From positions 1,705,654 through 1,745,653 of the forward strand of contig NZ_CP007201.1 of the NCBI RefSeq assembly GCF_000568815.1: a DNA stretch of 40,000 bases, in the 5' to 3' direction. The first letter of the stretch is position 1; every line of letters starts with the position of its first letter. The notes beneath the pieces are model-generated. The model did not search any database. It saw only the letters and a program-made list of their open reading frames with translations, and was not told the DNA's origin. The stretch is from Sulfurospirillum multivorans DSM 12446 (GTDB taxonomy: Bacteria > Campylobacterota > Campylobacteria > Campylobacterales > Sulfurospirillaceae). The translations under genes were made by a program, and so were the position numbers. This document shows positions 1 through 40,000 of this stretch, piece by piece.

Positions 1-1
1 T

Positions 2-1099
2 TCACTATCTGCTACGGCCACTTACATTTGCCCCAACGGTGGCACACTATCAGGCACTACATGTAACAACACCACAACCGTAGCTCCATCATGCCCAACA
101 GGCTATACCCATGACGGCTTAGGCAAATGTTACGCCAATCCTACATGCCCTTCAAGCGGTTCTTTTGATGGCAATCTTGACATGTGTTGGCTCTCTTTTA
201 ATAAATCATGCACAATGGGTACTTATGATGCAACTTCCAATTCTTGCCTCAATGAACCAATCTGTGATGGCGGTGCACTCAATACTACACTCGACAAATG
301 CCAAATGTCTCGCGAAATTGTTTGCGCGCAGGGTACCAAAGATACTACAACAGGGAAATGTACGTTCACCGCTACTTGCCAAAGCGGAGCAACCCTACTT
401 ATATCAGGATGTAACACTGAAGCAATCCCATTGACATGCCCAAGTGGTACAGACACTACACTTGATGTATGTTATAGCGATGTGAACGCATGTAAAGTTG
501 ATAGCACTTACCCAAAAGTTTCAACGCTCACCTATAGTGATGCGCTGAATATCTGCATCGTTGATGAAAATGTTGTATGCGCCTCATCGCTCACATGGTC
601 GGAACTCTATCAAAAATGTGAAGCCGTGCCTATCTGTTATAACGGTATGTACAACCCCGAAAACGATTTCTGCTACATATCCACTAAAGAATGTCCTATT
701 AATGCAGCCTATCCGTGCAATGGACCTATTGGCAATCAATGGTGCAGTCCGTATACATGTAACGCTACCACAAATCAATGCGGATATGCAGAATGTCCTG
801 GAGGAATTCAGCCAAGCTTAACTGCGGAGATGAGCCCAAGTTACAATGCAGATTTAGTTTATAGCGCGGCTGATGTCTTATGTACAGATTCTTATTGTAA
901 TTTGGCAAACAGTTCCCGTTTTACTTATTGTGGCTTAGAAGCAGCATGCCCTTCAGGATTTGGTGTGTTTGAGCAAAATGGACAATGTTTTGTCAGGGAA
1001 TGTCCTCAAGATAGCTTTCAAGAAAACAATAAATGTTACTCACTAGGGTGCCCAAAAGGAACAACAGAACAAGGAAACAGTAAATGCCTAGTCAATTAA
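2..1099 (+). CDS. Cys-rich secreted repeat protein, 5' end outside window
   Basis: The frame of track ORF 182..1099 stays open back to base 2. The translation is a run of short Cys-bounded units (ICPNGGTLSGTTC, SCPTGYTHDGLGKC, TCPSSGSFDGNLDMC, TCPSGTDTTLDVC). Its stop overlaps the next gene's start by 16 nt. Confidence 0.6.
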   Translation, partial: SLSATATYICPNGGTLSGTTCNNTTTVAPSCPTGYTHDGLGKCYANPTCPSSGSFDGNLDMCWLSFNKSCTMGTYDATSNSCLNEPICDGGALNTTLDKCQMSREIVCAQGTKDTTTGKCTFTATCQSGATLLISGCNTEAIPLTCPSGTDTTLDVCYSDVNACKVDSTYPKVSTLTYSDALNICIVDENVVCASSLTWSELYQKCEAVPICYNGMYNPENDFCYISTKECPINAAYPCNGPIGNQWCSPYTCNATTNQCGYAECPGGIQPSLTAEMSPSYNADLVYSAADVLCTDSYCNLANSSRFTYCGLEAACPSGFGVFEQNGQCFVRECPQDSFQENNKCYSLGCPKGTTEQGNSKCLVN

Positions 1100-3159
1100 A
1101 GAACAATCAAAAAAAGGTCATTTCTGCATCATTAATGGCTATATTTTGTTTCAATATGCTGATTGCAGATGAAGCATCAATTATTTCAAGGGATAGTTGG
1201 ACATTCAATGAGGTAAATGCTACGGCCTCTGGTGTACCATCAAATCTTAAATTTTTTAAATATTACGACATGTTGCCAGACCAAATTGTTCTACCTATAG
1301 TCAGTAATCGAGATTTAGCTGAACATGAAGGGAAAAATATTTTTATTGGCTATGGCGTTGCAGATCCAAAAGGCGAAGATTGTCGTGTATTTGAAGCAAG
1401 TATTACTGGCTTAGCCAATGATATCAAGGTTTGTTTGCCATGGTGGCGCATTGAAAGAGAATATGAGAAACAAGTTCTCCCAGTCAGTGATGTATTAGGC
1501 TTATTATGTTCGCTACCTACTCCAAAGCCTCCTATCACGGTTAATGTTTGCAAGCAATGGTCATCTGATCTCACTATTAGTACGGGCGGTGGGAAAGTTA
1601 CATGTACAAGCTATTACGATAAATTAGCAGGAGGAGGATGTTGGAGCAACCCTTCTTCCGCTGAATGTTTTGTGAATAATTGCTCACAATACACGCAAGA
1701 GCATTGTGCTCAAGAAGGTGCAAATATGGGTGATGTAACAGAGCTAATTGGTGCCCGTATTGAAAGTACAAATACCTACCAATCAATCGCCACAAAAGTT
1801 AATCTTGTTACCTATCAGTATAAATGTCCAGCAGGAATATTTATACCAAATACAAATTGTGTAGAAGAAGAATCTGTTTTAATGTACCCATACGAGTGTA
1901 AAGCAGATGATCCCAATACAACCACAAATGAAGAGGAATACACATACTGTGATGAATCCAAGGCGCAATACGACGCAAATGGCAAAGTAATTGGTTTCCT
2001 TGGTACATGTAGTGATGGTAAAGCAATTCTTTGTGAAGTAAACAAATTCGCAGCAACTGAGCGACAATGTACGCAAGATATTACACAAAATTATACAAAC
2101 TTAAATTACACACAAGAAGTGAATTATAGAAATTTTGAGGAGTATGAAGTTGCTGTATTATCAGGAGAACCTGACATATATTCTGAAAAAGAGAACTGCC
2201 TTAGAATTAACACTATTGAAGATGCTAGAGACCAACTAATCTATGCAACCATTCAAGGCAACGGTGGCATAGATGATGATATCTATGTTTTAAAACATAA
2301 CCAAGATGGAACTCATTACAAAATATATTGCAACATGCAACACTCATGGAATAATGGGTCAAAAAAAAGTTATAACAACAATATTTTGCAATGTATTGGA
2401 AATAATGGAAATTACTCTTTTAAAGAAAATATCTCGATCGAACCTACAACAATCGTTTCTATTCAGCAAAATACTGAAGCTGAGGACTCATCTCCTTCCC
2501 ATTTTTATGCTCGAATGCACTATGGAGCCACTGAAGTCAAAATAGATGGTACCGTAGCCGCTCCTTCAACTTTTCATGGTCCGATCGGATTTAATGGCTA
2601 TCCTGGAGGCGCAGGAAACACAGGGTATCCACATTGGAATGGAAAAGGACTTCTGAATCTTTGGGATAATTCCACAGCTACTCTTTCTATCATGTTTCCA
2701 TATGCAGGTGCTTACCAATTATTTTTCTATGATAAGAATGGAAATGAAGTTGTTACCCATACCGTTGATACAAGCGACTTTTTAGAGATGGACGGCTCCT
2801 TTATTCAACTAACCAACTTGGGAAGCAAAATGAAATACCGCTCTGATTTTAAATCTGATAGCGATGATGCTTGTCTCAAAGATGATTTTTTAGAAATTGG
2901 AGGAGGTGTTTGGGGTGGAAGAGATTCCAAAACTGGAACAAAAACATGCCAGAATGCCCCTACATCGAACGATTATATTAAAGAGCATGCTATCTATAGC
3001 ATCCTTGTTGTTGACTTGTTGACGGGCAATACAACGCCTATAGAGATGGTTTATCCTTTGGCATATATCAACCGTGTTTTTGTTTCAAAATTAAAAATTT
3101 ACGAAAAAAGAAAATATCGATGTTATAAACCATTCGCGGAGGTTAAAGTTGCTCAATAA
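1084..3159 (+). CDS. Large Cys-rich secreted protein (691 aa), unknown function, co-operonic with the TraN-like gene
   Basis: Long ORF with an N-terminal hydrophobic signal-like segment (VISASLMAIFCFNMLIA) and many Cys. It overlaps both neighbours, which suggests translational coupling. Confidence 0.7.
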   Translation: MPSQLKNNQKKVISASLMAIFCFNMLIADEASIISRDSWTFNEVNATASGVPSNLKFFKYYDMLPDQIVLPIVSNRDLAEHEGKNIFIGYGVADPKGEDCRVFEASITGLANDIKVCLPWWRIEREYEKQVLPVSDVLGLLCSLPTPKPPITVNVCKQWSSDLTISTGGGKVTCTSYYDKLAGGGCWSNPSSAECFVNNCSQYTQEHCAQEGANMGDVTELIGARIESTNTYQSIATKVNLVTYQYKCPAGIFIPNTNCVEEESVLMYPYECKADDPNTTTNEEEYTYCDESKAQYDANGKVIGFLGTCSDGKAILCEVNKFAATERQCTQDITQNYTNLNYTQEVNYRNFEEYEVAVLSGEPDIYSEKENCLRINTIEDARDQLIYATIQGNGGIDDDIYVLKHNQDGTHYKIYCNMQHSWNNGSKKSYNNNILQCIGNNGNYSFKENISIEPTTIVSIQQNTEAEDSSPSHFYARMHYGATEVKIDGTVAAPSTFHGPIGFNGYPGGAGNTGYPHWNGKGLLNLWDNSTATLSIMFPYAGAYQLFFYDKNGNEVVTHTVDTSDFLEMDGSFIQLTNLGSKMKYRSDFKSDSDDACLKDDFLEIGGGVWGGRDSKTGTKTCQNAPTSNDYIKEHAIYSILVVDLLTGNTTPIEMVYPLAYINRVFVSKLKIYEKRKYRCYKPFAEVKVAQ

Positions 3160-5689
3160 AATTCTCTTTATCTCATTCTTCTTATGTTTGCAATTTCTCA
3201 ATGCGGACAGTGGTTATTATGTTTGTTCAAATGATCAAGAATATTTGGACTATAAAAATGGACTTGTCTCTAACCTCGATGGTGCAACCAAATTTTCAAC
3301 AGAGCTATTATGTTCCTACGATTGTAACCAATACGAAGTTTGCAAACCTGAAAAGGTTTATAATACGGAAGTATCACCTATTTTCAATTGTATCGATGCA
3401 ACAAAAGCACAAGAATTGCAAAATTATTTTGCAAATAAAAAATTCCAAACCATCAACTTTAAATCAATGGGCATCCCTTCATGGAGTGTTGATTTTAATG
3501 AAGCTAAAGATGGCTCACAATTCATATTTCCATATGCCTTTGATCTATCGACCAATATGAGCGCATGGGATAACAATGGAACAAGCGTAAAAATTTCCAA
3601 AGATGCAAGCAATTATATCGAGATAATAATGACGATTGAGGGAACTGCCGAACACAATGTTTCAGGAAAAATCTATAAAGGAGATAAAGCCTACTCCATT
3701 AAAGGTGTGATCGGAGGAGAAGCCAGTACAGTTAAATGTGGGCTATTCAATAATACAGGTGAAATGGTATCTTACGAAAATCAATTTGAGCTCGTAACCA
3801 ATGCAAACACGTATTATTGCCCATTGCGAAAATCTGAAAATATCGGTGGGGAGTACAATAGCGGAAGTAATTTTCAAACCCAATCTACATGTAATAGCGC
3901 TTGTACAGTTAAAAATGAATGTGTGCAGGTTGCCGATACTCCATGCAAGCCTATAAATATTGATTATTCACAATATGTGACTGACTATACTGGCAAATCG
4001 GTTGCAACAAAAAGAGCAATTTCTTATGAATGCAATAGCACCGTCACAAAAACGGTAGGTTGTGCAAATTGGAAAGTCATCACAAATCAAGGCACCGTTG
4101 ACGTAAACATGTCAAAAGTTGGTACTTCATTCAAAGAGCGTGCGAATAGCTCAACGGATGCAAGTGTATTATCAAATATGCTTGAAGATCAGTTTCACCT
4201 TTTTACAGGATGGAAAGGTCAGTGTGATCATGGAAAATTGTTCAACAACCCTTTTTCTGATCCTTTTAAATTACTCAGTTACGCAATGATGGTGTATAGT
4301 GCTTCAGCAAAAGTTGAAACATCAACCACAAACGCAGATGGATCTACGACGGTTACGACTGAATATCCAATGGGCGAAACGATGTCGAATGTGCATGATT
4401 CTTTTGATAATGCAACAACAAATTTTCAAAATGGATGGAATGATATTACAAGTAAATTATTAAACTCTGGTTCAACTGCAACGGATTCAGAAATTAATGA
4501 TTATGTAACGCGTGCTGTTTCGACAACAGATTCTTCGAGTGTTGCAGATGCCGCAAGTTCAGGTGTTGTGTCATCTGTAGAAGACATGACAAAAACAATT
4601 AAAGATTATGTCACGTCACCAATTAATACCATTGATGTAGGGTATGGAACAGTAAAAATTTATATTTCAGACTATATCCAACTTGGTATGGCCATGATTC
4701 CAACAAAAGAAGAACTTAAAACTTCATATGACTTTAATCAGGCATGGCTAGGCGATGAAAATGCTGATAGCCAAAGCGTTGCATATGCTACATGTATGGC
4801 ATCTATTGGGCTAAGCTATCCTAACCTCATTAGCTACGTAGCTTCAGATTTGAATGCAACATCAAAAGAATTGAGTTATCCTTATGATAATCCATTAAGA
4901 TTGTCCTACTCACAAATACAATATTTAGCAGGAGCAACGAGTCAAAAATTTGTTGAAAACATGTATGCGTACATCGCCAATAATGCTTCCTCAAGATACG
5001 TAACCGTCATTGCCAAGAATGGTCAAGCATACTATCAAGCAGGTCAAGTGATTTGTGGTGGAAAGATCGCAGTAGCTTCAAATGCAAATAGTGTCTCAAT
5101 AACTACTTCTGATAGCTCTAGCTCTGGAAGTAATATTGGTGAAGCAGTGGCAATGATGGCGGTAAAAAAACTGCTTGCAGCACTCCCTCCTCCATACAAT
5201 ATTATAGCTACTGTTTTACTTGATTTGGTAATGGCATTTGATAGCGTAAATGCGTGCACAAACCTTGAAGATGCAACAAAATTAGGAACTCTACAAATGA
5301 AGACAAATAGGTTTATAAATTACAACCAATGTTATGCAACTGAATCTAAATGCCAAGATAAGTTCCTTGGTAAGTGTATTCTAAATCGCGATTACCATTG
5401 TTGCTATGATCAGATTACAACCAGGATCTTTGCTGAGGGGATTAAAGAACAATTGGGATTAGATTTTAAAGTTTGTAACAATATCACATTAGAGCACTTA
5501 AAGCTAATCAGTTTTAGAAAATGTACAAGCGGTGAGAATGCAAGCACTGATAAATGCTTCCCTGCTGATAAATGGGATGAATATCAAGCGGCAATTACAG
5601 CTCAAGGGGTGACTGGTTTTGATGCAAGTGCATTGGTTCAAACGGGGATTAACTCTTTAGGCGTTACAACTACTTTGCAATGCAAATAA
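3149..5689 (+). CDS. traN: TraN-like mating-pair stabilisation protein (F-type T4SS family), 846 aa
   Basis: TTG start 5 nt after GGAGG, with signal peptide MLNKILFISFFLCLQFLNA. The C-terminal block CILNRDYHCCYDQITTRIFAEGIKEQLGLDFKVC matches my recollection of the conserved F TraN C-terminus (C..KR..YCCFNS.L.RII.EQ...QLG..F). Recognition is from memory, not a search. Confidence 0.6.
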   Translation: MLNKILFISFFLCLQFLNADSGYYVCSNDQEYLDYKNGLVSNLDGATKFSTELLCSYDCNQYEVCKPEKVYNTEVSPIFNCIDATKAQELQNYFANKKFQTINFKSMGIPSWSVDFNEAKDGSQFIFPYAFDLSTNMSAWDNNGTSVKISKDASNYIEIIMTIEGTAEHNVSGKIYKGDKAYSIKGVIGGEASTVKCGLFNNTGEMVSYENQFELVTNANTYYCPLRKSENIGGEYNSGSNFQTQSTCNSACTVKNECVQVADTPCKPINIDYSQYVTDYTGKSVATKRAISYECNSTVTKTVGCANWKVITNQGTVDVNMSKVGTSFKERANSSTDASVLSNMLEDQFHLFTGWKGQCDHGKLFNNPFSDPFKLLSYAMMVYSASAKVETSTTNADGSTTVTTEYPMGETMSNVHDSFDNATTNFQNGWNDITSKLLNSGSTATDSEINDYVTRAVSTTDSSSVADAASSGVVSSVEDMTKTIKDYVTSPINTIDVGYGTVKIYISDYIQLGMAMIPTKEELKTSYDFNQAWLGDENADSQSVAYATCMASIGLSYPNLISYVASDLNATSKELSYPYDNPLRLSYSQIQYLAGATSQKFVENMYAYIANNASSRYVTVIAKNGQAYYQAGQVICGGKIAVASNANSVSITTSDSSSSGSNIGEAVAMMAVKKLLAALPPPYNIIATVLLDLVMAFDSVNACTNLEDATKLGTLQMKTNRFINYNQCYATESKCQDKFLGKCILNRDYHCCYDQITTRIFAEGIKEQLGLDFKVCNNITLEHLKLISFRKCTSGENASTDKCFPADKWDEYQAAITAQGVTGFDASALVQTGINSLGVTTTLQCK

Positions 5690-5737
5690 TTTTAAGAATA
5701 AAATAGTGTAAAATATGAAAAATTTATGGAGTGAAAA

Positions 5738-6073
5738 ATGGTAAATCACAAAAATACAATATTTTTTCTGTTGATGGCATTAACATGTTTTATAACAGGA
5801 TGCACCACAAAATCAAAGGTTGTGGATGGACAGAGGTATACGCAAACATTTGGTTCTAATGAATGGCAGTATGCAGGCGAAGCGAAACCTGTGGAGAATA
5901 ATTCTTCTAAACCTGAAGAATCAGTTGGATATGTAGCAGGGCAAATTGCCGGTGCCCTCGTTACTACAGGTGCTCATATTATCACTTCACCGATTAGGGC
6001 AGTCGAAACCGTCTCAAAAACTGACTCAAATTCATCAAAAACTACTACAGAAAAAAGTGAGAATTACAAATGA
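5738..6073 (+). CDS. Small lipoprotein
   Basis: RBS GGAG precedes the ATG. Signal peptide with lipobox (LMALTCFITG-C). The stop overlaps the next start (ATGA). Confidence 0.7.
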   Translation: MVNHKNTIFFLLMALTCFITGCTTKSKVVDGQRYTQTFGSNEWQYAGEAKPVENNSSKPEESVGYVAGQIAGALVTTGAHIITSPIRAVETVSKTDSNSSKTTTEKSENYK

Positions 6074-6615
6074 ATCTAAAGAAAATTGCCCTACTCTCGT
6101 CAGCGCTCTTAGCCTCTCTTTCCTTTGCAGAAACAAAAGTTGATTACGTTCTAATTAACCCAGATGATTTGCCAAAAAATCAATACGCATTCACATTCCA
6201 GCTCGAAAGAAATGGAGAGATAATTGCAGGTTCAAGCGTAATTTTTTCTTCAAAAAAACCTTCTTCAATAAAAGGCGGAGGAACTGGCGCAGCAACAAAG
6301 ATGTACTATTACAATTGCACTAATGGGGATAGAGATTCAAAACCCTACAGTCAGACAGTTTTAATTAATGACTACCCAACATTAGAATGTCTTGCTAAAG
6401 ATAATGGTGATGCTACATGTACTGTAAAACTTTATAATGCGAAAGATCAAAATGCCCTTGCTTTTGAGGAGTCAAAAAAGAAAAGTTGCAAAGAAGTTGA
6501 ACCAATTATTCATATTCAAGAATTTACACTGAATTTGAAAGAAACGGATAAAAATGGTGTAAAAGATTTTGGTAATGGCTACAAATTACAATATGCTTAT
6601 GGAGGGGAGCGTTAG
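6070..6615 (+). CDS. Secreted protein (181 aa); last codons replaced by IS256-family insertion
   Basis: Signal peptide MNLKKIALLSSALLASLSFA. The IS left end lies at 6605, so the present C-terminus ..YGGER* is read from IS sequence. Removing the IS and one TSD copy restores ..YGEFK*. Confidence 0.7.
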   Translation: MNLKKIALLSSALLASLSFAETKVDYVLINPDDLPKNQYAFTFQLERNGEIIAGSSVIFSSKKPSSIKGGGTGAATKMYYYNCTNGDRDSKPYSQTVLINDYPTLECLAKDNGDATCTVKLYNAKDQNALAFEESKKKSCKEVEPIIHIQEFTLNLKETDKNGVKDFGNGYKLQYAYGGER

Positions 6616-7915
6616 AAAATCTGTGTCAATCTGGTAGTATTTCAAATACACAAGGATTGAAAGATGGAAATACAGATAGACACAGAGACAATATTACAGC
6701 ACATACGTGAGGGTAAAGCCCTTGGTGGGAAAGATGGAGCACTTGCTCCTCTTATTAAACAACTGACAGAAGCAGCACTCCAAGCAGAGATAGAATCGCA
6801 CCTTACCCAAGATTTGCAAAAGAATCGTAAAAATGGGTTTAGCTCTAAAACAATGAAGAGTGAAGTAGGTAACTTCGAACTCGATGTTCCAAGAGATCGA
6901 ACCGGTACATTCGAGCCTCAAATCGTGAAGAAAAATCAGACCCATATGTCGGATCAAATAGAACAAAAGATACTTTCACTGTATGCTCTTGGGAACAGTT
7001 ATAGCCAAATAGCAGATCATATAGAAGAGATTTATGGAGTGGGCTTCTCTAAAGCCACGATAAGTGCTGTAACGGATAAAATCCTACCGATGTTGCACGA
7101 GTGGCGCATTCGTCCCTTGGATGCACTTTATCCCTTTATTTTCATGGATGCTATTCACTATAAAGTGAAAGAGGAAGGCAAATATATTTCCAAAGCATTT
7201 TATACGGTGCTTGGTGTGAAAACCGATGGTAGAAAAGAGGTTCTAGGACTTTATTTGGGTGAAAATGAGGGAGCGAAGTTTTGGCTACATGTTTTAACTG
7301 ACCTTCAAAACCGTGGGGTTAACGATATTCTTATTGCCTCCGTTGATGGACTTAAAGGCTTTCCTGAGGCTATAAACTCAGTATTTCCTCATACGGAGGT
7401 TCAGTTGTGCATCGTCCATCAAATACGCAATTCCATACGATTTGTAGGTTCACTCCATCAAAAACAATTTGCCAGTGAGCTAAAAGCCGTGTATCAGGCA
7501 TTTTCCAAAGAAGAGGCTGAAAATGAACTGGATAAACTTGAAGAAAAATGGGGTAAAAAATACCCTATCGTCTTTACTTCTTGGCGTAATAAATGGGAAA
7601 ACCTCTCACTCTATTTTCAGTATCCTGAAGATATTAGAAGAGTCATTTATACCACTAATATCATCGAATCAGTGCATCGCCAATTTAGAACCCTCACAAA
7701 GACTAAAGGCGCTTTCCCAAATGATGATAGCTTACTCAAATTATTGTTTATGGGAATCAAAAATGCAGAAAAAAAATGGACAATGCCGATACGAAATTGG
7801 AGTCTAACCCTCTCACAACTCTCGATTCATTTCGAGGGCAGACTCAACAACGCTTTAAATTTATGATACAATTTTAGGAGCTACTGGATGCTGACACAGA
7901 TTTCTGAACACTCCC
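6605..7915 (+). mobile_element. IS256-family insertion sequence (1311 bp) with 8-bp TSD TTATGGAG
   Basis: IRL GGGAGCGTTAGAAAATCTGTGTCA (6605-6628) matches the reverse complement of 7892-7915 (GGGAGTGTTCAGAAATCTGTGTCA) at 20 of 24 positions. Direct repeat TTATGGAG lies at 6597-6604 and 7916-7923. A single mutator-type transposase gene sits inside. Confidence 0.9.
6664..7866 (+). CDS. IS256-family (mutator-type) transposase, 400 aa
   Basis: Characteristic blocks: FPQIVKK-like N-terminus (FEPQIVKKNQ), IFMDAIHYKV, LGLYLGENEGAKFW, ASVDGLKGF, QLCIVHQIRNS, IYTTNIIES. Confidence 0.95.
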   Translation: MEIQIDTETILQHIREGKALGGKDGALAPLIKQLTEAALQAEIESHLTQDLQKNRKNGFSSKTMKSEVGNFELDVPRDRTGTFEPQIVKKNQTHMSDQIEQKILSLYALGNSYSQIADHIEEIYGVGFSKATISAVTDKILPMLHEWRIRPLDALYPFIFMDAIHYKVKEEGKYISKAFYTVLGVKTDGRKEVLGLYLGENEGAKFWLHVLTDLQNRGVNDILIASVDGLKGFPEAINSVFPHTEVQLCIVHQIRNSIRFVGSLHQKQFASELKAVYQAFSKEEAENELDKLEEKWGKKYPIVFTSWRNKWENLSLYFQYPEDIRRVIYTTNIIESVHRQFRTLTKTKGAFPNDDSLLKLLFMGIKNAEKKWTMPIRNWSLTLSQLSIHFEGRLNNALNL

Positions 7916-7954
7916 TTATGGAGAGTTCAAATAACGTCACCCCAAGAGTCTTAG

Positions 7955-7970
7955 CCCCTCTTGCGAGGGG
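7955..7970 (+). terminator. GC-rich hairpin CCCCTC-ttgc-GAGGGG downstream of the reconstructed plus-strand operon end
   Basis: Perfect 6-bp GC stem in AT-rich DNA between convergent operons, but only a weak T-tract follows. Confidence 0.35.
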
Positions 7971-8071
7971 AAGCTTTAATAAGCTCTTGTAATCAAGCAA
8001 ATTAATGCTATAATCACAACTAAGAGTTTTAGAAGCAAACTTAATCACCTCGTTCCGAGGTCTCAAATTTG

Positions 8072-8097
8072 CCCTAAGAGGTTGCTGCCTCTTGGGG
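8072..8097 (-). terminator. Hairpin CCCTAAGAGG-ttgctg-CCTCTTGGGG downstream of the minus-strand operon
   Basis: Stem pairs at 9 of 10 positions. On the minus strand it is followed by CAAATTT. A second hairpin, ACCTCG-ttc-CGAGGT, lies at 8047-8061. Confidence 0.35.
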
Positions 8098-8198
8098 CAT
8101 AACCTCTTTATTATTCTACCTTTTGTGTCTTTAAACTTTCATCATTTTTTACTAGCAGATCGGAATGGATGCTCAACGCCGCCATGAGTTCAATGAAA

Positions 8199-9053
8199 TC
8201 ACTTCGTTTTGTACATCTTTACTTTGTCACCGACATTAAGCGATGAAAACGTTGTATTATCTCCAAGTGGCCACACGGAACCTTCAGCTTCTTTTTCCGC
8301 GCCCATCCCACATTTTTGCTTTTTCACACGTATGAAAAACTTTCCATTGTCAATCTTATAAGTTTCACCAAATACATGGCACTCTATTCCTTTTATATTT
8401 TGAAAGGAAAATTCCATGATCTGCGAAGCTAATTTTTGAGTGTCATAGTTTGTTAGTACAGTTGCCTCCACTGTTTCGGAATCAAAATAATCTCTAAAGG
8501 CATTTTGATCGCCACAGTTAAAGGCTCTTACGGCTTGAACAAATTTGGTATATGTATCTTCTGAACTCTTAAAAGAAGAATATTTCATAGAAATCAAGTA
8601 CCCCCATTCTTGTGTCGTACTAGCTTCTCTGGACTCTTCCACTGTCATCTTTGAAAGGTCATTTGTACAATGCTTCATCATATACAAATCAACCATTGCT
8701 GAAGCCGCGCTAGGTATTGATGCATAAAAAATCACAAGTGTATGGTAAATTGGATCGTCAATATCTACACGAAACGGATAAATCGTGCTCTCTTGAAGCA
8801 TTTTGATAAATGGCTCATCTGAATTTTTAATAAGCTCTTTATCCGCTTCAGATGCTTTACCTTTAGCTAGTCTTTCAACCGCCTCATTGAGGTTTTTCAT
8901 TTCTTGTGTTGGTTTTGATACCTTTTCATCAAGGCCTTTTGCTACTTCTTTAACAAGTGGATTATCCGTTTTGCTTGCCTCAACCGTTGTCTCGCTCGCA
9001 TACAATCCCATAGCCGTAAAAACGGCTACGAGTGTTAAGATTAGTGTTTTCAT
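8199..9053 (-). CDS. Secreted protein (284 aa), last gene of nine-gene operon; combines both shared modules of the operon
   Basis: AGGAG RBS and signal peptide MKTLILTLVAVFTAMGLYA. Its middle resembles the 158-aa protein (DLY..C[ST]N, NCG[DS]..xxRxxF). Its C-terminus (GSVWPLGDN...LNVGDKVKMYK) resembles the C-termini of the 167- and 132-aa proteins. Confidence 0.75.
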   Translation of the reverse strand: MKTLILTLVAVFTAMGLYASETTVEASKTDNPLVKEVAKGLDEKVSKPTQEMKNLNEAVERLAKGKASEADKELIKNSDEPFIKMLQESTIYPFRVDIDDPIYHTLVIFYASIPSAASAMVDLYMMKHCTNDLSKMTVEESREASTTQEWGYLISMKYSSFKSSEDTYTKFVQAVRAFNCGDQNAFRDYFDSETVEATVLTNYDTQKLASQIMEFSFQNIKGIECHVFGETYKIDNGKFFIRVKKQKCGMGAEKEAEGSVWPLGDNTTFSSLNVGDKVKMYKTK

Positions 9054-9062
9054 GGTTTACTC

Positions 9063-9566
9063 CTAATTTTTGGTATTTTTTTGCACTTGTGTCGATGAGC
9101 TAAGTGCTTTTTTTAGTTGGTCACCGTCTTTTGCTTCGCGTTCAGGTTTAAAAACGATTTTAACTTTTGTGCCTACAGTAAGGTTTTTTGCACCAATATT
9201 TCCAAATTCATCATAGAGCCACCCTTCAGTTTCTTTAACGGTGTTATCGCAAGAAAGATTTCTTACTCTCGCTTTAACTCTTATGGAATTTTGATCTTGT
9301 GGTTCAGTCTCCCCATTTAATAATCTTGCTGCTTTTTCATATTTTTGATTGTATGATAAACCATCATCATCTACATTTGTTGCTTCCAGCCCAACGATAC
9401 ATTGCTTATTGTTGATTTGAGCTTCAACAAAAATAGGTACTGTATTAGTTTTGCCGAGTTCTTTAAAATCAGCACCATATTTGACTGTACCGTCTACGAA
9501 CATTTCGCTTGCGAGGGCAAGAGTACTGGTTAGGACTAAAATTGAGAGTAAAATGACTTTTTTCAT
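9063..9566 (-). CDS. Secreted protein (167 aa), paralog of 11526..11924
   Basis: Signal peptide MKKVILLSILVLTSTLALA with GAAGGA RBS. Shares VDGTVKYG, VPIFVE and TEGWLYDEFGNIG..LTVGTKVKIVFKPE with the 132-aa protein. Confidence 0.8.
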   Translation of the reverse strand: MKKVILLSILVLTSTLALASEMFVDGTVKYGADFKELGKTNTVPIFVEAQINNKQCIVGLEATNVDDDGLSYNQKYEKAARLLNGETEPQDQNSIRVKARVRNLSCDNTVKETEGWLYDEFGNIGAKNLTVGTKVKIVFKPEREAKDGDQLKKALSSSTQVQKNTKN

Positions 9567-9643
9567 AGTTTTTCCTTCATAAATTTAATTTTGATTGACC
9601 ACTAATTGGCAACACCTTTTCTGTTAGAAAATTAACTTTCTTA

Positions 9644-9934
9644 TTACATGCTCATTTTTGCGATATACCCTATACCAAAAACAAATAGAGGCTTGGCTGT
9701 AATCTCTAAAATGGTATCAAGAATAGTGTTGTTGATAAAACCATCTTCTCCTAAAGAAGAGCATTTATTGACAGTAACTTTTTCTTCAAAAAAGAATAAA
9801 GAGATCATATACAGACCAAGCACCTGAAAAAATGATAGGTTTGGTCCAAGAACACCAGCACCAAACCAACCCCATAAAAGCCAAATAACCAAACCATTAC
9901 ACAATGCCTTCAGAATAAATTTAATTGTTTCCAC
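9644..9934 (-). CDS. Small integral membrane protein (96 aa)
   Basis: GTG start. Hydrophobic helices (LVIWLLWGWFGAGVLG, VLGLYMISLFFF, PLFVFGIGYIA). Lies in the operon 9 nt after the upstream stop. Confidence 0.6.
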   Translation of the reverse strand: METIKFILKALCNGLVIWLLWGWFGAGVLGPNLSFFQVLGLYMISLFFFEEKVTVNKCSSLGEDGFINNTILDTILEITAKPLFVFGIGYIAKMSM

Positions 9935-9943
9935 TCGATTACC

Positions 9944-10420
9944 CTACTTGATTAACTCGATAAAATTCCCACGTACATCATCTTCCGAACCACAGTTGGC
10001 AATTCTCTCAGCAACGATGATTGCTCTGTATGCTAATTTAGCATCAGCATTCGTATCAGCTTGCGCTCTTAGACGTGTTAAGATTGTTGACTTGTAACTA
10101 TTCGCTCTCGTGTTATTATAATTATGATGCCATTCGTTCACATTGTTATACTCATTTGAGCATGTTGTAGCCCAATATAAGTCGCTGAATACTGGGAAAA
10201 TACCGGCTAGACTATCATTGTTACCACTACTGTAGGCAAGTCCTGTTAAGATTCCAGCATCAAATTCAGTTGCTTTATCCAAACTCATCGGTGACATCGT
10301 TTTAAATGTCTTGATTTTTTCAAGAGTCTCAGGTGCAAAATTTTGGGTACCGAGTTTCTCTGTCGCGAACGATAGGGTTGATACAAGAGCTAATACTCCA
10401 ACGATTAGTGCTTTTTTCAT
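9944..10420 (-). CDS. Secreted protein (158 aa), shares a module with the 284-aa protein
   Basis: Signal peptide MKKALIVGVLALVSTLSFA. Its start overlaps the upstream stop by 4 nt. Carries motifs DLYWATTCSNE and IANCGSEDDVRGNF. Confidence 0.75.
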   Translation of the reverse strand: MKKALIVGVLALVSTLSFATEKLGTQNFAPETLEKIKTFKTMSPMSLDKATEFDAGILTGLAYSSGNNDSLAGIFPVFSDLYWATTCSNEYNNVNEWHHNYNNTRANSYKSTILTRLRAQADTNADAKLAYRAIIVAERIANCGSEDDVRGNFIELIK

Positions 10421-10917
10421 AAAATACCCTTATTTTCATTTTCAAGATAGCGTTCTAGATCATCTATGCTTTGACATGTAATGATCACCCCTTGGTGATC
10501 TTTTTTTAGTGTTGTATGGAAGATTGTTCTAATAGCCTCATTTTCAAGAACGTAAGATGTTTCATCAATCATCAGAACGGCTCCTTTATCCAGTATTACT
10601 TCGATTTGCTCAAGCACTTTTTCTGATACTTCCTCGCAATAGGACTGTACAATTAAAGCATCATCACATTTATTTTCGATGAACATAGCCTCAAAATCTC
10701 GTGAAGACTGTAAAGGTCTTCTCATCGGATTCTCAAGAAAAGTTCCTGCATCATGAAATGTAGTAATCAAGACAAATGCTGTACCCTCAGCATGAAGCTT
10801 TAAAGCTATTTTTTCCAACTGTACGGTTTTGCCACTACCCATATGCCCTTCTAAAACAGTTTTATCATGTAGTTGAAATTTAACATCGTGATCATGAGTT
10901 ACCATTTTTATAATCAT
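10417..10917 (-). CDS. Small P-loop NTPase (166 aa)
   Basis: Walker A GHMGSGKT and Walker B-like AVLMIDETS. Overlaps both neighbours. An alternative start, MVTH, lies at 10905. Confidence 0.75.
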   Translation of the reverse strand: MIIKMVTHDHDVKFQLHDKTVLEGHMGSGKTVQLEKIALKLHAEGTAFVLITTFHDAGTFLENPMRRPLQSSRDFEAMFIENKCDDALIVQSYCEEVSEKVLEQIEVILDKGAVLMIDETSYVLENEAIRTIFHTTLKKDHQGVIITCQSIDDLERYLENENKGIL

Positions 10918-11515
10918 TTTCTATCCTTTTATTTGATTTTGTTTTCTTATCTATTGGTTTAATATCTGGCGCTTTTTTATCAAATGTAAATTTTGATAAC
11001 TTAAAAGCAGTAACATCTTTTTTAAGATTCATACTTTTAGCCTCTAGCTCAAGACAAATCACATGATCAGCACCTTTGAAAAAGTTATATGCCTCTTCAC
11101 ATGAAGCAAAATCTTTTACATTGCGTGCAATTTGAAGACGAATGCTCTTACCTGGAATAGGAAAGCTAATAAACCAACCTGCTATTGTCAGGCTATATGC
11201 CTCTGCAATTTCCAAGCTTTTTCCAACAAAAAGTTCATTTTCTACCTTTGCTAAATTACCATGTGATTCTTTCGCAATCGCACGAAGTAAATTTTTCGCA
11301 AAAATAGTGATCCCCGTGCCAACATTACCTATAATTACGATATCGCTCTTTTGCCCCATTGTTGCGTCTGGTGCTTTCGCGTAGGCACATATTCGTTTTG
11401 AAAGTTCATTACATATCTCATTTGCAAATGAATCTTTATTTTCAACAATTGGGCACAATTTAGTATTATGATCAGACCAAATGGCAACAAGTTGGTTCAC
11501 ATCAATTCTTTCCAT
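10892..11515 (-). CDS. P-loop-like protein with degenerate Walker A (208 aa from MERIDV start)
   Basis: GNVGTGIT sits where GxxGxGKT is expected (Lys replaced by Ile). I chose ATG 11513-11515 because it follows AAAGGAAAAAGC and lies 10 nt after the upstream stop. The track ORF extends to 11605 and would overlap the upstream gene. Confidence 0.65.
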   Translation of the reverse strand: MERIDVNQLVAIWSDHNTKLCPIVENKDSFANEICNELSKRICAYAKAPDATMGQKSDIVIIGNVGTGITIFAKNLLRAIAKESHGNLAKVENELFVGKSLEIAEAYSLTIAGWFISFPIPGKSIRLQIARNVKDFASCEEAYNFFKGADHVICLELEAKSMNLKKDVTAFKLSKFTFDKKAPDIKPIDKKTKSNKRIENDYKNGNS

Positions 11516-11525
11516 GCTTTTTCCT

Positions 11526-11924
11526 TTATTTGAATGTATAAATTGAATTATTGTCAGGCTTAAACGCCACCTTAACTTTTGTACCGGAGAGCATTTGCAG
11601 TACACCTAAATTCCCATTTTCATCAAAGACCCAACCAGTCTCAATTTTTGGCTTTTCTCCTTCACATATAATAGAATCAACTTTTGCTAAATCACGAGAC
11701 ATACTAATAAGCCCATAACGTTCAACTTGTGCAAGCACTAAACAAGATTTACCATCACGAACAACATCGATCATAACTGGCACAGATTCAGGATGTTTTG
11801 TGTCAAGTTGAAGCCCTATCATTGCAGTGTTTACTCCAAGTCGAACTGTACCGTTGACAACAATCTCTTCACCGGCAAACAAAGCATTTATCATTAGAAA
11901 GGTGATAAAGAAAAGGCTTTTCAT
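11526..11924 (-). CDS. Secreted protein (132 aa), paralog of 9063..9566
   Basis: Signal peptide MKSLFFITFLMINALFA and ATGA overlap with the upstream gene. C-terminus is ETGWVFDENGNLG..LSGTKVKVAFKPD. Confidence 0.8.
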   Translation of the reverse strand: MKSLFFITFLMINALFAGEEIVVNGTVRLGVNTAMIGLQLDTKHPESVPVMIDVVRDGKSCLVLAQVERYGLISMSRDLAKVDSIICEGEKPKIETGWVFDENGNLGVLQMLSGTKVKVAFKPDNNSIYTFK

Positions 11925-12250
11925 TTCGGCTCCTCAATTTTTTTACACTCAGGCCAACTGATTGAAAAAGCTACATCATCAGTTACGATCAATTCATCCT
12001 TGATGGTATACCCTTGAATAATCTTTCCTTGGCACATAAGAGGTTTGCTGAGTGCTATTTCTTTTTTTAACTTAAGTGTTTCTTCGCTAACAACACCGAT
12101 ATAAAGCGCAACTACACAACATAAAGTTACAAATAATGCTTTAGGGAATGTTGCCTCCCACCCATTTTTTGCAATTAACATCATGAATACTGGAAATAAA
12201 AGAAAAAGAGGATAATAAAAGTGACTATGCGTTAAGATGTCTATAAGCAT
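11921..12250 (-). CDS. Small membrane protein (109 aa)
   Basis: Two hydrophobic helices (YYPLFLLFPVFMMLIA, ALFVTLCCVVALYIGVV). Overlaps the upstream gene by 10 nt. Confidence 0.65.
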   Translation of the reverse strand: MLIDILTHSHFYYPLFLLFPVFMMLIAKNGWEATFPKALFVTLCCVVALYIGVVSEETLKLKKEIALSKPLMCQGKIIQGYTIKDELIVTDDVAFSISWPECKKIEEPK

Positions 12251-13209
12251 GTACTCTCCTTTGTAAGTTTAACCACGCAACTACAATCAACGATACGAGG
12301 ATCTAGGATTTCAAATTCGGCTTCAGTGCATATTTCAAATGGCTTCATCCCAAAGGCACGAGATTTTTGAAAAAGCTCTACTTTATCCACCAATGCAAAC
12401 GTATCCAAGATAGTTGCATATTCTTTTCTTAAAGCAACAATGACATCCTGTTCGGCAACAATAATCAGAGGCATGGAAGCTTTTTTATCTTCGTGATAGT
12501 TCTGAAGTAATGTCGTTGCTTCTTTTAATGATGTGTCATGGTTGTTTTCTTCAGGAACCTCATTACTCATATTCTCAACTTCTTTTCTAAGTATTTCCAT
12601 AAGCGGAAATGCATCGTTCATGATTTTCAATTTCTTTTCATCGATGCTGATCGTATCTTCAATACAATTTGGCGAAAGAAATTCGCCGATTTCATTAAAA
12701 TCTTCTTTGGTAAATTGCGATAGATCAACACCTCTTAAGGACAATGCCGCTTTTAAATAACTGGTTGTACGTTCAATTTTAGATAACGGAGAGTTTAGAT
12801 CTACAACCATAAAAAATCCGAATTTTTTCATCGTTCGTAAAAAGTTGACGCTCTCATCAGCATTAAATCTTCTTTTATCGTTTAATGCCCATAAAAGTTC
12901 GCATGTAAGTTTTTTACCCAAAACTTTACTTGTACCTAACACCATAGTATCTAACTCCTCACAACGGTCTACAAAAAAAAGAAAGGATATGGCAAAAGAT
13001 AAAATAAGGATAATGCCAAATAATGGCGATGTAAGAAATGCTTCAGTAGTCATATTAATAACTACTTCACCTTCATAAAGAGACACATACAATAGAATGC
13101 CTGGTATCATAATAAGCATCTTAATAAAGATTTTCATGTAATTTACGGCACCTTGTACCACGTACCAAAGCCCTTTAAGAGCTAATTTCATATAACGCTT
13201 AAACATCAC
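12241..13209 (-). CDS. Membrane-anchored protein with large soluble domain (322 aa), first gene of the operon
   Basis: GTG/ATG start at 13209/13206. N-terminal helices (IKMLIMIPGILLYVSL, LFGIILILSFAISFLFFV) are followed by about 240 aa of soluble sequence. I recognised no motif. Confidence 0.7.
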   Translation of the reverse strand: MMFKRYMKLALKGLWYVVQGAVNYMKIFIKMLIMIPGILLYVSLYEGEVVINMTTEAFLTSPLFGIILILSFAISFLFFVDRCEELDTMVLGTSKVLGKKLTCELLWALNDKRRFNADESVNFLRTMKKFGFFMVVDLNSPLSKIERTTSYLKAALSLRGVDLSQFTKEDFNEIGEFLSPNCIEDTISIDEKKLKIMNDAFPLMEILRKEVENMSNEVPEENNHDTSLKEATTLLQNYHEDKKASMPLIIVAEQDVIVALRKEYATILDTFALVDKVELFQKSRAFGMKPFEICTEAEFEILDPRIVDCSCVVKLTKESTCL

Positions 13210-13302
13210 TTTCCTTTATTTTGTTTTTTAACATTTCTTGCGCTTCCGTCATCATTGTTTTGCTCCAGTAAATTTTTTGTATTTATGCGTAAAATCTGTA
13301 AT

Positions 13303-13533
13303 TTACTCGTTTGTTGTCAAACTTTGAAGCTCTGGCACAGTTACTTCTTTGTAATAGTGATTAATTGCCAAAGAAATGATTTTTGAGACAATTTCAGGTT
13401 TTTTCCCATCGAAACCTTTTAAAGGTGCGATTACATTAATTTTTTTCATAATGTCATCGCTTAGTGCAATTCTTATCGAAGTAGATTTATCTTCATCAAC
13501 TCCATCTTGTCTTATAGTATTTTCTTCAGCCAT
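13303..13533 (-). CDS. Small ribbon-helix-helix-like DNA-binding protein (76 aa)
   Basis: Pattern of a strand (SIRIALSDD) followed by two helices (IMKKINVI, EIVSKIISLAINHYYKE), typical of CopG/Arc-type folds. Lies upstream of the operon and divergent from the xerD-like gene. Fold assignment is by eye only. Confidence 0.5.
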   Translation of the reverse strand: MAEENTIRQDGVDEDKSTSIRIALSDDIMKKINVIAPLKGFDGKKPEIVSKIISLAINHYYKEVTVPELQSLTTNE

Positions 13534-13645
13534 TTTAAATTTCTCCTTTTTTGTAAAATTATTCTAAAATTATAGCATTTAATGTGAATAAATCAATAGT
13601 TCTAATATAAACGATATTTTATTCATTTTTATAATATAAACTATT

Positions 13646-13759
13646 GCTATACTTCATTATATTTGTTATAATTTTGGCGTTTTAAGAAAATGATTTGTAT
13701 CTAAATACAAGTTATTTGAAATTTGCAATACGACATTATGTAATATAATGAAGTATTGC
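13646..13759. promoter_or_regulatory. 18-bp inverted repeat pair in the divergent intergenic region
   Basis: GCTATACTTCATTATATT (13646-13663) matches the reverse complement of 13742-13759 (GCAATACTTCATTATATT) at 17 of 18 positions. The palindrome TTGTAT-ctaa-ATACAA lies between them. Confidence 0.5.
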
Positions 13760-13797
13760 CAAGGCTTCAGAAGAATAAATGCAACGAGGGCTAGAAA

Positions 13798-14745
13798 ATG
13801 AATCAAGAATTATCTGAAAAACTATTATCTTTTTTAAATAACTATGAAAAAAAGCTAAAACATGAAAATAAATCAATTAATACTATAAATAGCTATAAAA
13901 ACACATTAAATCAATTTATTTCATATATATCGTTTATTAGAGACGAAATAAAGCTCGAAACACTAAAACCATCACTAATTTATGGTTTTTTTGATTACAA
14001 AGAAAATTTACTAAAAAAGCAAGGTTCTTTAAAAACTGGAACAAAAAAAGTAGTAACAGCACATTTAAAAACATTTTTCACATTTATTGAGGTCGAGGAT
14101 GATAATTTGTTGGATTTTTCAAAATTATTCAAAGGACTTAAATTCAAGACGGAAAAGAGGGTTCCCCCTAGTCTTGATAAAAATACAAAACAACTCTTAT
14201 TAAATGAGATAGAGAAGAAAATCCTTGAGAAAAATGATTATGTTGCATTCAGGGATTCATTAATGCTCAAACTTATGATATTTGCTGGGTTGAGAATTTC
14301 GGAAGTATTGAAATTAAAATATAAAGCATTTGTTGAAGAGGATGAAAATATTTATAGTTTTTTGGTCATTGGAAAAGGCAACAAAGAAAGGATCACGTAC
14401 ATTGAAAAAGACTTAATTGAAGATGAATTATCTGAACTTCTTTTAATAAAAAAGCCCGATGACTTTCTATGCACCAGTAAAAACAATAAGATTGTACCGA
14501 GACAAAATGTTGACAAAATACTCCGAGCATTTTGTAAACGAGCCAATATTACTCCAACAAGTGCACACAAACTGAGACATACATTTGCCAACAATTTTAC
14601 CAATGAACATGGAGGGAATATTGTGCATCTACAAGATTTGCTTGGGCATGGTGATATTAGAACAACTATGATCTATGTCAACCCTCGACAAGAGGATGTA
14701 AAAAGAGGATTCATACAAGCTTTTAAATTAAATCAGTCAATGTAA
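13798..14745 (+). CDS. XerC/XerD-type tyrosine recombinase (315 aa)
   Basis: AGLRISEVLKL (Arg box), HKLRHTFANNF (H-x-x-R), LLGHGDIRTTMIYVN (His and catalytic Tyr). Confidence 0.9.
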   Translation: MNQELSEKLLSFLNNYEKKLKHENKSINTINSYKNTLNQFISYISFIRDEIKLETLKPSLIYGFFDYKENLLKKQGSLKTGTKKVVTAHLKTFFTFIEVEDDNLLDFSKLFKGLKFKTEKRVPPSLDKNTKQLLLNEIEKKILEKNDYVAFRDSLMLKLMIFAGLRISEVLKLKYKAFVEEDENIYSFLVIGKGNKERITYIEKDLIEDELSELLLIKKPDDFLCTSKNNKIVPRQNVDKILRAFCKRANITPTSAHKLRHTFANNFTNEHGGNIVHLQDLLGHGDIRTTMIYVNPRQEDVKRGFIQAFKLNQSM

Positions 14746-14789
14746 CAAATTAAAAATGAAAACCAAATTACTGATTGGAAGGGAAATTT

Positions 14790-15098
14790 ATGCAAATCAA
14801 TAGATTAAATTTTACAGAGCAACAACTCGAAAGAATTAAATTTTTAACCAAAGAAGAACAAGAAAAATTATCTAAAATTTGTAGTGCTTTGGCTATTGAT
14901 GGTTTATATATTTTTAGTGAAAGCAAAGAAGAATATCCGCTCAGTGATTGTCTTTGTGATATTGCTGACAAGTTGAGAGTTGAGGCTAGTGTTACACGAG
15001 AAGAATATTGCTACCTGTGTGGTGTTATGGGCGCAATGGACTTGGATAAAATCATCAATTTTGTTATCAAAAAGCTAAATAAAAAAATCAAGGAGTGA
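14790..15098 (+). CDS. Hypothetical protein (102 aa from MQINRL start)
   Basis: ORF with GGAAGGGA upstream of ATG 14790. No recognisable motif. Confidence 0.5.
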   Translation: MQINRLNFTEQQLERIKFLTKEEQEKLSKICSALAIDGLYIFSESKEEYPLSDCLCDIADKLRVEASVTREEYCYLCGVMGAMDLDKIINFVIKKLNKKIKE

Positions 15099-15104
15099 TT
15101 CAAC

Positions 15105-15728
15105 ATGTTGTTATTAAATTATTCAAAAAAAGAGTGGTTTTTAATTGGTGCTGGAGTAATGATTTACATTCTCGGCTTACTTTATAGTGCATCGTTCGAT
15201 CTCAATTACCTTGATACATCATTTCGAGAGTTTACGATACGCTTTTTTGTGTGTTCTTTGATATGGGTTGTGCCAAGTTCTACCTCTACGATAACTAAAG
15301 GGATTGGCTTTGAGCAATCATCTGATTTTCATTCATTTCAATATTTATTTGAAAAAGATGGTTCATTCATTGGAGCTGCAACGCTTTTGTTAATAATGGT
15401 GACTATTTTCTCTATTGGAGCACTAATCATTGACTATATTGAAAAAAATTCATCCAATAAAGAAAATGGAACCTCTTTTGAGAAAGAGATGAAAACCTCA
15501 AAAAAGATTCAAATTACCCTACCCTCATCGACAATTACGATGGTTATTGTGATTGTTGTGTCTTACTTTCTTGCGGTAGCGAAATTCGATCAACTTCTAT
15601 CTATGCTTTCGGGTTTTGTCATGGTATTTACTTGCCTCATGTTATTAGGGGCTATCGCTGAGGGCGGTACTTATGAATTTATTGAGCCTGAGCAAGAAGA
15701 ACCGGTTATAAAGGGAGAAGTAGAATGA
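15105..15728 (+). CDS. Integral membrane protein (207 aa)
   Basis: Several hydrophobic helices. Starts 6 nt after the previous stop. Confidence 0.6.
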   Translation: MLLLNYSKKEWFLIGAGVMIYILGLLYSASFDLNYLDTSFREFTIRFFVCSLIWVVPSSTSTITKGIGFEQSSDFHSFQYLFEKDGSFIGAATLLLIMVTIFSIGALIIDYIEKNSSNKENGTSFEKEMKTSKKIQITLPSSTITMVIVIVVSYFLAVAKFDQLLSMLSGFVMVFTCLMLLGAIAEGGTYEFIEPEQEEPVIKGEVE

Positions 15729-15761
15729 AAAACAAATGTAATCCAACAACAAGAATAGACG

Positions 15762-16310
15762 ATGAAAAACACTAATCGCAGTCCTCTTAAGCTCTTTTGG
15801 ACAACTCTTTTGCTTGGGGTTTTTGCATACTTGTGTCTAACATACGCCAACATTGAACATGAAAATATGGGTATGAGGCTTTTAGCTTTTTTCGTGATCT
15901 TTTTTGGTGGCTTTGCATATTTTGCATTTAATTTTGGCATCTTTAGCTTATTGATAATCTCGCTTTCTCAAAGTCGATTTAAAGGCTATTTTGTGCGTTT
16001 ACTTAGCCTTTGTTGGTCGCCTTTTATCTTTTTTTTTAAATATGGCTTGAATAAAATCAATAATTACAATGATCTTCAAAGGCTTTATCAGTCTCTGATT
16101 GAGCCAAGAGCTGCAATGAACGTTTTGATGTTCCTCACTGGTTTTTATGCCACATTACCAGTATTTGCAATTTGGTATCTCGTAGATCAGTTTTACATGA
16201 ACGGATATTTGATGGTCACATTTTTTGTTGCTGGCTTTTTCTTGCACGAATTTGGTCTCGAAATGATCCGAAACATCGTTATCCAAAAAATCCAAAGTTA
16301 TAAGGAGTAG
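15762..16310 (+). CDS. Integral membrane protein (182 aa)
   Basis: Multiple hydrophobic helices (LLLGVFAYLCLTY, LLAFFVIFFGGFAYFAF, and others). Confidence 0.6.
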   Translation: MKNTNRSPLKLFWTTLLLGVFAYLCLTYANIEHENMGMRLLAFFVIFFGGFAYFAFNFGIFSLLIISLSQSRFKGYFVRLLSLCWSPFIFFFKYGLNKINNYNDLQRLYQSLIEPRAAMNVLMFLTGFYATLPVFAIWYLVDQFYMNGYLMVTFFVAGFFLHEFGLEMIRNIVIQKIQSYKE

Positions 16311-16315
16311 TTTTT

Positions 16316-16555
16316 ATGTTGATCATCTATCTATCCACTTATTTTGCATACCTAGCTATTTTGTTGGTCATCGCTTTTTATAGCTTTTGCTTTTCACATA
16401 GCCCATTGCATATTTTTTCTGTAATCGTGGTTTTTATTGGGCTCGTTTTTTTCTTTTATTACCCCTCTTGGAAAATAGTAGTCCTAATTTTAGGTGTTGC
16501 TATTGCCGAGACTATCATTTCTGAAAGGAGAGTAAATGCAACTTGTATCAAGTAA
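16316..16555 (+). CDS. Small membrane protein (79 aa)
   Basis: Almost entirely hydrophobic. Starts 5 nt after the previous stop. Confidence 0.5.
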   Translation: MLIIYLSTYFAYLAILLVIAFYSFCFSHSPLHIFSVIVVFIGLVFFFYYPSWKIVVLILGVAIAETIISERRVNATCIK

Positions 16556-16678
16556 CTCTCAATAAAAGCAAAGGTTCGTCGTATTGCGTGATGAAAATAA
16601 GGTGATCATTCCGATAGATGATCCAAAAAATTTCGAGTTTATTGCAAATAAACTCATCCAACATAAAGAAGGACTCAA

Positions 16679-16960
16679 ATGAACAAATCAGAATTTATCC
16701 AAACAGTTGCCGAGAAATCAGGTTTAACAAAAAAAGCTACTGGCGAAGCAGTAGATGCGATTTTAGAGGTCATTGAAGCTTCCCTAGTTGCCGGTCAAGA
16801 CGTTAATTTTATCGGTTTCGGATCGTTTAGAGTTGCAAACAAAGCAGCTAGAATTGCAAGAGTACCTGGAACAGATAATACGATTGATGTTCCTGCAACA
16901 AAAGCGGTCAAATTTAAAGTGGGTAAGGCTCTTAAAGATTCCGTCGCTTCTGCGAAATAA
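16679..16960 (+). CDS. hup: Histone-like DNA-binding protein HU
   Basis: MNKSEFIQTVAEK..., GFGSFRV, ARVPGT and VKFKVGKALKD closely follow the HU/IHF family pattern. RBS AAGGA is present. Confidence 0.95.
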   Translation: MNKSEFIQTVAEKSGLTKKATGEAVDAILEVIEASLVAGQDVNFIGFGSFRVANKAARIARVPGTDNTIDVPATKAVKFKVGKALKDSVASAK

Positions 16961-16986
16961 TATCTCATTAAAGTACGCCAACATAG

Positions 16987-17023
16987 AGGTTAAATTGTAC
17001 TAACAAATAGTTCAATTTAACCT
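16987..17023. terminator. 11-bp inverted repeat between convergent genes
   Basis: AGGTTAAATTG (16987-16997) pairs with CAATTTAACCT (17013-17023) and is followed by TTTTATTATTT. Confidence 0.5.
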
Positions 17024-17027
17024 TTTA

Positions 17028-17522
17028 TTATTTGAGTAAATTTATATTATTTTCGAACTGTATATTCTTCTTCATCTTAGCTTTCATTTCAATTTCATAA
17101 ATTACTACTCTTAGTTCTTCGTTCTCAATAGTTAGCGTTTCAATTTTTCTACTCAACTTTTTTTTCTGATCTTTTATTTTTTGAAGCTCCTCATCTTTTT
17201 TCTTGATTTCTTTTTTCACTTGGAATAATTGTTCTGCAATTTCTAACTCAGTTGAAGTTACTGATAAAGATTCATATTTACCAATTCGTAGTTCTATCAT
17301 CAACGATTGTATATGTTCAAGTTCTTTATTTCTGAAGGCTGCTTCACTGACACCTTTCTTACGTGGATCAATCTCTTTAGTTTTTGCACTAACAGCTTGT
17401 ATAGTTTTGATTTCAAAATTTTCTTCTAACAACAGAATTGCTTGTCGGATAAGACTAATAGTATTTTCTTTTTTTTCATGTGCATGTTGATTTAAATTTG
17501 GGTTACCTCTTTTTTTTATCAT
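17028..17522 (-). CDS. Coiled-coil small protein (164 aa from MIKKRG start), last gene of the recombinase module
   Basis: Lys/Glu-rich heptad-like C-terminal half (KKEIKKKDEELQKIKDQKKKLSRKIETLTIENEELR). ATG 17520-17522 overlaps the upstream stop by 20 nt. Confidence 0.65.
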   Translation of the reverse strand: MIKKRGNPNLNQHAHEKKENTISLIRQAILLLEENFEIKTIQAVSAKTKEIDPRKKGVSEAAFRNKELEHIQSLMIELRIGKYESLSVTSTELEIAEQLFQVKKEIKKKDEELQKIKDQKKKLSRKIETLTIENEELRVVIYEIEMKAKMKKNIQFENNINLLK

Positions 17523-19053
17523 CTTCTTCTCCCTGCTTGACTTTATTATACAATGCGGCAAACAATGTTGCTCGATGATACGAATCTCTGGCATTAGTTT
17601 TATCATTTATAGTTAATTGCTTTTCAGATATTTTCAAATATCGATCTGCTTGTTCTAAGTAATAATCTTTCAATTCATTATCTGGAATTAAATCTTTGCA
17701 GTCTAAACATTCTAAATGATGTCCACAGCTTCTAATATCTGGGCAGAATCCAAGATTTGCAATTTTATGTGCTCTTGGATTGGATAATATTTTGTCTTTA
17801 GCTATATCATGCAGATTATGTATAATTTTCCCTTTAAATATATACTGGCTTGATAACTCTTTTGAATTTTCTAATACTTTTCTTTGTTCTTTTATCATAA
17901 AATTTAAAGAAGGCTCAGAGTATGCATCAATTGAATCATAAGTTCGATGATTTGCAAATTGTTGGAGCTGTGGAGTTGTCCAGCCAAATTCTGCACGAAT
18001 TGTTATACCCGTTTTTTTAAAATCCCGTGGAATTGCTCGTTTTGATTCTTCAATTCCTTCCTTCCTTTGAATAGCTCTAAAATAGTTAGATAGCATGTAA
18101 GTAGAAAGATATTGTATTGTACTAGTTTCATATTGGTACGTAAAAAGAAATCCTTTTTTACTAGCTTTTTCTTGTAGTTGCATACTAATATGTTGTTGTT
18201 TTTCTATAAGATTTATCAGCATTTTTTGCATGGGTTCATGTGAATTTAAAAAGCCTATTTTGTAATCTAGTTTTCCTCTATTCTTAGAGTTTTTAAGAAT
18301 AGCATGCTTTATAGTTACAATATCTTCTGAGAGTTTTTTAATGCAATCAAGAGGATAATTCAGAGTATCTTCAGGCCTTGTCCCAAATAAGCGCATAATC
18401 CAATATGCTACCCTTAGAAAAAGCAATGTTTCTTCTTTGCTAAAAATATTGTCAAGTTTTACAAGAATATCATTTTCAATGACTTTATATTTACTGTCTT
18501 TTGATTTTCTATCATAAGGATTTTCAATAGCTTCAATCCCTTGGATAAATGCTAATGAAGAGTGTCCATTTATTAAAGTATGGAATTTTAAAGCGCTTTT
18601 CAATAATACATGTTTATAAGACTCAGATAATAATTTCCCATTTTTTCCCCTTAATGAATCTAAGTAAAACATATAATGTTGAAATATCTCTTTTCTTATT
18701 TGCAATAAATTCAAATTTTCTTTAAATAAATAAATAAAGTATTTATGGAGATTTCTAATGATAGATTGATTGCCACCATTACTTATTACAATTACAGTAA
18801 ATAATTTTGCTATATATTTTCCTTCAGTACCTAAAAGATTGAATGAATATTTATATGACAAGCTATCAGGGTGTGATTTGTTAGATTTTTTATCCAGTAT
18901 CCAAGAATCTTCATGAAATGATGATGAAGAATATTTAGATAGCATTGTAATAATTTGATCTTCTGCCTCTTTTTCTTTATTTCGTTGTTCTTCAAGTATT
19001 GTTTTAAAGGCAAATTTTTGAATGTAAGTTATATTATTAGCAACTGCTACCAT
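17503..19053 (-). CDS. Large tyrosine recombinase-like protein (516 aa), third of the module
   Basis: FGTRPEDTL (Arg box) and ANHRTYDSIDAYS (His..Tyr tail). The C-terminal Cys cluster CPDIRSCGHHLECLDC parallels the one in the neighbouring recombinase. Overlaps the upstream gene by 17 nt. Confidence 0.7.
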   Translation of the reverse strand: MVAVANNITYIQKFAFKTILEEQRNKEKEAEDQIITMLSKYSSSSFHEDSWILDKKSNKSHPDSLSYKYSFNLLGTEGKYIAKLFTVIVISNGGNQSIIRNLHKYFIYLFKENLNLLQIRKEIFQHYMFYLDSLRGKNGKLLSESYKHVLLKSALKFHTLINGHSSLAFIQGIEAIENPYDRKSKDSKYKVIENDILVKLDNIFSKEETLLFLRVAYWIMRLFGTRPEDTLNYPLDCIKKLSEDIVTIKHAILKNSKNRGKLDYKIGFLNSHEPMQKMLINLIEKQQHISMQLQEKASKKGFLFTYQYETSTIQYLSTYMLSNYFRAIQRKEGIEESKRAIPRDFKKTGITIRAEFGWTTPQLQQFANHRTYDSIDAYSEPSLNFMIKEQRKVLENSKELSSQYIFKGKIIHNLHDIAKDKILSNPRAHKIANLGFCPDIRSCGHHLECLDCKDLIPDNELKDYYLEQADRYLKISEKQLTINDKTNARDSYHRATLFAALYNKVKQGEEDDKKKR

Positions 19054-19891
19054 TTTTTGCCTTTTGCACTGATAATAAGGTGTCTACTATACTCTTATAC
19101 GCATCTAATCGATGTTTTTGAATAGTATATTCCGCCCAAGTCGTATATTCATCTTTGGAAATTCCTTCATTTTCTAATGCATGAATCAATGCATCAAAGA
19201 TTATTTGTTGATTATCACGAAATTTAGTCCATGTATTCAAATAAGGAAGATCTGTTATAAGCCTTGCACAACTTGCGCAACTATCAGATGTTTGAAGCTT
19301 ACCGCACTCACCCATAATAGGATGTCTAATGCAATCACCATACTCCATTTTTCGTTTATGGATATATAGTTCCACAAATAAGTGCTCTTTTTCACTACGT
19401 GTATAAGTTTTTAAGTAGCTTTCATCAAACGAAATTTTAAAATGTCTTTTAAATAAATCTGTGTTCAGTTCTTCAATCTTTTTTTCCCTAATGAAAGCAT
19501 ATGCTCGCTCAGGAGTATGGTTTGTTAACCAACCAAAGAACGCTTTAATTTCCTCAGGAGCATGTCCTTTTTCTACCATTGTAGTAGCAAGCATAGAGCG
19601 CATTTGATAGGGTGTATAATTCCATAACTTATCTTCAAGGTCAGCCTTTATGTCATATTTTTGTATCAAGGAGTTTATTGCACGAATAAACTCTTTACTT
19701 GACGGAATATGAAACTTTACTTGATGTGCACGATTATTTGTCTTTCTAATAAAAATTGAATTACTATTGGACTCTTTCCTAATATTTTCACTTAGTGTCA
19801 CTTGTCTATAAAATGCATTTACAACATCTTCACTATATATAGGAACTTTTCGTATTGATTTTAATCCTTTTTTAGCATATGCTTTTTTTGT
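19037..19891 (-). pseudogene. Tyrosine recombinase 2, C-terminal catalytic portion (frame B)
   Basis: This frame is open from 19891 and reads TKKAYAKKGLKSIRKVPIYSED..., YQMRSMLATTM, FGWLTNHTPERAY. It is joined to the upstream frame only by a -1 shift at A AAA AAG (19882-19888). Confidence 0.75.
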
Positions 19892-21000
19892 TTATTAAGG
19901 AATATATTCAGAATATAACAATCAAGTTTTTTGTCATAAGCAAGTGAAGTGGGAGTTATATATGCAAGTTCGGAAGGTCTGCATCCTGTCGCAGACATAA
20001 TTAAAAAAGAATTCTTTATTTCTGGCGATAATTCATCAAGATGAAGACTAATTTGCAAGAAAACTTCTTCAGGTAAAGGCATTGTAGGAGTTTGTGCTAT
20101 ATTGTTTTTTATTGAAAAGGCTCTTGCTATTTTTTTGTAAATAACAAGTATTTCTTCAAAATCTGTACAATGATTAATTGCTTTTTGATTAGACATAAAT
20201 TTATAAAATGCAGAAATAGCATTTTTACATGTTCGTAGCGATTTAACATTGCTACTATGATTCAACCAATTGGCAATGTCTTGTTCTTTTATCTGCTTAA
20301 TATCAAGGTTGTTTATTTTAGATGTAATTTTTATATATTTAAAAAACTCTATTGCAATTTGAATCAGACGTTTATTTTTATCATTTGCCGCAATATATAA
20401 AGCATATGTTTTAATATCTGAACTAACTGTATCTTTTGCAATAATGTTGAGATTGAGATAAAAGCTTTGCCATTTATTATTTTTAATATAGCCTAAACGG
20501 TATTGTGTAGCGAATTTTGTAATGACTATTTTATTGAATATATTACTAAGTCTAATTTGTATTTGTTGATACTTCAATGATAACTGAATAAGTTTTTGAT
20601 AAATATTTTCATCGTAGAATCGTAGTTTTTTCAAAAAATTATTTTCTTGTTCAATATGAATTTGGAGTACTTTAGATAAAGAAATTTCATGATTATTGAG
20701 TAGTTGTTTTCTAAAGCTTTTTTTGATTAATGCAAACATTTCTTTTGGAAAAATTGCAAATGCATACATCATTGGAGTTGAAGTGCCAATGTTGAATTCT
20801 TTGGCTATAGATTTTAAAGTTCCATTTTCTCTAAACACTTGTTTAATACCATCAATCATCTTAAGTGTCATATGTATATTTTTATGTAAACTGAATGAAA
20901 AGTGAAAATCAAGTGTAATATTTCTCCAACCTTGATTCATATAATTGACTTTAGCATAATATCTTGTTGTTGGACAAACTCTTAATGGTAAAGAATTGTC
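19861..21000 (-). pseudogene. Tyrosine recombinase 2, middle portion (frame A) between the TIR-element insertion and the frameshift site
   Basis: Contains SATGCRPSELAYI (Arg box). The apparent TTG start of the track ORF at 21024 lies inside the element's TIR. The frame continues in phase from 26514..26971 once the element is removed. Confidence 0.75.
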
Positions 21001-21063
21001 CGATATTATGTAGCACGCGCACAAGACTTTTAGTCTGATTTCTCGTTAGACTTTCACTTAAAA
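21001..21063 (+). repeat. Left terminal inverted repeat
   Basis: CGATATTATGTAGCACGCGCACAAGACTTTTAGTCTGATTTCTCGTTAGACTTTCACTTAAAA. Contains an internal AGTCT..AGACT stem. Confidence 0.9.
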
Positions 21064-21077
21064 AGTGAGGTCACAAC

Positions 21078-21515
21078 ATGTCAACAAATCCAATTATATC
21101 AGGGCTATTAGATAAGAAAAAAGAGATACTTGGTAGCATTGAAGGTTATGAAGCATTAATTAAAAAAGCTCGTTTAAATCTTAGTGTTTTAAATCAAACT
21201 ATTGCTCTTTTTGATGAATCTTATACTAAAACTTCCACTCGTAAAATGCCACATCGTTATTTTGAAACAGGAGAAGCGAAAAAGCTTATCCTAGACGTAC
21301 TAAAATCATCTGATGTGCCACTGAAAACCAATGAAATTGCTTTACGTGTTGCAGAGAAAAAAGGTATTCCGTTAGACAATGAAGCACAGCAACACAACTT
21401 TCAAAAAACTATCATTGCATCACTTTCAACCATTGAGGCTTCTGGCTTAGTTCAAAAAGTAGGAAAAGATGGCTTAATGATCATTTGGAAAATAAAAGAG
21501 TTAGATAGTAAATAA
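21078..21515 (+). CDS. Hypothetical protein (145 aa), first cargo gene after the left TIR
   Basis: RBS GTGAGG precedes the ATG. The C-terminal part (KTNEIALRVAEKKGIPL...LVQKVGKDG) is possibly winged-helix-like, but this is weak. Confidence 0.55.
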   Translation: MSTNPIISGLLDKKKEILGSIEGYEALIKKARLNLSVLNQTIALFDESYTKTSTRKMPHRYFETGEAKKLILDVLKSSDVPLKTNEIALRVAEKKGIPLDNEAQQHNFQKTIIASLSTIEASGLVQKVGKDGLMIIWKIKELDSK

Positions 21516-21596
21516 ACAAAAATCAACTAAGCATATATTTTCGCTGTATAATATTAGATGGTTAAACGCTTATAATGTTAAAAGGATAAAACGATA

Positions 21597-21845
21597 ATGA
21601 GTGAAAGTCTTTTAGACAAAATTTTAAGTGATGAGACTTTTGAAGGGCTGCCTTTGAAGTTACACAAAGAGGGTAAAAACGTTATTTTATGCGCTGATGG
21701 AATACCTAACGGCGGTATATATATTGTTTATCCCAATAAAAAAGCGTGCCTTATAAGTTACGATAACACATTGAAAAAAAGTGTACTTGGTCGAGAATTG
21801 ACAGAAGCCGAGTATCAAATTATTGGTATAGAACACTACCAATAA
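21597..21845 (+). CDS. Hypothetical protein (82 aa)
   Basis: ORF only. Converges on the transposase gene with a 6-nt gap. Confidence 0.4.
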   Translation: MSESLLDKILSDETFEGLPLKLHKEGKNVILCADGIPNGGIYIVYPNKKACLISYDNTLKKSVLGRELTEAEYQIIGIEHYQ

Positions 21846-21851
21846 TTCATT

Positions 21852-22868
21852 TTATGCACCAAGTCTTTCACTTACTCTCTTGTTGCCTTGCCAATAGCCA
21901 CAAAACTCATTGGATACAGGGGCGTGAAGTGCTTTTGTAAGAATGTCACGAAAAATAGCTCCATTACTCCAACGTCTTGTATCTTCTCTATAAGCAATTT
22001 CATTGGCATAGTTTGAAAGATAAAGATTGCCCACTTTATGAAGTTGTCCATATTGCATACGACGAAACCGTGCATTATAGCTCTCACTTTGGTTGTTATT
22101 TTCACCATTATCACCACGGTATTCAATTTGGTGATTAACACGTCTCATTGTATAGTGAGCATGAAGATCATCATACGCATTTGATTCATCTGCATGAATG
22201 GCAGTTCCTGCTTTGATATGATTGTAGGCAATAGTTCTAATGTCAGTAGCATTTTCAGATTTGAGAACAAAGGTTTTTGTTTTAATAGCACCAATAGCCT
22301 CATCACTAAGCGTTGCACGCTGTCTTACAGAGATAATAACACGTTTATTGGGTTTGAAAACTTTACGTCTATCAACTCTATCATCAATGTTGTTTGCAGG
22401 TCGTATATACCCATTGACGTAAACACCATCCATCTCAACGGTTCCCTCGAATTTATCTTGAAGATTATACTCCATCAATGATTCTCTAATTTTATGTGTT
22501 AAAACCCATGCTGTTTTGTATTGCACATCTAAATCACGAGAGAGTTGTAACGCACTGATAGATTTTGCAGCATTGGTAAAAAGTGCAATGGCTAAAAGGT
22601 AAGTTTGCAAAGAGAGTTTATGTCCTGCGAACACAGTGCCACTGGTAACACTAAACGTATGGAAGCATTCACGGCAACGAAACTGCATACGTGTTTTTAG
22701 AAAAAATGGTTTTTTAACACTTCCACAACAAGGGCATACTGGCTCACCATTAGTATCTGACCATCGAATAGACTTCATCAATTCAAAGGCTTCCATGTCA
22801 CTCATTTTTACTATTTTCGTTAGTGATAAGTTTCTAGCTTGTGCAGAAAGTAAGAAATGTTGTGACAT
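21852..22868 (-). CDS. IS1595-family (ISXO2-like) transposase, 338 aa
   Basis: N-terminal Zn-ribbon (CPCCGS...CRECFHTFSVTSGT), helix block LQLSRDLDVQYKTAWVLTHKIRE, and a DDE-type region (VEMDGVYV...). Confidence 0.8.
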   Translation of the reverse strand: MSQHFLLSAQARNLSLTKIVKMSDMEAFELMKSIRWSDTNGEPVCPCCGSVKKPFFLKTRMQFRCRECFHTFSVTSGTVFAGHKLSLQTYLLAIALFTNAAKSISALQLSRDLDVQYKTAWVLTHKIRESLMEYNLQDKFEGTVEMDGVYVNGYIRPANNIDDRVDRRKVFKPNKRVIISVRQRATLSDEAIGAIKTKTFVLKSENATDIRTIAYNHIKAGTAIHADESNAYDDLHAHYTMRRVNHQIEYRGDNGENNNQSESYNARFRRMQYGQLHKVGNLYLSNYANEIAYREDTRRWSNGAIFRDILTKALHAPVSNEFCGYWQGNKRVSERLGA

Positions 22869-23021
22869 TTTGAGTCCTCTTATTTATTTATATCAATATT
22901 ATACATAAATATGTATAATAAAAACTTAAATATTTCATATAAATATCTATAAAATACATATTTATATTATTTAATGATATATATAAGCTTAAAATAAGTA
23001 ACTTTACGATAACATACCTTT

Positions 23022-23273
23022 ATGGAACTAAATGACTTAATCAATAAAATACACAAACTCATTGAAGCAAAAGAGCTTAAGAAAATCATTAAGCAAGAGG
23101 AAATGGCAAAACGTATTGGTGTAAAACCAAGAACCTACACTGAATATATTAGAGGTACGAATAAGCCATTAGCTATGAAAGCGCTTCTTAATATGCTTAA
23201 TGAACTTGATAATGATGATATAGTGAAAGTGGTTAGATCTTGGAAATCAACTGAAACTAAAGAAGTAGAATAA
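23022..23273 (+). CDS. Small HTH protein (83 aa), candidate R-M controller (C) protein
   Basis: HTH-like QEEMAKRIGVKPRTYTEYIRG. Its size and position directly upstream of the M and R genes fit a C protein. Confidence 0.5.
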   Translation: MELNDLINKIHKLIEAKELKKIIKQEEMAKRIGVKPRTYTEYIRGTNKPLAMKALLNMLNELDNDDIVKVVRSWKSTETKEVE

Positions 23274-23328
23274 TTGTAATTTATTACAAAATGAAATATT
23301 TTTAGAATTTATTATCTTCATTTTGTAA
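23274..23328 (+). promoter_or_regulatory. Clustered TTGTAA/TTACAA inverted repeats between the HTH and methylase genes
   Basis: TTGTAA-ttta-TTACAA at 23274-23289. A 12-bp perfect inverted repeat is formed by TTACAAAATGAA (23284-23295) and TTCATTTTGTAA (23317-23328). Confidence 0.4.
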
Positions 23329-23353
23329 TATATAAAAAATAAAAGGACAAAAT

Positions 23354-24172
23354 ATGTGTAAACCAATACTTAAATGGGTAGGCGGGAAAAGGCAGTTAAT
23401 GGCTGACCTTAAAAGATTAATGCCTAAAAAGTATAATAGATATTTTGAGCCGTTTATAGGTGGGGGTGCTTTATTCTTTGAATTAAAGCCTCAAAATGCT
23501 TTTATAAATGACTATAATAGTGAGCTTACCAATTTATATACTATAGTAAGAGATAAGCCTGAAGAACTTATTGAAAGCGTATGTAAACATAAAAATGAAT
23601 CAGAATATTATTACAACATAAGAGCTTTAGATAGAGATAAAAAGGTGTTTAAGTCACTGACTAATATTGAAAAAGCAAGTAGATTTATTTATCTTAATAA
23701 AGTGGGATTTAACGGGCTATATAGAGTAAATTCTCAAGGTCAATGTAATGTCCCTTTTGGTAGATATTCAAAACCAAGTTATTGTGACCCAGATAATATA
23801 AGAGCTTGTAGCGAATTACTAAAAAATACTGAAATTTCCACTGGGGATTTTGACCTGATTAAAGATAAAGTACAAGAAGGAGATCTTGTGTATCTTGATC
23901 CTCCTTATGTTCCTTTAAATGCAACTTCTAGCTTTACAGGTTATACAGACAAAGGCTTTGATGAAGATATGCAATTAAGACTTCGAGAATTATGTGATCA
24001 CATAGATGAAAAAGGAGCATACTTTATGCTTTCCAACTCATATACCGACTATATCCTTGAATTATATGATGTTGAAGGATATAAAATTCATACAGTGAAA
24101 GCAGATAGAAGCATTAATTCAAAAGCATCTGGTCGAGGGAAAGTTAAAGAAGTAATTGTAACTAATTATTAG
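23354..24172 (+). CDS. Dam/D12-class N6-adenine DNA methyltransferase
   Basis: KWVGGKRQL, FEPFIGGGALFF (AdoMet site) and YLDPPY (catalytic DPPY). Confidence 0.9.
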   Translation: MCKPILKWVGGKRQLMADLKRLMPKKYNRYFEPFIGGGALFFELKPQNAFINDYNSELTNLYTIVRDKPEELIESVCKHKNESEYYYNIRALDRDKKVFKSLTNIEKASRFIYLNKVGFNGLYRVNSQGQCNVPFGRYSKPSYCDPDNIRACSELLKNTEISTGDFDLIKDKVQEGDLVYLDPPYVPLNATSSFTGYTDKGFDEDMQLRLRELCDHIDEKGAYFMLSNSYTDYILELYDVEGYKIHTVKADRSINSKASGRGKVKEVIVTNY

Positions 24173-24181
24173 GGATAGATT

Positions 24182-25417
24182 ATGACAAAAATATCAAATA
24201 ATGATGCGTGGACTAACATATTTGATGATTTAAAAATTTTAGATAAAATCACTATTGATAGCTATTTCGATATTAGTGCAGATGAAATAAAAAGAAGAGA
24301 TGGCAAAGAAGCGCGACTCATGACGAAAATTGATCATAGAGAGCATTTACCTACTGTGATGCAAGAGAATGGATTATCAATCCTTGCTATTCAGAATGGA
24401 CTTTATCGTATTGCACGTACTGACCCATTCATTAATATTGAGAAAGAACCACAATGTCATGTAAAAATTATCCAACAGCCAACTAATGGCATTATCACTT
24501 TAGACCCTTTAAATATTCAAAGTGAATCCGCTGCACTTGATATAGCAAATATTTCAAACATTCTTGATGACGTGTTTGGAGAAAAAACTCTACTTACAAT
24601 ACGTGGTCGATTGAGAGGGGAGCTTTCCTTTAGCCTAAACTCTATCCCCTATGATATTAATGGTGTACAAATTGAAGTAGATGGTGGGTATGAGGGAGCG
24701 AAAAGTGTAAACCTTATTGAAGCAAAGTTGGGATATCGAGGAAATATAAACATTAGGCAGTTGTTATATCCTGAGCTTTTCTGGAAAAATCAATTACGTG
24801 GTCGAAGAAAAGAAGTTAAAAGCTTTATTTTTTATTATCAAGATGATATTTTTAGATTTATTCCTTTCAAATATGACGGCAATATTATAACAGCATCACA
24901 TGAAGAAGAAAAAGCTTTTGCTTTTAGTAGGGTATCAACTTTTCAGCTATCAAATATTGAGCAACCTACCAGATTATTGGTTAATGATGAAATCCCATTT
25001 CCTCAAGCTGATGATTTTGAAAAAATTCATGCAATCTTTTTAAATATTCAGAATGAGGAATGCCCACAAAAAGTAAATATTATTGGTAATTTTGATATTG
25101 AACTTGTTGAAAGACAATACGATTACTATTTTAATGTTCTAAGATGGATGAACCTTTGTACGGTTTGGAATGGATGTATTGCATTAACAGAACAAGGAAA
25201 ATACTTATTATCGTTAAATATTGAAAAGCGAATGGAAGAATTTACTCGCATTATTTTTTCAGAAACAATTTGCTACAAGGTACTCAAAGGGTTACCTCAG
25301 AATGAAGCTGATTTTGCAAGATATCATATCAGTGGTTCAACTATAAAACGAAGATTATCTACTATTCGTTCATGGATTAAGTATTTTAATAATTTTTTTG
25401 AAAAGAAATTATTTTGA
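24182..25417 (+). CDS. Putative type II restriction endonuclease (411 aa)
   Basis: Immediately follows the methylase. PD-(D/E)xK-like motif VDGGYEGAKSVNLIEAKLG. Specificity cannot be inferred. Confidence 0.55.
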   Translation: MTKISNNDAWTNIFDDLKILDKITIDSYFDISADEIKRRDGKEARLMTKIDHREHLPTVMQENGLSILAIQNGLYRIARTDPFINIEKEPQCHVKIIQQPTNGIITLDPLNIQSESAALDIANISNILDDVFGEKTLLTIRGRLRGELSFSLNSIPYDINGVQIEVDGGYEGAKSVNLIEAKLGYRGNINIRQLLYPELFWKNQLRGRRKEVKSFIFYYQDDIFRFIPFKYDGNIITASHEEEKAFAFSRVSTFQLSNIEQPTRLLVNDEIPFPQADDFEKIHAIFLNIQNEECPQKVNIIGNFDIELVERQYDYYFNVLRWMNLCTVWNGCIALTEQGKYLLSLNIEKRMEEFTRIIFSETICYKVLKGLPQNEADFARYHISGSTIKRRLSTIRSWIKYFNNFFEKKLF

Positions 25418-25605
25418 GTGCAGATATTCATACAATTGAATACGATAAACAAACAGGCAAGATAACTCTAAATATTTACTCCAGTGATAACTTTTTAGAA
25501 TCACAAATAGATATTACAGAGCAAGTAACGACTTTGGTTTTGGAGAAATTATACGATGAGTATCAATTGAGTATTGGTGATGAATTAGTCATCACCAAAC
25601 ATTAA
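25414..25605 (+). CDS. Hypothetical protein (63 aa), coupled to the endonuclease gene
   Basis: Start overlaps the upstream stop (TTGA; TTG start codon). No motif recognised. Confidence 0.4.
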   Translation: MSADIHTIEYDKQTGKITLNIYSSDNFLESQIDITEQVTTLVLEKLYDEYQLSIGDELVITKH

Positions 25606-25853
25606 TTATTTATTGAATTTTGACCATCTGTATAGCCTAATTCGAAAGCCTCTTGAGCATTTTTATGTCGTACTGTTCCTGCTTGACTGTCTGGGAGTAC
25701 TGATAAATCTATTACGTTTGGAAGTCCATTTTGCCCTGCATTAAAGCCAATATCATAAGCACATCCACAACATTTATGACGCTTTTCTCCACTTTGAGCA
25801 TCATTTAGCCCATCAAATTTTGGATCGTATCTATGACCATGTGTACAAACCAT
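25602..25853 (-). CDS. Hypothetical Cys/His-containing protein (83 aa)
   Basis: ORF with HGH and KCCGC motifs. The palindrome TAGAAAT-ga-ATTTCTA lies just upstream. Confidence 0.4.
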   Translation of the reverse strand: MVCTHGHRYDPKFDGLNDAQSGEKRHKCCGCAYDIGFNAGQNGLPNVIDLSVLPDSQAGTVRHKNAQEAFELGYTDGQNSINN

Positions 25854-25950
25854 TTTAATTCCTTTAGAAATGAATTTCTAACATTATAAATCAATCAAAA
25901 TGTTTTTTTACTTAATTTAACTATTAAATTCTTACTAAATAATCAAAATT

Positions 25951-26238
25951 TTAAAACTTTTCATATAAATCTAATAAAACAACATTTTGATTCAATAGAC
26001 TATCTGTTCTGCTAATAAGCAAATCCAATTCAATATTCTCATTCATCTCTGGGGCACTTGCATCAATAAGAACTTGGCTCAGTTCAACAATTTTGTGAAA
26101 AGTGTCAAAATGCCTGTACTCATCTTTTTTAGTTAATAACTGATCTAAAGCTTTTTGACATTCTGTTCGCATGTGAATCAAGTTATTCAATGCTTGTGTT
26201 TGCATAGCTGTTGCTTCCAAGTAGTATCCTTTTTGCAA
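25951..26238 (-). CDS. Hypothetical helical protein (95 aa)
   Basis: ORF only. Confidence 0.4.
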   Translation of the reverse strand: MQKGYYLEATAMQTQALNNLIHMRTECQKALDQLLTKKDEYRHFDTFHKIVELSQVLIDASAPEMNENIELDLLISRTDSLLNQNVVLLDLYEKF

Positions 26239-26450
26239 AATGGGCTTGAAATATTGTGATATTTTAGCGTATAATTATATCGGAATAGTATTTTTGGCTC
26301 CACATCTGTGCTTGAGCTGTTTCACTTTTAGTGGATACTATTTCAAAGCACTCTTTGACGTAATAAAAAGATTACGCTCAGTCGAATCATATAGGTTGGA
26401 GTGCTTTATTCTCCTCTTTCCTTCTTGTTATCTACAACATTAATCCATTA

Positions 26451-26513
26451 TTTTAAGTGAAAGTCTAACGAGAAATCAGGCTAAAAGTCTTGTGCGCGTG
26501 CTACATAATATCG
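26451..26513 (-). repeat. Right terminal inverted repeat
   Basis: Its reverse complement is identical to 21001-21063 except for one T/C difference at repeat position 34. Confidence 0.9.
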
Positions 26514-26971
26514 GAATTGTCAGTAAATCCATTGTCTATTATGTTGTCAATATATTGATTAAATGATGTAATACCTTTATCTATTTTACCCCTGAAAAAA
26601 TCTCTATTTTGTACATTGAAACCATGATATTCAAAGTAAGCATACTGATGAATCCAATATTGAGAAAAGCATACATGTGCATGATATTCCAAGTAAACTT
26701 GTACCAATTTTGAATCTTTTTGCAGTGCTATTTCCAATAATGCCCAAACCACTTTCTCAAGCTTTAGAGATCGCTTTTCATCAAATATTGTTTCAGCTAT
26801 TTCCAATAAAACAAGGTTCTTACTATGTAATAATTTCACAAAATAACGCCATTCATTAAACTGCAAAGAAATCTCTTTTAAAATGTGAATACTATGTCGT
26901 GATAAGTTAAACATCTCTTGTTCAATGACAATATAATGAAATTTATTCTTGTAAGCGTATTTAATCATCAA
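26514..26971 (-). pseudogene. Tyrosine recombinase 2, N-terminal portion cut off by the TIR element
   Basis: Start overlaps the stop of recombinase 1 by 11 nt. The present stop (26501-26503) is supplied by the TIR. Confidence 0.75.
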
Positions 26972-28127
26972 GCTTTCTTTGTAATTCTAATAAACGTTGA
27001 TTAATATCCTCAGCATGTTTTTTTGCAAAATCTTTAACTATTGCAGCATTGGCATGCTCAACATAAGGCGTGATTGAGTCAATTGTTTTCCATCCCATGA
27101 TATGTCTAATGATTTCATCTGTGAGATTCAATTCACCATTCACCATAGCCTTTACAAGTTTTGTAGCTTTGTCAGAACGTCCAGAATGTGTACGCACATT
27201 ACCTAATATGCCTGCTTTTTTTGCCGCAATCTTCAAGGCACTACGAAAAGACGAAGCAGAGTATTCATTAAAATGAACTTCTTTTTCAATTGCGCGGGTA
27301 TTGACAAATAGTGCATCATTGTACTTTAAAGCTTTTATTTCAGCAGGATTACGCTCATGTAAAATATAATTTTCAATAACTTTGACCGTTTGATCACCTA
27401 GAACGATGGTTCGTTTTTTACCACGACCTTTACCTTTTGAGCGACTTGGTATGATTGTGTTATCTCTAGGGTTGTAATCTTTGAGCTTGACAGAAAGGAC
27501 TTCATCAATTCTCATCCCATGTAGTGTAAGAAGAAAAATGGATCGATTTCTATAATTAGTAAAATTTGAATAGATCGCTTTTATTTCATCATCAGAGTAT
27601 TCCATCACATACTCTTTGTTTGCTGTTTTGAATTTAGTAAGGAATAGATCAAGTGTTGCATCAGTGATAGATTCAACATGATCCCAGCGTAAAGATAATG
27701 TTGTTTTGTATTGTAAAAAATTACCCTTGTGCCAATTATTGATTTCAAGGACACTATGGTCTGTAAATTGCCAAAGAAATTTGTAAAATCGAATTATCAT
27801 TTCTTTGTGCCTCATGATTGTCGTGAAACCTATATTAGGCTCATTTACAATTTCACAAGATTTTGAATCAAAATTAATAATATAAAGAATATAAGCTTTG
27901 ATATCAGCATCAGTCGCATTCCAGTATTCAGTGTCTCTTTCTAATAAAAAGTTGAAAAATTTCACCAAAATATGACCAACAAGCTTCCCATATTTTAATG
28001 AATTTTTTGATCGATTACTAACAAATAAGCTAGAATAAAAATCTGGAACATTAGGGCTACATATGAAGAAAAAATACGTTATTGTCCCATTATTATGAGT
28101 TTTCCTGCCATAGCGCAACTGATACAT
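26961..28127 (-). CDS. Tyrosine recombinase 1 (388 aa), Tn554 TnpA-like by architecture
   Basis: LHGMRIDEVLSVKL (Arg box), RTHSGRSDKATKL (H-x-x-R), HIMGWKTIDSITPYV (Trp/His and Tyr). Confidence 0.85.
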   Translation of the reverse strand: MYQLRYGRKTHNNGTITYFFFICSPNVPDFYSSLFVSNRSKNSLKYGKLVGHILVKFFNFLLERDTEYWNATDADIKAYILYIINFDSKSCEIVNEPNIGFTTIMRHKEMIIRFYKFLWQFTDHSVLEINNWHKGNFLQYKTTLSLRWDHVESITDATLDLFLTKFKTANKEYVMEYSDDEIKAIYSNFTNYRNRSIFLLTLHGMRIDEVLSVKLKDYNPRDNTIIPSRSKGKGRGKKRTIVLGDQTVKVIENYILHERNPAEIKALKYNDALFVNTRAIEKEVHFNEYSASSFRSALKIAAKKAGILGNVRTHSGRSDKATKLVKAMVNGELNLTDEIIRHIMGWKTIDSITPYVEHANAAIVKDFAKKHAEDINQRLLELQRKLDD

Positions 28128-28813
28128 GAATAAATCCTTGTTTTCAGCAAATTTAATAATCTATGATTGAGAGGAAGATTGTTTATTGTATTCTAGGCAT
28201 AACTTTTTTTTTATAAATTTATAAATTAACTTTGAAAATACCACTTATTAAAAGCTTAGAAAAAAATTTATAAATATGATATTTGTTCCTTAAAAACGTG
28301 ATATTTATACGGATAGATTCTAGATTCAGAAATGAGAAATAAAAGGTGAAAGTAGTGAGGCCTGAGCCTTTAGAGCTCCGACCTTAGCATCATTATTAAA
28401 AGATAGTACATGTAAGAAGTGGAAGGACACTGGAATATCCAACCAAAAGGTGGGCATACATCTCACTACTTTTGAGATGAAAATTTTAGCACAATTTATA
28501 GTTACTCGTTGGCATATTATATTTAATACCAAAACAACCTTTTAACTTGACGAAGATTCAATGTTCTTTTAGCAATGTAAAGACTATATTAATTTTGTAT
28601 TGCTAACCAACTATCGATTGATCTGACAAGTGTTTTGGAAAGGTATAGCACCATTTGAGGTGTAAGTACAAGCAATAAAGTGATAAAACGAAGAAGAGTA
28701 AACTTTGAGTTTGTCTGCTATTTGTCTTTCGCTAATATTCTAATTCATCTAAATAGACTTTTTTGATAAATTGTCCTGGATAAATATGAGAATATATTGA
28801 TGATTTAAGCTAT

Positions 28814-29428
28814 CTAGCATAGCTTTAAAGGCATAAACCGTGTGTGTTCCACACCAACATTCACACAACGCTTATCTTCGTTGATTTTAGAGTGAATATG
28901 CCCATGATAATTTAAATCACAGTGACACCAATCAAACAGAGTTTCTAATACTGCTTTTCTCTCATTCTCAATCTCTTTGGCATAGACATCATTATAAAAG
29001 CAAGGGTAATGGGAGAATAAGATACGTTTGCCTTGAAAGTCTTGAATCCAACAGATGCATGAGTCTAAAAGTTCTTGAGAGAACGTATCATGTAAGCGTT
29101 GTTCAATTACACACTTTTCTTCCAATGGGATATCAAGCACAATCGAATCAATCACTCTATTAAAACCATGTTCTTTTAAAAATGCACTGCTTTTTTTAAA
29201 ATCATGATTGCCTTTTAAGAGGGTAATCTTTCCCTTAAGCACTTTGGTATAATCCCAACCTTTGGACTTAAAGGCAAAATCACCTAAGTGCCACACTTCA
29301 TCTTCATCACTCACAACACTGTTCCACAAGTCTATCATCATTTCATCATCAATACTTTCACGTAAAGGTTCATAGAGTTTAATATTATCATGACCAAAAT
29401 GGGTATCTGCAATAATGAATAATGACAC
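28814..29428 (-). CDS. Calcineurin-like metallophosphoesterase (204 aa)
   Basis: Contains IIADTHFGH, LGDFAF, GNHD and GHIH. Confidence 0.85.
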   Translation of the reverse strand: MSLFIIADTHFGHDNIKLYEPLRESIDDEMMIDLWNSVVSDEDEVWHLGDFAFKSKGWDYTKVLKGKITLLKGNHDFKKSSAFLKEHGFNRVIDSIVLDIPLEEKCVIEQRLHDTFSQELLDSCICWIQDFQGKRILFSHYPCFYNDVYAKEIENERKAVLETLFDWCHCDLNYHGHIHSKINEDKRCVNVGVEHTRFMPLKLC

Positions 29429-29752
29429 AAAGTGACCTTTAAAATAAACGAGATGAATTAGCAGTTATTGTAACGAGGATATGATGAGTGGAAGATTAAC
29501 CTTAAATTTGTGATAGTTGGGTAAACATACCACAAAACTAGACTAGACATATTAAAGTTTTTTGGTATTTCACTTCAATTTTTTAAAGAATATTTTTTTG
29601 CGAAAACTATAAGTATACTTATGAAATAATGTACACTTAATTATTCATATAAAAATTATATTTATAATGAAAATAAACAATTGTACTTTCTAAATTAATC
29701 GTATACAAATGCTAATTAGCAGGAGTAAAATTTTTCAAAAGGAGGTAAAGTT

Positions 29753-29872
29753 ATGGCTTATACAAAACCTAAAGTTTTGGCAAAAAGTACTGTTCAAATG
29801 GCAGATTGTCGTCCGAATAGTCAACCAAGTGGTAGACCTTGTAATCCACCAGGCCCAAGGGGTGGTAAATAA
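29753..29872 (+). CDS. 39-aa candidate RiPP precursor peptide (not in the ORF track)
   Basis: GGAGG lies 7 nt upstream of the ATG. Translation: MAYTKPKVLAKSTVQMADCRPNSQPSGRPCNPPGPRGGK. Ends 57 nt before the rSAM gene. Confidence 0.65.
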   Translation: MAYTKPKVLAKSTVQMADCRPNSQPSGRPCNPPGPRGGK

Positions 29873-29929
29873 AATTATATCTGGTAGTGTGCTTAAAAGC
29901 ATACTACCTCATGTAGGGGGAATAATTAA

Positions 29930-31423
29930 GTGTTTTTCAAAAAAAAATCTAATGTAATATTTAGAAATTTTAAATCATTTGGCTATGTAACTGATAATCG
30001 TAATTTTGGATATAAAAGATTAAACGATAACAGAAAAGATATTGGTGATAAAATTTTATCTGAAAGTGGAGCTGTATTTTTATCAGTTTTGAGCAAAAAA
30101 GCACAAGCTATTGATGAACTTTCAAAAAAAATAAATAAAATATACCCCGACATTGATATTGCATCAATAAAAAATGATGCCCAAGAGTTTTATTTGGATT
30201 TGGAAAAAGATGGTTTTATTATTTCGGGAAAGACTTTAGAAGAGTGCGATGAAAAAGATGAAAAATTTTCATACACAAACATTTTAGAGTCTAATTTAGA
30301 AACTAATCCTAATAATATATCCTATTTTGAAAATGAGCGATCTACACAAGATTTTTTAAGAGAATACTTTAATGACAAGCCGCAACTTACAAGCTTACAT
30401 GTAGAAATCACAAGTAAGTGCAATGAAAGATGCATACATTGTTATATCCCACACGAAAATAAAATCAGTCATATAAATCCTGATCTATTTTACAGTATTT
30501 TAAATCAAGCTATAAAGATGAATTTGCTACATATAACATTAAGTGGTGGCGAACCAATGCTCCATGATAACTTTTGTGATTTTTTGGCAAAATGCAGAGA
30601 AAATGAATTTTCTGTAAGTGTTCTTAGCAATTTAACATTACTTAATGACCAAATTCTTGAAGAAATGAAAGCCAATCCTCTGCTAGGTATTCAAGTCTCA
30701 TTATACTCTATGGATTCAAATATTCATGATGAAATAACCGCAATAAAAGGAAGTTTTGAAAAAACAAAAAAAGCAATTTTAAAACTTATAGAAAACAATA
30801 TCCCTCTAAAAATAAGTTGTCCAATATTAAAACAGAATAAACATTGTTACCATGATGTTATAAAGTGGGCAAAAGAGCATAAAATTAGCGTAGGAAATGA
30901 TTATGTGATAATAGCAAAATATAATCATTCAACACAAAATTTGAATCATCGTTTGTCAATCGATGAAGTAGAAGATGTAATGAATGATATAGCCAAAAAC
31001 GATACGGAATATATGGTTCAAATGGATCGCGAAGTAGAAGAAAAACAGAATATGTCTGAAAATGATTTTGTATGTAGTGTTTGTCTTTCTTCCATGTGTA
31101 TTGCAGACAATGGAAATGTATACCCATGTGCTGGTTGGCAAGATTATATAGTGGGAAATATAAAAAATACTCCTTTAAAAGAAATTTGGGATCATGCAGA
31201 AAAAGTTAATTATTTGAGAAATTTACGAAAAAAAGATTTTCCTCAATGTCTCAAGTGTTCAGATAGAAATTTTTGTACCATGTGTATGGTAAGAAATGCA
31301 AATGAAGATCCACAAGGGAATCCATTATCGGTTAATAGTTTCTTTTGTAAAACTGCTAAAATTAATAGAATTATGATGGATAAATGGAAAAAAGAAATAA
31401 ATAATGAGAAATGTTGCTTATAA
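29930..31423 (+). CDS. Radical SAM / SPASM-domain peptide maturase with N-terminal PqqD-like (RRE) region
   Basis: CNERCIHC (CX3CX2C). C-terminal Cys clusters CSVCLSSMC..YPCAGW and CLKCSDRNFCTMC. N-terminus ILSESGAVFLSVLSKKAQAIDELSKKINKIYPDID..EFYLDLEKDGFI resembles PqqD. GTG start. Confidence 0.85.
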   Translation: MFFKKKSNVIFRNFKSFGYVTDNRNFGYKRLNDNRKDIGDKILSESGAVFLSVLSKKAQAIDELSKKINKIYPDIDIASIKNDAQEFYLDLEKDGFIISGKTLEECDEKDEKFSYTNILESNLETNPNNISYFENERSTQDFLREYFNDKPQLTSLHVEITSKCNERCIHCYIPHENKISHINPDLFYSILNQAIKMNLLHITLSGGEPMLHDNFCDFLAKCRENEFSVSVLSNLTLLNDQILEEMKANPLLGIQVSLYSMDSNIHDEITAIKGSFEKTKKAILKLIENNIPLKISCPILKQNKHCYHDVIKWAKEHKISVGNDYVIIAKYNHSTQNLNHRLSIDEVEDVMNDIAKNDTEYMVQMDREVEEKQNMSENDFVCSVCLSSMCIADNGNVYPCAGWQDYIVGNIKNTPLKEIWDHAEKVNYLRNLRKKDFPQCLKCSDRNFCTMCMVRNANEDPQGNPLSVNSFFCKTAKINRIMMDKWKKEINNEKCCL

Positions 31424-31463
31424 AATTTATGATCATGTGGAATACGCCATCAAAAAAATTAGT

Positions 31464-31770
31464 ATGAAAAATGTTAATTTCATAAAAATTATCATAAGCC
31501 TTCTGCTCTTTCTAACCCTACAATTATTTGCTTCTGATGTTCAAAACAACTTCGTCATTCAACCAGACTCGAAAAATTGTGAATCAATTATAAAACGATG
31601 AAAATAAAGATTTGCTTGTTCAAAGAGGTTGCTGTTCACATCATGGTAGAGTTTGTGGTTGCCAAAGTGGTCGAGTGACCTGCTGTGATGGAAGTTATAG
31701 CCCAAGCTGTACCTGTAAAGGTGGAGAAACTATTATTGATGAAGATGAAGGGTTTAAAATTAAACTCTAA
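31464..31770 (+). pseudogene. Frameshifted secreted Cys/His-rich protein
   Basis: A signal peptide ORF (MKNVNFIKIIISLLLFLTLQLFA..) stops at TGA 31599-31601. The next frame continues ENKDLLVQRGCCSHHGRVCGCQSGRVTCCDGSYSPSCTCKGGE.. to TAA 31768-31770 and has no ATG of its own. Confidence 0.55.
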
Positions 31771-31900
31771 TCAATAAATTCTATTTGCAATTTTCTAAAT
31801 AAAAACCATTTGAAATAAATTTTGGTAACTATATACAAGTTTACACAAAATTAGTTTTTATTGTATTGCCTATTAGCTAAGCTTTTAAAAAAAAGCTTAG

Positions 31901-32956
31901 CTAAAATAATTTACTTTGTGGCTTTTTAGATTGTCTTTTACTTATAGTTTTCCCCTCATTGTTGGGGTTAAAGTCGAGAGCCTTTTTTAGGTTTTTATTA
32001 TAAGTTGATAATATTGTTTCATCTTTTGTTTCTATAATATGCCCTTTATTATCAGTTTCAAAAGGTAATTCATATTGACCTCTTTGTCTATCAATTGATT
32101 TTTGAAAAAGATATTTAAACTCTTCAAAATTATCTGCAATTCTCATTAATGGAATGGTATCTCTTATTTGATTTGTTAAATGTTCTAACCCATCTTCAGT
32201 TAAATAACTGTGCATTCTTTCTGTATCATTTCCAGATTGACTTTTTGATACCTTTTCTTTTAATTTTTCTCTTACCCCAATTGGAAGTTGGTCATAAATA
32301 TATGTGTTTGTCCAAGTTCCAATTACTCCGGGTCTATTTTTTATTCCATGAACAGTATAATCCCAACCATTTAATCTAAAAAATTGTCTATATAACTCAT
32401 CTGGAAAAGTTTTTTCCCATTTTCTTTTTTCTTCCGCAATATAAAAGCCTAATATCTTTTGTAGCTCTTCTTTTTCTCTATCATATTGATAACCTGTTGC
32501 TTCATCAACTAATGCAGTAATACCTATTTTTGCAAGTGACCTTATTAATATTTCCGCTTTCATAGCTTTTGGTAATTGAGAACCTTGTAAAGTCCTATGT
32601 TCTCTAGCTTTTAACCAAACTTCACAAATTTTAGGAAAAATTGTTGCGTTATACCCTTTTAGAATATTTTCTCCATCTGTTGTATATTCTATTGGTATAA
32701 GGTCCATTTCGTCAAAAGTACTTTCAATAAAGGGTTCTAAAGCTTTTGAAGCTACAAAAATAGGTAAAGGTCCAAATCCATTTTTATTTTCATTTTTGTT
32801 TCTTAATTTATAATTTTTTCCACCAGTTGAACCGAAATTTTTTATAATATTAGTTTCATTCAAAATTCTTGTTCCATCTTCTAAAACGGCGCATGGAATA
32901 ACTATATCACCTAATGTTAGCTCTCCTTTATAATCAGCTTTTAATATTTTACCCAT
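31901..32956 (-). CDS. Passenger protein (351 aa), probably P63C-domain family
   Basis: LTLGDIVIPCAVLEDGTRIL, FVASKALEPFI and ALVDEATGYQ resemble P63C-domain proteins as I remember them. Overlaps the transposase stop by 8 nt. Confidence 0.5.
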   Translation of the reverse strand: MGKILKADYKGELTLGDIVIPCAVLEDGTRILNETNIIKNFGSTGGKNYKLRNKNENKNGFGPLPIFVASKALEPFIESTFDEMDLIPIEYTTDGENILKGYNATIFPKICEVWLKAREHRTLQGSQLPKAMKAEILIRSLAKIGITALVDEATGYQYDREKEELQKILGFYIAEEKRKWEKTFPDELYRQFFRLNGWDYTVHGIKNRPGVIGTWTNTYIYDQLPIGVREKLKEKVSKSQSGNDTERMHSYLTEDGLEHLTNQIRDTIPLMRIADNFEEFKYLFQKSIDRQRGQYELPFETDNKGHIIETKDETILSTYNKNLKKALDFNPNNEGKTISKRQSKKPQSKLF

Positions 32957-33812
32957 TAATCAATCCTTTATAAGTTGTTCTAATTTCAGTATTTGACAAT
33001 AGTAGATTAAATCTATTTGCTTCGCTTCTATTTCGAGTGTTATATCTGAACACAAACTCATCTACATATCTTTGAAGATGTTTTTTAGATGTAAAATGAT
33101 AAATACCAATGATACCTCTTTTTAATAGTGACCAAAAACCCTCTATTGTATTTGTATGAATTCTACCATTAACATATTCACCTTGATTAAGTTTAACTAT
33201 TGAGTGGTCATAAATTCTTGAAACGCCTTTATATCCTAACCATTCATCTGTATATAAACTAGCAGATAGTTTTACATTTCTGATAATTTCAGTTGTTAAA
33301 GTTTCAGATTTAACATCATTAATTTTTTTAGCATTTAATTTTCCGTTTCTTTCAACCATTCCAACAACATGTCTATTTTTATTTTTTCCACCTACATAAG
33401 TTTCATCTGCTTCAACTGTATTATCCAAATCGTTATTATTTTCAATGCCAAAGCACGCTCTTATTCTTTGCAGCATAAACCATGCTGTTTTTTGAGTTAC
33501 ATCAATATCTTTGGCAAGTTGTAAAGAAGATATACCTTTTTTATGAGAAGTTACAAGCCAAATAGCCATAAACCATTTTTGAAGTTTTACTTTTGTGTTA
33601 TCAAATAAAGTTCCTGTTTTAACATTGAAATATTTAGAAGTATTTTTACACCTATATTTATGATTAGAGCATTTATAAACCGTAGATGTTCTATCAAACG
33701 GACTGACAAAATATCCATTCCATCTAAGTTCTTCTAAGTGTTTTATGCAAGTTTCTTCATCGGGGAAAGCGCTTATCAATTCCAATATTGATTTAAAATT
33801 TTGATTTATCAT
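32949..33812 (-). CDS. IS1595-family (ISXO2-like) transposase (287 aa from MINQNF start)
   Basis: ATG 33810-33812 follows TGGAG. Zn-ribbon region (YKCSNHKYRCKNTSKYFNVKTGT), LQLAKDIDVTQKTAWFMLQRIR and VEADETYVGG. Confidence 0.85.
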   Translation of the reverse strand: MINQNFKSILELISAFPDEETCIKHLEELRWNGYFVSPFDRTSTVYKCSNHKYRCKNTSKYFNVKTGTLFDNTKVKLQKWFMAIWLVTSHKKGISSLQLAKDIDVTQKTAWFMLQRIRACFGIENNNDLDNTVEADETYVGGKNKNRHVVGMVERNGKLNAKKINDVKSETLTTEIIRNVKLSASLYTDEWLGYKGVSRIYDHSIVKLNQGEYVNGRIHTNTIEGFWSLLKRGIIGIYHFTSKKHLQRYVDEFVFRYNTRNRSEANRFNLLLSNTEIRTTYKGLING

Positions 33813-33998
33813 GCAATACTCCAATGTTTTATAAAAGTATTGTAGTATTTGATTACACAAATGTCAAGTTTTTTGTGTAAACTTGTATGTAATTTCCTAA
33901 ATTTTAGTTGCATCCCCTTGATTCACATCACCCACAATATCACCTTGATATGCTAATATCCTGCTTTAAAAAGTATCTTCTTTAGTTAGGGTTTTTGT

Positions 33999-34418
33999 AT
34001 GAAAAAAGCATTGTTTCACACTTCATTGTTTTCTATCATACTCTATGCCGCACCAACAGTATGTCCTCAGTTTTATTTGGATGGTGATGCACCAAAAATC
34101 GTGAATGAGAAGTTAGCTGTTAAAACCAAAGAGTTATGTTTTGAAGCATTTGGTGTCATGCATAGTGGTATTTCTAAAACACCACTATGAAGTGCAGAGT
34201 ATTTAACAGCATCTGCTATTGATGCAGATGTGCCTAGAAAAGATAAATTCCATGAAGAGACTCTTTTACCCCAAAATGAGAGAGCAGCACTCAAAGACTA
34301 TGCTAAAAGCGGTTATGACAGAGGACATATGAGCCCTTCAGCTGATATGCCAACCGAATCGGCTCAAGCTGATAGTTTTAGTCTAGCCAATATGGTTCCT
34401 CAAGATTTCTATATATAA
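33999..34418 (+). pseudogene. DNA/RNA non-specific endonuclease (NucA/EndoG family) remnant
   Basis: A signal peptide is followed by an in-frame TGA at 34188-34190, at the position where this family usually has Trp (as I recall it). The same frame continues to DRGHMSP and LANMVPQ, then ends prematurely at 34418. Confidence 0.75.
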
Positions 34419-34754
34419 ACTAAATAAACAAACTTTTTATTATTGTAAATACTTATAGCAATATATTGAGTTATTATTATTTTATTTAAAACTAAAATAA
34501 GAAACTTAATATCTAGTAATTTGTTTTTTACATGAGCTTATTTGCCTAAAATTACACTTCATCTTACACACGTTCACACCTATCATTGTTATGGCTGCGG
34601 CTTTAATAGAAATCATCATCTATCCATTTGTTATACACTAATCATCATAAGTTATTCAGTAGAGATGAATAAGCCAGTTTTGAGAAATACTGGCTTACAA
34701 AAAGATTACAATTACTATTTTATATCCTCAAATTAAGAAAAATACTGTTAAAAT

Positions 34755-34778
34755 TATCCTATCCCCTAGTATAGGATA
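34755..34778 (+). promoter_or_regulatory. Candidate RcnR/CsoR-type operator
   Basis: TATCCTAT-cccctagt-ATAGGATA: an 8-bp perfect inverted repeat around a C-tract, ending 4 nt before the rcnR ATG. Confidence 0.5.
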
Positions 34779-34782
34779 TAAA

Positions 34783-35052
34783 ATGTCAAAACATTCCTCC
34801 CATGAAGATGTCAGCAAACGACTCAAAAGAGCATACGGTCATTTACACAGTGTTATTGAAATGATTGAAAAAGAACGATCATGTACAGATATTGCACAAC
34901 AACTTCATGCTGTTGAAAAAGCTATTAGCAATGCTAAAAAACTTCTCATCCATGATCATATTGACCATTGTCTGGATAATGCAGTAATTGATGGAGCATT
35001 GAGTTCAGATGATGTACTCAATGAATTTAAACAAATCACAAAATACCTTTAG
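34783..35052 (+). CDS. rcnR: CsoR/RcnR-family metal-responsive repressor
   Basis: KRLKRAYGHLHSVIEMIE, a conserved Cys (ERSCTD) and an LIHDHIDHC His/Cys cluster. Lies directly upstream of rcnA. Confidence 0.75.
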   Translation: MSKHSSHEDVSKRLKRAYGHLHSVIEMIEKERSCTDIAQQLHAVEKAISNAKKLLIHDHIDHCLDNAVIDGALSSDDVLNEFKQITKYL

Positions 35053-35061
35053 GAATCAAAA

Positions 35062-36168
35062 ATGGATATAACTTCTCTTATTAATGACGGTGCAAATCTA
35101 TGGATTTTATTACCAAGTGCCATTTTGTTAGGTGCTCTACATGGGTTAGAGCCAGGACATTCAAAGACAATGATGGCTTCTTTTATTATTGCCATTAGAG
35201 GAACTATTTGGCAAGCTATGATGTTAGGTGTTGCAGCAACTATTTCACACACAGCAATTGTCTGGATTATTGCACTTACGGGGCTTTACTTTGGGGCACA
35301 ATACAGTGATGGAGCAATCGAGCCCTATTTGCAAATCGCGTCATCTGTTATTATCTTAGGTGTTGCTGCATGGATGATTCGACAAACTTATAAAGATCAG
35401 CAACATTTTCATGAACATGAACACCATGATCATCACCATCATGATGAAGCATTTACCATTGAAACAGTGATAGGCGATGTTGAACTTTCTATCTTTGAAG
35501 AAAATCAACCTCCAAAATTTCGATTAAAAACAGAAAATATTGATATATTAGAGCAAAGTAAAATAGTGGTTCAAACAGAACGCACTGATAATACCAGTCA
35601 GTCTTTTACATTTGCACGAAGAGAAGACTATTTGGAGTCATTAGAAGAGATTCCTGAACCTCATGAATTCGTAGCACGAGTTTTTATCACACATAACTAT
35701 GAAACCAATATATATGATATTGAGTTTGTCGAACATCACCATGAGCATGTACATGAAGAAATGGCGGGACTTGATATAACAGCTCCTGGATATCAAGATG
35801 CACATGAATTAGCACATGCCAATGATATTCGAAAACGATTTGCTAATAAAGAAGTGACTAATTTTCAAATTCTGCTTTTTGGATTAACAGGTGGACTTAT
35901 TCCATGTCCAGCAACAATTACAGTATTACTTCTATGCCTTCAGTTGAAAAAGTTAACAATGGGCGCTATCTTGGTTTTTGGATTTAGTATCGGATTGGCA
36001 ATAACACTTGTTATGACTGGAATGATTGCGGCATTAAGTGTTCATTACATGTCTAAGAAGTTCAGTGGGTTTGGAAGCGTTATTAGAAAAGCACCTTATT
36101 TTTCAAGTGGATTAATTGTTCTGATTGGTCTTTATATAGGATATGAGGGAATTTCACACTTCCCTTGA
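35062..36168 (+). CDS. rcnA: Nickel/cobalt efflux protein RcnA (NicO family) with enlarged His-flanked loop
   Basis: HGLEPGHSKT motif, multiple TM helices and His tracts HFHEHEHHDHHHHDE and EHHHEHVHEE. Confidence 0.8.
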   Translation: MDITSLINDGANLWILLPSAILLGALHGLEPGHSKTMMASFIIAIRGTIWQAMMLGVAATISHTAIVWIIALTGLYFGAQYSDGAIEPYLQIASSVIILGVAAWMIRQTYKDQQHFHEHEHHDHHHHDEAFTIETVIGDVELSIFEENQPPKFRLKTENIDILEQSKIVVQTERTDNTSQSFTFARREDYLESLEEIPEPHEFVARVFITHNYETNIYDIEFVEHHHEHVHEEMAGLDITAPGYQDAHELAHANDIRKRFANKEVTNFQILLFGLTGGLIPCPATITVLLLCLQLKKLTMGAILVFGFSIGLAITLVMTGMIAALSVHYMSKKFSGFGSVIRKAPYFSSGLIVLIGLYIGYEGISHFP

Positions 36169-36261
36169 GTTTGTTAATCAATTAGTCATATTCTTACATA
36201 ATATTTAAGCCTCTGCGGAGTAATATCAAAAAATCTTACTTTATAACTAGGGGGCTGTGAT

Positions 36262-36390
36262 ATGAGAAAAGTAATTGGATTTATGTTTGCTATTGTAATT
36301 TTAGCAGGTAGTCTTTATGCACATTCAGGAAGAACAGATTCAAGTGGTTGCCACAATGATACAAGAACAGGCACTTATCATTGTCATTAA
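36262..36390 (+). CDS. 42-aa secreted YHYH-like peptide (not in the ORF track)
   Basis: RBS GGGGG precedes the ATG. Translation: MRKVIGFMFAIVILAGSLYA-HSGRTDSSGCHNDTRTGTYHCH, matching the HSGG.D..GCH....TG.YHCH pattern of YHYH-motif proteins as I recall it. Confidence 0.55.
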   Translation: MRKVIGFMFAIVILAGSLYAHSGRTDSSGCHNDTRTGTYHCH

Positions 36391-36639
36391 AATTTATTTG
36401 TAGGTATTCTTGAATTCAAGGTAAAATATAAAAATAACTATTATTTTTCTTTCATAGAAAATATAGTTATTTTATAAATTTATCCAAAATTATCATTATA
36501 ATATTCATAATTATGATAGTTCATATTCTCATATAATTAATGAAGAACTAAACATATCTTCTGTACTATCACTATAATTATTTGTTGGAATACTTAAAGA
36601 CGCTGTGGGCACATCTAAGTAATAGAAGATTCAAAAAAA

Positions 36640-36658
36640 CGAGAGGCCTAGCCTCTCG
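36640..36658 (-). terminator. Rho-independent terminator ending the minus-strand small-gene array
   Basis: CGAGAGGC-cta-GCCTCTCG. On the minus strand it is followed by TTTTTTT. Confidence 0.75.
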
Positions 36659-36688
36659 GAAAAAACAGTTTGCAAACCATTTTTTTCT

Positions 36689-36862
36689 TTATGAACACTT
36701 GCGTGAGCAAGCACTCTCTTCAAATTGAACTCTCTCTCGATGTTCACCAGTCTTTCCAACGTTGAACGATTCTACTGGCCTATGGTAGCCCATTACGCGA
36801 GTATAAACCATGCAACGTGTACGCTTTCCTGCTAATTTAGTCAGGATTTCTTCTTTTGACAT
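36689..36862 (-). CDS. 57-aa protein resembling the C-terminal glycyl-radical segment of anaerobic RNR NrdD
   Basis: GGAGG RBS precedes ATG 36860-36862. VYTRVMGYHRPVESFNVGKTGEHRERVQF parallels the NrdD C-terminus (RV.GY......[FW]N.GK..E...R). Confidence 0.6.
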   Translation of the reverse strand: MSKEEILTKLAGKRTRCMVYTRVMGYHRPVESFNVGKTGEHRERVQFEESACSRKCS

Positions 36863-36925
36863 GTAAACCTCCCAAGGTTGTATGTACGATACTATACAAG
36901 CATCTAGTATTCCAATCAATATTTA

Positions 36926-37420
36926 TCATGATCTTGCCTCCAAAATCGCTTTCGCATATATTGATTGCAAAGGCATGAGTGCATAACCACCGTCCGCACC
37001 ACCAAAAGTCACAACATCATTGCCAAACTTGTAATAATCATTTGGCACAGCGAATAACGCATCATACTGTTCTTTTGTGATAGGTACATATGGACGTTGA
37101 AGCTTTTTTACTTCTGTGTGAAAATCAGAACATCGACCGTTCAATAGTTGAAGTAAAAGAGTACCTTTTGTCTCTTCAATCTCATCAAGCGTGCAATCCC
37201 ATGCATCTTTATCGCCATCAATAAACGTAAGCAAAAGCTCATTATCATTGTTTTTCATACCAACCTGCATCGCAGAGAACTTATCGACAGAGGCTTCATT
37301 AGGGCTTATTGTGCAATGTCCGTCTGCAATGTTTAAAAAGAGTAGTACAGCGCATTCAGCGGACGAGTTATTGGGGATTTCTAATCTCTCACCATTCGTT
37401 TTAATTAAAATACTTTGCAT
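36926..37420 (-). CDS. Hypothetical protein (164 aa from MQSILI start)
   Basis: AGGAGG RBS precedes ATG 37418-37420. No motif recognised. Confidence 0.6.
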   Translation of the reverse strand: MQSILIKTNGERLEIPNNSSAECAVLLFLNIADGHCTISPNEASVDKFSAMQVGMKNNDNELLLTFIDGDKDAWDCTLDEIEETKGTLLLQLLNGRCSDFHTEVKKLQRPYVPITKEQYDALFAVPNDYYKFGNDVVTFGGADGGYALMPLQSIYAKAILEARS

Positions 37421-37444
37421 TTTGTTCCTCCTGAAGAACATTAA

Positions 37445-37484
37445 GAGGATAAACTTACCCCTTTATGGGGATTTATTTATCCCC
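37445..37484 (-). repeat. Leader hairpin cluster A
   Basis: On the minus strand: GGGGATAAA-taaat-CCCC-ataaa-GGGG-taag-TTTATCCTC, about 40 nt upstream of the ATG. GCTTC-N5-GAAGC lies at 37494-37508. Confidence 0.55.
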
Positions 37485-37513
37485 ATTGAGTAAGCTTCAA
37501 AATGAAGCGACTA

Positions 37514-38029
37514 TTAATCTTGTAATCTAGCATCCACTTTTTTTGATGTAACAAACAATGAGTATAAATATGCCATGACTTCATCTGCTTGTTCTTGTGT
37601 GATTTTGTCTTCAAAATCATCACCAAGAAGAAAATTATCCACATCATCAGCAAAAGTTTCTTTAGTGATATCATCACTTTCGATTAACCCAAAAGCCAGC
37701 GCATCATCTACTGACAATCTCATATCGAAAACAATAGTGAATATGAACATGTCTTCATTCCAGCAAAAAAGCTTTTCTGCAAAATCGGGCATATAATCAC
37801 TATTTACCGAATGCTTTTCCCAAGATATTCGAGAAATATTATTTTCCTCAAATAGCTTTTTTAACAATTTTGGCGTGTTATCGTCGGTTAAAATTGTTTG
37901 AACCACCTTGATACCTTCAGCTTTTTTCCAGAACTCCCAGGCATTATCGAGCTTTTTTTGTGCCTCAATTAATACATCAAGTGAGGGATTATTTGCTTCA
38001 ATTAAGTAACTGATTTCAATATTTTCCAT
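37514..38029 (-). CDS. Acidic hypothetical protein (171 aa from MENIEI start)
   Basis: GGAGGAGC RBS precedes ATG 38027-38029. Asp/Glu-rich C-terminal half. Confidence 0.6.
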   Translation of the reverse strand: MENIEISYLIEANNPSLDVLIEAQKKLDNAWEFWKKAEGIKVVQTILTDDNTPKLLKKLFEENNISRISWEKHSVNSDYMPDFAEKLFCWNEDMFIFTIVFDMRLSVDDALAFGLIESDDITKETFADDVDNFLLGDDFEDKITQEQADEVMAYLYSLFVTSKKVDARLQD

Positions 38030-38051
38030 TATATTTTTGCTCCTCCAGTGA

Positions 38052-38107
38052 GCGAACATACTTCGCCCTTTAGGGGCGAAATCGTAAATTTCAGCCCCTA
38101 ATTGGGG
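38052..38107 (-). repeat. Leader hairpin cluster B
   Basis: On the minus strand: CCCC-aatta-GGGG, then TTCGCCC-ctaaa-GGGCGAA, with an overlapping alternative GCGAA-gtatg-TTCGC. Confidence 0.55.
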
Positions 38108-38118
38108 TAACAATTTTA

Positions 38119-38265
38119 TTAAGAGATCACAAAAGTGCCATCTCCTTGATGAGATACCTCTTTGTCAAGAATATGTTTTGCAATCTCTGCTAGTTCATCG
38201 CTATCTTTATCTGATAAAGAATCAGATATTTTTGCGATTAGTTCACTGAATGATATAATCTCCAT
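38119..38265 (-). CDS. 48-aa acidic hypothetical protein (not in the ORF track)
   Basis: The ATG lies 1 nt after the upstream stop (TAAgATG). Translation: MEIISFSELIAKISDSLSDKDSDELAEIAKHILDKEVSHQGDGTFVIS. Confidence 0.4.
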   Translation of the reverse strand: MEIISFSELIAKISDSLSDKDSDELAEIAKHILDKEVSHQGDGTFVIS

Positions 38266-38266
38266 C

Positions 38267-38644
38267 TTATGCTACAACTTCAAATTCATCAAACTCAATC
38301 TCATCGCCATCTCTCACATCAAGCATATTTAATGCTTCAAGCGATTGCAACAATGATGATTTAACGTGCGCTACAAGCTCGTGTTGACCTTTTAAGCTAT
38401 CTTTGAAAGCCTTGATCGATCTAACATATCTTTCGAGCAAATACGGGCCAAAGCTTTCACAATGACAACCGCCTTTTTTGCTTTGCACGTCTATGGTTTT
38501 TGTGACCATGATGCGTTTAATATTAAACCGACCATCAACAGGATACTCAACATTTACATGTAAAGTTTCTGCACTGTCTGGAAGATTAAATTGATCCTGA
38601 AGTGTGTCGCCTGAAACAGTAAGAGTGAAATTAATTTTTTTCAT
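38267..38644 (-). CDS. Hypothetical protein (125 aa)
   Basis: ORF overlapping the upstream gene by 14 nt. No motif recognised. Confidence 0.6.
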   Translation of the reverse strand: MKKINFTLTVSGDTLQDQFNLPDSAETLHVNVEYPVDGRFNIKRIMVTKTIDVQSKKGGCHCESFGPYLLERYVRSIKAFKDSLKGQHELVAHVKSSLLQSLEALNMLDVRDGDEIEFDEFEVVA

Positions 38645-39095
38645 TTGTTGCCTCCATACCTAGATAATCACTGGCTAAATGTTTTTTAATAACAACAGCT
38701 TCTTCAATGATGAAATTAGGATTGTGATATCTTGCAACAACTGAATTTTGTAATGCCTCCGCTAACGTATCGCAATGGCGCAAATCTCCACCGCCAACAG
38801 AAGCGATAAAGAAGCTTGATAAGGTTTCAAGTTTTGGTTTTTCACCATTGGCAATATCTGTGATCTGCTCGTGTGAATAACCTAATGACTCTAAAAAAGT
38901 AGCCATTGCTTTATTCTCTGAACAAAACGTGTCATAGTCGCCAAAGTGTGCATTCATAATGCCCAAAACGTTTTCAAGTACCTTGATTTCGACTGCATCG
39001 CAGCATTCATTTTCAGGTTGCTCATTGATTGTAGTAATGTCAGAGCGTAATGAATCCATATAGGCTTCCATGCTCATTTTTACTGTATTTTCCAT
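38631..39095 (-). CDS. Hypothetical protein (154 aa)
   Basis: ORF with AAGGA upstream. No motif recognised. Confidence 0.6.
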   Translation of the reverse strand: MENTVKMSMEAYMDSLRSDITTINEQPENECCDAVEIKVLENVLGIMNAHFGDYDTFCSENKAMATFLESLGYSHEQITDIANGEKPKLETLSSFFIASVGGGDLRHCDTLAEALQNSVVARYHNPNFIIEEAVVIKKHLASDYLGMEATNEKN

Positions 39096-39159
39096 CGTCT
39101 ATTCCTTATATGTTTAATTTCATTAAATTGCTGAAACCACCCACAAAAGAATAGAGTTC

Positions 39160-39197
39160 ACCCAAAGGGAGAAAATCTATCTCCCTTGTGAGGGTAA
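39160..39197 (-). repeat. Leader hairpin cluster C
   Basis: On the minus strand: ACCCT-caca-AGGGAG-atagatttt-CTCCCT-tt-GGGT, which allows overlapping alternative stems. Confidence 0.5.
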
Positions 39198-39210
39198 ACT
39201 TTTATGCTAA

Positions 39211-39492
39211 TTATTTCACTTCAATAAAAGCGATACCTGCATCGAATAACTTTTTAACAACTCCAAAACCTTCGGAAAATAAAACTTCTCCGTTAGTCCA
39301 GTCATCTTTAAGTTCTTCATGAGTCTTAATCACGAATTCCAAATCATAGATATCGCCAATCCCTCTAGGTCTATTGCCCATATGGTTTGGAACATGATGA
39401 CATCGTAAGTAGATTTTGAGAGATTCATGTTCTGCCTCCGTAACCGTCTTTGATTGCACTAAATTGAAGTGTACGTAAAATTGATTTTTCAT
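39211..39492 (-). CDS. Hypothetical protein (93 aa)
   Basis: AGGAGG RBS precedes the ATG. No motif recognised. Confidence 0.6.
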   Translation of the reverse strand: MKNQFYVHFNLVQSKTVTEAEHESLKIYLRCHHVPNHMGNRPRGIGDIYDLEFVIKTHEELKDDWTNGEVLFSEGFGVVKKLFDAGIAFIEVK

Positions 39493-39522
39493 TGTATTGT
39501 CCTCCTAAGACAAGGACGAGAC

Positions 39523-39571
39523 TTACCCACAAGGGTAAATTCTCACCCTGTAGGTTAAATCTCTAATGAGA
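39523..39571 (-). repeat. Leader hairpin cluster D
   Basis: On the minus strand: TCTC-atta-GAGA, then AGGGT-gagaattt-ACCCT overlapping TTACCC-ttgt-GGGTAA, 33 nt upstream of the ATG. Confidence 0.55.
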
Positions 39572-39580
39572 TAAGATAAA

Positions 39581-40000
39581 CTAATTGTATTTGTAGAATT
39601 GGAGAGTATTCAGATCAAAGCCATATACTTCAGTACTGAAGTTTTCAGATACTTTAACCCTATTAATCTCTCCGTAATCATTGGTTTGCGGTGACTCAGT
39701 GGTGATTTTCTTGACCGTTCCTTTTAGAATCAATCCTTTGTCCCAATCACCTTCTATCAATGGCTCATCGATTGCACCTGAAGCAATTAAAAAATTACGC
39801 TGTCCTTCATTGAGCTCTTCAATCGAACCAAAACCGATCTGTGTCGTTAATAGTTCTTTCTCAAACTCTTTTGAGACATCACTCTTTAGCAATAATTCAT
39901 CAAGCTTCCATGAAGGAAGAACTCTTTCTCGAAAGAAAGATGGCTCTTTACCAGATGGTACCTCGAATAAATTGCCTTGGAAGTGATTAATATCAATACT
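39581..40000 (-). CDS. Hypothetical protein, 5' end outside window
   Basis: The frame of track ORF 39581..39892 remains open to base 40000 (..SIDINHFQGNLFEVPSGKEPSFFRERVLPSWKLDELLLKSD..). Confidence 0.55.
   Translation of the reverse strand, partial: SIDINHFQGNLFEVPSGKEPSFFRERVLPSWKLDELLLKSDVSKEFEKELLTTQIGFGSIEELNEGQRNFLIASGAIDEPLIEGDWDKGLILKGTVKKITTESPQTNDYGEINRVKVSENFSTEVYGFDLNTLQFYKYN

What the first reader, a model, noticed from the sequence alone, without database searches (positions are those of the whole stretch)
8199..13533. Nine-gene, tightly coupled envelope operon of unrecognisable function next to the transfer genes
Seen:
- Nine minus-strand genes run from 13209 to 8199. Most junctions are overlaps of 4-26 nt or gaps of 9-10 nt (the single exception is a 77-nt gap before 9063..9566), and most genes have good RBSs.
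- A small RHH-like gene (13303-13533) precedes them.
- Gene order: membrane-anchored 322 aa; 2-TM 109 aa; secreted 132 aa; degenerate P-loop 208 aa; P-loop 166 aa; secreted 158 aa; 3-TM 96 aa; secreted 167 aa; secreted 284 aa.
- I recognise none of these as T4SS, T2SS/Tad, ABC transporter, flagellar, or any known defence-system component.

Inference: four periplasmic or secreted proteins, three membrane proteins and a cytoplasmic NTPase pair suggest a dedicated envelope-spanning machine. It could serve surface or entry exclusion, be an accessory mating structure, act as a phage barrier, or secrete something. It is carried as cargo between the tra operon and a XerD-like recombinase. This is the best candidate in the window for an undescribed multi-component system.
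Basis: partly seen in the sequence, partly recalled or inferred. Interest (0 to 1): 0.75.

Follow-up and report, generated by a model that had tools for sequence, protein, structure and literature searches.

The report
Accessory periplasmic genes of conjugative element
The nine tightly packed genes are real, but they are not a fixed machine: they combine a conserved trio of exported proteins, some folded like the barrel of a conjugation-pore protein, with swappable extra genes, at the end of an F-type conjugative element in Sulfurospirillum multivorans.

Summary
Nine coupled minus-strand genes (13209..8199) follow a small gene (13533..13303), with the junctions as described, and all are under purifying selection (dN/dS 0.13-0.58). 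The window is Sulfurospirillum multivorans chromosome.

The block lies between a tyrosine recombinase and an F-type transfer operon (TraH, TrbB/DsbG-like, TraW, TraU, TrbC, TraN-like).

The nine genes are not conserved as a unit. In ten related metagenomic loci only the exported core recurs: g3/g8-type proteins, g6 and g9. By contrast g1, g2, g4 and g5 each occur in 3 of 11 loci and g7 in 2 of 11. They sit in a slot that holds unrelated genes elsewhere.

An AlphaFold model of g3 (core pLDDT above 90) matches only VirB10/TraB C-terminal barrels of type IV secretion core complexes. It lacks the membrane anchor and the outer-membrane antenna. g8 and the C-terminus of g9 share this domain.

- g5 is an intact but unclassifiable P-loop NTPase.
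- g4 has lost the Walker lysine.

Most likely this is a lineage-specific periplasmic accessory module of the element's conjugation apparatus plus variable cargo, not a self-contained envelope-spanning machine. An exclusion or decoy role is not excluded. I rate it a new variant of a known kind, of moderate interest.

The parts
13303..13533 (-). g0: 76-aa first gene of the operon, a putative small DNA-binding regulator or excision factor (RHH-like pattern only).
   Evidence: ORF. Orthologues sit next to the integrase in L003, L022 and L023 at 54-78% identity. dN/dS is 0.16-0.28. No profile match.
13561..13596 (-). Promoter-like site for g0 and the block: TTGATT, 16 nt, TGcTATAAT (extended -10).
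   Evidence: Consensus scan. Both hexamers are conserved in four loci. Function not tested.
13646..13759 (.). 18-nt inverted repeat (13646-13663 / 13742-13759, 78 nt apart) in the integrase-g0 intergenic region. It may be an operator or a recombinase-binding site.
   Evidence: 94% complementary. One arm and its flank are invariant in four loci, including one whose integrase is only 59% identical. Role not tested.
12241..13209 (-). g1: 322-aa protein with an N-terminal two-segment membrane module and a roughly 240-aa soluble domain. Facultative.
   Evidence: Hydropathy. Homologues only in L011 (36%) and L021 (49%). Its N-terminal module resembles that of P0019, where it is fused to a g5-like ATPase (blastp E 1.4e-5 in a four-sequence search). 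No PDB or Pfam match.
11921..12250 (-). g2: 109-aa small membrane protein with two hydrophobic segments and a Cys-containing tail. Facultative; usually paired with g3.
   Evidence: Orthologues in L023/L024 (68%) and a fragment in L019. dN/dS 0.13.
11526..11924 (-). g3: 132-aa Sec-exported protein. It is a minimal VirB10/TraB-type beta-barrel with no anchor and no antenna. Member of the B family.
   Evidence: Paralogue of g8 (E 4e-14). AF2 model has mean pLDDT 77.6, core above 90, all-beta. The seven best Foldseek PDB hits are all VirB10-type barrels (TMq 0.43-0.60, prob 0.99-1.00). In BFVD, the only match with a compact superposition (TMq 0.48) is annotated VirB10; it ranks 37th, with E 1.6 and prob 0.63. 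hhalign to F TraB gives E 8.9e-4, the best of 59 comparisons.
10892..11515 (-). g4: 207-aa cytoplasmic protein with a degenerate Walker A motif (GxVGxGxT, no Lys), probably a pseudo-NTPase. Facultative.
   Evidence: Alignment with L014 (62%) and L013 (51%) homologues. Present in 3 of 11 loci. Only Walker-A-region similarity to F TraC. No PDB or Pfam hit.
10417..10917 (-). g5: 166-aa soluble P-loop NTPase with intact Walker A, Walker B and an invariant Gln149. Class unassigned. Facultative.
   Evidence: Motifs conserved in 7 sequences. Only 2 clusters among 5.8 billion proteins and 5 hits among 1.84 billion representatives. All Pfam, PDB and PADLOC hits are sub-threshold or confined to the P-loop region. 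The AF2 model is unusable (pLDDT 49.7).
9944..10420 (-). g6: 158-aa Sec-exported protein with one conserved Cys pair. Part of the conserved core. Fold unknown.
   Evidence: Present in 10 of 11 loci. A paralogue follows a DsbG_N-domain gene in L011. dN/dS 0.13-0.20. No PDB, Pfam or F-Tra similarity.
9644..9934 (-). g7: 96-aa small hydrophobic membrane protein. It is an inserted cassette, which explains the 77-nt gap.
   Evidence: Present only in the window and L011 (68%). DNA homology to L003/L014 breaks at about 9945 and resumes at about 9577.
9063..9566 (-). g8: 167-aa Sec-exported B-family protein (VirB10/TraB-barrel-like with an inserted loop and a basic tail).
   Evidence: In 8 of 11 loci. 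dN/dS 0.13-0.23. UniRef labels it DUF5666, but Pfam gives no such hit for any of 16 family members.
8199..9053 (-). g9: 284-aa Sec-exported core protein. It has a highly conserved charged N-terminal region, a middle region with one Cys pair, and a C-terminal domain with a second Cys pair, homologous to the C-terminal half of the B family.
   Evidence: Alignment. hhalign to the B family gives E 7.8e-6, prob 84%. A 129-aa family bridges the two. Present in 9 of the 10 loci that reach this position.
13798..14745 (+). Tyrosine recombinase (315 aa), divergent from g0. Conserved partner of the block.
   Evidence: Pfam Phage_integrase 2.7e-26. Orthologues adjacent to g0 in L003 (98%), L023 (64%) and L022 (59%).
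6664..7866 (+). Mutator/IS256-family transposase inserted between the tra operon and g9. Not part of the module.
   Evidence: Pfam Transposase_mut 2.1e-103. Absent at this position in L023 and L014, where g9 directly faces the 181-aa gene.
1..6615 (+). Distal end of the F-type transfer operon: tail of an 833-aa gene, a 691-aa gene, an 846-aa TraN-like gene, a 111-aa lipoprotein and a 181-aa exported protein.
   Evidence: TraN C-terminal match (Pfam 6.9e-5 at cut-off, NCBIfam 5.7e-8). Upstream, outside the window, lie TraH, a DsbG/TrbB-like gene, TraW, TraU and TrbC.

Best explanation
The block is the distal accessory region of a chromosomally integrated, very divergent F-type conjugative element of Sulfurospirillum multivorans. 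It has two layers.

(1) A conserved core of Sec-exported, disulfide-bonded periplasmic proteins: g3 and g8, g6 and g9. g3, g8 and the C-terminus of g9 are stand-alone copies of the beta-barrel that forms the central cone of type IV secretion outer-membrane core complexes (VirB10/TraB). They lack the inner-membrane anchor, the proline-rich linker and the outer-membrane antenna.

Inferred mechanism: after export and disulfide formation, these soluble barrels dock in the periplasm onto the element's own core complex. The tra operon encodes a DsbG/TrbB-like isomerase that could assist the disulfide step. The docking targets would be the TraB/TraV/TraK equivalents. There the barrels would add to or stabilise the complex, or tune its symmetry or gating. 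g6 and the conserved N-terminal region of g9 would act as partner or adaptor parts.

(2) A variable slot between the regulator g0 and the core. In this genome it holds g1, g2, g4 and g5, and g7 is inserted further down. These genes are facultative add-ons, exchanged between elements. They are not subunits of an obligate nine-part machine. g5 is probably an active NTPase that works at the membrane with the g1-type membrane module. g4 is probably a catalytically dead relative of a P-loop protein.

Shown: gene structure, purifying selection, export signals, fold match, synteny with F-type tra genes, and the mosaic gene content. Inferred: the binding partner, and whether the effect on transfer is positive or negative.
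For: - Source and context. The window is S. multivorans chromosome. The neighbouring operon encodes TraH, a DsbG/TrbB-like protein, TraW, TraU, TrbC and a TraN-like protein.
- Synteny. In 5 of the 6 loci whose contig extends beyond the core, tra-type genes are adjacent: TraN-like, 691/181-aa homologues or TraT.
- Composition. Across 11 loci the B family is in 11/11, g6 in 10/11 and g9 in 9/10. g1, g2, g4 and g5 are each in 3/11 and g7 in 2/11. Unrelated genes fill the slot in L003, L022 and L014.
- Fold. The g3 model has mean pLDDT 77.6 with core blocks at 89-95. The seven best PDB matches are all VirB10-type barrels: F/pED208 TraB, R388 TrwE, X. citri VirB10 and Dot/Icm DotG (prob 0.99-1.00, TMq up to 0.60). 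CagX/CagY chains follow at ranks 10-11; the other later hits have prob below 0.2. The PDB sequence under 7spc and four sister entries that matches F TraB is deposited as TraB. In BFVD the only match with a compact superposition (TMq 0.48) is also annotated VirB10, but it ranks 37th, with E 1.6 and prob 0.63.
- Sequence. The B-family profile against F TraB gives hhalign E 8.9e-4, aligning C-x-V-G-L-E-A and R-x3-R-x-R-N-[IL]-S-C in the barrel. This is the best of 34 F Tra proteins and 25 decoys; the next best scores are 0.011 and 0.078, both in signal peptides.
- Domain sharing. The g9 C-terminus matches the B family at E 7.8e-6, with a bridging family.
- Export. The exported proteins have even Cys counts. 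A thiol-disulfide isomerase gene lies in the tra operon and precedes a g6 paralogue in L011.
- Selection. dN/dS is 0.13-0.34 for the core genes.
- Literature. PMC8770708 shows that 17 TraB barrels form the central cone, that TraV binds laterally across three barrels, and that unidentified plasmid-encoded factors stabilise the F core complex.
Against: - Sequence homology to TraB is marginal: hhalign prob 23%, Bonferroni-adjusted about 0.05. Pairwise Smith-Waterman against shuffles gives z about 1, and HMMER against the F Tra proteins gives nothing.
- No Pfam TrbI or NCBIfam hit for any of 16 family members.
- g6 and most of g9 have no structural or sequence assignment.
- The block has its own promoter and regulator. 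It converges on the tra operon in the window, L014 and L023, which fits independently regulated cargo or exclusion genes as well as it fits structural accessories.
- The element's own traB, traK and traV lie outside the sequence I could reach, so no interaction could be modelled.
- Related backbones L016 and L017 lack the core genes in the stretch seen.
Confidence: 0.4

Rival explanations
1. Exclusion or interference module. The soluble, antenna-less TraB-type barrels (g3, g8, g9) act as decoys in the periplasm of a cell that already carries the element. They would bind incoming or co-resident core-complex parts (TraV/TraK/TraB of the same or competing elements) and block productive pore assembly. 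This would be entry exclusion or fertility inhibition. The small membrane proteins g2 and g7 could act like TraS.
For: - The block is transcribed from its own conserved promoter with a small regulator next to the integrase, not from within the tra operon.
- In L011 and L013 the same gene families lie just downstream of a TraT (surface exclusion) homologue. In L016, L017 and L018 the g5-like gene occupies that spot.
- There are two to four diverged B-family paralogues per locus, and gene turnover is rapid, as expected for specificity determinants under conflict.
- The barrels lack exactly the parts needed to build a channel, namely the anchor and the antenna.
Against: - Known exclusion proteins (TraS, TraT, TrbK, Eex; my knowledge of the literature) are single small membrane or lipoproteins. 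None is a VirB10-like barrel.
- dN/dS of 0.13-0.34 shows ordinary purifying selection, not diversifying selection.
- The window itself has no TraT next to the block.
- There is no experimental or interaction evidence.
Confidence: 0.22
2. All nine products assemble into one dedicated, previously undescribed envelope-spanning machine. It would be powered by the g4/g5 NTPase pair and would be independent of the conjugation apparatus (secretion, phage barrier and so on).
For: - Tight translational coupling of all nine genes.
- A mix of cytoplasmic, membrane and periplasmic products.
- The g1-type membrane module is fused to a g5-type ATPase in P0019, linking two of the parts.
- No known system is recognised by four profile libraries.
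Against: - No other locus has all nine genes. g5 and g4 are each in 3 of 11 loci and co-occur only in the window. L023 works with g2, g3, g6 and g9 alone.
- g4 lacks the catalytic lysine.
- g7 is an inserted cassette.
- g5-like genes occur alone next to TraT, without any core gene.
- The exported core has a T4SS fold and T4SS neighbours.
Confidence: 0.08
3. Unrelated cargo. The variable-slot genes (g1, g2, g4, g5), and perhaps the core too, would be a defence, abortive-infection or envelope-homeostasis cargo carried at a hotspot of the element. They would have no role in conjugation. The VirB10-like fold would then be a reused small barrel.
For: - The slot between g0 and the core carries unrelated cargo in other elements: Band_7/SPFH in L022, and a Cys-rich/Ser-rich membrane protein in L003.
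- g5 has a weak PADLOC hit to mad8 (2.7e-6, P-loop region only) and nSTAND-type hits.
- A TonB-dependent receptor follows g9 in L011 and L020.
- The wider window is rich in defence-like and mobile genes.
Against: - No PADLOC, Pfam or NCBIfam family reaches its threshold.
- The core is conserved across elements while the cargo varies, and it is syntenic with tra genes.
- The fold search returns only T4SS barrels with high probability.
Confidence: 0.15
4. Remnant of an integrated filamentous phage (inovirus). g5 would be the Zot/pI-type morphogenesis ATPase and the small exported or membrane proteins would be coat proteins.
For: - Many short coupled genes with signal peptides or membrane segments, next to a tyrosine recombinase and a small regulator.
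- g5 gives a weak Pfam Zot alignment over most of its length (E 0.012).
- YopX is present on the L003 contig.
Against: - The Zot score of 15.5 bits is below the 20.3 cut-off, and other generic P-loop families score better.
- g5 lacks the membrane segment and periplasmic domain of pI and is absent from 8 of 11 loci.
- There is no Rep, no ssDNA-binding protein and no recognisable coat gene. No PHROG hit is significant.
- No relative was found in 2.9 million viral contigs.
- The exported proteins fold like T4SS barrels, and the BFVD search gives no convincing match to a phage protein.
Confidence: 0.02

Closest known systems
VirB10/TraB/TrwE/DotG C-terminal beta-barrel of type IV secretion outer-membrane core complexes (Pfam TrbI, PF03743)
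   Same: The predicted fold of g3 is the same barrel, and by homology so are g8 and the g9 C-terminus. The seven best PDB matches are VirB10-type barrels (CagX/CagY chains follow at ranks 10-11), and in BFVD a VirB10-annotated protein gives the only compact superposition, at a non-significant E-value. Motif-level similarity to F TraB lies in the barrel. The proteins are periplasmic and are encoded in an F-type conjugative element.
   Different: The proteins have about 110 mature residues instead of 400-500. There is no N-terminal cytoplasmic or transmembrane anchor, no proline-rich linker and no alpha-helical antenna. No TrbI profile match was found. There are several paralogues per locus. They are encoded outside the core tra gene order, in an operon headed by a small regulator next to an integrase.
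Small lineage-specific accessory Trb/Tra proteins of F-like plasmids (TrbB, TrbI, TrbE, TrbA, TrbJ, TrbF, TraP, TraQ), interspersed with essential genes in the F tra operon
   Same: Both are short, tightly coupled genes for periplasmic or inner-membrane proteins of poorly conserved sequence, carried in the distal tra region (F map). A DsbC/TrbB-like isomerase is present in this element too. PMC8770708 reports that unidentified plasmid factors stabilise the F core complex.
   Different: No profile or hhalign similarity links any block protein to any F accessory protein. Here the genes form a separate, convergently oriented operon with its own regulator.
Exclusion genes traS/traT of F-like plasmids
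   Same: The position is similar: the distal tra region, and directly after a TraT homologue in L011, L013, L016 and L017. Content varies between related elements, and the products are directed to the envelope.
   Different: TraS and TraT are single proteins of the inner membrane and outer-membrane lipoprotein type. No block protein matches either. No lipobox is present in g3, g6, g8 or g9.
Duplicated or truncated T4SS scaffold paralogues: the Rickettsiales vir homologue system (from my own knowledge), and SGI1 TraN/TraH/TraG substitutes that reshape the IncC mating apparatus (PMC5389848, title and abstract seen)
   Same: The idea is the same: extra, diverged or truncated copies of T4SS structural proteins modulate or remodel a conjugation or secretion apparatus.
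   Different: Those paralogues are recognisable by sequence and mostly keep full domain architecture. Here only the bare barrel is kept, and the families are otherwise unknown.
Zot/pI morphogenesis ATPase of inoviruses
   Same: g5 is a small P-loop NTPase set among short membrane and secreted genes next to a recombinase. It gives a weak Zot alignment.
   Different: The score is below the family threshold. g5 has no membrane or periplasmic part, no phage genes accompany it, it is facultative, and it has no viral relatives.

Membership tests
VirB10/TraB (TrbI) family - for g3, g8 and the g9 C-terminus | C-terminal beta-barrel fold of the core-complex cone | tested here: met
   The AF2 model of g3 has a core pLDDT above 90. 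The top seven Foldseek PDB hits are all VirB10-type barrels, prob 0.99-1.00, TMq up to 0.60. In BFVD the best structural overlap (TMq 0.48) is with a VirB10-annotated protein, but at rank 37, E 1.6, prob 0.63.
VirB10/TraB (TrbI) family - for g3, g8 and the g9 C-terminus | Match to the family profile (Pfam TrbI / NCBIfam TraB-VirB10 models) | tested here: not met
   No hit for g3 or g8 at E up to 0.1. No hit for any of 16 family members at E up to 1.
VirB10/TraB (TrbI) family - for g3, g8 and the g9 C-terminus | Detectable sequence homology to a bona fide member (F TraB) | tested here: inconclusive
   hhalign gives E 8.9e-4, prob 23%, in the barrel. This is the best of 59 comparisons. Smith-Waterman against shuffles gives z about 1, and HMMER is not significant.
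VirB10/TraB (TrbI) family - for g3, g8 and the g9 C-terminus | N-terminal inner-membrane anchor and proline-rich linker spanning the periplasm | tested here: not met
   There is only a cleavable-type Sec signal peptide, and the barrel starts at about residue 20.
VirB10/TraB (TrbI) family - for g3, g8 and the g9 C-terminus | Alpha-helical antenna projection forming the outer-membrane pore | tested here: not met
   The model contains seven strands and no helix. The protein ends where TraB's antenna would be inserted (alignment). The antenna is described in PMC8770708.
F-type (MPF_F) conjugation system - for the surrounding element | Presence of F-type signature genes (TraH, TraU, TraW, TrbC, TraN, TraF/TrbB-type thioredoxin) | tested here: met
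   Found: TraH, TraU, TrbC_Ftype and a thioredoxin-like gene; TraW, TraU, TrbC and a DsbG/TrbB-like gene by NCBIfam, all below the equivalog cut-offs; and a TraN C-terminal match.
F-type (MPF_F) conjugation system - for the nine block genes | Block proteins belong to named Tra/Trb families | tested here: not met
   There are no Pfam or NCBIfam hits. HMMER and hhalign against all 34 F Tra/Trb proteins give only the marginal TraB hit and Walker-A-only hits to TraC and TraD.
Conserved multi-gene system (operon conserved as a unit) | The same gene set recurs together in independent loci | tested here: not met
   Ten related loci were examined and none has all nine genes. Only the B family, g6 and g9 recur.
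Active P-loop NTPase - g5 | Walker A GxxxxGK[ST] and Walker B hhhhDE conserved across the family | tested here: met
   G24, G27, G29, K30, D118, E119 and Q149 are invariant in 7 sequences. The class could not be assigned.
Active P-loop NTPase - g4 | Walker A lysine | tested here: not met
   The motif is GxVGxG[ITS]T in all three homologues, with no Lys.
Inovirus Zot/pI morphogenesis module | Zot family score above cut-off, pI architecture (ATPase, membrane segment, periplasmic domain) and accompanying phage genes | tested here: not met
   Zot scores 15.5 bits against a cut-off of 20.3. g5 has no hydrophobic segment. No PHROG hit is significant. No relative was found in viral contigs.
Known anti-phage defence systems (PADLOC-DB 2.0) | Significant match of components to a defined system | tested here: not met
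   The only hit is g5 against mad8 (2.7e-6, 25 bits, P-loop region). The other eight proteins have no hit apart from one chance-level match of g3 to Cmr3 (E 0.022).
Type IV coupling protein (VirD4/TraD) - for g5 and the P0019 fusion | N-terminal two-segment membrane domain, a roughly 350-aa nucleotide-binding domain and an all-alpha domain; family profile match | tested here: not met
   P0019 has the membrane module plus a roughly 180-aa NTPase and follows TraT, as traD does in F. The only profile signals are a P-loop-only TrwB_AAD_bind hit at E 0.0094 in P0021 and a Walker-A-only hhalign hit to TraD.

The most novel reading that the evidence does not exclude
Soluble, antenna-less copies of the VirB10/TraB barrel (g3, g8, g9), together with g6, would be a previously unrecognised class of secreted T4SS modulators. 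They would insert into or cap the central cone of a core complex. They would act either as a new kind of exclusion or fertility-inhibition decoy against incoming or competing elements, or as a system-specific extra ring of a Campylobacterota F-type machine. The adjacent slot would be a hotspot where elements swap membrane-tethered NTPase cargo.
Probability: 0.2. Interest if true: 0.65.

Novelty: new variant of a known kind. Interest (0 to 1): 0.4.

Why it matters
If the fold assignment and the docking model are right, this would be the first case of stand-alone, exported VirB10/TraB barrels encoded as separate small genes beside an F-type system. That would give a handle on two open points.

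- The F core complex is stabilised by plasmid-encoded factors that have not been identified (PMC8770708). These proteins are candidates of that kind.
- It is unclear how conjugative elements tune or block each other's pores.

The result is also a caution for genome scans. Tight coupling of nine genes looked like a machine, yet comparison with ten related loci shows a conserved three-family core plus a cargo slot.

The families are extremely rare. They appear only in S. multivorans and about twenty low-GC metagenomic contigs. No relative was found in the genome set of 185,579 species representatives, where not even the S. multivorans copy was recovered, probably because that stretch is masked. 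The practical reach is therefore narrow.

Tried and rejected
- **Concatenated query.** I sent all nine proteins as one query to the search for homologous proteins. It returned nothing, not even self-hits. This was a wasted search and is not evidence of absence.
- **Plasmid collection.** There was no DNA match for the block or the tra flank and no tblastn match for g5.
- **Viral contigs with g5.** No relatives.
- **Genome collection.** The scans with the g9 family and the B family found no relatives. The window's own genome appears to be masked. A first B-family alignment was too diverse for pattern design.
- **Metagenome scan with g9.** One extra locus only.
- **AlphaFold of g5 with a 2-sequence alignment.** pLDDT 49.7, discarded.
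- **g9 middle region against g6.** I suspected homology from a shared Cys-pair pattern. Profile comparison does not support it (prob 3%).
- **UniRef's 'DUF5666' label for g8.** Not reproduced by Pfam for any family member.
- **Motif reading of g5.** I read the h-h-h-x-C-Q-S strand as FtsK/HerA/VirB4-VirD4-like. This is not supported: PDB and F-protein profile searches match only the Walker A region of many P-loop classes.
- **Invertible-promoter or shufflon idea for the integrase-g0 region.** A conserved 18-nt inverted repeat exists. No locus shows the segment inverted, and 78 nt is short for inversion. Left as an open note.
- **Inovirus hypothesis.** Rejected; see the rival explanations.
- **A diverse TraB alignment from the plasmid collection.** The 5000-record limit was filled by TraB sequences more than 90% identical to F, so no profile-profile test could be made.
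- **Literature.** Searches for the locus tags and for a Sulfurospirillum T4SS or ICE found nothing.

Full report
**1. Observation**

The ORF listing shows the nine minus-strand ORFs and the upstream 76-aa ORF at the stated coordinates. I call them g1 to g9 and g0.

| Gene | Coordinates | Length |
|---|---|---|
| g1 | 13209..12241 | 322 aa |
| g2 | 12250..11921 | 109 aa |
| g3 | 11924..11526 | 132 aa |
| g4 | 11515..10892 | 207 aa |
| g5 | 10917..10417 | 166 aa |
| g6 | 10420..9944 | 158 aa |
| g7 | 9934..9644 | 96 aa |
| g8 | 9566..9063 | 167 aa |
| g9 | 9053..8199 | 284 aa |
| g0 | 13533..13303 | 76 aa |

- The junctions are overlaps of 10, 4, 26 and 4 nt and gaps of 10, 9, 77 and 9 nt. Every start has an AGGA/GGAG-type ribosome-binding site. 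Public gene calls on the same DNA agree.
There are four Sec-type signal peptides (g3, g6, g8, g9), and those proteins have even Cys counts. There are hydrophobic segments in g1, g2 and g7, and none in g4 or g5.
- dN/dS against orthologues elsewhere is 0.13-0.58 for all ten genes, so these are real genes.
- Pfam, NCBIfam, PHROGs and PADLOC recognise none of them. g5 gets only sub-threshold generic P-loop hits.

**2. Source and surroundings**

g5 is identical to a protein of Sulfurospirillum multivorans (SMUL_1767). The window maps to chromosome CP042966.1.

On one side, divergent from g0, lies a tyrosine recombinase (Pfam 2.7e-26).

On the other side, after an inserted Mutator/IS256-family transposase, lies the end of a transfer operon.
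- Inside the window only the 846-aa protein is recognisable, by a TraN C-terminal match.
- The 10 kb upstream of the window carries TraH, a DsbG/DsbC/TrbB-like thiol-disulfide isomerase, TraW, TraU and TrbC.
- TraW, TraU, TrbC and the TraN-like gene follow the F plasmid order; here three unassigned genes lie between TrbC and the TraN-like gene (F map).
- These family hits are clear but all fall below the equivalog cut-offs. This is a very divergent F-type system.

The rest of the window is a mosaic of IS elements, a second integrase, a Dam-type methyltransferase and other cargo.

**3. Is the block a unit? No.**

The families are extremely rare.
- g5 has two clusters among 5.8 billion proteins and five hits among 1.84 billion representatives searched exhaustively.
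- The g3/g8 family has 16 clusters.
- Nothing related was found in the 185,579 species-representative genomes, where even the S. multivorans copy was not recovered (the stretch appears to be masked), in the plasmid collection, or, for g5, in viral contigs.

I retrieved ten related loci from metagenome and SRA assemblies, all with 32-37% GC. I classified their genes by BLAST and HMM.

| Locus | Gene order |
|---|---|
| Window | int, g0, g1, g2, g3, g4, g5, g6, g7, g8, g9 |
| L023 | int, g0, g2, g3, g6, g9, then the 181-aa tra-side gene (no IS) |
| L003 | int, g0, three unrelated genes (244, 151, 141 aa), g3 pseudogene, g5, g6, g8, g9 |
| L022 | int, g0, 158 aa, 147 aa, a Band_7 protein, g6, g8, 153 aa, 348 aa |
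| L019 | g2 fragment, g3 remnant, g5, g6, g8, g9 |
| L021 | g1, a 129-aa B-like protein, g3, g6, g8, g9 |
| L020 | a 148-aa B-like protein, g6, g8, g9, TonB-dependent receptor |
| L014 | 281 aa, 127 aa, g4, 152 aa, g3, g6, g8, g9, then 181-aa, TraN-like and 691-aa homologues |
| L011 | TraN, TraT, a DsbG_N-domain gene, g6 paralogue, three unrelated genes (237, 235, 414 aa), g1, 129-aa B-like, g3, 173-aa B-like, g6, g7, g9, TonB-dependent receptor |
| L013 | TraT, g4, 268 aa, g8, g9 |

- L016, L017 and L018 share L013's backbone: 103-aa, about 60-aa and about 70-aa genes, then TraT. After TraT they carry only a g5-like NTPase.
- The constant part is therefore a B-family protein (g3 and/or g8), g6 and g9.
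- g1, g2, g4 and g5 are each in 3 of 11 loci, and g7 in 2 of 11.
- The stretch between g0 and the core behaves as a cargo slot.
- g7 is an indel cassette, which explains the odd 77-nt gap.

**4. What the conserved core is**

Relationships within the core:
- g3 and g8 are paralogues (E 4e-14).
- The C-terminal 50-65 residues of g9 are homologous to the C-terminal half of that family (hhalign E 7.8e-6). The 129-aa family bridges the two in HMM searches.
- g9's middle region is not demonstrably related to g6.

Fold of g3:
- With a 14-sequence alignment AlphaFold gives g3 a confident all-beta core. Mean pLDDT is 77.6, and core blocks score 89-95.
- Foldseek against the PDB returns VirB10-type barrels of T4SS outer-membrane core complexes as its seven best hits. 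These are F and pED208 TraB, R388 TrwE, X. citri VirB10 and Dot/Icm DotG, at probability 0.99-1.00 and TMq up to 0.60. CagX/CagY chains follow at ranks 10-11 (probability 0.7-0.8); apart from them, later hits drop below 0.2.
- A sequence search with F TraB confirms that 7spc and its sister entries (7spb, 7spi, 7spj, 7spk) contain chains deposited as TraB.
- In the viral structure library, the only match with a compact superposition (TMq 0.48) is also annotated VirB10; it ranks 37th, with E 1.6 and probability 0.63, so it is weak support.

Targeted sequence test against F TraB:
- The family profile aligns to F TraB residues 259-291 with E 8.9e-4. It matches C-x-V-G-L-E-A and R-x3-R-x-R-N-[IL]-S-C, including both conserved cysteines.
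- TraB is the best of 34 F Tra proteins and 25 decoys. The next scores are 0.011 and 0.078, both in signal peptides.
- This evidence is marginal. hhalign probability is 23%. Pairwise alignment is not better than shuffles, and HMMER sees nothing. No TrbI profile hit exists.

I therefore claim fold-level similarity with probable but unproven homology.

Compared with a real VirB10/TraB, the proteins lack three things:
- the inner-membrane anchor
- the proline-rich linker
- the alpha-helical antenna that makes the outer-membrane pore

PMC8770708 describes the barrel-plus-antenna architecture. It also reports lateral binding of TraV across three barrels, and that unidentified plasmid factors stabilise the F core complex.

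A 173-aa exported protein just after TraH in the tra operon shows a weak B-like C-terminal motif (E 0.002).

**5. The facultative genes**

- **g5** keeps Walker A, Walker B and an invariant glutamine in all seven known relatives. Every profile or PDB match is confined to the P-loop, and these matches come from many different NTPase classes. Its class is unassigned. My initial FtsK/HerA/VirD4-like reading is not supported.
- **P0019 and P0020** fuse a g5-like domain to N-terminal hydrophobic segments; P0019's resemble the N-terminus of g1 (E 1.4e-5 for P0019 in a tiny search space, no P0020 hit). This hints that g1 and g5 cooperate at the membrane. P0019 follows TraT, the position of traD in F. 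That is a positional analogy only.
- **g4** has a Walker-A-like motif without the lysine in all three homologues. It is probably inactive.
- **g1's soluble domain, g2 and g7** have no assignable relatives.

**6. Regulation**

- The integrase-g0 intergenic region carries a conserved extended -10 promoter for g0.
- It also carries an 18-nt inverted repeat, one arm of which is invariant across four loci.
- No internal promoter or terminator stands out above shuffled expectation.
- The block is thus most simply one transcription unit headed by g0. It converges on the tra operon here and in L014 and L023, but is co-directional with it in L011.

**7. Interpretation**

- **Best reading (0.40).** This is the distal accessory region of a divergent F-type integrative conjugative element. 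A conserved periplasmic core is built around anchor-less, antenna-less TraB-type barrels that act on the element's own core complex. A swappable cargo slot sits beside it.
- **Main rival (0.22).** The same soluble barrels act negatively, as exclusion or fertility-inhibition decoys. Supporting points are the separate promoter, the TraT neighbourhood in other loci, and the several diverged paralogues per locus. Against it, selection is ordinary purifying selection and there is no precedent.
Contradicted by the mosaic gene content.
- **Unrelated cargo or defence (0.15).** Fits the variable slot better than it fits the core.
- **Inovirus remnant (0.02).** Rejected.

**8. Novelty and score**

- The context is a known kind of system, F-type conjugation.
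- The exported stand-alone VirB10/TraB-like barrels, g6 and g9 are undescribed families, and so is this architecture.
- I rate the finding a new variant of a known kind, with interest 0.4.
- It is less than the 'undescribed multi-component system' first proposed. It is still a concrete, testable lead for T4SS structural biology.

Limits:
- There is one structural model only.
- There are no models for g6 or g9.
- The element's own traB, traK and traV were out of reach.

Noticed in passing
window 13534-13797 (inverted repeat 13646-13663 / 13742-13759): The integrase-g0 intergenic region has an 18-nt inverted repeat (94% complementary, 78 nt apart). One arm plus its flank (TTATAACAAATATAATGAAGTATAGCAATA) is invariant in four loci, including one whose integrase is only 59% identical. 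A conserved extended -10 promoter lies next to it. This may be an operator or a recombinase site. No inverted variant was seen.
   Followed up: partly
window ~10400-13250; L003:7854-9646; L022:2928-4798; L014:136-2499: The stretch between g0 and the conserved exported core behaves as a cargo hotspot. Different elements carry quite different genes there: g1/g2/g4/g5 here; a Cys-rich/Ser-rich membrane protein and two others in L003; a Band_7/SPFH protein in L022.
   Followed up: partly
L016:3346-4254 (P0019), P0020, L017:10001-10540 (P0021): g5-like NTPases occur alone directly after a TraT homologue in another plasmid/ICE backbone (with SLT, UvrD, ParB, DUF5131). In P0019 and P0020 the domain follows N-terminal hydrophobic segments (g1-like in P0019). 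This is the position and the crude architecture of a coupling protein, at less than half the size.
   Followed up: partly
L003:9650-9930 and L019:208-375: In two relatives g3 is reduced to a frameshifted or deleted remnant. Only the last nine codons of g4 survive upstream of g5. This shows recent decay of part of the block while g5 through g9 (as far as the contig reaches in L003) stay intact.
   Followed up: yes
L011:12749-14962 and L020:3286-5499: A 737-aa TonB-dependent receptor directly follows g9 in two loci. L020 also carries a TonB gene further on. No counterpart lies next to the block in the window.
   Followed up: no
L026:379-900 (upstream of the window, just after TraH): A 173-aa exported protein inside the tra operon has a weak B-family-like C-terminal motif (SCKGK...GWIF..NPNYGVL; hhalign E 0.002). 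It may be a further diverged barrel paralogue.
   Followed up: partly
window 1-5689 and L026:5174-10016: Three consecutive large exported proteins of 793, 833 and 691 aa sit between TrbC and the TraN-like gene in the tra operon. None has a Pfam or NCBIfam match, and the one searched against PDB sequences (691 aa) has no match there either. These are lineage-specific additions to an F-type system.
   Followed up: partly
window 23354-25417: A Dam-like D12 N6-adenine methyltransferase (23354-24172) is followed immediately by a 411-aa DUF6996/DUF6997/DUF7226 protein (24182-25417). This may be a restriction-modification or defence pair.
   Followed up: no
window 21852-22868, 32949-33860, 26961-28127, 29930-31423, 31901-32956: The rest of the window holds two IS1595-family transposases, a second tyrosine integrase, a radical SAM/SPASM protein and a P63C-domain protein. 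It is a heavily rearranged mobile region.
   Followed up: no
window 17028-21024: The public gene calls place three consecutive minus-strand genes here (164, 516 and 634 aa, the last with a Phage_integrase domain). The ORF list splits the last into 254-aa and 387-aa ORFs. This may be a frameshift, or an arrangement like a recombinase trio.
   Followed up: no
window 9063-9566 (g8): UniRef names g8 'DUF5666 domain-containing protein'. The current Pfam library gives no DUF5666 hit for g8 or for any of 15 relatives at E up to 1.
   Followed up: yes

What the first reader, a model, noticed from the sequence alone, without database searches (positions are those of the whole stretch)
17028..28127. Module of three consecutive, overlapping tyrosine-recombinase genes plus a coiled-coil protein (Tn554-like or recombinase-in-trio-like)
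Seen, after mentally removing the TIR element. The minus strand encodes, with overlapping stops and starts:
- Recombinase 1, 388 aa (R, HxxR, W/H..Y motifs).
- Recombinase 2, about 800 aa if both frames are joined. It has ATGCRPSEL, K..RKVPIY, YQMRS and a GW..H...RAY tail, then a Cys cluster GDCIRHPIMGECG..CASC.
- Recombinase 3, 516 aa, with FGTRPED, an ANHRTYDSIDAY tail and a Cys cluster CPDIRSCGHHLECLDC.
- A 164-aa Lys/Glu coiled-coil protein.

Established knowledge: Tn554-type transposons use two tyrosine recombinases plus a small TnpC, and RIT elements use three tyrosine recombinases.

Inference: this is a site-specific mobile module of that general kind. It has unusually large second and third subunits that share a C-terminal Cys-rich (Zn?) domain. 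Its ends are not evident to me: no TIR or direct repeat found between 16960-17030 and 28128-28800.
Basis: partly seen in the sequence, partly recalled or inferred. Interest (0 to 1): 0.6.

Follow-up and report, generated by a model that had tools for sequence, protein, structure and literature searches.

The report
Dead Tn554/GInt-like element in HU gene
The three recombinase genes plus a small gene are a real, cargo-free mobile element related to Tn554 and GInts that inserts into the tail of a DNA-binding protein (HU) gene and replaces that tail; this copy is broken by a second transposon and a one-base deletion.

Summary
The minus strand encodes four genes:
- A, an ordinary tyrosine recombinase (388 aa).
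- B, a large one (about 804 aa when read through).
- C, a B-like paralogue (516 aa).
- D, a 164-aa coiled-coil protein.

B is broken twice: by a 5,513-bp IS1595-type restriction-modification transposon with an 8-bp duplication, and by a 1-nt deletion in an A-run.

Intact orthologous modules occur in Sulfurovum, Sulfuricurvum, Sulfurimonas and Arcobacter. Bacillus cereus-group plasmids carry the same gene order. None was found in 60 relatives of this genome.

- A and B are homologous to Tn554 TnpA and TnpB.
- B, C and TnpB share a Cys4 motif after the catalytic domain.
- D links weakly to DUF6262, the TnpC family.
- The gene order is that of GInt ginABCD, but only A resembles a Gin protein.

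New here are the ends. The element spans about 16939-28238 and is about 5.8 kb without the insertion. It carries no cargo. It sits at codons L-K-D near the 3' end of an HU gene and supplies a substitute tail. Empty sites in relatives (two genera), an orphan HU tail in one locus, and metagenome contigs support this.

Verdict: a new variant of a known kind, and this copy is inactive.

The parts
16939..28238 (-). Whole element as it stands: 11,300 bp, or 5,779 bp without the 5,521-bp insertion. It contains no cargo genes.
   Evidence: Right limit: metagenome contig X4 carries the same HU gene at 96% identity, matches up to 16938 and then has its own tail. Left limit: X1/X4 contigs that carry the A side run on unlike the window after 28238, and flank-side contigs (X2/X4) diverge before 28204. 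So the left limit is uncertain by about 35 nt.
16931..16938 (+). Putative crossover core CTTAAAGA (codons L-K-D of the HU gene) at the right junction.
   Evidence: Homology of occupied loci to empty relatives starts at this motif: L013 in 14 Sulfurovum relatives and L014 in 9 Sulfuricurvum relatives. The orphan HU tail in L036 ends at the same motif.
16939..16960 (+). Element-supplied substitute 3' end of the HU gene (..SVASAK, stop).
   Evidence: In L013 and L014 the last 7-9 codons differ from all relatives, while the sequence from the core onward is shared. The X4 contig has a different native tail, KKLKDSVSG.
16679..16938 (+). Body of the target HU (hup-like) gene. It is an extra copy in this genome, 63% identical to the canonical hup.
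   Evidence: Pfam Bac_DNA_binding 2.6e-29. The genome has two HU genes, and five relatives have one each. A convergent HU gene follows D in all 7 close-clade loci that have sequence there.
16993..17017 (.). Conserved palindrome near the right end (consensus AATTGTACTAT-TTG-ATAGTACAATT). It is either a recombinase-binding site or a terminator.
   Evidence: The arms are invariant in 6 elements, with a compensatory GAAC/GTTC change in L016. Function is not tested.
17028..17522 (-). D: 164-aa protein with an N-terminal HTH-like region and a C-terminal coiled coil. Probably TnpC/DUF6262-like.
   Evidence: Only 15 homologues in 5.8 billion proteins, all Campylobacterota. The Arcobacter orthologue hits PF19776 at 1.5e-6, 28.8 bits against a cut-off of 29. 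Profile-profile comparison to Bacillus DUF6262 plus TnpC gives E=0.002 and is co-linear.
17503..19053 (-). C: 516-aa paralogue of B with signature R226..K254..RxxK..H369..Y378 and Cys4 (C437, C443, C449, C452).
   Evidence: The profile hits the Bacillus third gene at 3.7e-36 and TnpB at 9e-4.
19037..19891 (-). B, C-terminal piece: second half of the catalytic domain (YxxR, W, Y) and Cys4.
19883..19889 (-). Run of 7 A where B changes frame. One more base would restore the frame.
   Evidence: Intact homologues have no A-run here and are in one frame. An 88%-identical metagenome copy has one extra base after 19883.
19861..20992 (-). B, middle piece: N-terminal extension and start of the catalytic domain (ATGCRPSEL).
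20993..26521 (.). Secondary insertion: IS1595-family transposon (21001-26513) with its 8-bp target duplication. It carries the transposase, an HTH, a Dam-type methylase and a DUF6996/6997/7226 protein.
26514..26971 (-). B, N-terminal piece.
26961..28127 (-). A: 388-aa TnpA/GinA-like tyrosine recombinase.
28128..28238 (-). Left end: promoter region and a core-like TTTTCAAAG at 28230-28238 (minus strand). The half-site-like TAGAATACAAT is only a weak match here.
   Evidence: The motif is not enriched in the window.

Best explanation
This is a small site-specific integrative element of the Tn554 superfamily with the four-gene layout of GInts.

Its components are:
- A, TnpA-like.
- B, a large TnpB-like recombinase with an N-terminal extension of about 430 aa.
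- C, a second TnpB-like paralogue.
- D, a TnpC-like small protein.

Shown:
- The family exists intact in several Campylobacterota and, more distantly, on Bacillus cereus-group plasmids.
- It is patchy among relatives.
- The close clade always lies tail-to-tail with an HU gene.
- The junction falls at the L-K-D codons about 25 nt before the HU stop.
- The element provides a new HU tail.

Inferred:
- A circular form carries an attP made of the substitute tail, the core, and the left end.
- The recombinases exchange strands at the core with the host HU gene, so HU stays intact.
- B (R-K-YxxR-W-Y) and A do the chemistry.
- C (RxxK instead of HxxR) and D act as architectural or regulatory partners.
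- The Cys4 module binds zinc.

In this window the element sits in an extra HU gene inside accessory DNA next to conjugation genes. It cannot move on its own, because B is split by an IS1595-type transposon and by a 1-nt deletion.
For: - Intact modules with the same order and sizes occur in L012, L013, L014, L016, L019, L036 and L017.
- Profiles match the Bacillus genes position by position: A to gene 1 at 4e-39, B to gene 2 at 1e-50, C to gene 3 at 4e-36. They also hit TnpA at 6e-6 and TnpB at 2.4e-7.
- tblastn of the Arcobacter B protein hits annotated Tn554 transposase B at 2e-6.
- The Cys4 motif is shared with TnpB.
- C has a tyrosine-recombinase fold.
- The module was not found in 60 relatives and is single-copy in this genome.
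- Empty HU sites exist in Sulfurovum and Sulfuricurvum.
- L036 has an orphan HU tail plus terminator at the left junction.
- Metagenome contigs show the IS-free form, the element in another context, and the unoccupied HU allele.
- DUF6262 equals TnpC in Tn6188 (PMC11947258).
Against: - No circular form or excision was seen. Only contigs were available and B is broken here.
- The link of D to DUF6262 is weak for the window's own protein.
- An orphan HU tail at the left junction is clear only in L036. It is absent in the window, L013 and L014, so later rearrangement or tandem insertions must be assumed.
- The left limit in the window is uncertain by about 35 nt.
- In the distant variant L037 a shortened HU gene lies co-directionally after D. 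The target model does not explain this.
- Only one GInt and one SE representative were compared.
Confidence: 0.8

Rival explanations
1. The HU gene is part of the element, as an element-encoded DNA-bending accessory factor or as cargo, rather than its target.
For: The window's HU is an extra copy, and five relatives have only one HU gene each. In L037 an HU-like gene follows D in the same direction with its own ribosome-binding site. HU/IHF-type proteins assist many tyrosine recombinases (established knowledge).
Against: In Sulfurovum and Sulfuricurvum the same HU gene, with its neighbours (tRNA-Leu-atpE-pnp, or the HTH gene), is present in relatives that lack the module. Homology starts inside the HU tail. 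L036 keeps an orphan native tail on the other side. The X4 contig carries this window's HU allele and its upstream DNA with a native tail.
Confidence: 0.1
2. It is a RIT (recombinase-in-trio) element.
For: Three adjacent, overlapping tyrosine-recombinase-type genes.
Against: Published descriptions of RIT elements give three adjacent, overlapping recombinase genes and mention no fourth gene (PMC3414803). That all three are of ordinary size rests on my own knowledge. Here B is about 804 aa and C is 516 aa, both with a TnpB-type Cys4 tail, and a fourth gene is conserved. The best named homologues are Tn554 TnpA and TnpB. No long terminal inverted repeats were found.
Confidence: 0.03
3. The frame change in B is a programmed -1 ribosomal frameshift at A AAA AAG that regulates the dose of full-length recombinase, as in IS1 and IS3 transposases.
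For: The heptamer is canonical.
Against: L012, L013 and L014 have no A-run at this site and encode B in one frame. L017 and L036 also encode B as a single open frame. The same gene is also cut by a transposon. A run of 7 or 8 A is a common site of mutation and of assembly error.
Confidence: 0.05
4. The three recombinases are chromosomal housekeeping or phase-variation enzymes (for example hsdS shufflon recombinases) and not a mobile element.
For: In L013 a half-size type I hsdS gene starts about 100 nt upstream of A, with hsdM and hsdR nearby.
Against: No restriction genes flank A in the window, L014, L036 or L017, and the upstream flanks share nothing. Distribution among species is patchy. 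Near-identical copies occur in a different context in metagenomes.
Confidence: 0.02

Closest known systems
Tn554 (Staphylococcus/Enterococcus; tnpA-tnpB-tnpC)
   Same: - An ordinary recombinase plus a large tyrosine recombinase, both detectably homologous to A and B.
- A Cys4 motif after the catalytic domain of TnpB.
- A small TnpC/DUF6262-type third protein.
- Site-specific insertion without long terminal repeats.
   Different: - A second TnpB-like gene (C) lies between B and D.
- B has a longer N-terminal extension (about 804 aa against 630 aa).
- There are no resistance or other cargo genes.
- The target is the 3' end of an HU gene, with a substitute tail.
- The hosts are Campylobacterota.
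GInts / Tn6571 family (ginABCD; Bardaji et al. 2017, PMC5385486)
   Same: - A four-gene operon in the order recombinase, recombinase, recombinase-like, small protein.
- Insertion at the 3' end of a conserved gene (ssb in many GInts) without destroying it.
- Poorly conserved ends with short imperfect repeats.
- A resembles GinA of the E. coli Sakai GInt (2.6e-12).
   Different: - Profiles of B, C and D found no GinB, GinC or GinD similarity in the one GInt tested.
- GinC lacks the first Arg. C here keeps Arg I and Tyr, and is fully canonical in the Arcobacter and Bacillus relatives.
- GInts carry 2.5-70 kb of cargo after ginD. Here the junction lies about 90 nt after D.
Strand-biased circularizing integrative elements (SE; intA-tfp-intB-srap; PMC10214605)
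   Same: - A multi-recombinase core with a large recombinase, a recombinase-fold protein and a small TnpC-like protein.
- Target specificity.
- No mobilisation genes.
   Different: - The gene order differs: in SEs the non-catalytic protein is second.
- Profiles detected no sequence similarity.
- SEs are reported only from Gammaproteobacteria.
- SEs have 13-19-bp imperfect inverted ends and carry cargo.
Unnamed four-gene modules on Bacillus cereus-group plasmids (integrase 377 aa / 760 aa / 551 aa / DUF6262; for example NZ_CP040341.1, NZ_CP150649.1)
   Same: - Position-by-position homology of A, B and C (E from 1e-27 to 1e-50).
- The same sizes, the same Cys4 motifs, and a DUF6262 fourth gene.
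   Different: - About 25-30% identity only.
- All three recombinases keep the canonical HxxR.
- There is no adjacent HU gene.
- As far as I could find, they are only annotated and have not been described as an element.

Membership tests
Tn554 family | Ordinary-size TnpA-type tyrosine recombinase | tested here: met
   The A profile hits Tn554 TnpA at E=6e-6 with Z=1e5. Pfam PF00589 2.5e-16.
Tn554 family | Large TnpB-type tyrosine recombinase | tested here: met
   The B profile hits TnpB at 2.4e-7. tblastn of L017 B hits 'Tn554 family transposase B' at 2e-6 over residues 357-765. The Cys4 motif aligns with TnpB 557-575.
Tn554 family | Small TnpC (DUF6262) protein downstream | tested here: inconclusive
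   The window's D has no Pfam hit. Its Arcobacter orthologue (BLAST 1e-7 to D) hits PF19776 at 1.5e-6, 0.2 bits under the cut-off. hhalign gives E=0.002. hmmsearch against TnpC found nothing.
Tn554 family | Three-gene transposition module tnpA-tnpB-tnpC | tested here: not met
   A conserved extra TnpB-like gene (C) lies between B and D in every locus.
GInt (Tn6571 family) | ginABCD-type operon: three integrase-like genes plus a small protein, co-oriented and overlapping | tested here: met
GInt (Tn6571 family) | Sequence similarity to the GinC/GinD cluster (the criterion of PMC10214605) | tested here: not met
   No hit of the C or D profiles to GinC/GinD of the E. coli Sakai GInt. hhalign of D against GinD gave E of 0.13-0.15. 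Only one GInt was tested.
GInt (Tn6571 family) | Cargo DNA after the small gene, ending in an AT-rich 3' end | tested here: not met
   The junction with the host HU gene lies 80-100 nt after D in L013 and L014, and about 90 nt after D in the window.
GInt (Tn6571 family) | Site-specific insertion at the end of a gene, with the product kept | tested here: met
   The HU 3' end carries a substitute tail.
GInt (Tn6571 family) | Excision as a circle; all four genes required | not testable with these tools
   Only metagenome contigs were available, and B is broken in this copy.
SE | Order intA-tfp-intB-srap and similarity to Tfp/Srap | tested here: not met
   The order here is small recombinase, large recombinase, B-like, small protein. 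No profile hit SE-PaeBT2436 proteins.
RIT | Three recombinases (RitA/B/C; ordinary size per my own knowledge) and no fourth gene described | tested here: not met
   Sizes here are 388, about 804 and 516 aa, plus a conserved fourth gene. Sequence comparison with Rit proteins was not done.
IS1595 family (the inserted element) | DDE_Tnp_IS1595 transposase with Zn ribbon, terminal inverted repeats, 8-bp target duplication | tested here: met
   PF12762 2.2e-35, PF12760 6e-13, NF033547 9e-35. Inverted repeats and duplication. The empty form was seen.

The most novel reading that the evidence does not exclude
A previously undescribed clade of the Tn554/GInt superfamily consists of nothing but its four recombination genes.

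- It homes to the last codons of HU genes and repairs them with its own tail.
- It spreads by also landing in HU paralogues carried on conjugative elements, as in this window.
- Within the clade the third recombinase is caught in transition from a canonical enzyme (Arcobacter, Bacillus: HxxR) to a derived RxxK form. This gives a natural series for asking why these elements need three recombinases.
Probability: 0.55. Interest if true: 0.6.

Novelty: new variant of a known kind. Interest (0 to 1): 0.5.

Why it matters
How multi-recombinase elements (Tn554, GInts, SEs) move is still unresolved, and so is why they need two or three tyrosine recombinases plus a small protein. This family offers four things:

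- **A stripped-down version.** It is about 5.8 kb with no cargo, and its integration site is defined to within a few bases in a universally conserved gene.
- **A sequence bridge between groups so far treated apart.** The Tn554 proteins and the GInt four-gene layout are linked through the TnpB-type Cys4 tail and a DUF6262-like fourth gene.
- **A wider host range.** The layout is extended to Campylobacterota, and a sister group on Bacillus plasmids is flagged.
- **An annotation lesson.** C and D have no Pfam or NCBIfam hit, and an altered HU C-terminus marks past insertion.

The copy in this window is itself an inactive relic, so its direct biological effect here is small.

Tried and rejected
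- MAFFT alignment and shared k-mers of the DNA upstream of A in five loci showed no usable conservation.
- blastn and tblastx of 6 kb upstream of A between loci found nothing shared. Cargo upstream of A is therefore unlikely.
- Local alignment of left flank against right end in each locus, scored against shuffles, found no significant direct repeats.
- A search for a duplicated tRNA-Leu 3' end in L013 found none. The tRNA is simply the host neighbour of hup.
- I first read the HU gene as a conserved fifth element gene. I dropped this after finding the empty sites.
- A search for a remnant right end in the window's left flank did not exceed shuffles.
- The half-site ATAGTACAATT is not enriched in the window: 39 matches against 32 expected.
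- tblastn of C against 72,556 plasmids gave no match.
- hmmsearch and hhalign of thin D profiles against TnpC, GinD and Srap were not significant.
- The metagenome scan gave only short contigs.

Full report
**What is in the window**

The minus strand between 17028 and 28127 carries four co-oriented genes with overlapping ends.
- A (26961-28127, 388 aa) is a standard tyrosine recombinase. Pfam PF00589 gives 2.5e-16, with weak Xer-type NCBIfam hits.
- B is in three pieces.
- C (17503-19053, 516 aa) has no Pfam or NCBIfam hit.
- D is best read as 17028-17522 (164 aa), from the starts of its homologues.
- A 93-aa HU gene (16679-16960, + strand) lies tail to tail with D.

**The two breaks in B**

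*Break 1: a transposon.*
- A 5,513-bp element sits at 21001-26513. It has 65-nt inverted ends (98% complementary) and an 8-bp duplication GACAATTC.
- It encodes an IS1595-family transposase, a small HTH protein, a Dam-type methylase and a DUF6996/6997/7226 protein.
- Removing the element and one copy of the duplication restores the reading frame.
- A wastewater-metagenome contig shows exactly this joint: 20992 to 26514, 8 ambiguous letters.

*Break 2: a frame change.*
- It lies in a run of 7 A at 19883-19889.
- An 88%-identical metagenome copy has one extra base there.
- Intact homologues have no A-run at the site and are in one frame.
- Read through with X at this site, B is 804 aa and aligns end to end with intact 801-813-aa homologues.
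- A -1 slip on A AAA AAG would give the right protein. The site is not conserved and the gene is also cut by the transposon, so I read it as decay or a homopolymer assembly error.

**Relatives**

- C has only 30 homologues among 5.8 billion proteins. The named ones come from Sulfurovum and Sulfuricurvum. D has 15.
- Scans of species genomes and metagenomes found intact modules of A (368-403 aa), B (801-824 aa), C (507-515 aa) and D (153-162 aa). They occur in Sulfurovum (L012, L013), Sulfuricurvum (L014), Sulfurimonas (L016), another epsilonproteobacterium (L019) and, at about 31-36% identity, Arcobacter sp. 15-2 (L017).
- L036 has C cut by another IS1595-type insertion.
- The module is single-copy in this 3.18-Mb genome.
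- It was not found in 60 relatives, including 27 species of the same genus.
I did not verify that.

**Family assignment**

- tblastn of B against plasmids found Bacillus cereus-group plasmids with the same four-gene order: 377, 760 and 551 aa, plus a DUF6262 protein of 168-176 aa.
- The Arcobacter B protein also hit annotated Tn554 transposase B at 2e-6.
- I fetched reference elements: Tn554 (L024), the GInt of E. coli Sakai (L022, coordinates from the supplement of PMC10214605) and SE-PaeBT2436 (L023).
- Profiles of A, B and C, scored with Z=1e5, hit the Bacillus genes position by position at 4e-39, 1e-50 and 4e-36.
- A hits GinA at 2.6e-12 and TnpA at 6e-6. B hits TnpB at 2.4e-7. C hits TnpB at 9e-4.
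- None of the profiles hit GinB, GinC or GinD, or SE IntB, Tfp or Srap.
- In the alignment of catalytic halves, B reads R..K..YxxR..W..Y in the close clade. It reads HxxR and H in Arcobacter, Bacillus and TnpB.
- C reads R..K..RxxK..H..Y in the close clade, and canonical HxxR in Arcobacter and Bacillus.
- After the catalytic tyrosine, B, C, the Bacillus proteins and Tn554 TnpB (557-575) all carry a C-x(5-9)-C-x(4-10)-C-x2-C motif.
- The AlphaFold model of C (pLDDT 82.9) matches XerH, Cre, XerA, IntI and the Tn1549 integrase.
- D is the weak link. Only the Arcobacter orthologue reaches PF19776/DUF6262, at 1.5e-6. A 15-member profile aligns co-linearly with Bacillus DUF6262 plus TnpC at E=0.002. 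DUF6262 is TnpC in Tn6188 (PMC11947258).

**Ends and target**

No long repeats flank the module. The ends came from comparison with relatives and with metagenome contigs.

*L013 (Sulfurovum).*
- Twelve of the 14 Sulfurovum relatives fetched carry hup next to tRNA-Leu and atpE, and none of the 14 has the module at this site. Their homology to L013 begins inside the last codons of hup.
- L013's HU ends ..KDAVAQA, while the relatives' HU ends ..KDAVAGN.

*L014 (Sulfuricurvum).*
- Nine relatives carry hup followed by the same HTH gene.
- Sequence is shared from TCTTTAAG onward. The preceding 7-9 codons differ, and a terminator hairpin replaces the element.

*L036.*
- About 100 nt upstream of A there is an orphan HU tail (LKDRVAAGK, stop) with its terminator. 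It ends at the same CTTTAAG.

*This window.*
- Metagenome contig X4 carries this HU allele and its upstream DNA at 96% identity up to 16938, then has its own tail.
- Contigs with the A side leave the window sequence after 28238. Flank-side contigs leave it before 28204.

*What follows from this.*
- The element spans about 16939-28238.
- It supplies a substitute HU tail at 16939-16960 and has no cargo.
- The crossover core is at or next to CTTAAAGA (16931-16938).
- All seven close-clade loci with sequence after D have a convergent HU gene there.
- A palindrome (AATTGTACTAT-TTG-ATAGTACAATT) 20-45 nt after D is the best-conserved non-coding feature, with one compensatory change. It may be a binding site or a terminator.

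**Context here**

- This genome has two HU genes, and the occupied one is the extra copy. It is 63% identical to the canonical hup, which is unoccupied although it has the same core.
- The whole 40-kb window has almost no DNA match in five relatives of the same genus.
- It also contains TraN, another integrase (13798-14745) and several IS copies.
- The element therefore probably sits in an HU paralogue of a conjugative or otherwise accessory region. That would give a non-mobilisable element a ride. This is inference.

**What remains unexplained**

- The left junctions of the window, L013 and L014 lack an orphan HU tail.
- L013 has a 25.5-kb island between hup and its usual neighbour. The island carries a type I restriction system and a weak right-end-like stretch upstream of A.
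- Tandem insertion at the two cores created by a first insertion would explain both observations, but I did not show it.
- L037, a distant variant with a 1,084-aa B, has a shortened HU gene co-directional with D.

**Verdict**

This is a real mobile element. It has Tn554-type proteins in a GInt-type layout, a new host group, a defined target and no cargo. This copy is inactive.

Noticed in passing
window 20993-26521; G000:C1:3008724-3016306: The IS1595-type transposon carries a complete restriction-modification set as passengers: an HTH controller-like gene, a Dam-type methylase and a DUF6996/6997/7226 protein. A second pair of ends, 78% alike and about 7.6 kb apart, lies elsewhere in the genome.
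   Followed up: partly
window 31901-33860; L036:10978-12952: A P63C-domain gene overlaps an IS1595-family transposase gene. An ORF pair of similar size and orientation (347 + 312 aa) is inserted in the C gene of the related element L036; its homology was not checked. IS1595-type elements therefore broke this recombinase module in two independent loci.
   Followed up: partly
window 6664-7866: A Mutator/IS256-family transposase (Pfam 2e-103). The same 1.3-kb unit is present at 86-89% identity in at least nine copies in one relative of the same genus (G016) and once in G023.
   Followed up: no
L037:889-6458: A distant variant of the module has a 1,084-aa B protein. A 72-aa internally shortened HU-like gene is co-directional with D. 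It is 54% identical to the window's HU.
   Followed up: partly
L054:2137-16001 plus L013:1-6300: In the Sulfurovum genome, 25.5 kb separate hup from its usual neighbour (a DUF5718 gene). Besides the module, the region holds a type I restriction system (hsdR, hsdM, half-size hsdS), RhuM, SocA, a beta-lactamase-fold protein and an M16 peptidase. A weak right-end-like stretch lies 160-211 nt upstream of A, which may be a trace of tandem insertions.
   Followed up: partly
window 23022-23273; L014:12715-12996; L016:3562-3801; L019:11461-11700: The small HTH gene inside the inserted restriction-modification transposon is 38-46% identical to the host HTH gene that lies next to hup in three other loci. 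This may be coincidence within the XRE family.
   Followed up: no
window 3149-5689 and 13798-14745: A TraN-like protein (F-type transfer) and a separate XerC/D-like integrase lie on the HU side of the element. The whole window looks like accessory, possibly conjugative, DNA.
   Followed up: partly
G119:C24:13853-14198: A Sulfuricurvum relative has a second HU gene preceded by sequence like the element's right end (67% identity). This may be another copy of the family.
   Followed up: no

What the first reader, a model, noticed from the sequence alone, without database searches (positions are those of the whole stretch)
20993..26521. 5.5-kb element with 63-bp terminal inverted repeats and an 8-bp TSD, carrying an R-M system, inserted inside a tyrosine recombinase gene
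Seen:
- 21001-21063 and the reverse complement of 26451-26513 are identical at 62 of 63 positions.
- Both copies are flanked by GAATTGTC (20993-21000 and 26514-26521).
- Deleting the element plus one GAATTGTC copy joins ORF 26514..26971 to ORF 19861..21000 in frame (..IIDNGFTDN-S-LPLRVCPTTRYY..).
- The present stop of the upstream fragment and the apparent TTG start of the downstream fragment both lie in TIR sequence.
- Cargo: two small ORFs, an IS1595-type transposase (338 aa), an HTH/Dam-class methylase/PD-ExK endonuclease cassette, and three small ORFs.

Established knowledge: IS1595-family elements make 8-bp duplications, and some subgroups carry passenger genes.

Inference: this is a cargo-bearing IS1595-type transposon that moves a complete restriction-modification system. 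Its TIRs are far longer than the roughly 27-bp IRs of the second IS1595 copy at 31824-33897 and are unrelated to them. They also contain a GC-rich core (GCACGCGCAC) and a stem (AGTCT..AGACT).
Basis: partly seen in the sequence, partly recalled or inferred. Interest (0 to 1): 0.7.

Follow-up and report, generated by a model that had tools for sequence, protein, structure and literature searches.

The report
Restriction-modification-carrying IS1595 family transposon
A 5.5-kb jumping gene of the IS1595 family, carrying a complete restriction-modification (DNA defence) operon, has inserted into and split a recombinase gene of another mobile element. It belongs to a widespread lineage in Campylobacterota in which nearly every larger member carries a different restriction-modification system.

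Summary
The 63-nt terminal inverted repeats match at 62/63 positions, and an 8-bp GAATTGTC repeat flanks the element. Removing the element rejoins the split gene in frame.

Intact 800-807-aa homologues of that gene exist. One related contig, L088, shows the empty site with the 8-bp target present once.

The element is an autonomous IS1595-family "transporter IS". It encodes a 338-aa Zn-ribbon/DDE transposase. Its cargo is an HTH regulator, a Dam-family methyltransferase and a type II restriction enzyme.

I delimited 36 relatives, mostly from Campylobacterota. They share a ~24-nt TIR (CGATATTATGTAGCAnnnGCACAA), and 21 of them have perfect 8-bp duplications at 20 different insertions. They share chassis genes: the transposase, a winged-helix protein (orf145) and a 63-75-aa protein (orf63). 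Sizes run from 1.76 kb (no cargo) to 8.8 kb. Cargo is almost always R-M, of types I-like, II, IIG or III.

The 63-nt TIR is not a family trait. The cargo-side end here is a copy of the transposase-side end, and orf63 is truncated next to it, which points to an earlier end replacement.

IS1595 elements with passenger genes, and R-M units with inverted repeats and 8-bp duplications, are already published. This is a new member of a known kind. The R-M specialisation of the lineage is the interesting part.

The parts
20993..21000 (.). Left copy of the 8-bp target-site duplication, GAATTGTC.
   Evidence: The homologous empty site in L088 has one copy, GACAACTC on the gene's sense strand.
21001..21063 (+). 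Left terminal inverted repeat, at the transposase-3' side ('IRR'). The family-conserved core is 21001-21024. The extension 21025-21063 lies just upstream of orf145.
   Evidence: The core is conserved in relatives. The extension matches only the IRR-side ends of relatives.
21078..21515 (+). orf145, a conserved chassis gene. It is predicted to have an N-terminal long helix and a C-terminal winged-helix DNA-binding domain.
   Evidence: Homologues sit next to the transposase 3' end in about 40 loci and form a cluster of 22. AlphaFold pLDDT is 83.6. Foldseek top hits are Fur, MarR and PadR winged-helix regulators, at weak E-values. No Pfam or NCBIfam hit.
21597..21845 (+). orf82, a lineage-specific small ORF of unknown function.
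   Evidence: No family hit and no homologue in the related loci. It is present in the 99.6%-identical contig L003.
21852..22868 (-). IS1595-family transposase, 338 aa, with a zinc ribbon and an ISXO2-like DDE domain.
   Evidence: PF12760 at 6e-13, PF12762 at 2e-35, and NF033547 at 120.5 bits against a cutoff of 75. There are 4348 homologues. All family-invariant residues are present.
22869..23021 (.). Divergent intergenic region between the transposase and the cargo operon. It contains an AT-rich imperfect palindrome at 22884-22986.
   Evidence: I2, I22. A regulatory role is inferred only.
23022..23273 (+). 83-aa HTH_3 regulator, the first gene of the cargo operon. It could be a C-protein-like controller or a chassis regulator.
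   Evidence: HTH_3 at 1e-6. The PADLOC Control_protein hit is weak, at 0.009. Homologues are paired with unrelated R-M types: L028 type III, L134 and L173 type IIG.
23354..24172 (+). Dam-family (D12 class) N6-adenine DNA methyltransferase, 272 aa.
   Evidence: PF02086 at 5e-70. TIGR00571 at 307.5 bits against a cutoff of 114.85. PADLOC MTase_II at 2e-101.
24182..25417 (+). Putative type II restriction endonuclease, 411 aa.
   Evidence: PADLOC REase_II PDLC03513 at E 3.9e-46, covering residues 6-369 of 411. Pfam hits are DUF6996, DUF6997 and DUF7226. No relative with a solved structure.
25414..25605 (+). orf63, a conserved chassis gene. It overlaps the stop of the REase gene by 4 nt. Here it lacks the family's basic C-terminal tail.
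   Evidence: Family of at least 26 members. Homology to relatives ends at about 25597.
25606..26450 (-). Lineage-specific right arm with two minus-strand ORFs: 25602-25853 (83 aa) and 25951-26238 (95 aa). The origin is unknown. There is no remnant of the ancestral cargo-side TIR.
   Evidence: No homologue in any fetched locus. No orf145-like remnant. No IRL remnant. 26390-26412 is 21/23 identical to the MTase motif-I DNA.
26451..26513 (-). Right terminal inverted repeat, an IRR-type copy (62/63) of the left end.
   Evidence: It matches the IRR ends of L008, L009 and L010 over 41-75 nt.
26514..26521 (.). Right copy of the 8-bp target-site duplication, GAATTGTC.
26522..26971 (-). N-terminal fragment (about 150 codons) of the interrupted 803-aa tyrosine recombinase gene.
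   Evidence: It is colinear with the intact homologues P0121-P0134.
19037..20992 (-). C-terminal part of the interrupted recombinase gene. It is one 634-aa ORF in CP042966.1. In the window it is split again by an A7/A8 homopolymer difference at 19882-19890.
   Evidence: P0122 is 634 aa and 100% identical.

Best explanation
The 5,513-bp segment 21001-26513 is an autonomous IS1595-family transposon, a 'transporter IS'.

**Insertion.** Its own Zn-ribbon/DDE transposase recognises the roughly 24-nt terminal repeats. It inserted the whole unit into codon ~150 of an 803-aa tyrosine recombinase gene. That gene sits in a recombinase operon (388 aa, 803 aa, 516 aa, 164 aa) of another integrative element. 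The insertion duplicated 8 bp (GAATTGTC) and inactivated the gene.

**Lineage.** The element belongs to a lineage found mostly in Campylobacterota with a fixed chassis:
- cargo-side TIR
- orf63
- cargo slot
- small regulator
- transposase (divergent from the cargo operon)
- orf145, a winged-helix protein (convergent with the transposase)
- transposase-side TIR

In this lineage the slot is nearly always filled with an R-M system. Here the slot holds a type II operon: an HTH regulator, a Dam-family methyltransferase and a restriction endonuclease.

**Inferred, not shown.**
- The R-M genes protect the host against foreign DNA, and through post-segregational killing they also stabilise the transposon.
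- The small regulator and orf145 control cargo expression and transposition.
- The unusually long 63-nt TIR is a scar of an earlier rearrangement. That event truncated orf63, added about 0.85 kb of foreign sequence, and replaced the original cargo-side end with a copy of the transposase-side end. The rearranged unit was still able to transpose, because the 8-bp duplication flanks exactly these ends.
For: **Anatomy**
- TIRs match at 62/63 and the 8-bp duplication is present.
- The transposase domains score above curated cutoffs.

**Insertion**
- Excising the element in silico restores an 803-aa ORF.
- Fourteen homologues were found. Twelve are intact proteins of 800-807 aa and one is 793 aa; the fourteenth (P0122, 634 aa) is this locus's own C-terminal fragment. 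The best (P0121) is 86% identical over 100% of the query and colinear across the junction.
- Contig L088 carries the intact operon. Its two BLAST segments against the window overlap by exactly the 8-nt target.

**The TIR belongs to this transposase clade**
- The TIR core is found about 0.5 kb downstream of the transposase gene in nearly all loci with at least 57% transposase identity. It is absent from loci with 30-39% identity.
- Of 36 delimited relatives, 21 have perfect 8-bp duplications at 20 different insertions; two share one octamer with different flanks, and one element was seen on two contigs. Sizes are 1,763-8,765 bp.
- There is no nested IR in the window.

**Chassis genes**
- orf145 is in 22 elements and orf63 is in 14 elements of the genome-derived set, and both recur in the metagenome set.

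**Cargo**
- PADLOC and Pfam give R-M components of types I-like, II, IIG and III in about 30 of 33 cargo-bearing elements.

**End replacement**
- Relatives' TIRs have a median of 24 nt and a maximum of 32 nt.
- The window's right end matches only IRR-type ends beyond 28 nt.
- orf63 lacks its conserved tail.
Against: - **Single site.** Only one insertion site of this exact element is known: the same site in CP042966.1 and in the reads of SRR29904084. The exact TIR variant was not found in the metagenome collection. Current activity is therefore unproven.
- **Related, not identical, empty site.** The empty site comes from a related element (83-89% nucleotide identity), not from an isogenic strain.
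- **No experimental data.** Nothing here tests transposition, methylation or restriction. The endonuclease call rests on one HMM family and three DUFs.
- **Uncertain controller.** The C-protein role is weak (E 0.009), and no C-box was identified.
- **Unknown donor.** The donor of the right arm, and therefore the end-replacement scenario, is not identified.
- **Incomplete census.** The family census comes from pattern-selected loci and is not exhaustive.
Confidence: 0.9

Rival explanations
1. The long 63-nt TIR is functional rather than a rearrangement scar. In this sub-lineage, extra binding sites for the transposase or orf145 at positions 25-63 are needed at both ends.
For: - The extension is almost perfectly conserved between the two ends, at 62/63.
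- It contains the palindrome GACTTTTAGTC directly upstream of the winged-helix gene orf145.
- The element transposed with these ends.
Against: - All 36 delimited relatives work with TIRs of about 24 nt. This includes the closest ones: L089 at 86% and L092 at 82% transposase identity.
- The palindrome's second half is not conserved in relatives' IRRs.
- The one mismatch breaks the palindrome in the right copy.
- The truncated orf63 and the unrelated 0.85-kb arm point to a rearrangement.
Confidence: 0.12
2. The unit is non-autonomous or dead. It was placed here by a different transposase acting in trans, for example the 69%-identical paralogue P0061 in the same genome or the second IS1595 element at 31824-33897. 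The resident transposase gene is then only a passenger.
For: - Non-autonomous relatives exist. L150/L164 has the TIRs, a duplication and R-M genes, but no transposase.
- The source genome carries another transposase of the family (P0061).
Against: - The resident 338-aa ORF is full length and keeps every family-invariant residue.
- The TIR type co-varies with this transposase clade.
- The second IS1595 element in the window has unrelated 27-nt IRs.
Confidence: 0.06
3. The cargo is not a working R-M system. It could be an orphan methyltransferase with a decayed or unrelated neighbour, so the element moves a methylase rather than a defence or addiction module.
For: - The 411-aa protein has only DUF hits in Pfam, none in NCBIfam, and no relative with a solved structure.
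- The methyltransferase also scores as an 'orphan MTase' model, at 4e-101.
Against: - The PADLOC REase_II match is near full length, at E 3.9e-46.
- The genes are tightly packed and co-oriented, with intact ORFs.
- Relatives carry clearly complete R-M systems in the same slot.
Confidence: 0.12
4. The inverted repeats and the 8-bp repeat are chance or ancestral features of a genomic island, and no transposition occurred.
For: None beyond the absence of a second identical copy.
Against: - Zero matches in 100 shuffles.
- An empty site exists in L088.
- There are 20 other insertions of family members with 8-bp duplications.
Confidence: 0.01

Closest known systems
IS1595-family insertion sequences with passenger genes ('transporter IS'; Siguier, Gagnevin & Chandler 2009, as summarised in PMC11891212). 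From my own memory, the passenger-carrying groups are ISNha5, ISNwi1+ and ISPna2+.
   Same: - The transposase has an N-terminal zinc ribbon and an ISXO2-like DDE domain.
- Short TIRs and 8-bp duplications.
- Passenger genes lie inside the IRs.
- The size range of several kb is the same (size range from memory).
   Different: - Subgroup membership could not be tested because ISfinder was not available.
- This lineage has two extra conserved accessory genes (orf145 and orf63) and a defined cargo slot.
- In the sample examined, that slot is filled almost exclusively with R-M systems.
- This copy has a 63-nt TIR made of two transposase-side ends.
Transposon-like R-M units of Furuta, Abe & Kobayashi 2010 (PMC2853133). 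The N. gonorrhoeae NCCP11945 unit has 26-bp IRs, an 8-bp duplication, R-M genes and a COG3677 transposase-like gene. The X. oryzae unit has 60/65-bp IRs, an 8-bp duplication and no transposase.
   Same: - R-M genes lie between terminal inverted repeats.
- An 8-bp target duplication was shown against an empty site.
- The gonococcal unit also carries a COG3677 transposase-like gene, which from my own knowledge I take to be of the IS1595/IS1 type.
- The X. oryzae unit also has unusually long IRs.
- L150/L164 found here is the same kind of transposase-less unit.
   Different: - Those were single cases with a probably inactive transposase or none, and the authors left the mobilising enzyme open.
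- Here the transposase is intact.
- The TIR-transposase link is supported by dozens of loci.
- Many R-M types occupy one chassis.
C-protein-controlled type II R-M operons such as PvuII and AhdI (own knowledge).
   Same: A small HTH gene precedes the M and R genes in one operon.
   Different: - No C-box was identified.
- The same small regulator families are combined with type IIG and type III cargo in relatives.
- The regulator may therefore belong to the transposon chassis rather than to the R-M system.
Larger transposons with defence cargo, such as Tn7-like elements (own knowledge).
   Same: A transposon chassis carries a variable slot enriched for defence systems.
   Different: - The transposition machinery is much simpler: a single DDE transposase with no target selector.
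- The cargo is much smaller.
- The cargo is restricted almost entirely to R-M.

Membership tests
IS1595 family (insertion sequences) | The transposase has an N-terminal zinc-ribbon domain and an ISXO2-like DDE catalytic domain. | tested here: met
   PF12760 at 49 bits (cutoff 25.4), PF12762 at 122.4 bits (cutoff 27), and NF033547 at 120.5 bits (cutoff 75).
IS1595 family (insertion sequences) | 8-bp target-site duplication. | tested here: met
   GAATTGTC on both sides. One copy at the empty site in L088. Twenty further insertions of relatives have perfect 8-bp repeats.
IS1595 family (insertion sequences) | Terminal inverted repeats that belong to the resident transposase, with no nested IS. | tested here: met
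   The same ~24-nt TIR flanks this transposase clade in dozens of loci. There is no third TIR in the window.
IS1595 family (insertion sequences) | Assignment to a named subgroup by catalytic motif (DDNK, DDEK, DDHK or DDER) and by similarity to ISfinder reference elements. | tested here: inconclusive
   Invariant D147, D227/E228 and E262 with R269 seven residues later suggest a DDE-R pattern. The catalytic residues were not mapped and ISfinder could not be searched. The nearest annotated plasmid relatives are 39-47% identical and named only 'IS1595 family transposase'.
IS1595 family (insertion sequences) | Demonstrated transposition. | not testable with these tools
   Only comparative evidence is available: the empty site and multiple insertions of relatives.
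Transporter IS (tIS) | Genes unrelated to transposition lie between the IRs of an otherwise IS-like element. | tested here: met
   The HTH, MTase and REase genes lie inside the TIRs. Cargo-free relatives of 1,763 bp with the same ends exist (L015-L017).
Type II restriction-modification system | A DNA methyltransferase is present. | tested here: met
   TIGR00571 Dam family at 307.5 bits against a cutoff of 114.85. PF02086 at 5e-70.
Type II restriction-modification system | A cognate restriction endonuclease with a nuclease active site is present. | tested here: inconclusive
   PADLOC REase_II PDLC03513 at E 3.9e-46, near full length. Pfam gives only DUFs, there is no PDB relative, and the fold and PD-(D/E)xK motif were not examined.
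Type II restriction-modification system | A controller (C) protein with its C-box operator. | tested here: inconclusive
   HTH_3 at 1e-6. The PADLOC Control_protein hit is only 0.009. No C-box was identified. Homologous regulators accompany unrelated R-M types.
Type II restriction-modification system | Matching methylation and cleavage specificity. | not testable with these tools
   This needs methylome and cleavage assays.
Tn554-like / multi-tyrosine-recombinase integrative elements (the host of the insertion) | Two adjacent tyrosine recombinase genes in one operon. | tested here: met
   The 388-aa protein matches PF00589 at 2.5e-16. The 803-aa protein's C-terminal part matches PF00589 and contains the ATGCRPSE box I and HxxR/Y-like motifs. 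The same four-gene operon is intact in L088.
Tn554-like / multi-tyrosine-recombinase integrative elements (the host of the insertion) | Sequence relationship to Tn554 TnpA, TnpB and TnpC, with site-specific insertion and no TIR or duplication. | not tested
   The ends of the host element were not sought. The 516-aa and 164-aa proteins have no family hits.

The most novel reading that the evidence does not exclude
This IS1595 lineage is a dedicated shuttle for restriction-modification systems.

- Its chassis is a 24-nt TIR, a DDE transposase, the winged-helix protein orf145, a small regulator and orf63.
- It has one defined cargo slot. The first gene of the slot is the chassis regulator. The last gene, orf63, starts within about 13 nt of the stop of whatever R-M gene precedes it.
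- Type I-like, II, IIG and III systems have been exchanged in this slot many times.
- The lineage has also spawned transposase-less R-M cassettes, which can presumably be mobilised in trans.

If this is real and not yet described, it is a general and experimentally tractable answer to how R-M systems move as units between genomes in Campylobacterota.
Probability: 0.45. Interest if true: 0.6.

Novelty: new member of a known kind. Interest (0 to 1): 0.42.

Why it matters
- **A clean example of R-M mobility.** How R-M systems move between genomes has been argued mostly from context, such as linkage to mobility genes and flanking repeats. Here an intact transposase, intact ends, a perfect target duplication and a matching empty site give an unusually clear case of an R-M operon travelling as the passenger of a simple one-transposase element.
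- **An accessible defence-gene vehicle.** The family survey suggests this is the normal lifestyle of a whole IS1595 lineage. That would make it a small defence-gene vehicle that can be studied with mating-out assays and methylome sequencing.
- **Conflict between mobile elements.** The insertion knocks out the large recombinase of another integrative element.
- **Practical annotation point.** The 634-aa 'recombinase' and the 155-aa hypothetical protein annotated in CP042966.1 are two halves of one gene.

Tried and rejected
- **Plasmids and phages.** Megablast of the whole element against both collections gave no match. tblastn of the transposase against plasmids gave only relatives below 47% identity, with generic names and no ISfinder name.
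- **Exact-protein look-ups.** Look-ups of the transposase and of the flanking recombinase-operon proteins found only the same insertion, in CP042966.1 and in reads of SRR29904084. No second site and no isogenic empty site turned up.
- **Contig L002.** This 5,507-nt Logan contig ends 3 nt inside each TIR. I first considered it evidence for multiple copies or a circle. I rejected that reading: the outer 33 nt of both TIRs are identical, so a k=31 assembly (the k value is my assumption about the assembler, not a tool result) must break exactly there.
- **Exact TIR variant.** The window-specific TIR variant was not found in metagenome contigs.
- **Right arm 25606-26450.** It has no homologue in any fetched locus, no orf145-like remnant by HMM, and no degenerate cargo-side TIR. 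The donor of the replaced end remains unknown.
- **Promoter and terminator scan.** Fewer promoter-like sites than in shuffles and no terminators.
- **orf63 structure.** The single-sequence model had pLDDT 62, too low for a fold search.
- **GACTTTTAGTC palindrome.** I considered the palindrome in the TIR extension as a C-box or operator. Its second half is not conserved in relatives, so no claim is made.
- **Siguier et al. 2009.** The paper could not be read. Subgroup sizes and motifs are from memory.

Full report
**1. The observation**

- The arms 21001-21063 and 26451-26513 are complementary at 62 of 63 positions, and similarity stops sharply at position 64.
- The repeat finder extends each arm by 2 nt into the flank. 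This is only because the last two bases of the direct repeat happen to be complementary.
- The outer 33-mer occurs nowhere else in the 40-kb window, and it never appeared in 100 shuffles.
- GAATTGTC directly abuts both ends.
- Deleting the element and one repeat copy fuses the two minus-strand ORFs into one reading frame across ..NGFTDN-S-LPLRV...
- The present stop of the upstream fragment (26501-26503) and the TTG 'start' of the downstream fragment (21022-21024) both lie in TIR sequence.

**2. Source**

- The window is 99.995% identical to CP042966.1. That record is Sulfurospirillum multivorans strain N (PMC7755780).
- The only difference is an A7 run in the window versus A8 in CP042966.1, at 19882-19890.
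- With A8, the excised locus encodes one 803-aa protein.
- The A7 variant is otherwise seen only in an assembly of run SRR29904084, which has the same insertion at the same site.

**3. Proof of insertion**

- The reconstructed 803-aa protein has 14 homologues. Twelve are intact proteins of 800-807 aa, one is 793 aa, and the fourteenth (P0122, 634 aa) is the locus's own C-terminal fragment in CP042966.1. All carry the Phage_integrase domain.
- The best, P0121, is 802 aa and 86% identical over the full length.
- All intact homologues are colinear through the junction. P0121 reads NGFTDNSLPLRV, identical to the reconstruction.
- P0121's contig, L088, carries the whole operon intact: 388-aa recombinase, 802 aa, 517 aa and 163 aa.
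- L088 aligns to the window in two segments: 1199-2836 with 28151-26514, and 2829-6836 with 21000-16993. These overlap in L088 by exactly 8 nt (GACAACTC), which is the single-copy target.
- This is an empty site, although in a related element (83-89% nucleotide identity) rather than in an isogenic strain.

**4. What the element encodes**

| Coordinates | Strand | Product | Evidence |
|---|---|---|---|
| 21852-22868 | - | 338-aa transposase with IS1595 zinc ribbon and ISXO2-like DDE domain | Both above Pfam cutoffs; NCBIfam NF033547 120.5 bits vs cutoff 75 |
| 23022-23273 | + | 83-aa HTH_3 protein | |
| 23354-24172 | + | 272-aa Dam-family methyltransferase | TIGR00571 307.5 bits; PADLOC MTase_II 2e-101 |
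| 24182-25417 | + | 411-aa putative type II restriction enzyme | PADLOC REase_II model over almost its whole length, E 3.9e-46 |

- The 411-aa protein has only DUF hits in Pfam and no relative with a solved structure. The 'PD-ExK' label remains untested.
- The remaining ORFs are 145, 82, 63, 83 and 95 aa. None has a family hit.

**5. The family**

*How relatives were collected.*
- The transposase has thousands of homologues. The closest are in Arcobacter, Malaciobacter, Sulfurimonas, Sulfurovum and Campylobacter.
- I fetched 80 genomic loci, four contigs of the closest relatives, and 120 metagenome loci selected by the TIR pattern.

*Shared ends and duplications.*
- The outer part of the window's TIR, CGATATTATGTAGCAnnnGCACAA, lies about 0.5 kb downstream of the transposase gene in nearly all loci with at least 57% transposase identity. 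It is absent from the 30-39% relatives.
- Thirty-six relatives could be delimited by a TIR pair.
- Twenty-one of them, representing 20 different insertions, have perfect AT-rich 8-bp duplications at different targets. Examples are AATATTAT, ACAATTTG, GTTTTTCC, CAAAAAAG, GGATTAAA and CAATTCTG.
- Element sizes are 1,763 bp (L015-L017; transposase plus one small gene) up to 8,765 bp (L096).
The transposase and the TIRs belong together, and the window has no nested IRs.

*The chassis.* All-against-all clustering of element ORFs shows a constant layout:
- cargo-side TIR
- an orf63-type gene (63-90 aa)
- variable genes
- a small (~80 aa) regulator gene
- the transposase, divergent from the cargo operon
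- an orf145-type gene, convergent with the transposase
- transposase-side TIR

*orf145.*
- orf145 (window 21078-21515) has homologues in about 40 loci at 24-53% identity.
- Its model has pLDDT 83.6. It shows a 45-residue N-terminal helix followed by a three-helix, β-hairpin winged-helix domain.
- The best structural neighbours are Fur, MarR and PadR-type DNA-binding domains, at weak E-values of 0.008-0.04.
- I infer a DNA-binding accessory or regulatory protein. Its target is unknown.

*orf63.*
- orf63 is highly conserved (..TLEYNKxTGKITLNTY..DIT..LALEKLYDDYGL..GDEL.ITKKKSL..).
- In about 20 elements it starts within roughly 13 nt of the stop of the preceding gene, whatever that gene is. In the window the overlap is 4 nt.
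- Two 2.2-kb elements, L019 and L190, have the complete chassis and nothing in the slot.

*The cargo.*
- Type IIG fusion enzymes: L006, L020, L036, L062, L122, L134, L173, L196.
- Type III Mod plus Res: L028, L096, probably L132.
- Type I-like methyltransferase plus S subunit: L004, L089.
- Type II methyltransferases with a known or unknown partner: L005, L012 (HNH partner), L018, L022/L023, L033, L050, L092, L139.
- A methyltransferase with a HerA-like ATPase: L032, L010.
- The clear exception is L014, which carries a DUF6036 nucleotidyltransferase.
- L150/L164 has the family TIRs and a perfect duplication (TAAAATTC). It carries only an HSDR_N/N6_Mtase/S fusion and an S subunit, with no transposase. 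This is a non-autonomous R-M cassette.
- About 30 of 33 cargo-bearing elements therefore carry R-M components. This count comes from pattern-selected loci and is not a formal census.

**6. The 63-nt TIR**

- In the 36 relatives, the two ends match over a median of 24 nt and a maximum of 32 nt.
- Beyond position 24, the transposase-side end ('IRR') is conserved between elements (..GCACAAGACTTT..). The cargo-side end is not.
- Both ends of the window element are IRR-type. The right end matches the IRR ends of L008, L009 and L010 over 41-75 nt, and it matches no cargo-side end beyond 28 nt.
- The window's orf63 lacks the family's basic C-terminal tail.
- Nucleotide homology to relatives stops at about 25597.
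- No remnant of the normal cargo-side TIR follows.
- The next 0.85 kb (two small minus-strand ORFs) has no counterpart in any fetched locus and no orf145-like remnant.
- I infer that an earlier rearrangement replaced the cargo-side end with a copy of the transposase-side end.
- The 8-bp duplication flanks these very ends, so the rearranged unit transposed afterwards.
- The donor and the mechanism are unknown.
- Other members (L010, L033, L062, L128, L132) also have extra genes outside orf63, but they have normal short TIRs.

**7. Mechanism**

Shown:
- Insertion by a mechanism that duplicates 8 bp.
- Ends shared with a transposase clade.
- Cargo lying inside the ends.

From established knowledge of DDE insertion sequences:
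- The transposase binds the TIRs, cleaves, and joins the 3'-OH ends to staggered target positions 8 bp apart.

Inferred:
- The R-M operon gives host defence and, through post-segregational killing, stability to the element.
- The small regulator delays restriction on entry.
- orf145 and orf63 act in regulation or in end recognition.

**8. Comparison with what is known**

- IS1595-family elements with passenger genes ('transporter IS') were defined by Siguier et al. 2009, quoted in PMC11891212. The original paper could not be read.
- Furuta et al. 2010 (PMC2853133) described R-M units with 26-bp IRs, an 8-bp duplication and a COG3677 transposase-like gene in N. gonorrhoeae. They also described a unit with 60/65-bp IRs and an 8-bp duplication in X. 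oryzae, each shown against an empty site. Both that paper and a later one from the same laboratory list the IS1595 paper in their references, next to other papers on transposon-linked R-M systems.
- The element is therefore a new member of a known kind.
- I did not find three things described elsewhere: the lineage-wide chassis with two conserved accessory genes, the near-exclusive and highly diverse R-M cargo, and the double-IRR architecture of this copy. ISfinder could not be consulted, so their novelty is uncertain.

**9. Verdict**

- Confidence that this is an IS1595-family transposon that carried an R-M operon into the recombinase gene is 0.9.
- Interest is moderate, at 0.42. It is a textbook-quality example of a known kind, with a family-level pattern worth a systematic follow-up.

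Noticed in passing
window 19882-19890: The window has a run of 7 A where CP042966.1 has 8 A. This adds a frameshift to the already interrupted recombinase gene, giving 387-aa and 254-aa ORFs instead of one 634-aa ORF. The A7 form is otherwise seen only in an assembly of run SRR29904084. It could be a real mutation or a sequencing difference.
   Followed up: partly
window 31816-33905: A second, unrelated IS1595-family element lies at 31824-33897. It has 27-nt IRs (GGTAACTATATACAAGTTTACACAAAA) and a perfect 8-bp duplication, TAAATTTT. It carries a 303-aa transposase and a 351-aa P63C-domain passenger gene.
   Followed up: partly
L150:6340-10690 (same element on L164:4615-8965): A 4,351-bp unit has the family TIRs and a perfect 8-bp duplication (TAAAATTC) but no transposase or orf145. 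Its only genes are a 1,036-aa HSDR_N/N6_Mtase/Methylase_S fusion and a 208-aa S subunit. This is a non-autonomous R-M cassette, presumably mobilised in trans.
   Followed up: partly
L141:1465-2263: A 799-bp TIR pair encloses only an orf145 homologue. No duplication was seen. It may be a deletion derivative.
   Followed up: no
Window 25414-25417, and about 20 related elements (e.g. L012, L020, L036, L122, L127, L196): The conserved orf63 gene starts within about 13 nt of the stop codon of the preceding cargo gene, often overlapping it, even though those genes are unrelated (REase, type IIG enzyme, S subunit). It is unexplained how cargo is exchanged while this junction stays tight.
   Followed up: partly
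window 26390-26412 vs 23455-23477: A 23-nt stretch near the right TIR is 21/23 identical to the DNA encoding methyltransferase motif I (FIGGGALFF). It may be a remnant of an earlier methylase gene in the replaced right arm.
   Followed up: no
window 21025-21035 and 26479-26489: The palindrome GACTTTTAGTC lies in the TIR extension just upstream of the winged-helix gene orf145. The single TIR mismatch falls inside it in the right copy. The GACTTT half is conserved in relatives' transposase-side ends, but the other half is not.
   Followed up: partly
L043:94-441 and 8889-9392: A homologue of the window's methyltransferase (63-68% identity) is split into two pieces 8.4 kb apart. This suggests another insertion inside an R-M cargo gene.
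   Followed up: no
L096:96-8860: One TIR pair (8,765 bp, duplication AAAAAATT) contains two transposase-like ORFs (411 and 353 aa) together with type III Res and Mod genes. It may be a nested or fused element.
   Followed up: no
L014:1-3067: This is the clearest delimited cargo-bearing relative without R-M genes. It carries a DUF6036 nucleotidyltransferase and a 162-aa protein, possibly a toxin-antitoxin-like pair.
   Followed up: no
window 13798-19053 and 26961-28127: The insertion lies in a low-GC (26-33%) region that holds several integrase or recombinase genes (315 aa at 13798-14745, 388 aa, 803 aa) and an HU-like gene. This suggests a larger integrated element whose ends were not sought.
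   Followed up: no
L094 and L095 (IMG/VR contigs): The family TIR core occurs once in each of two contigs classed as viral. L095 also has a distant methyltransferase homologue next to it. No complete element was seen.
   Followed up: partly
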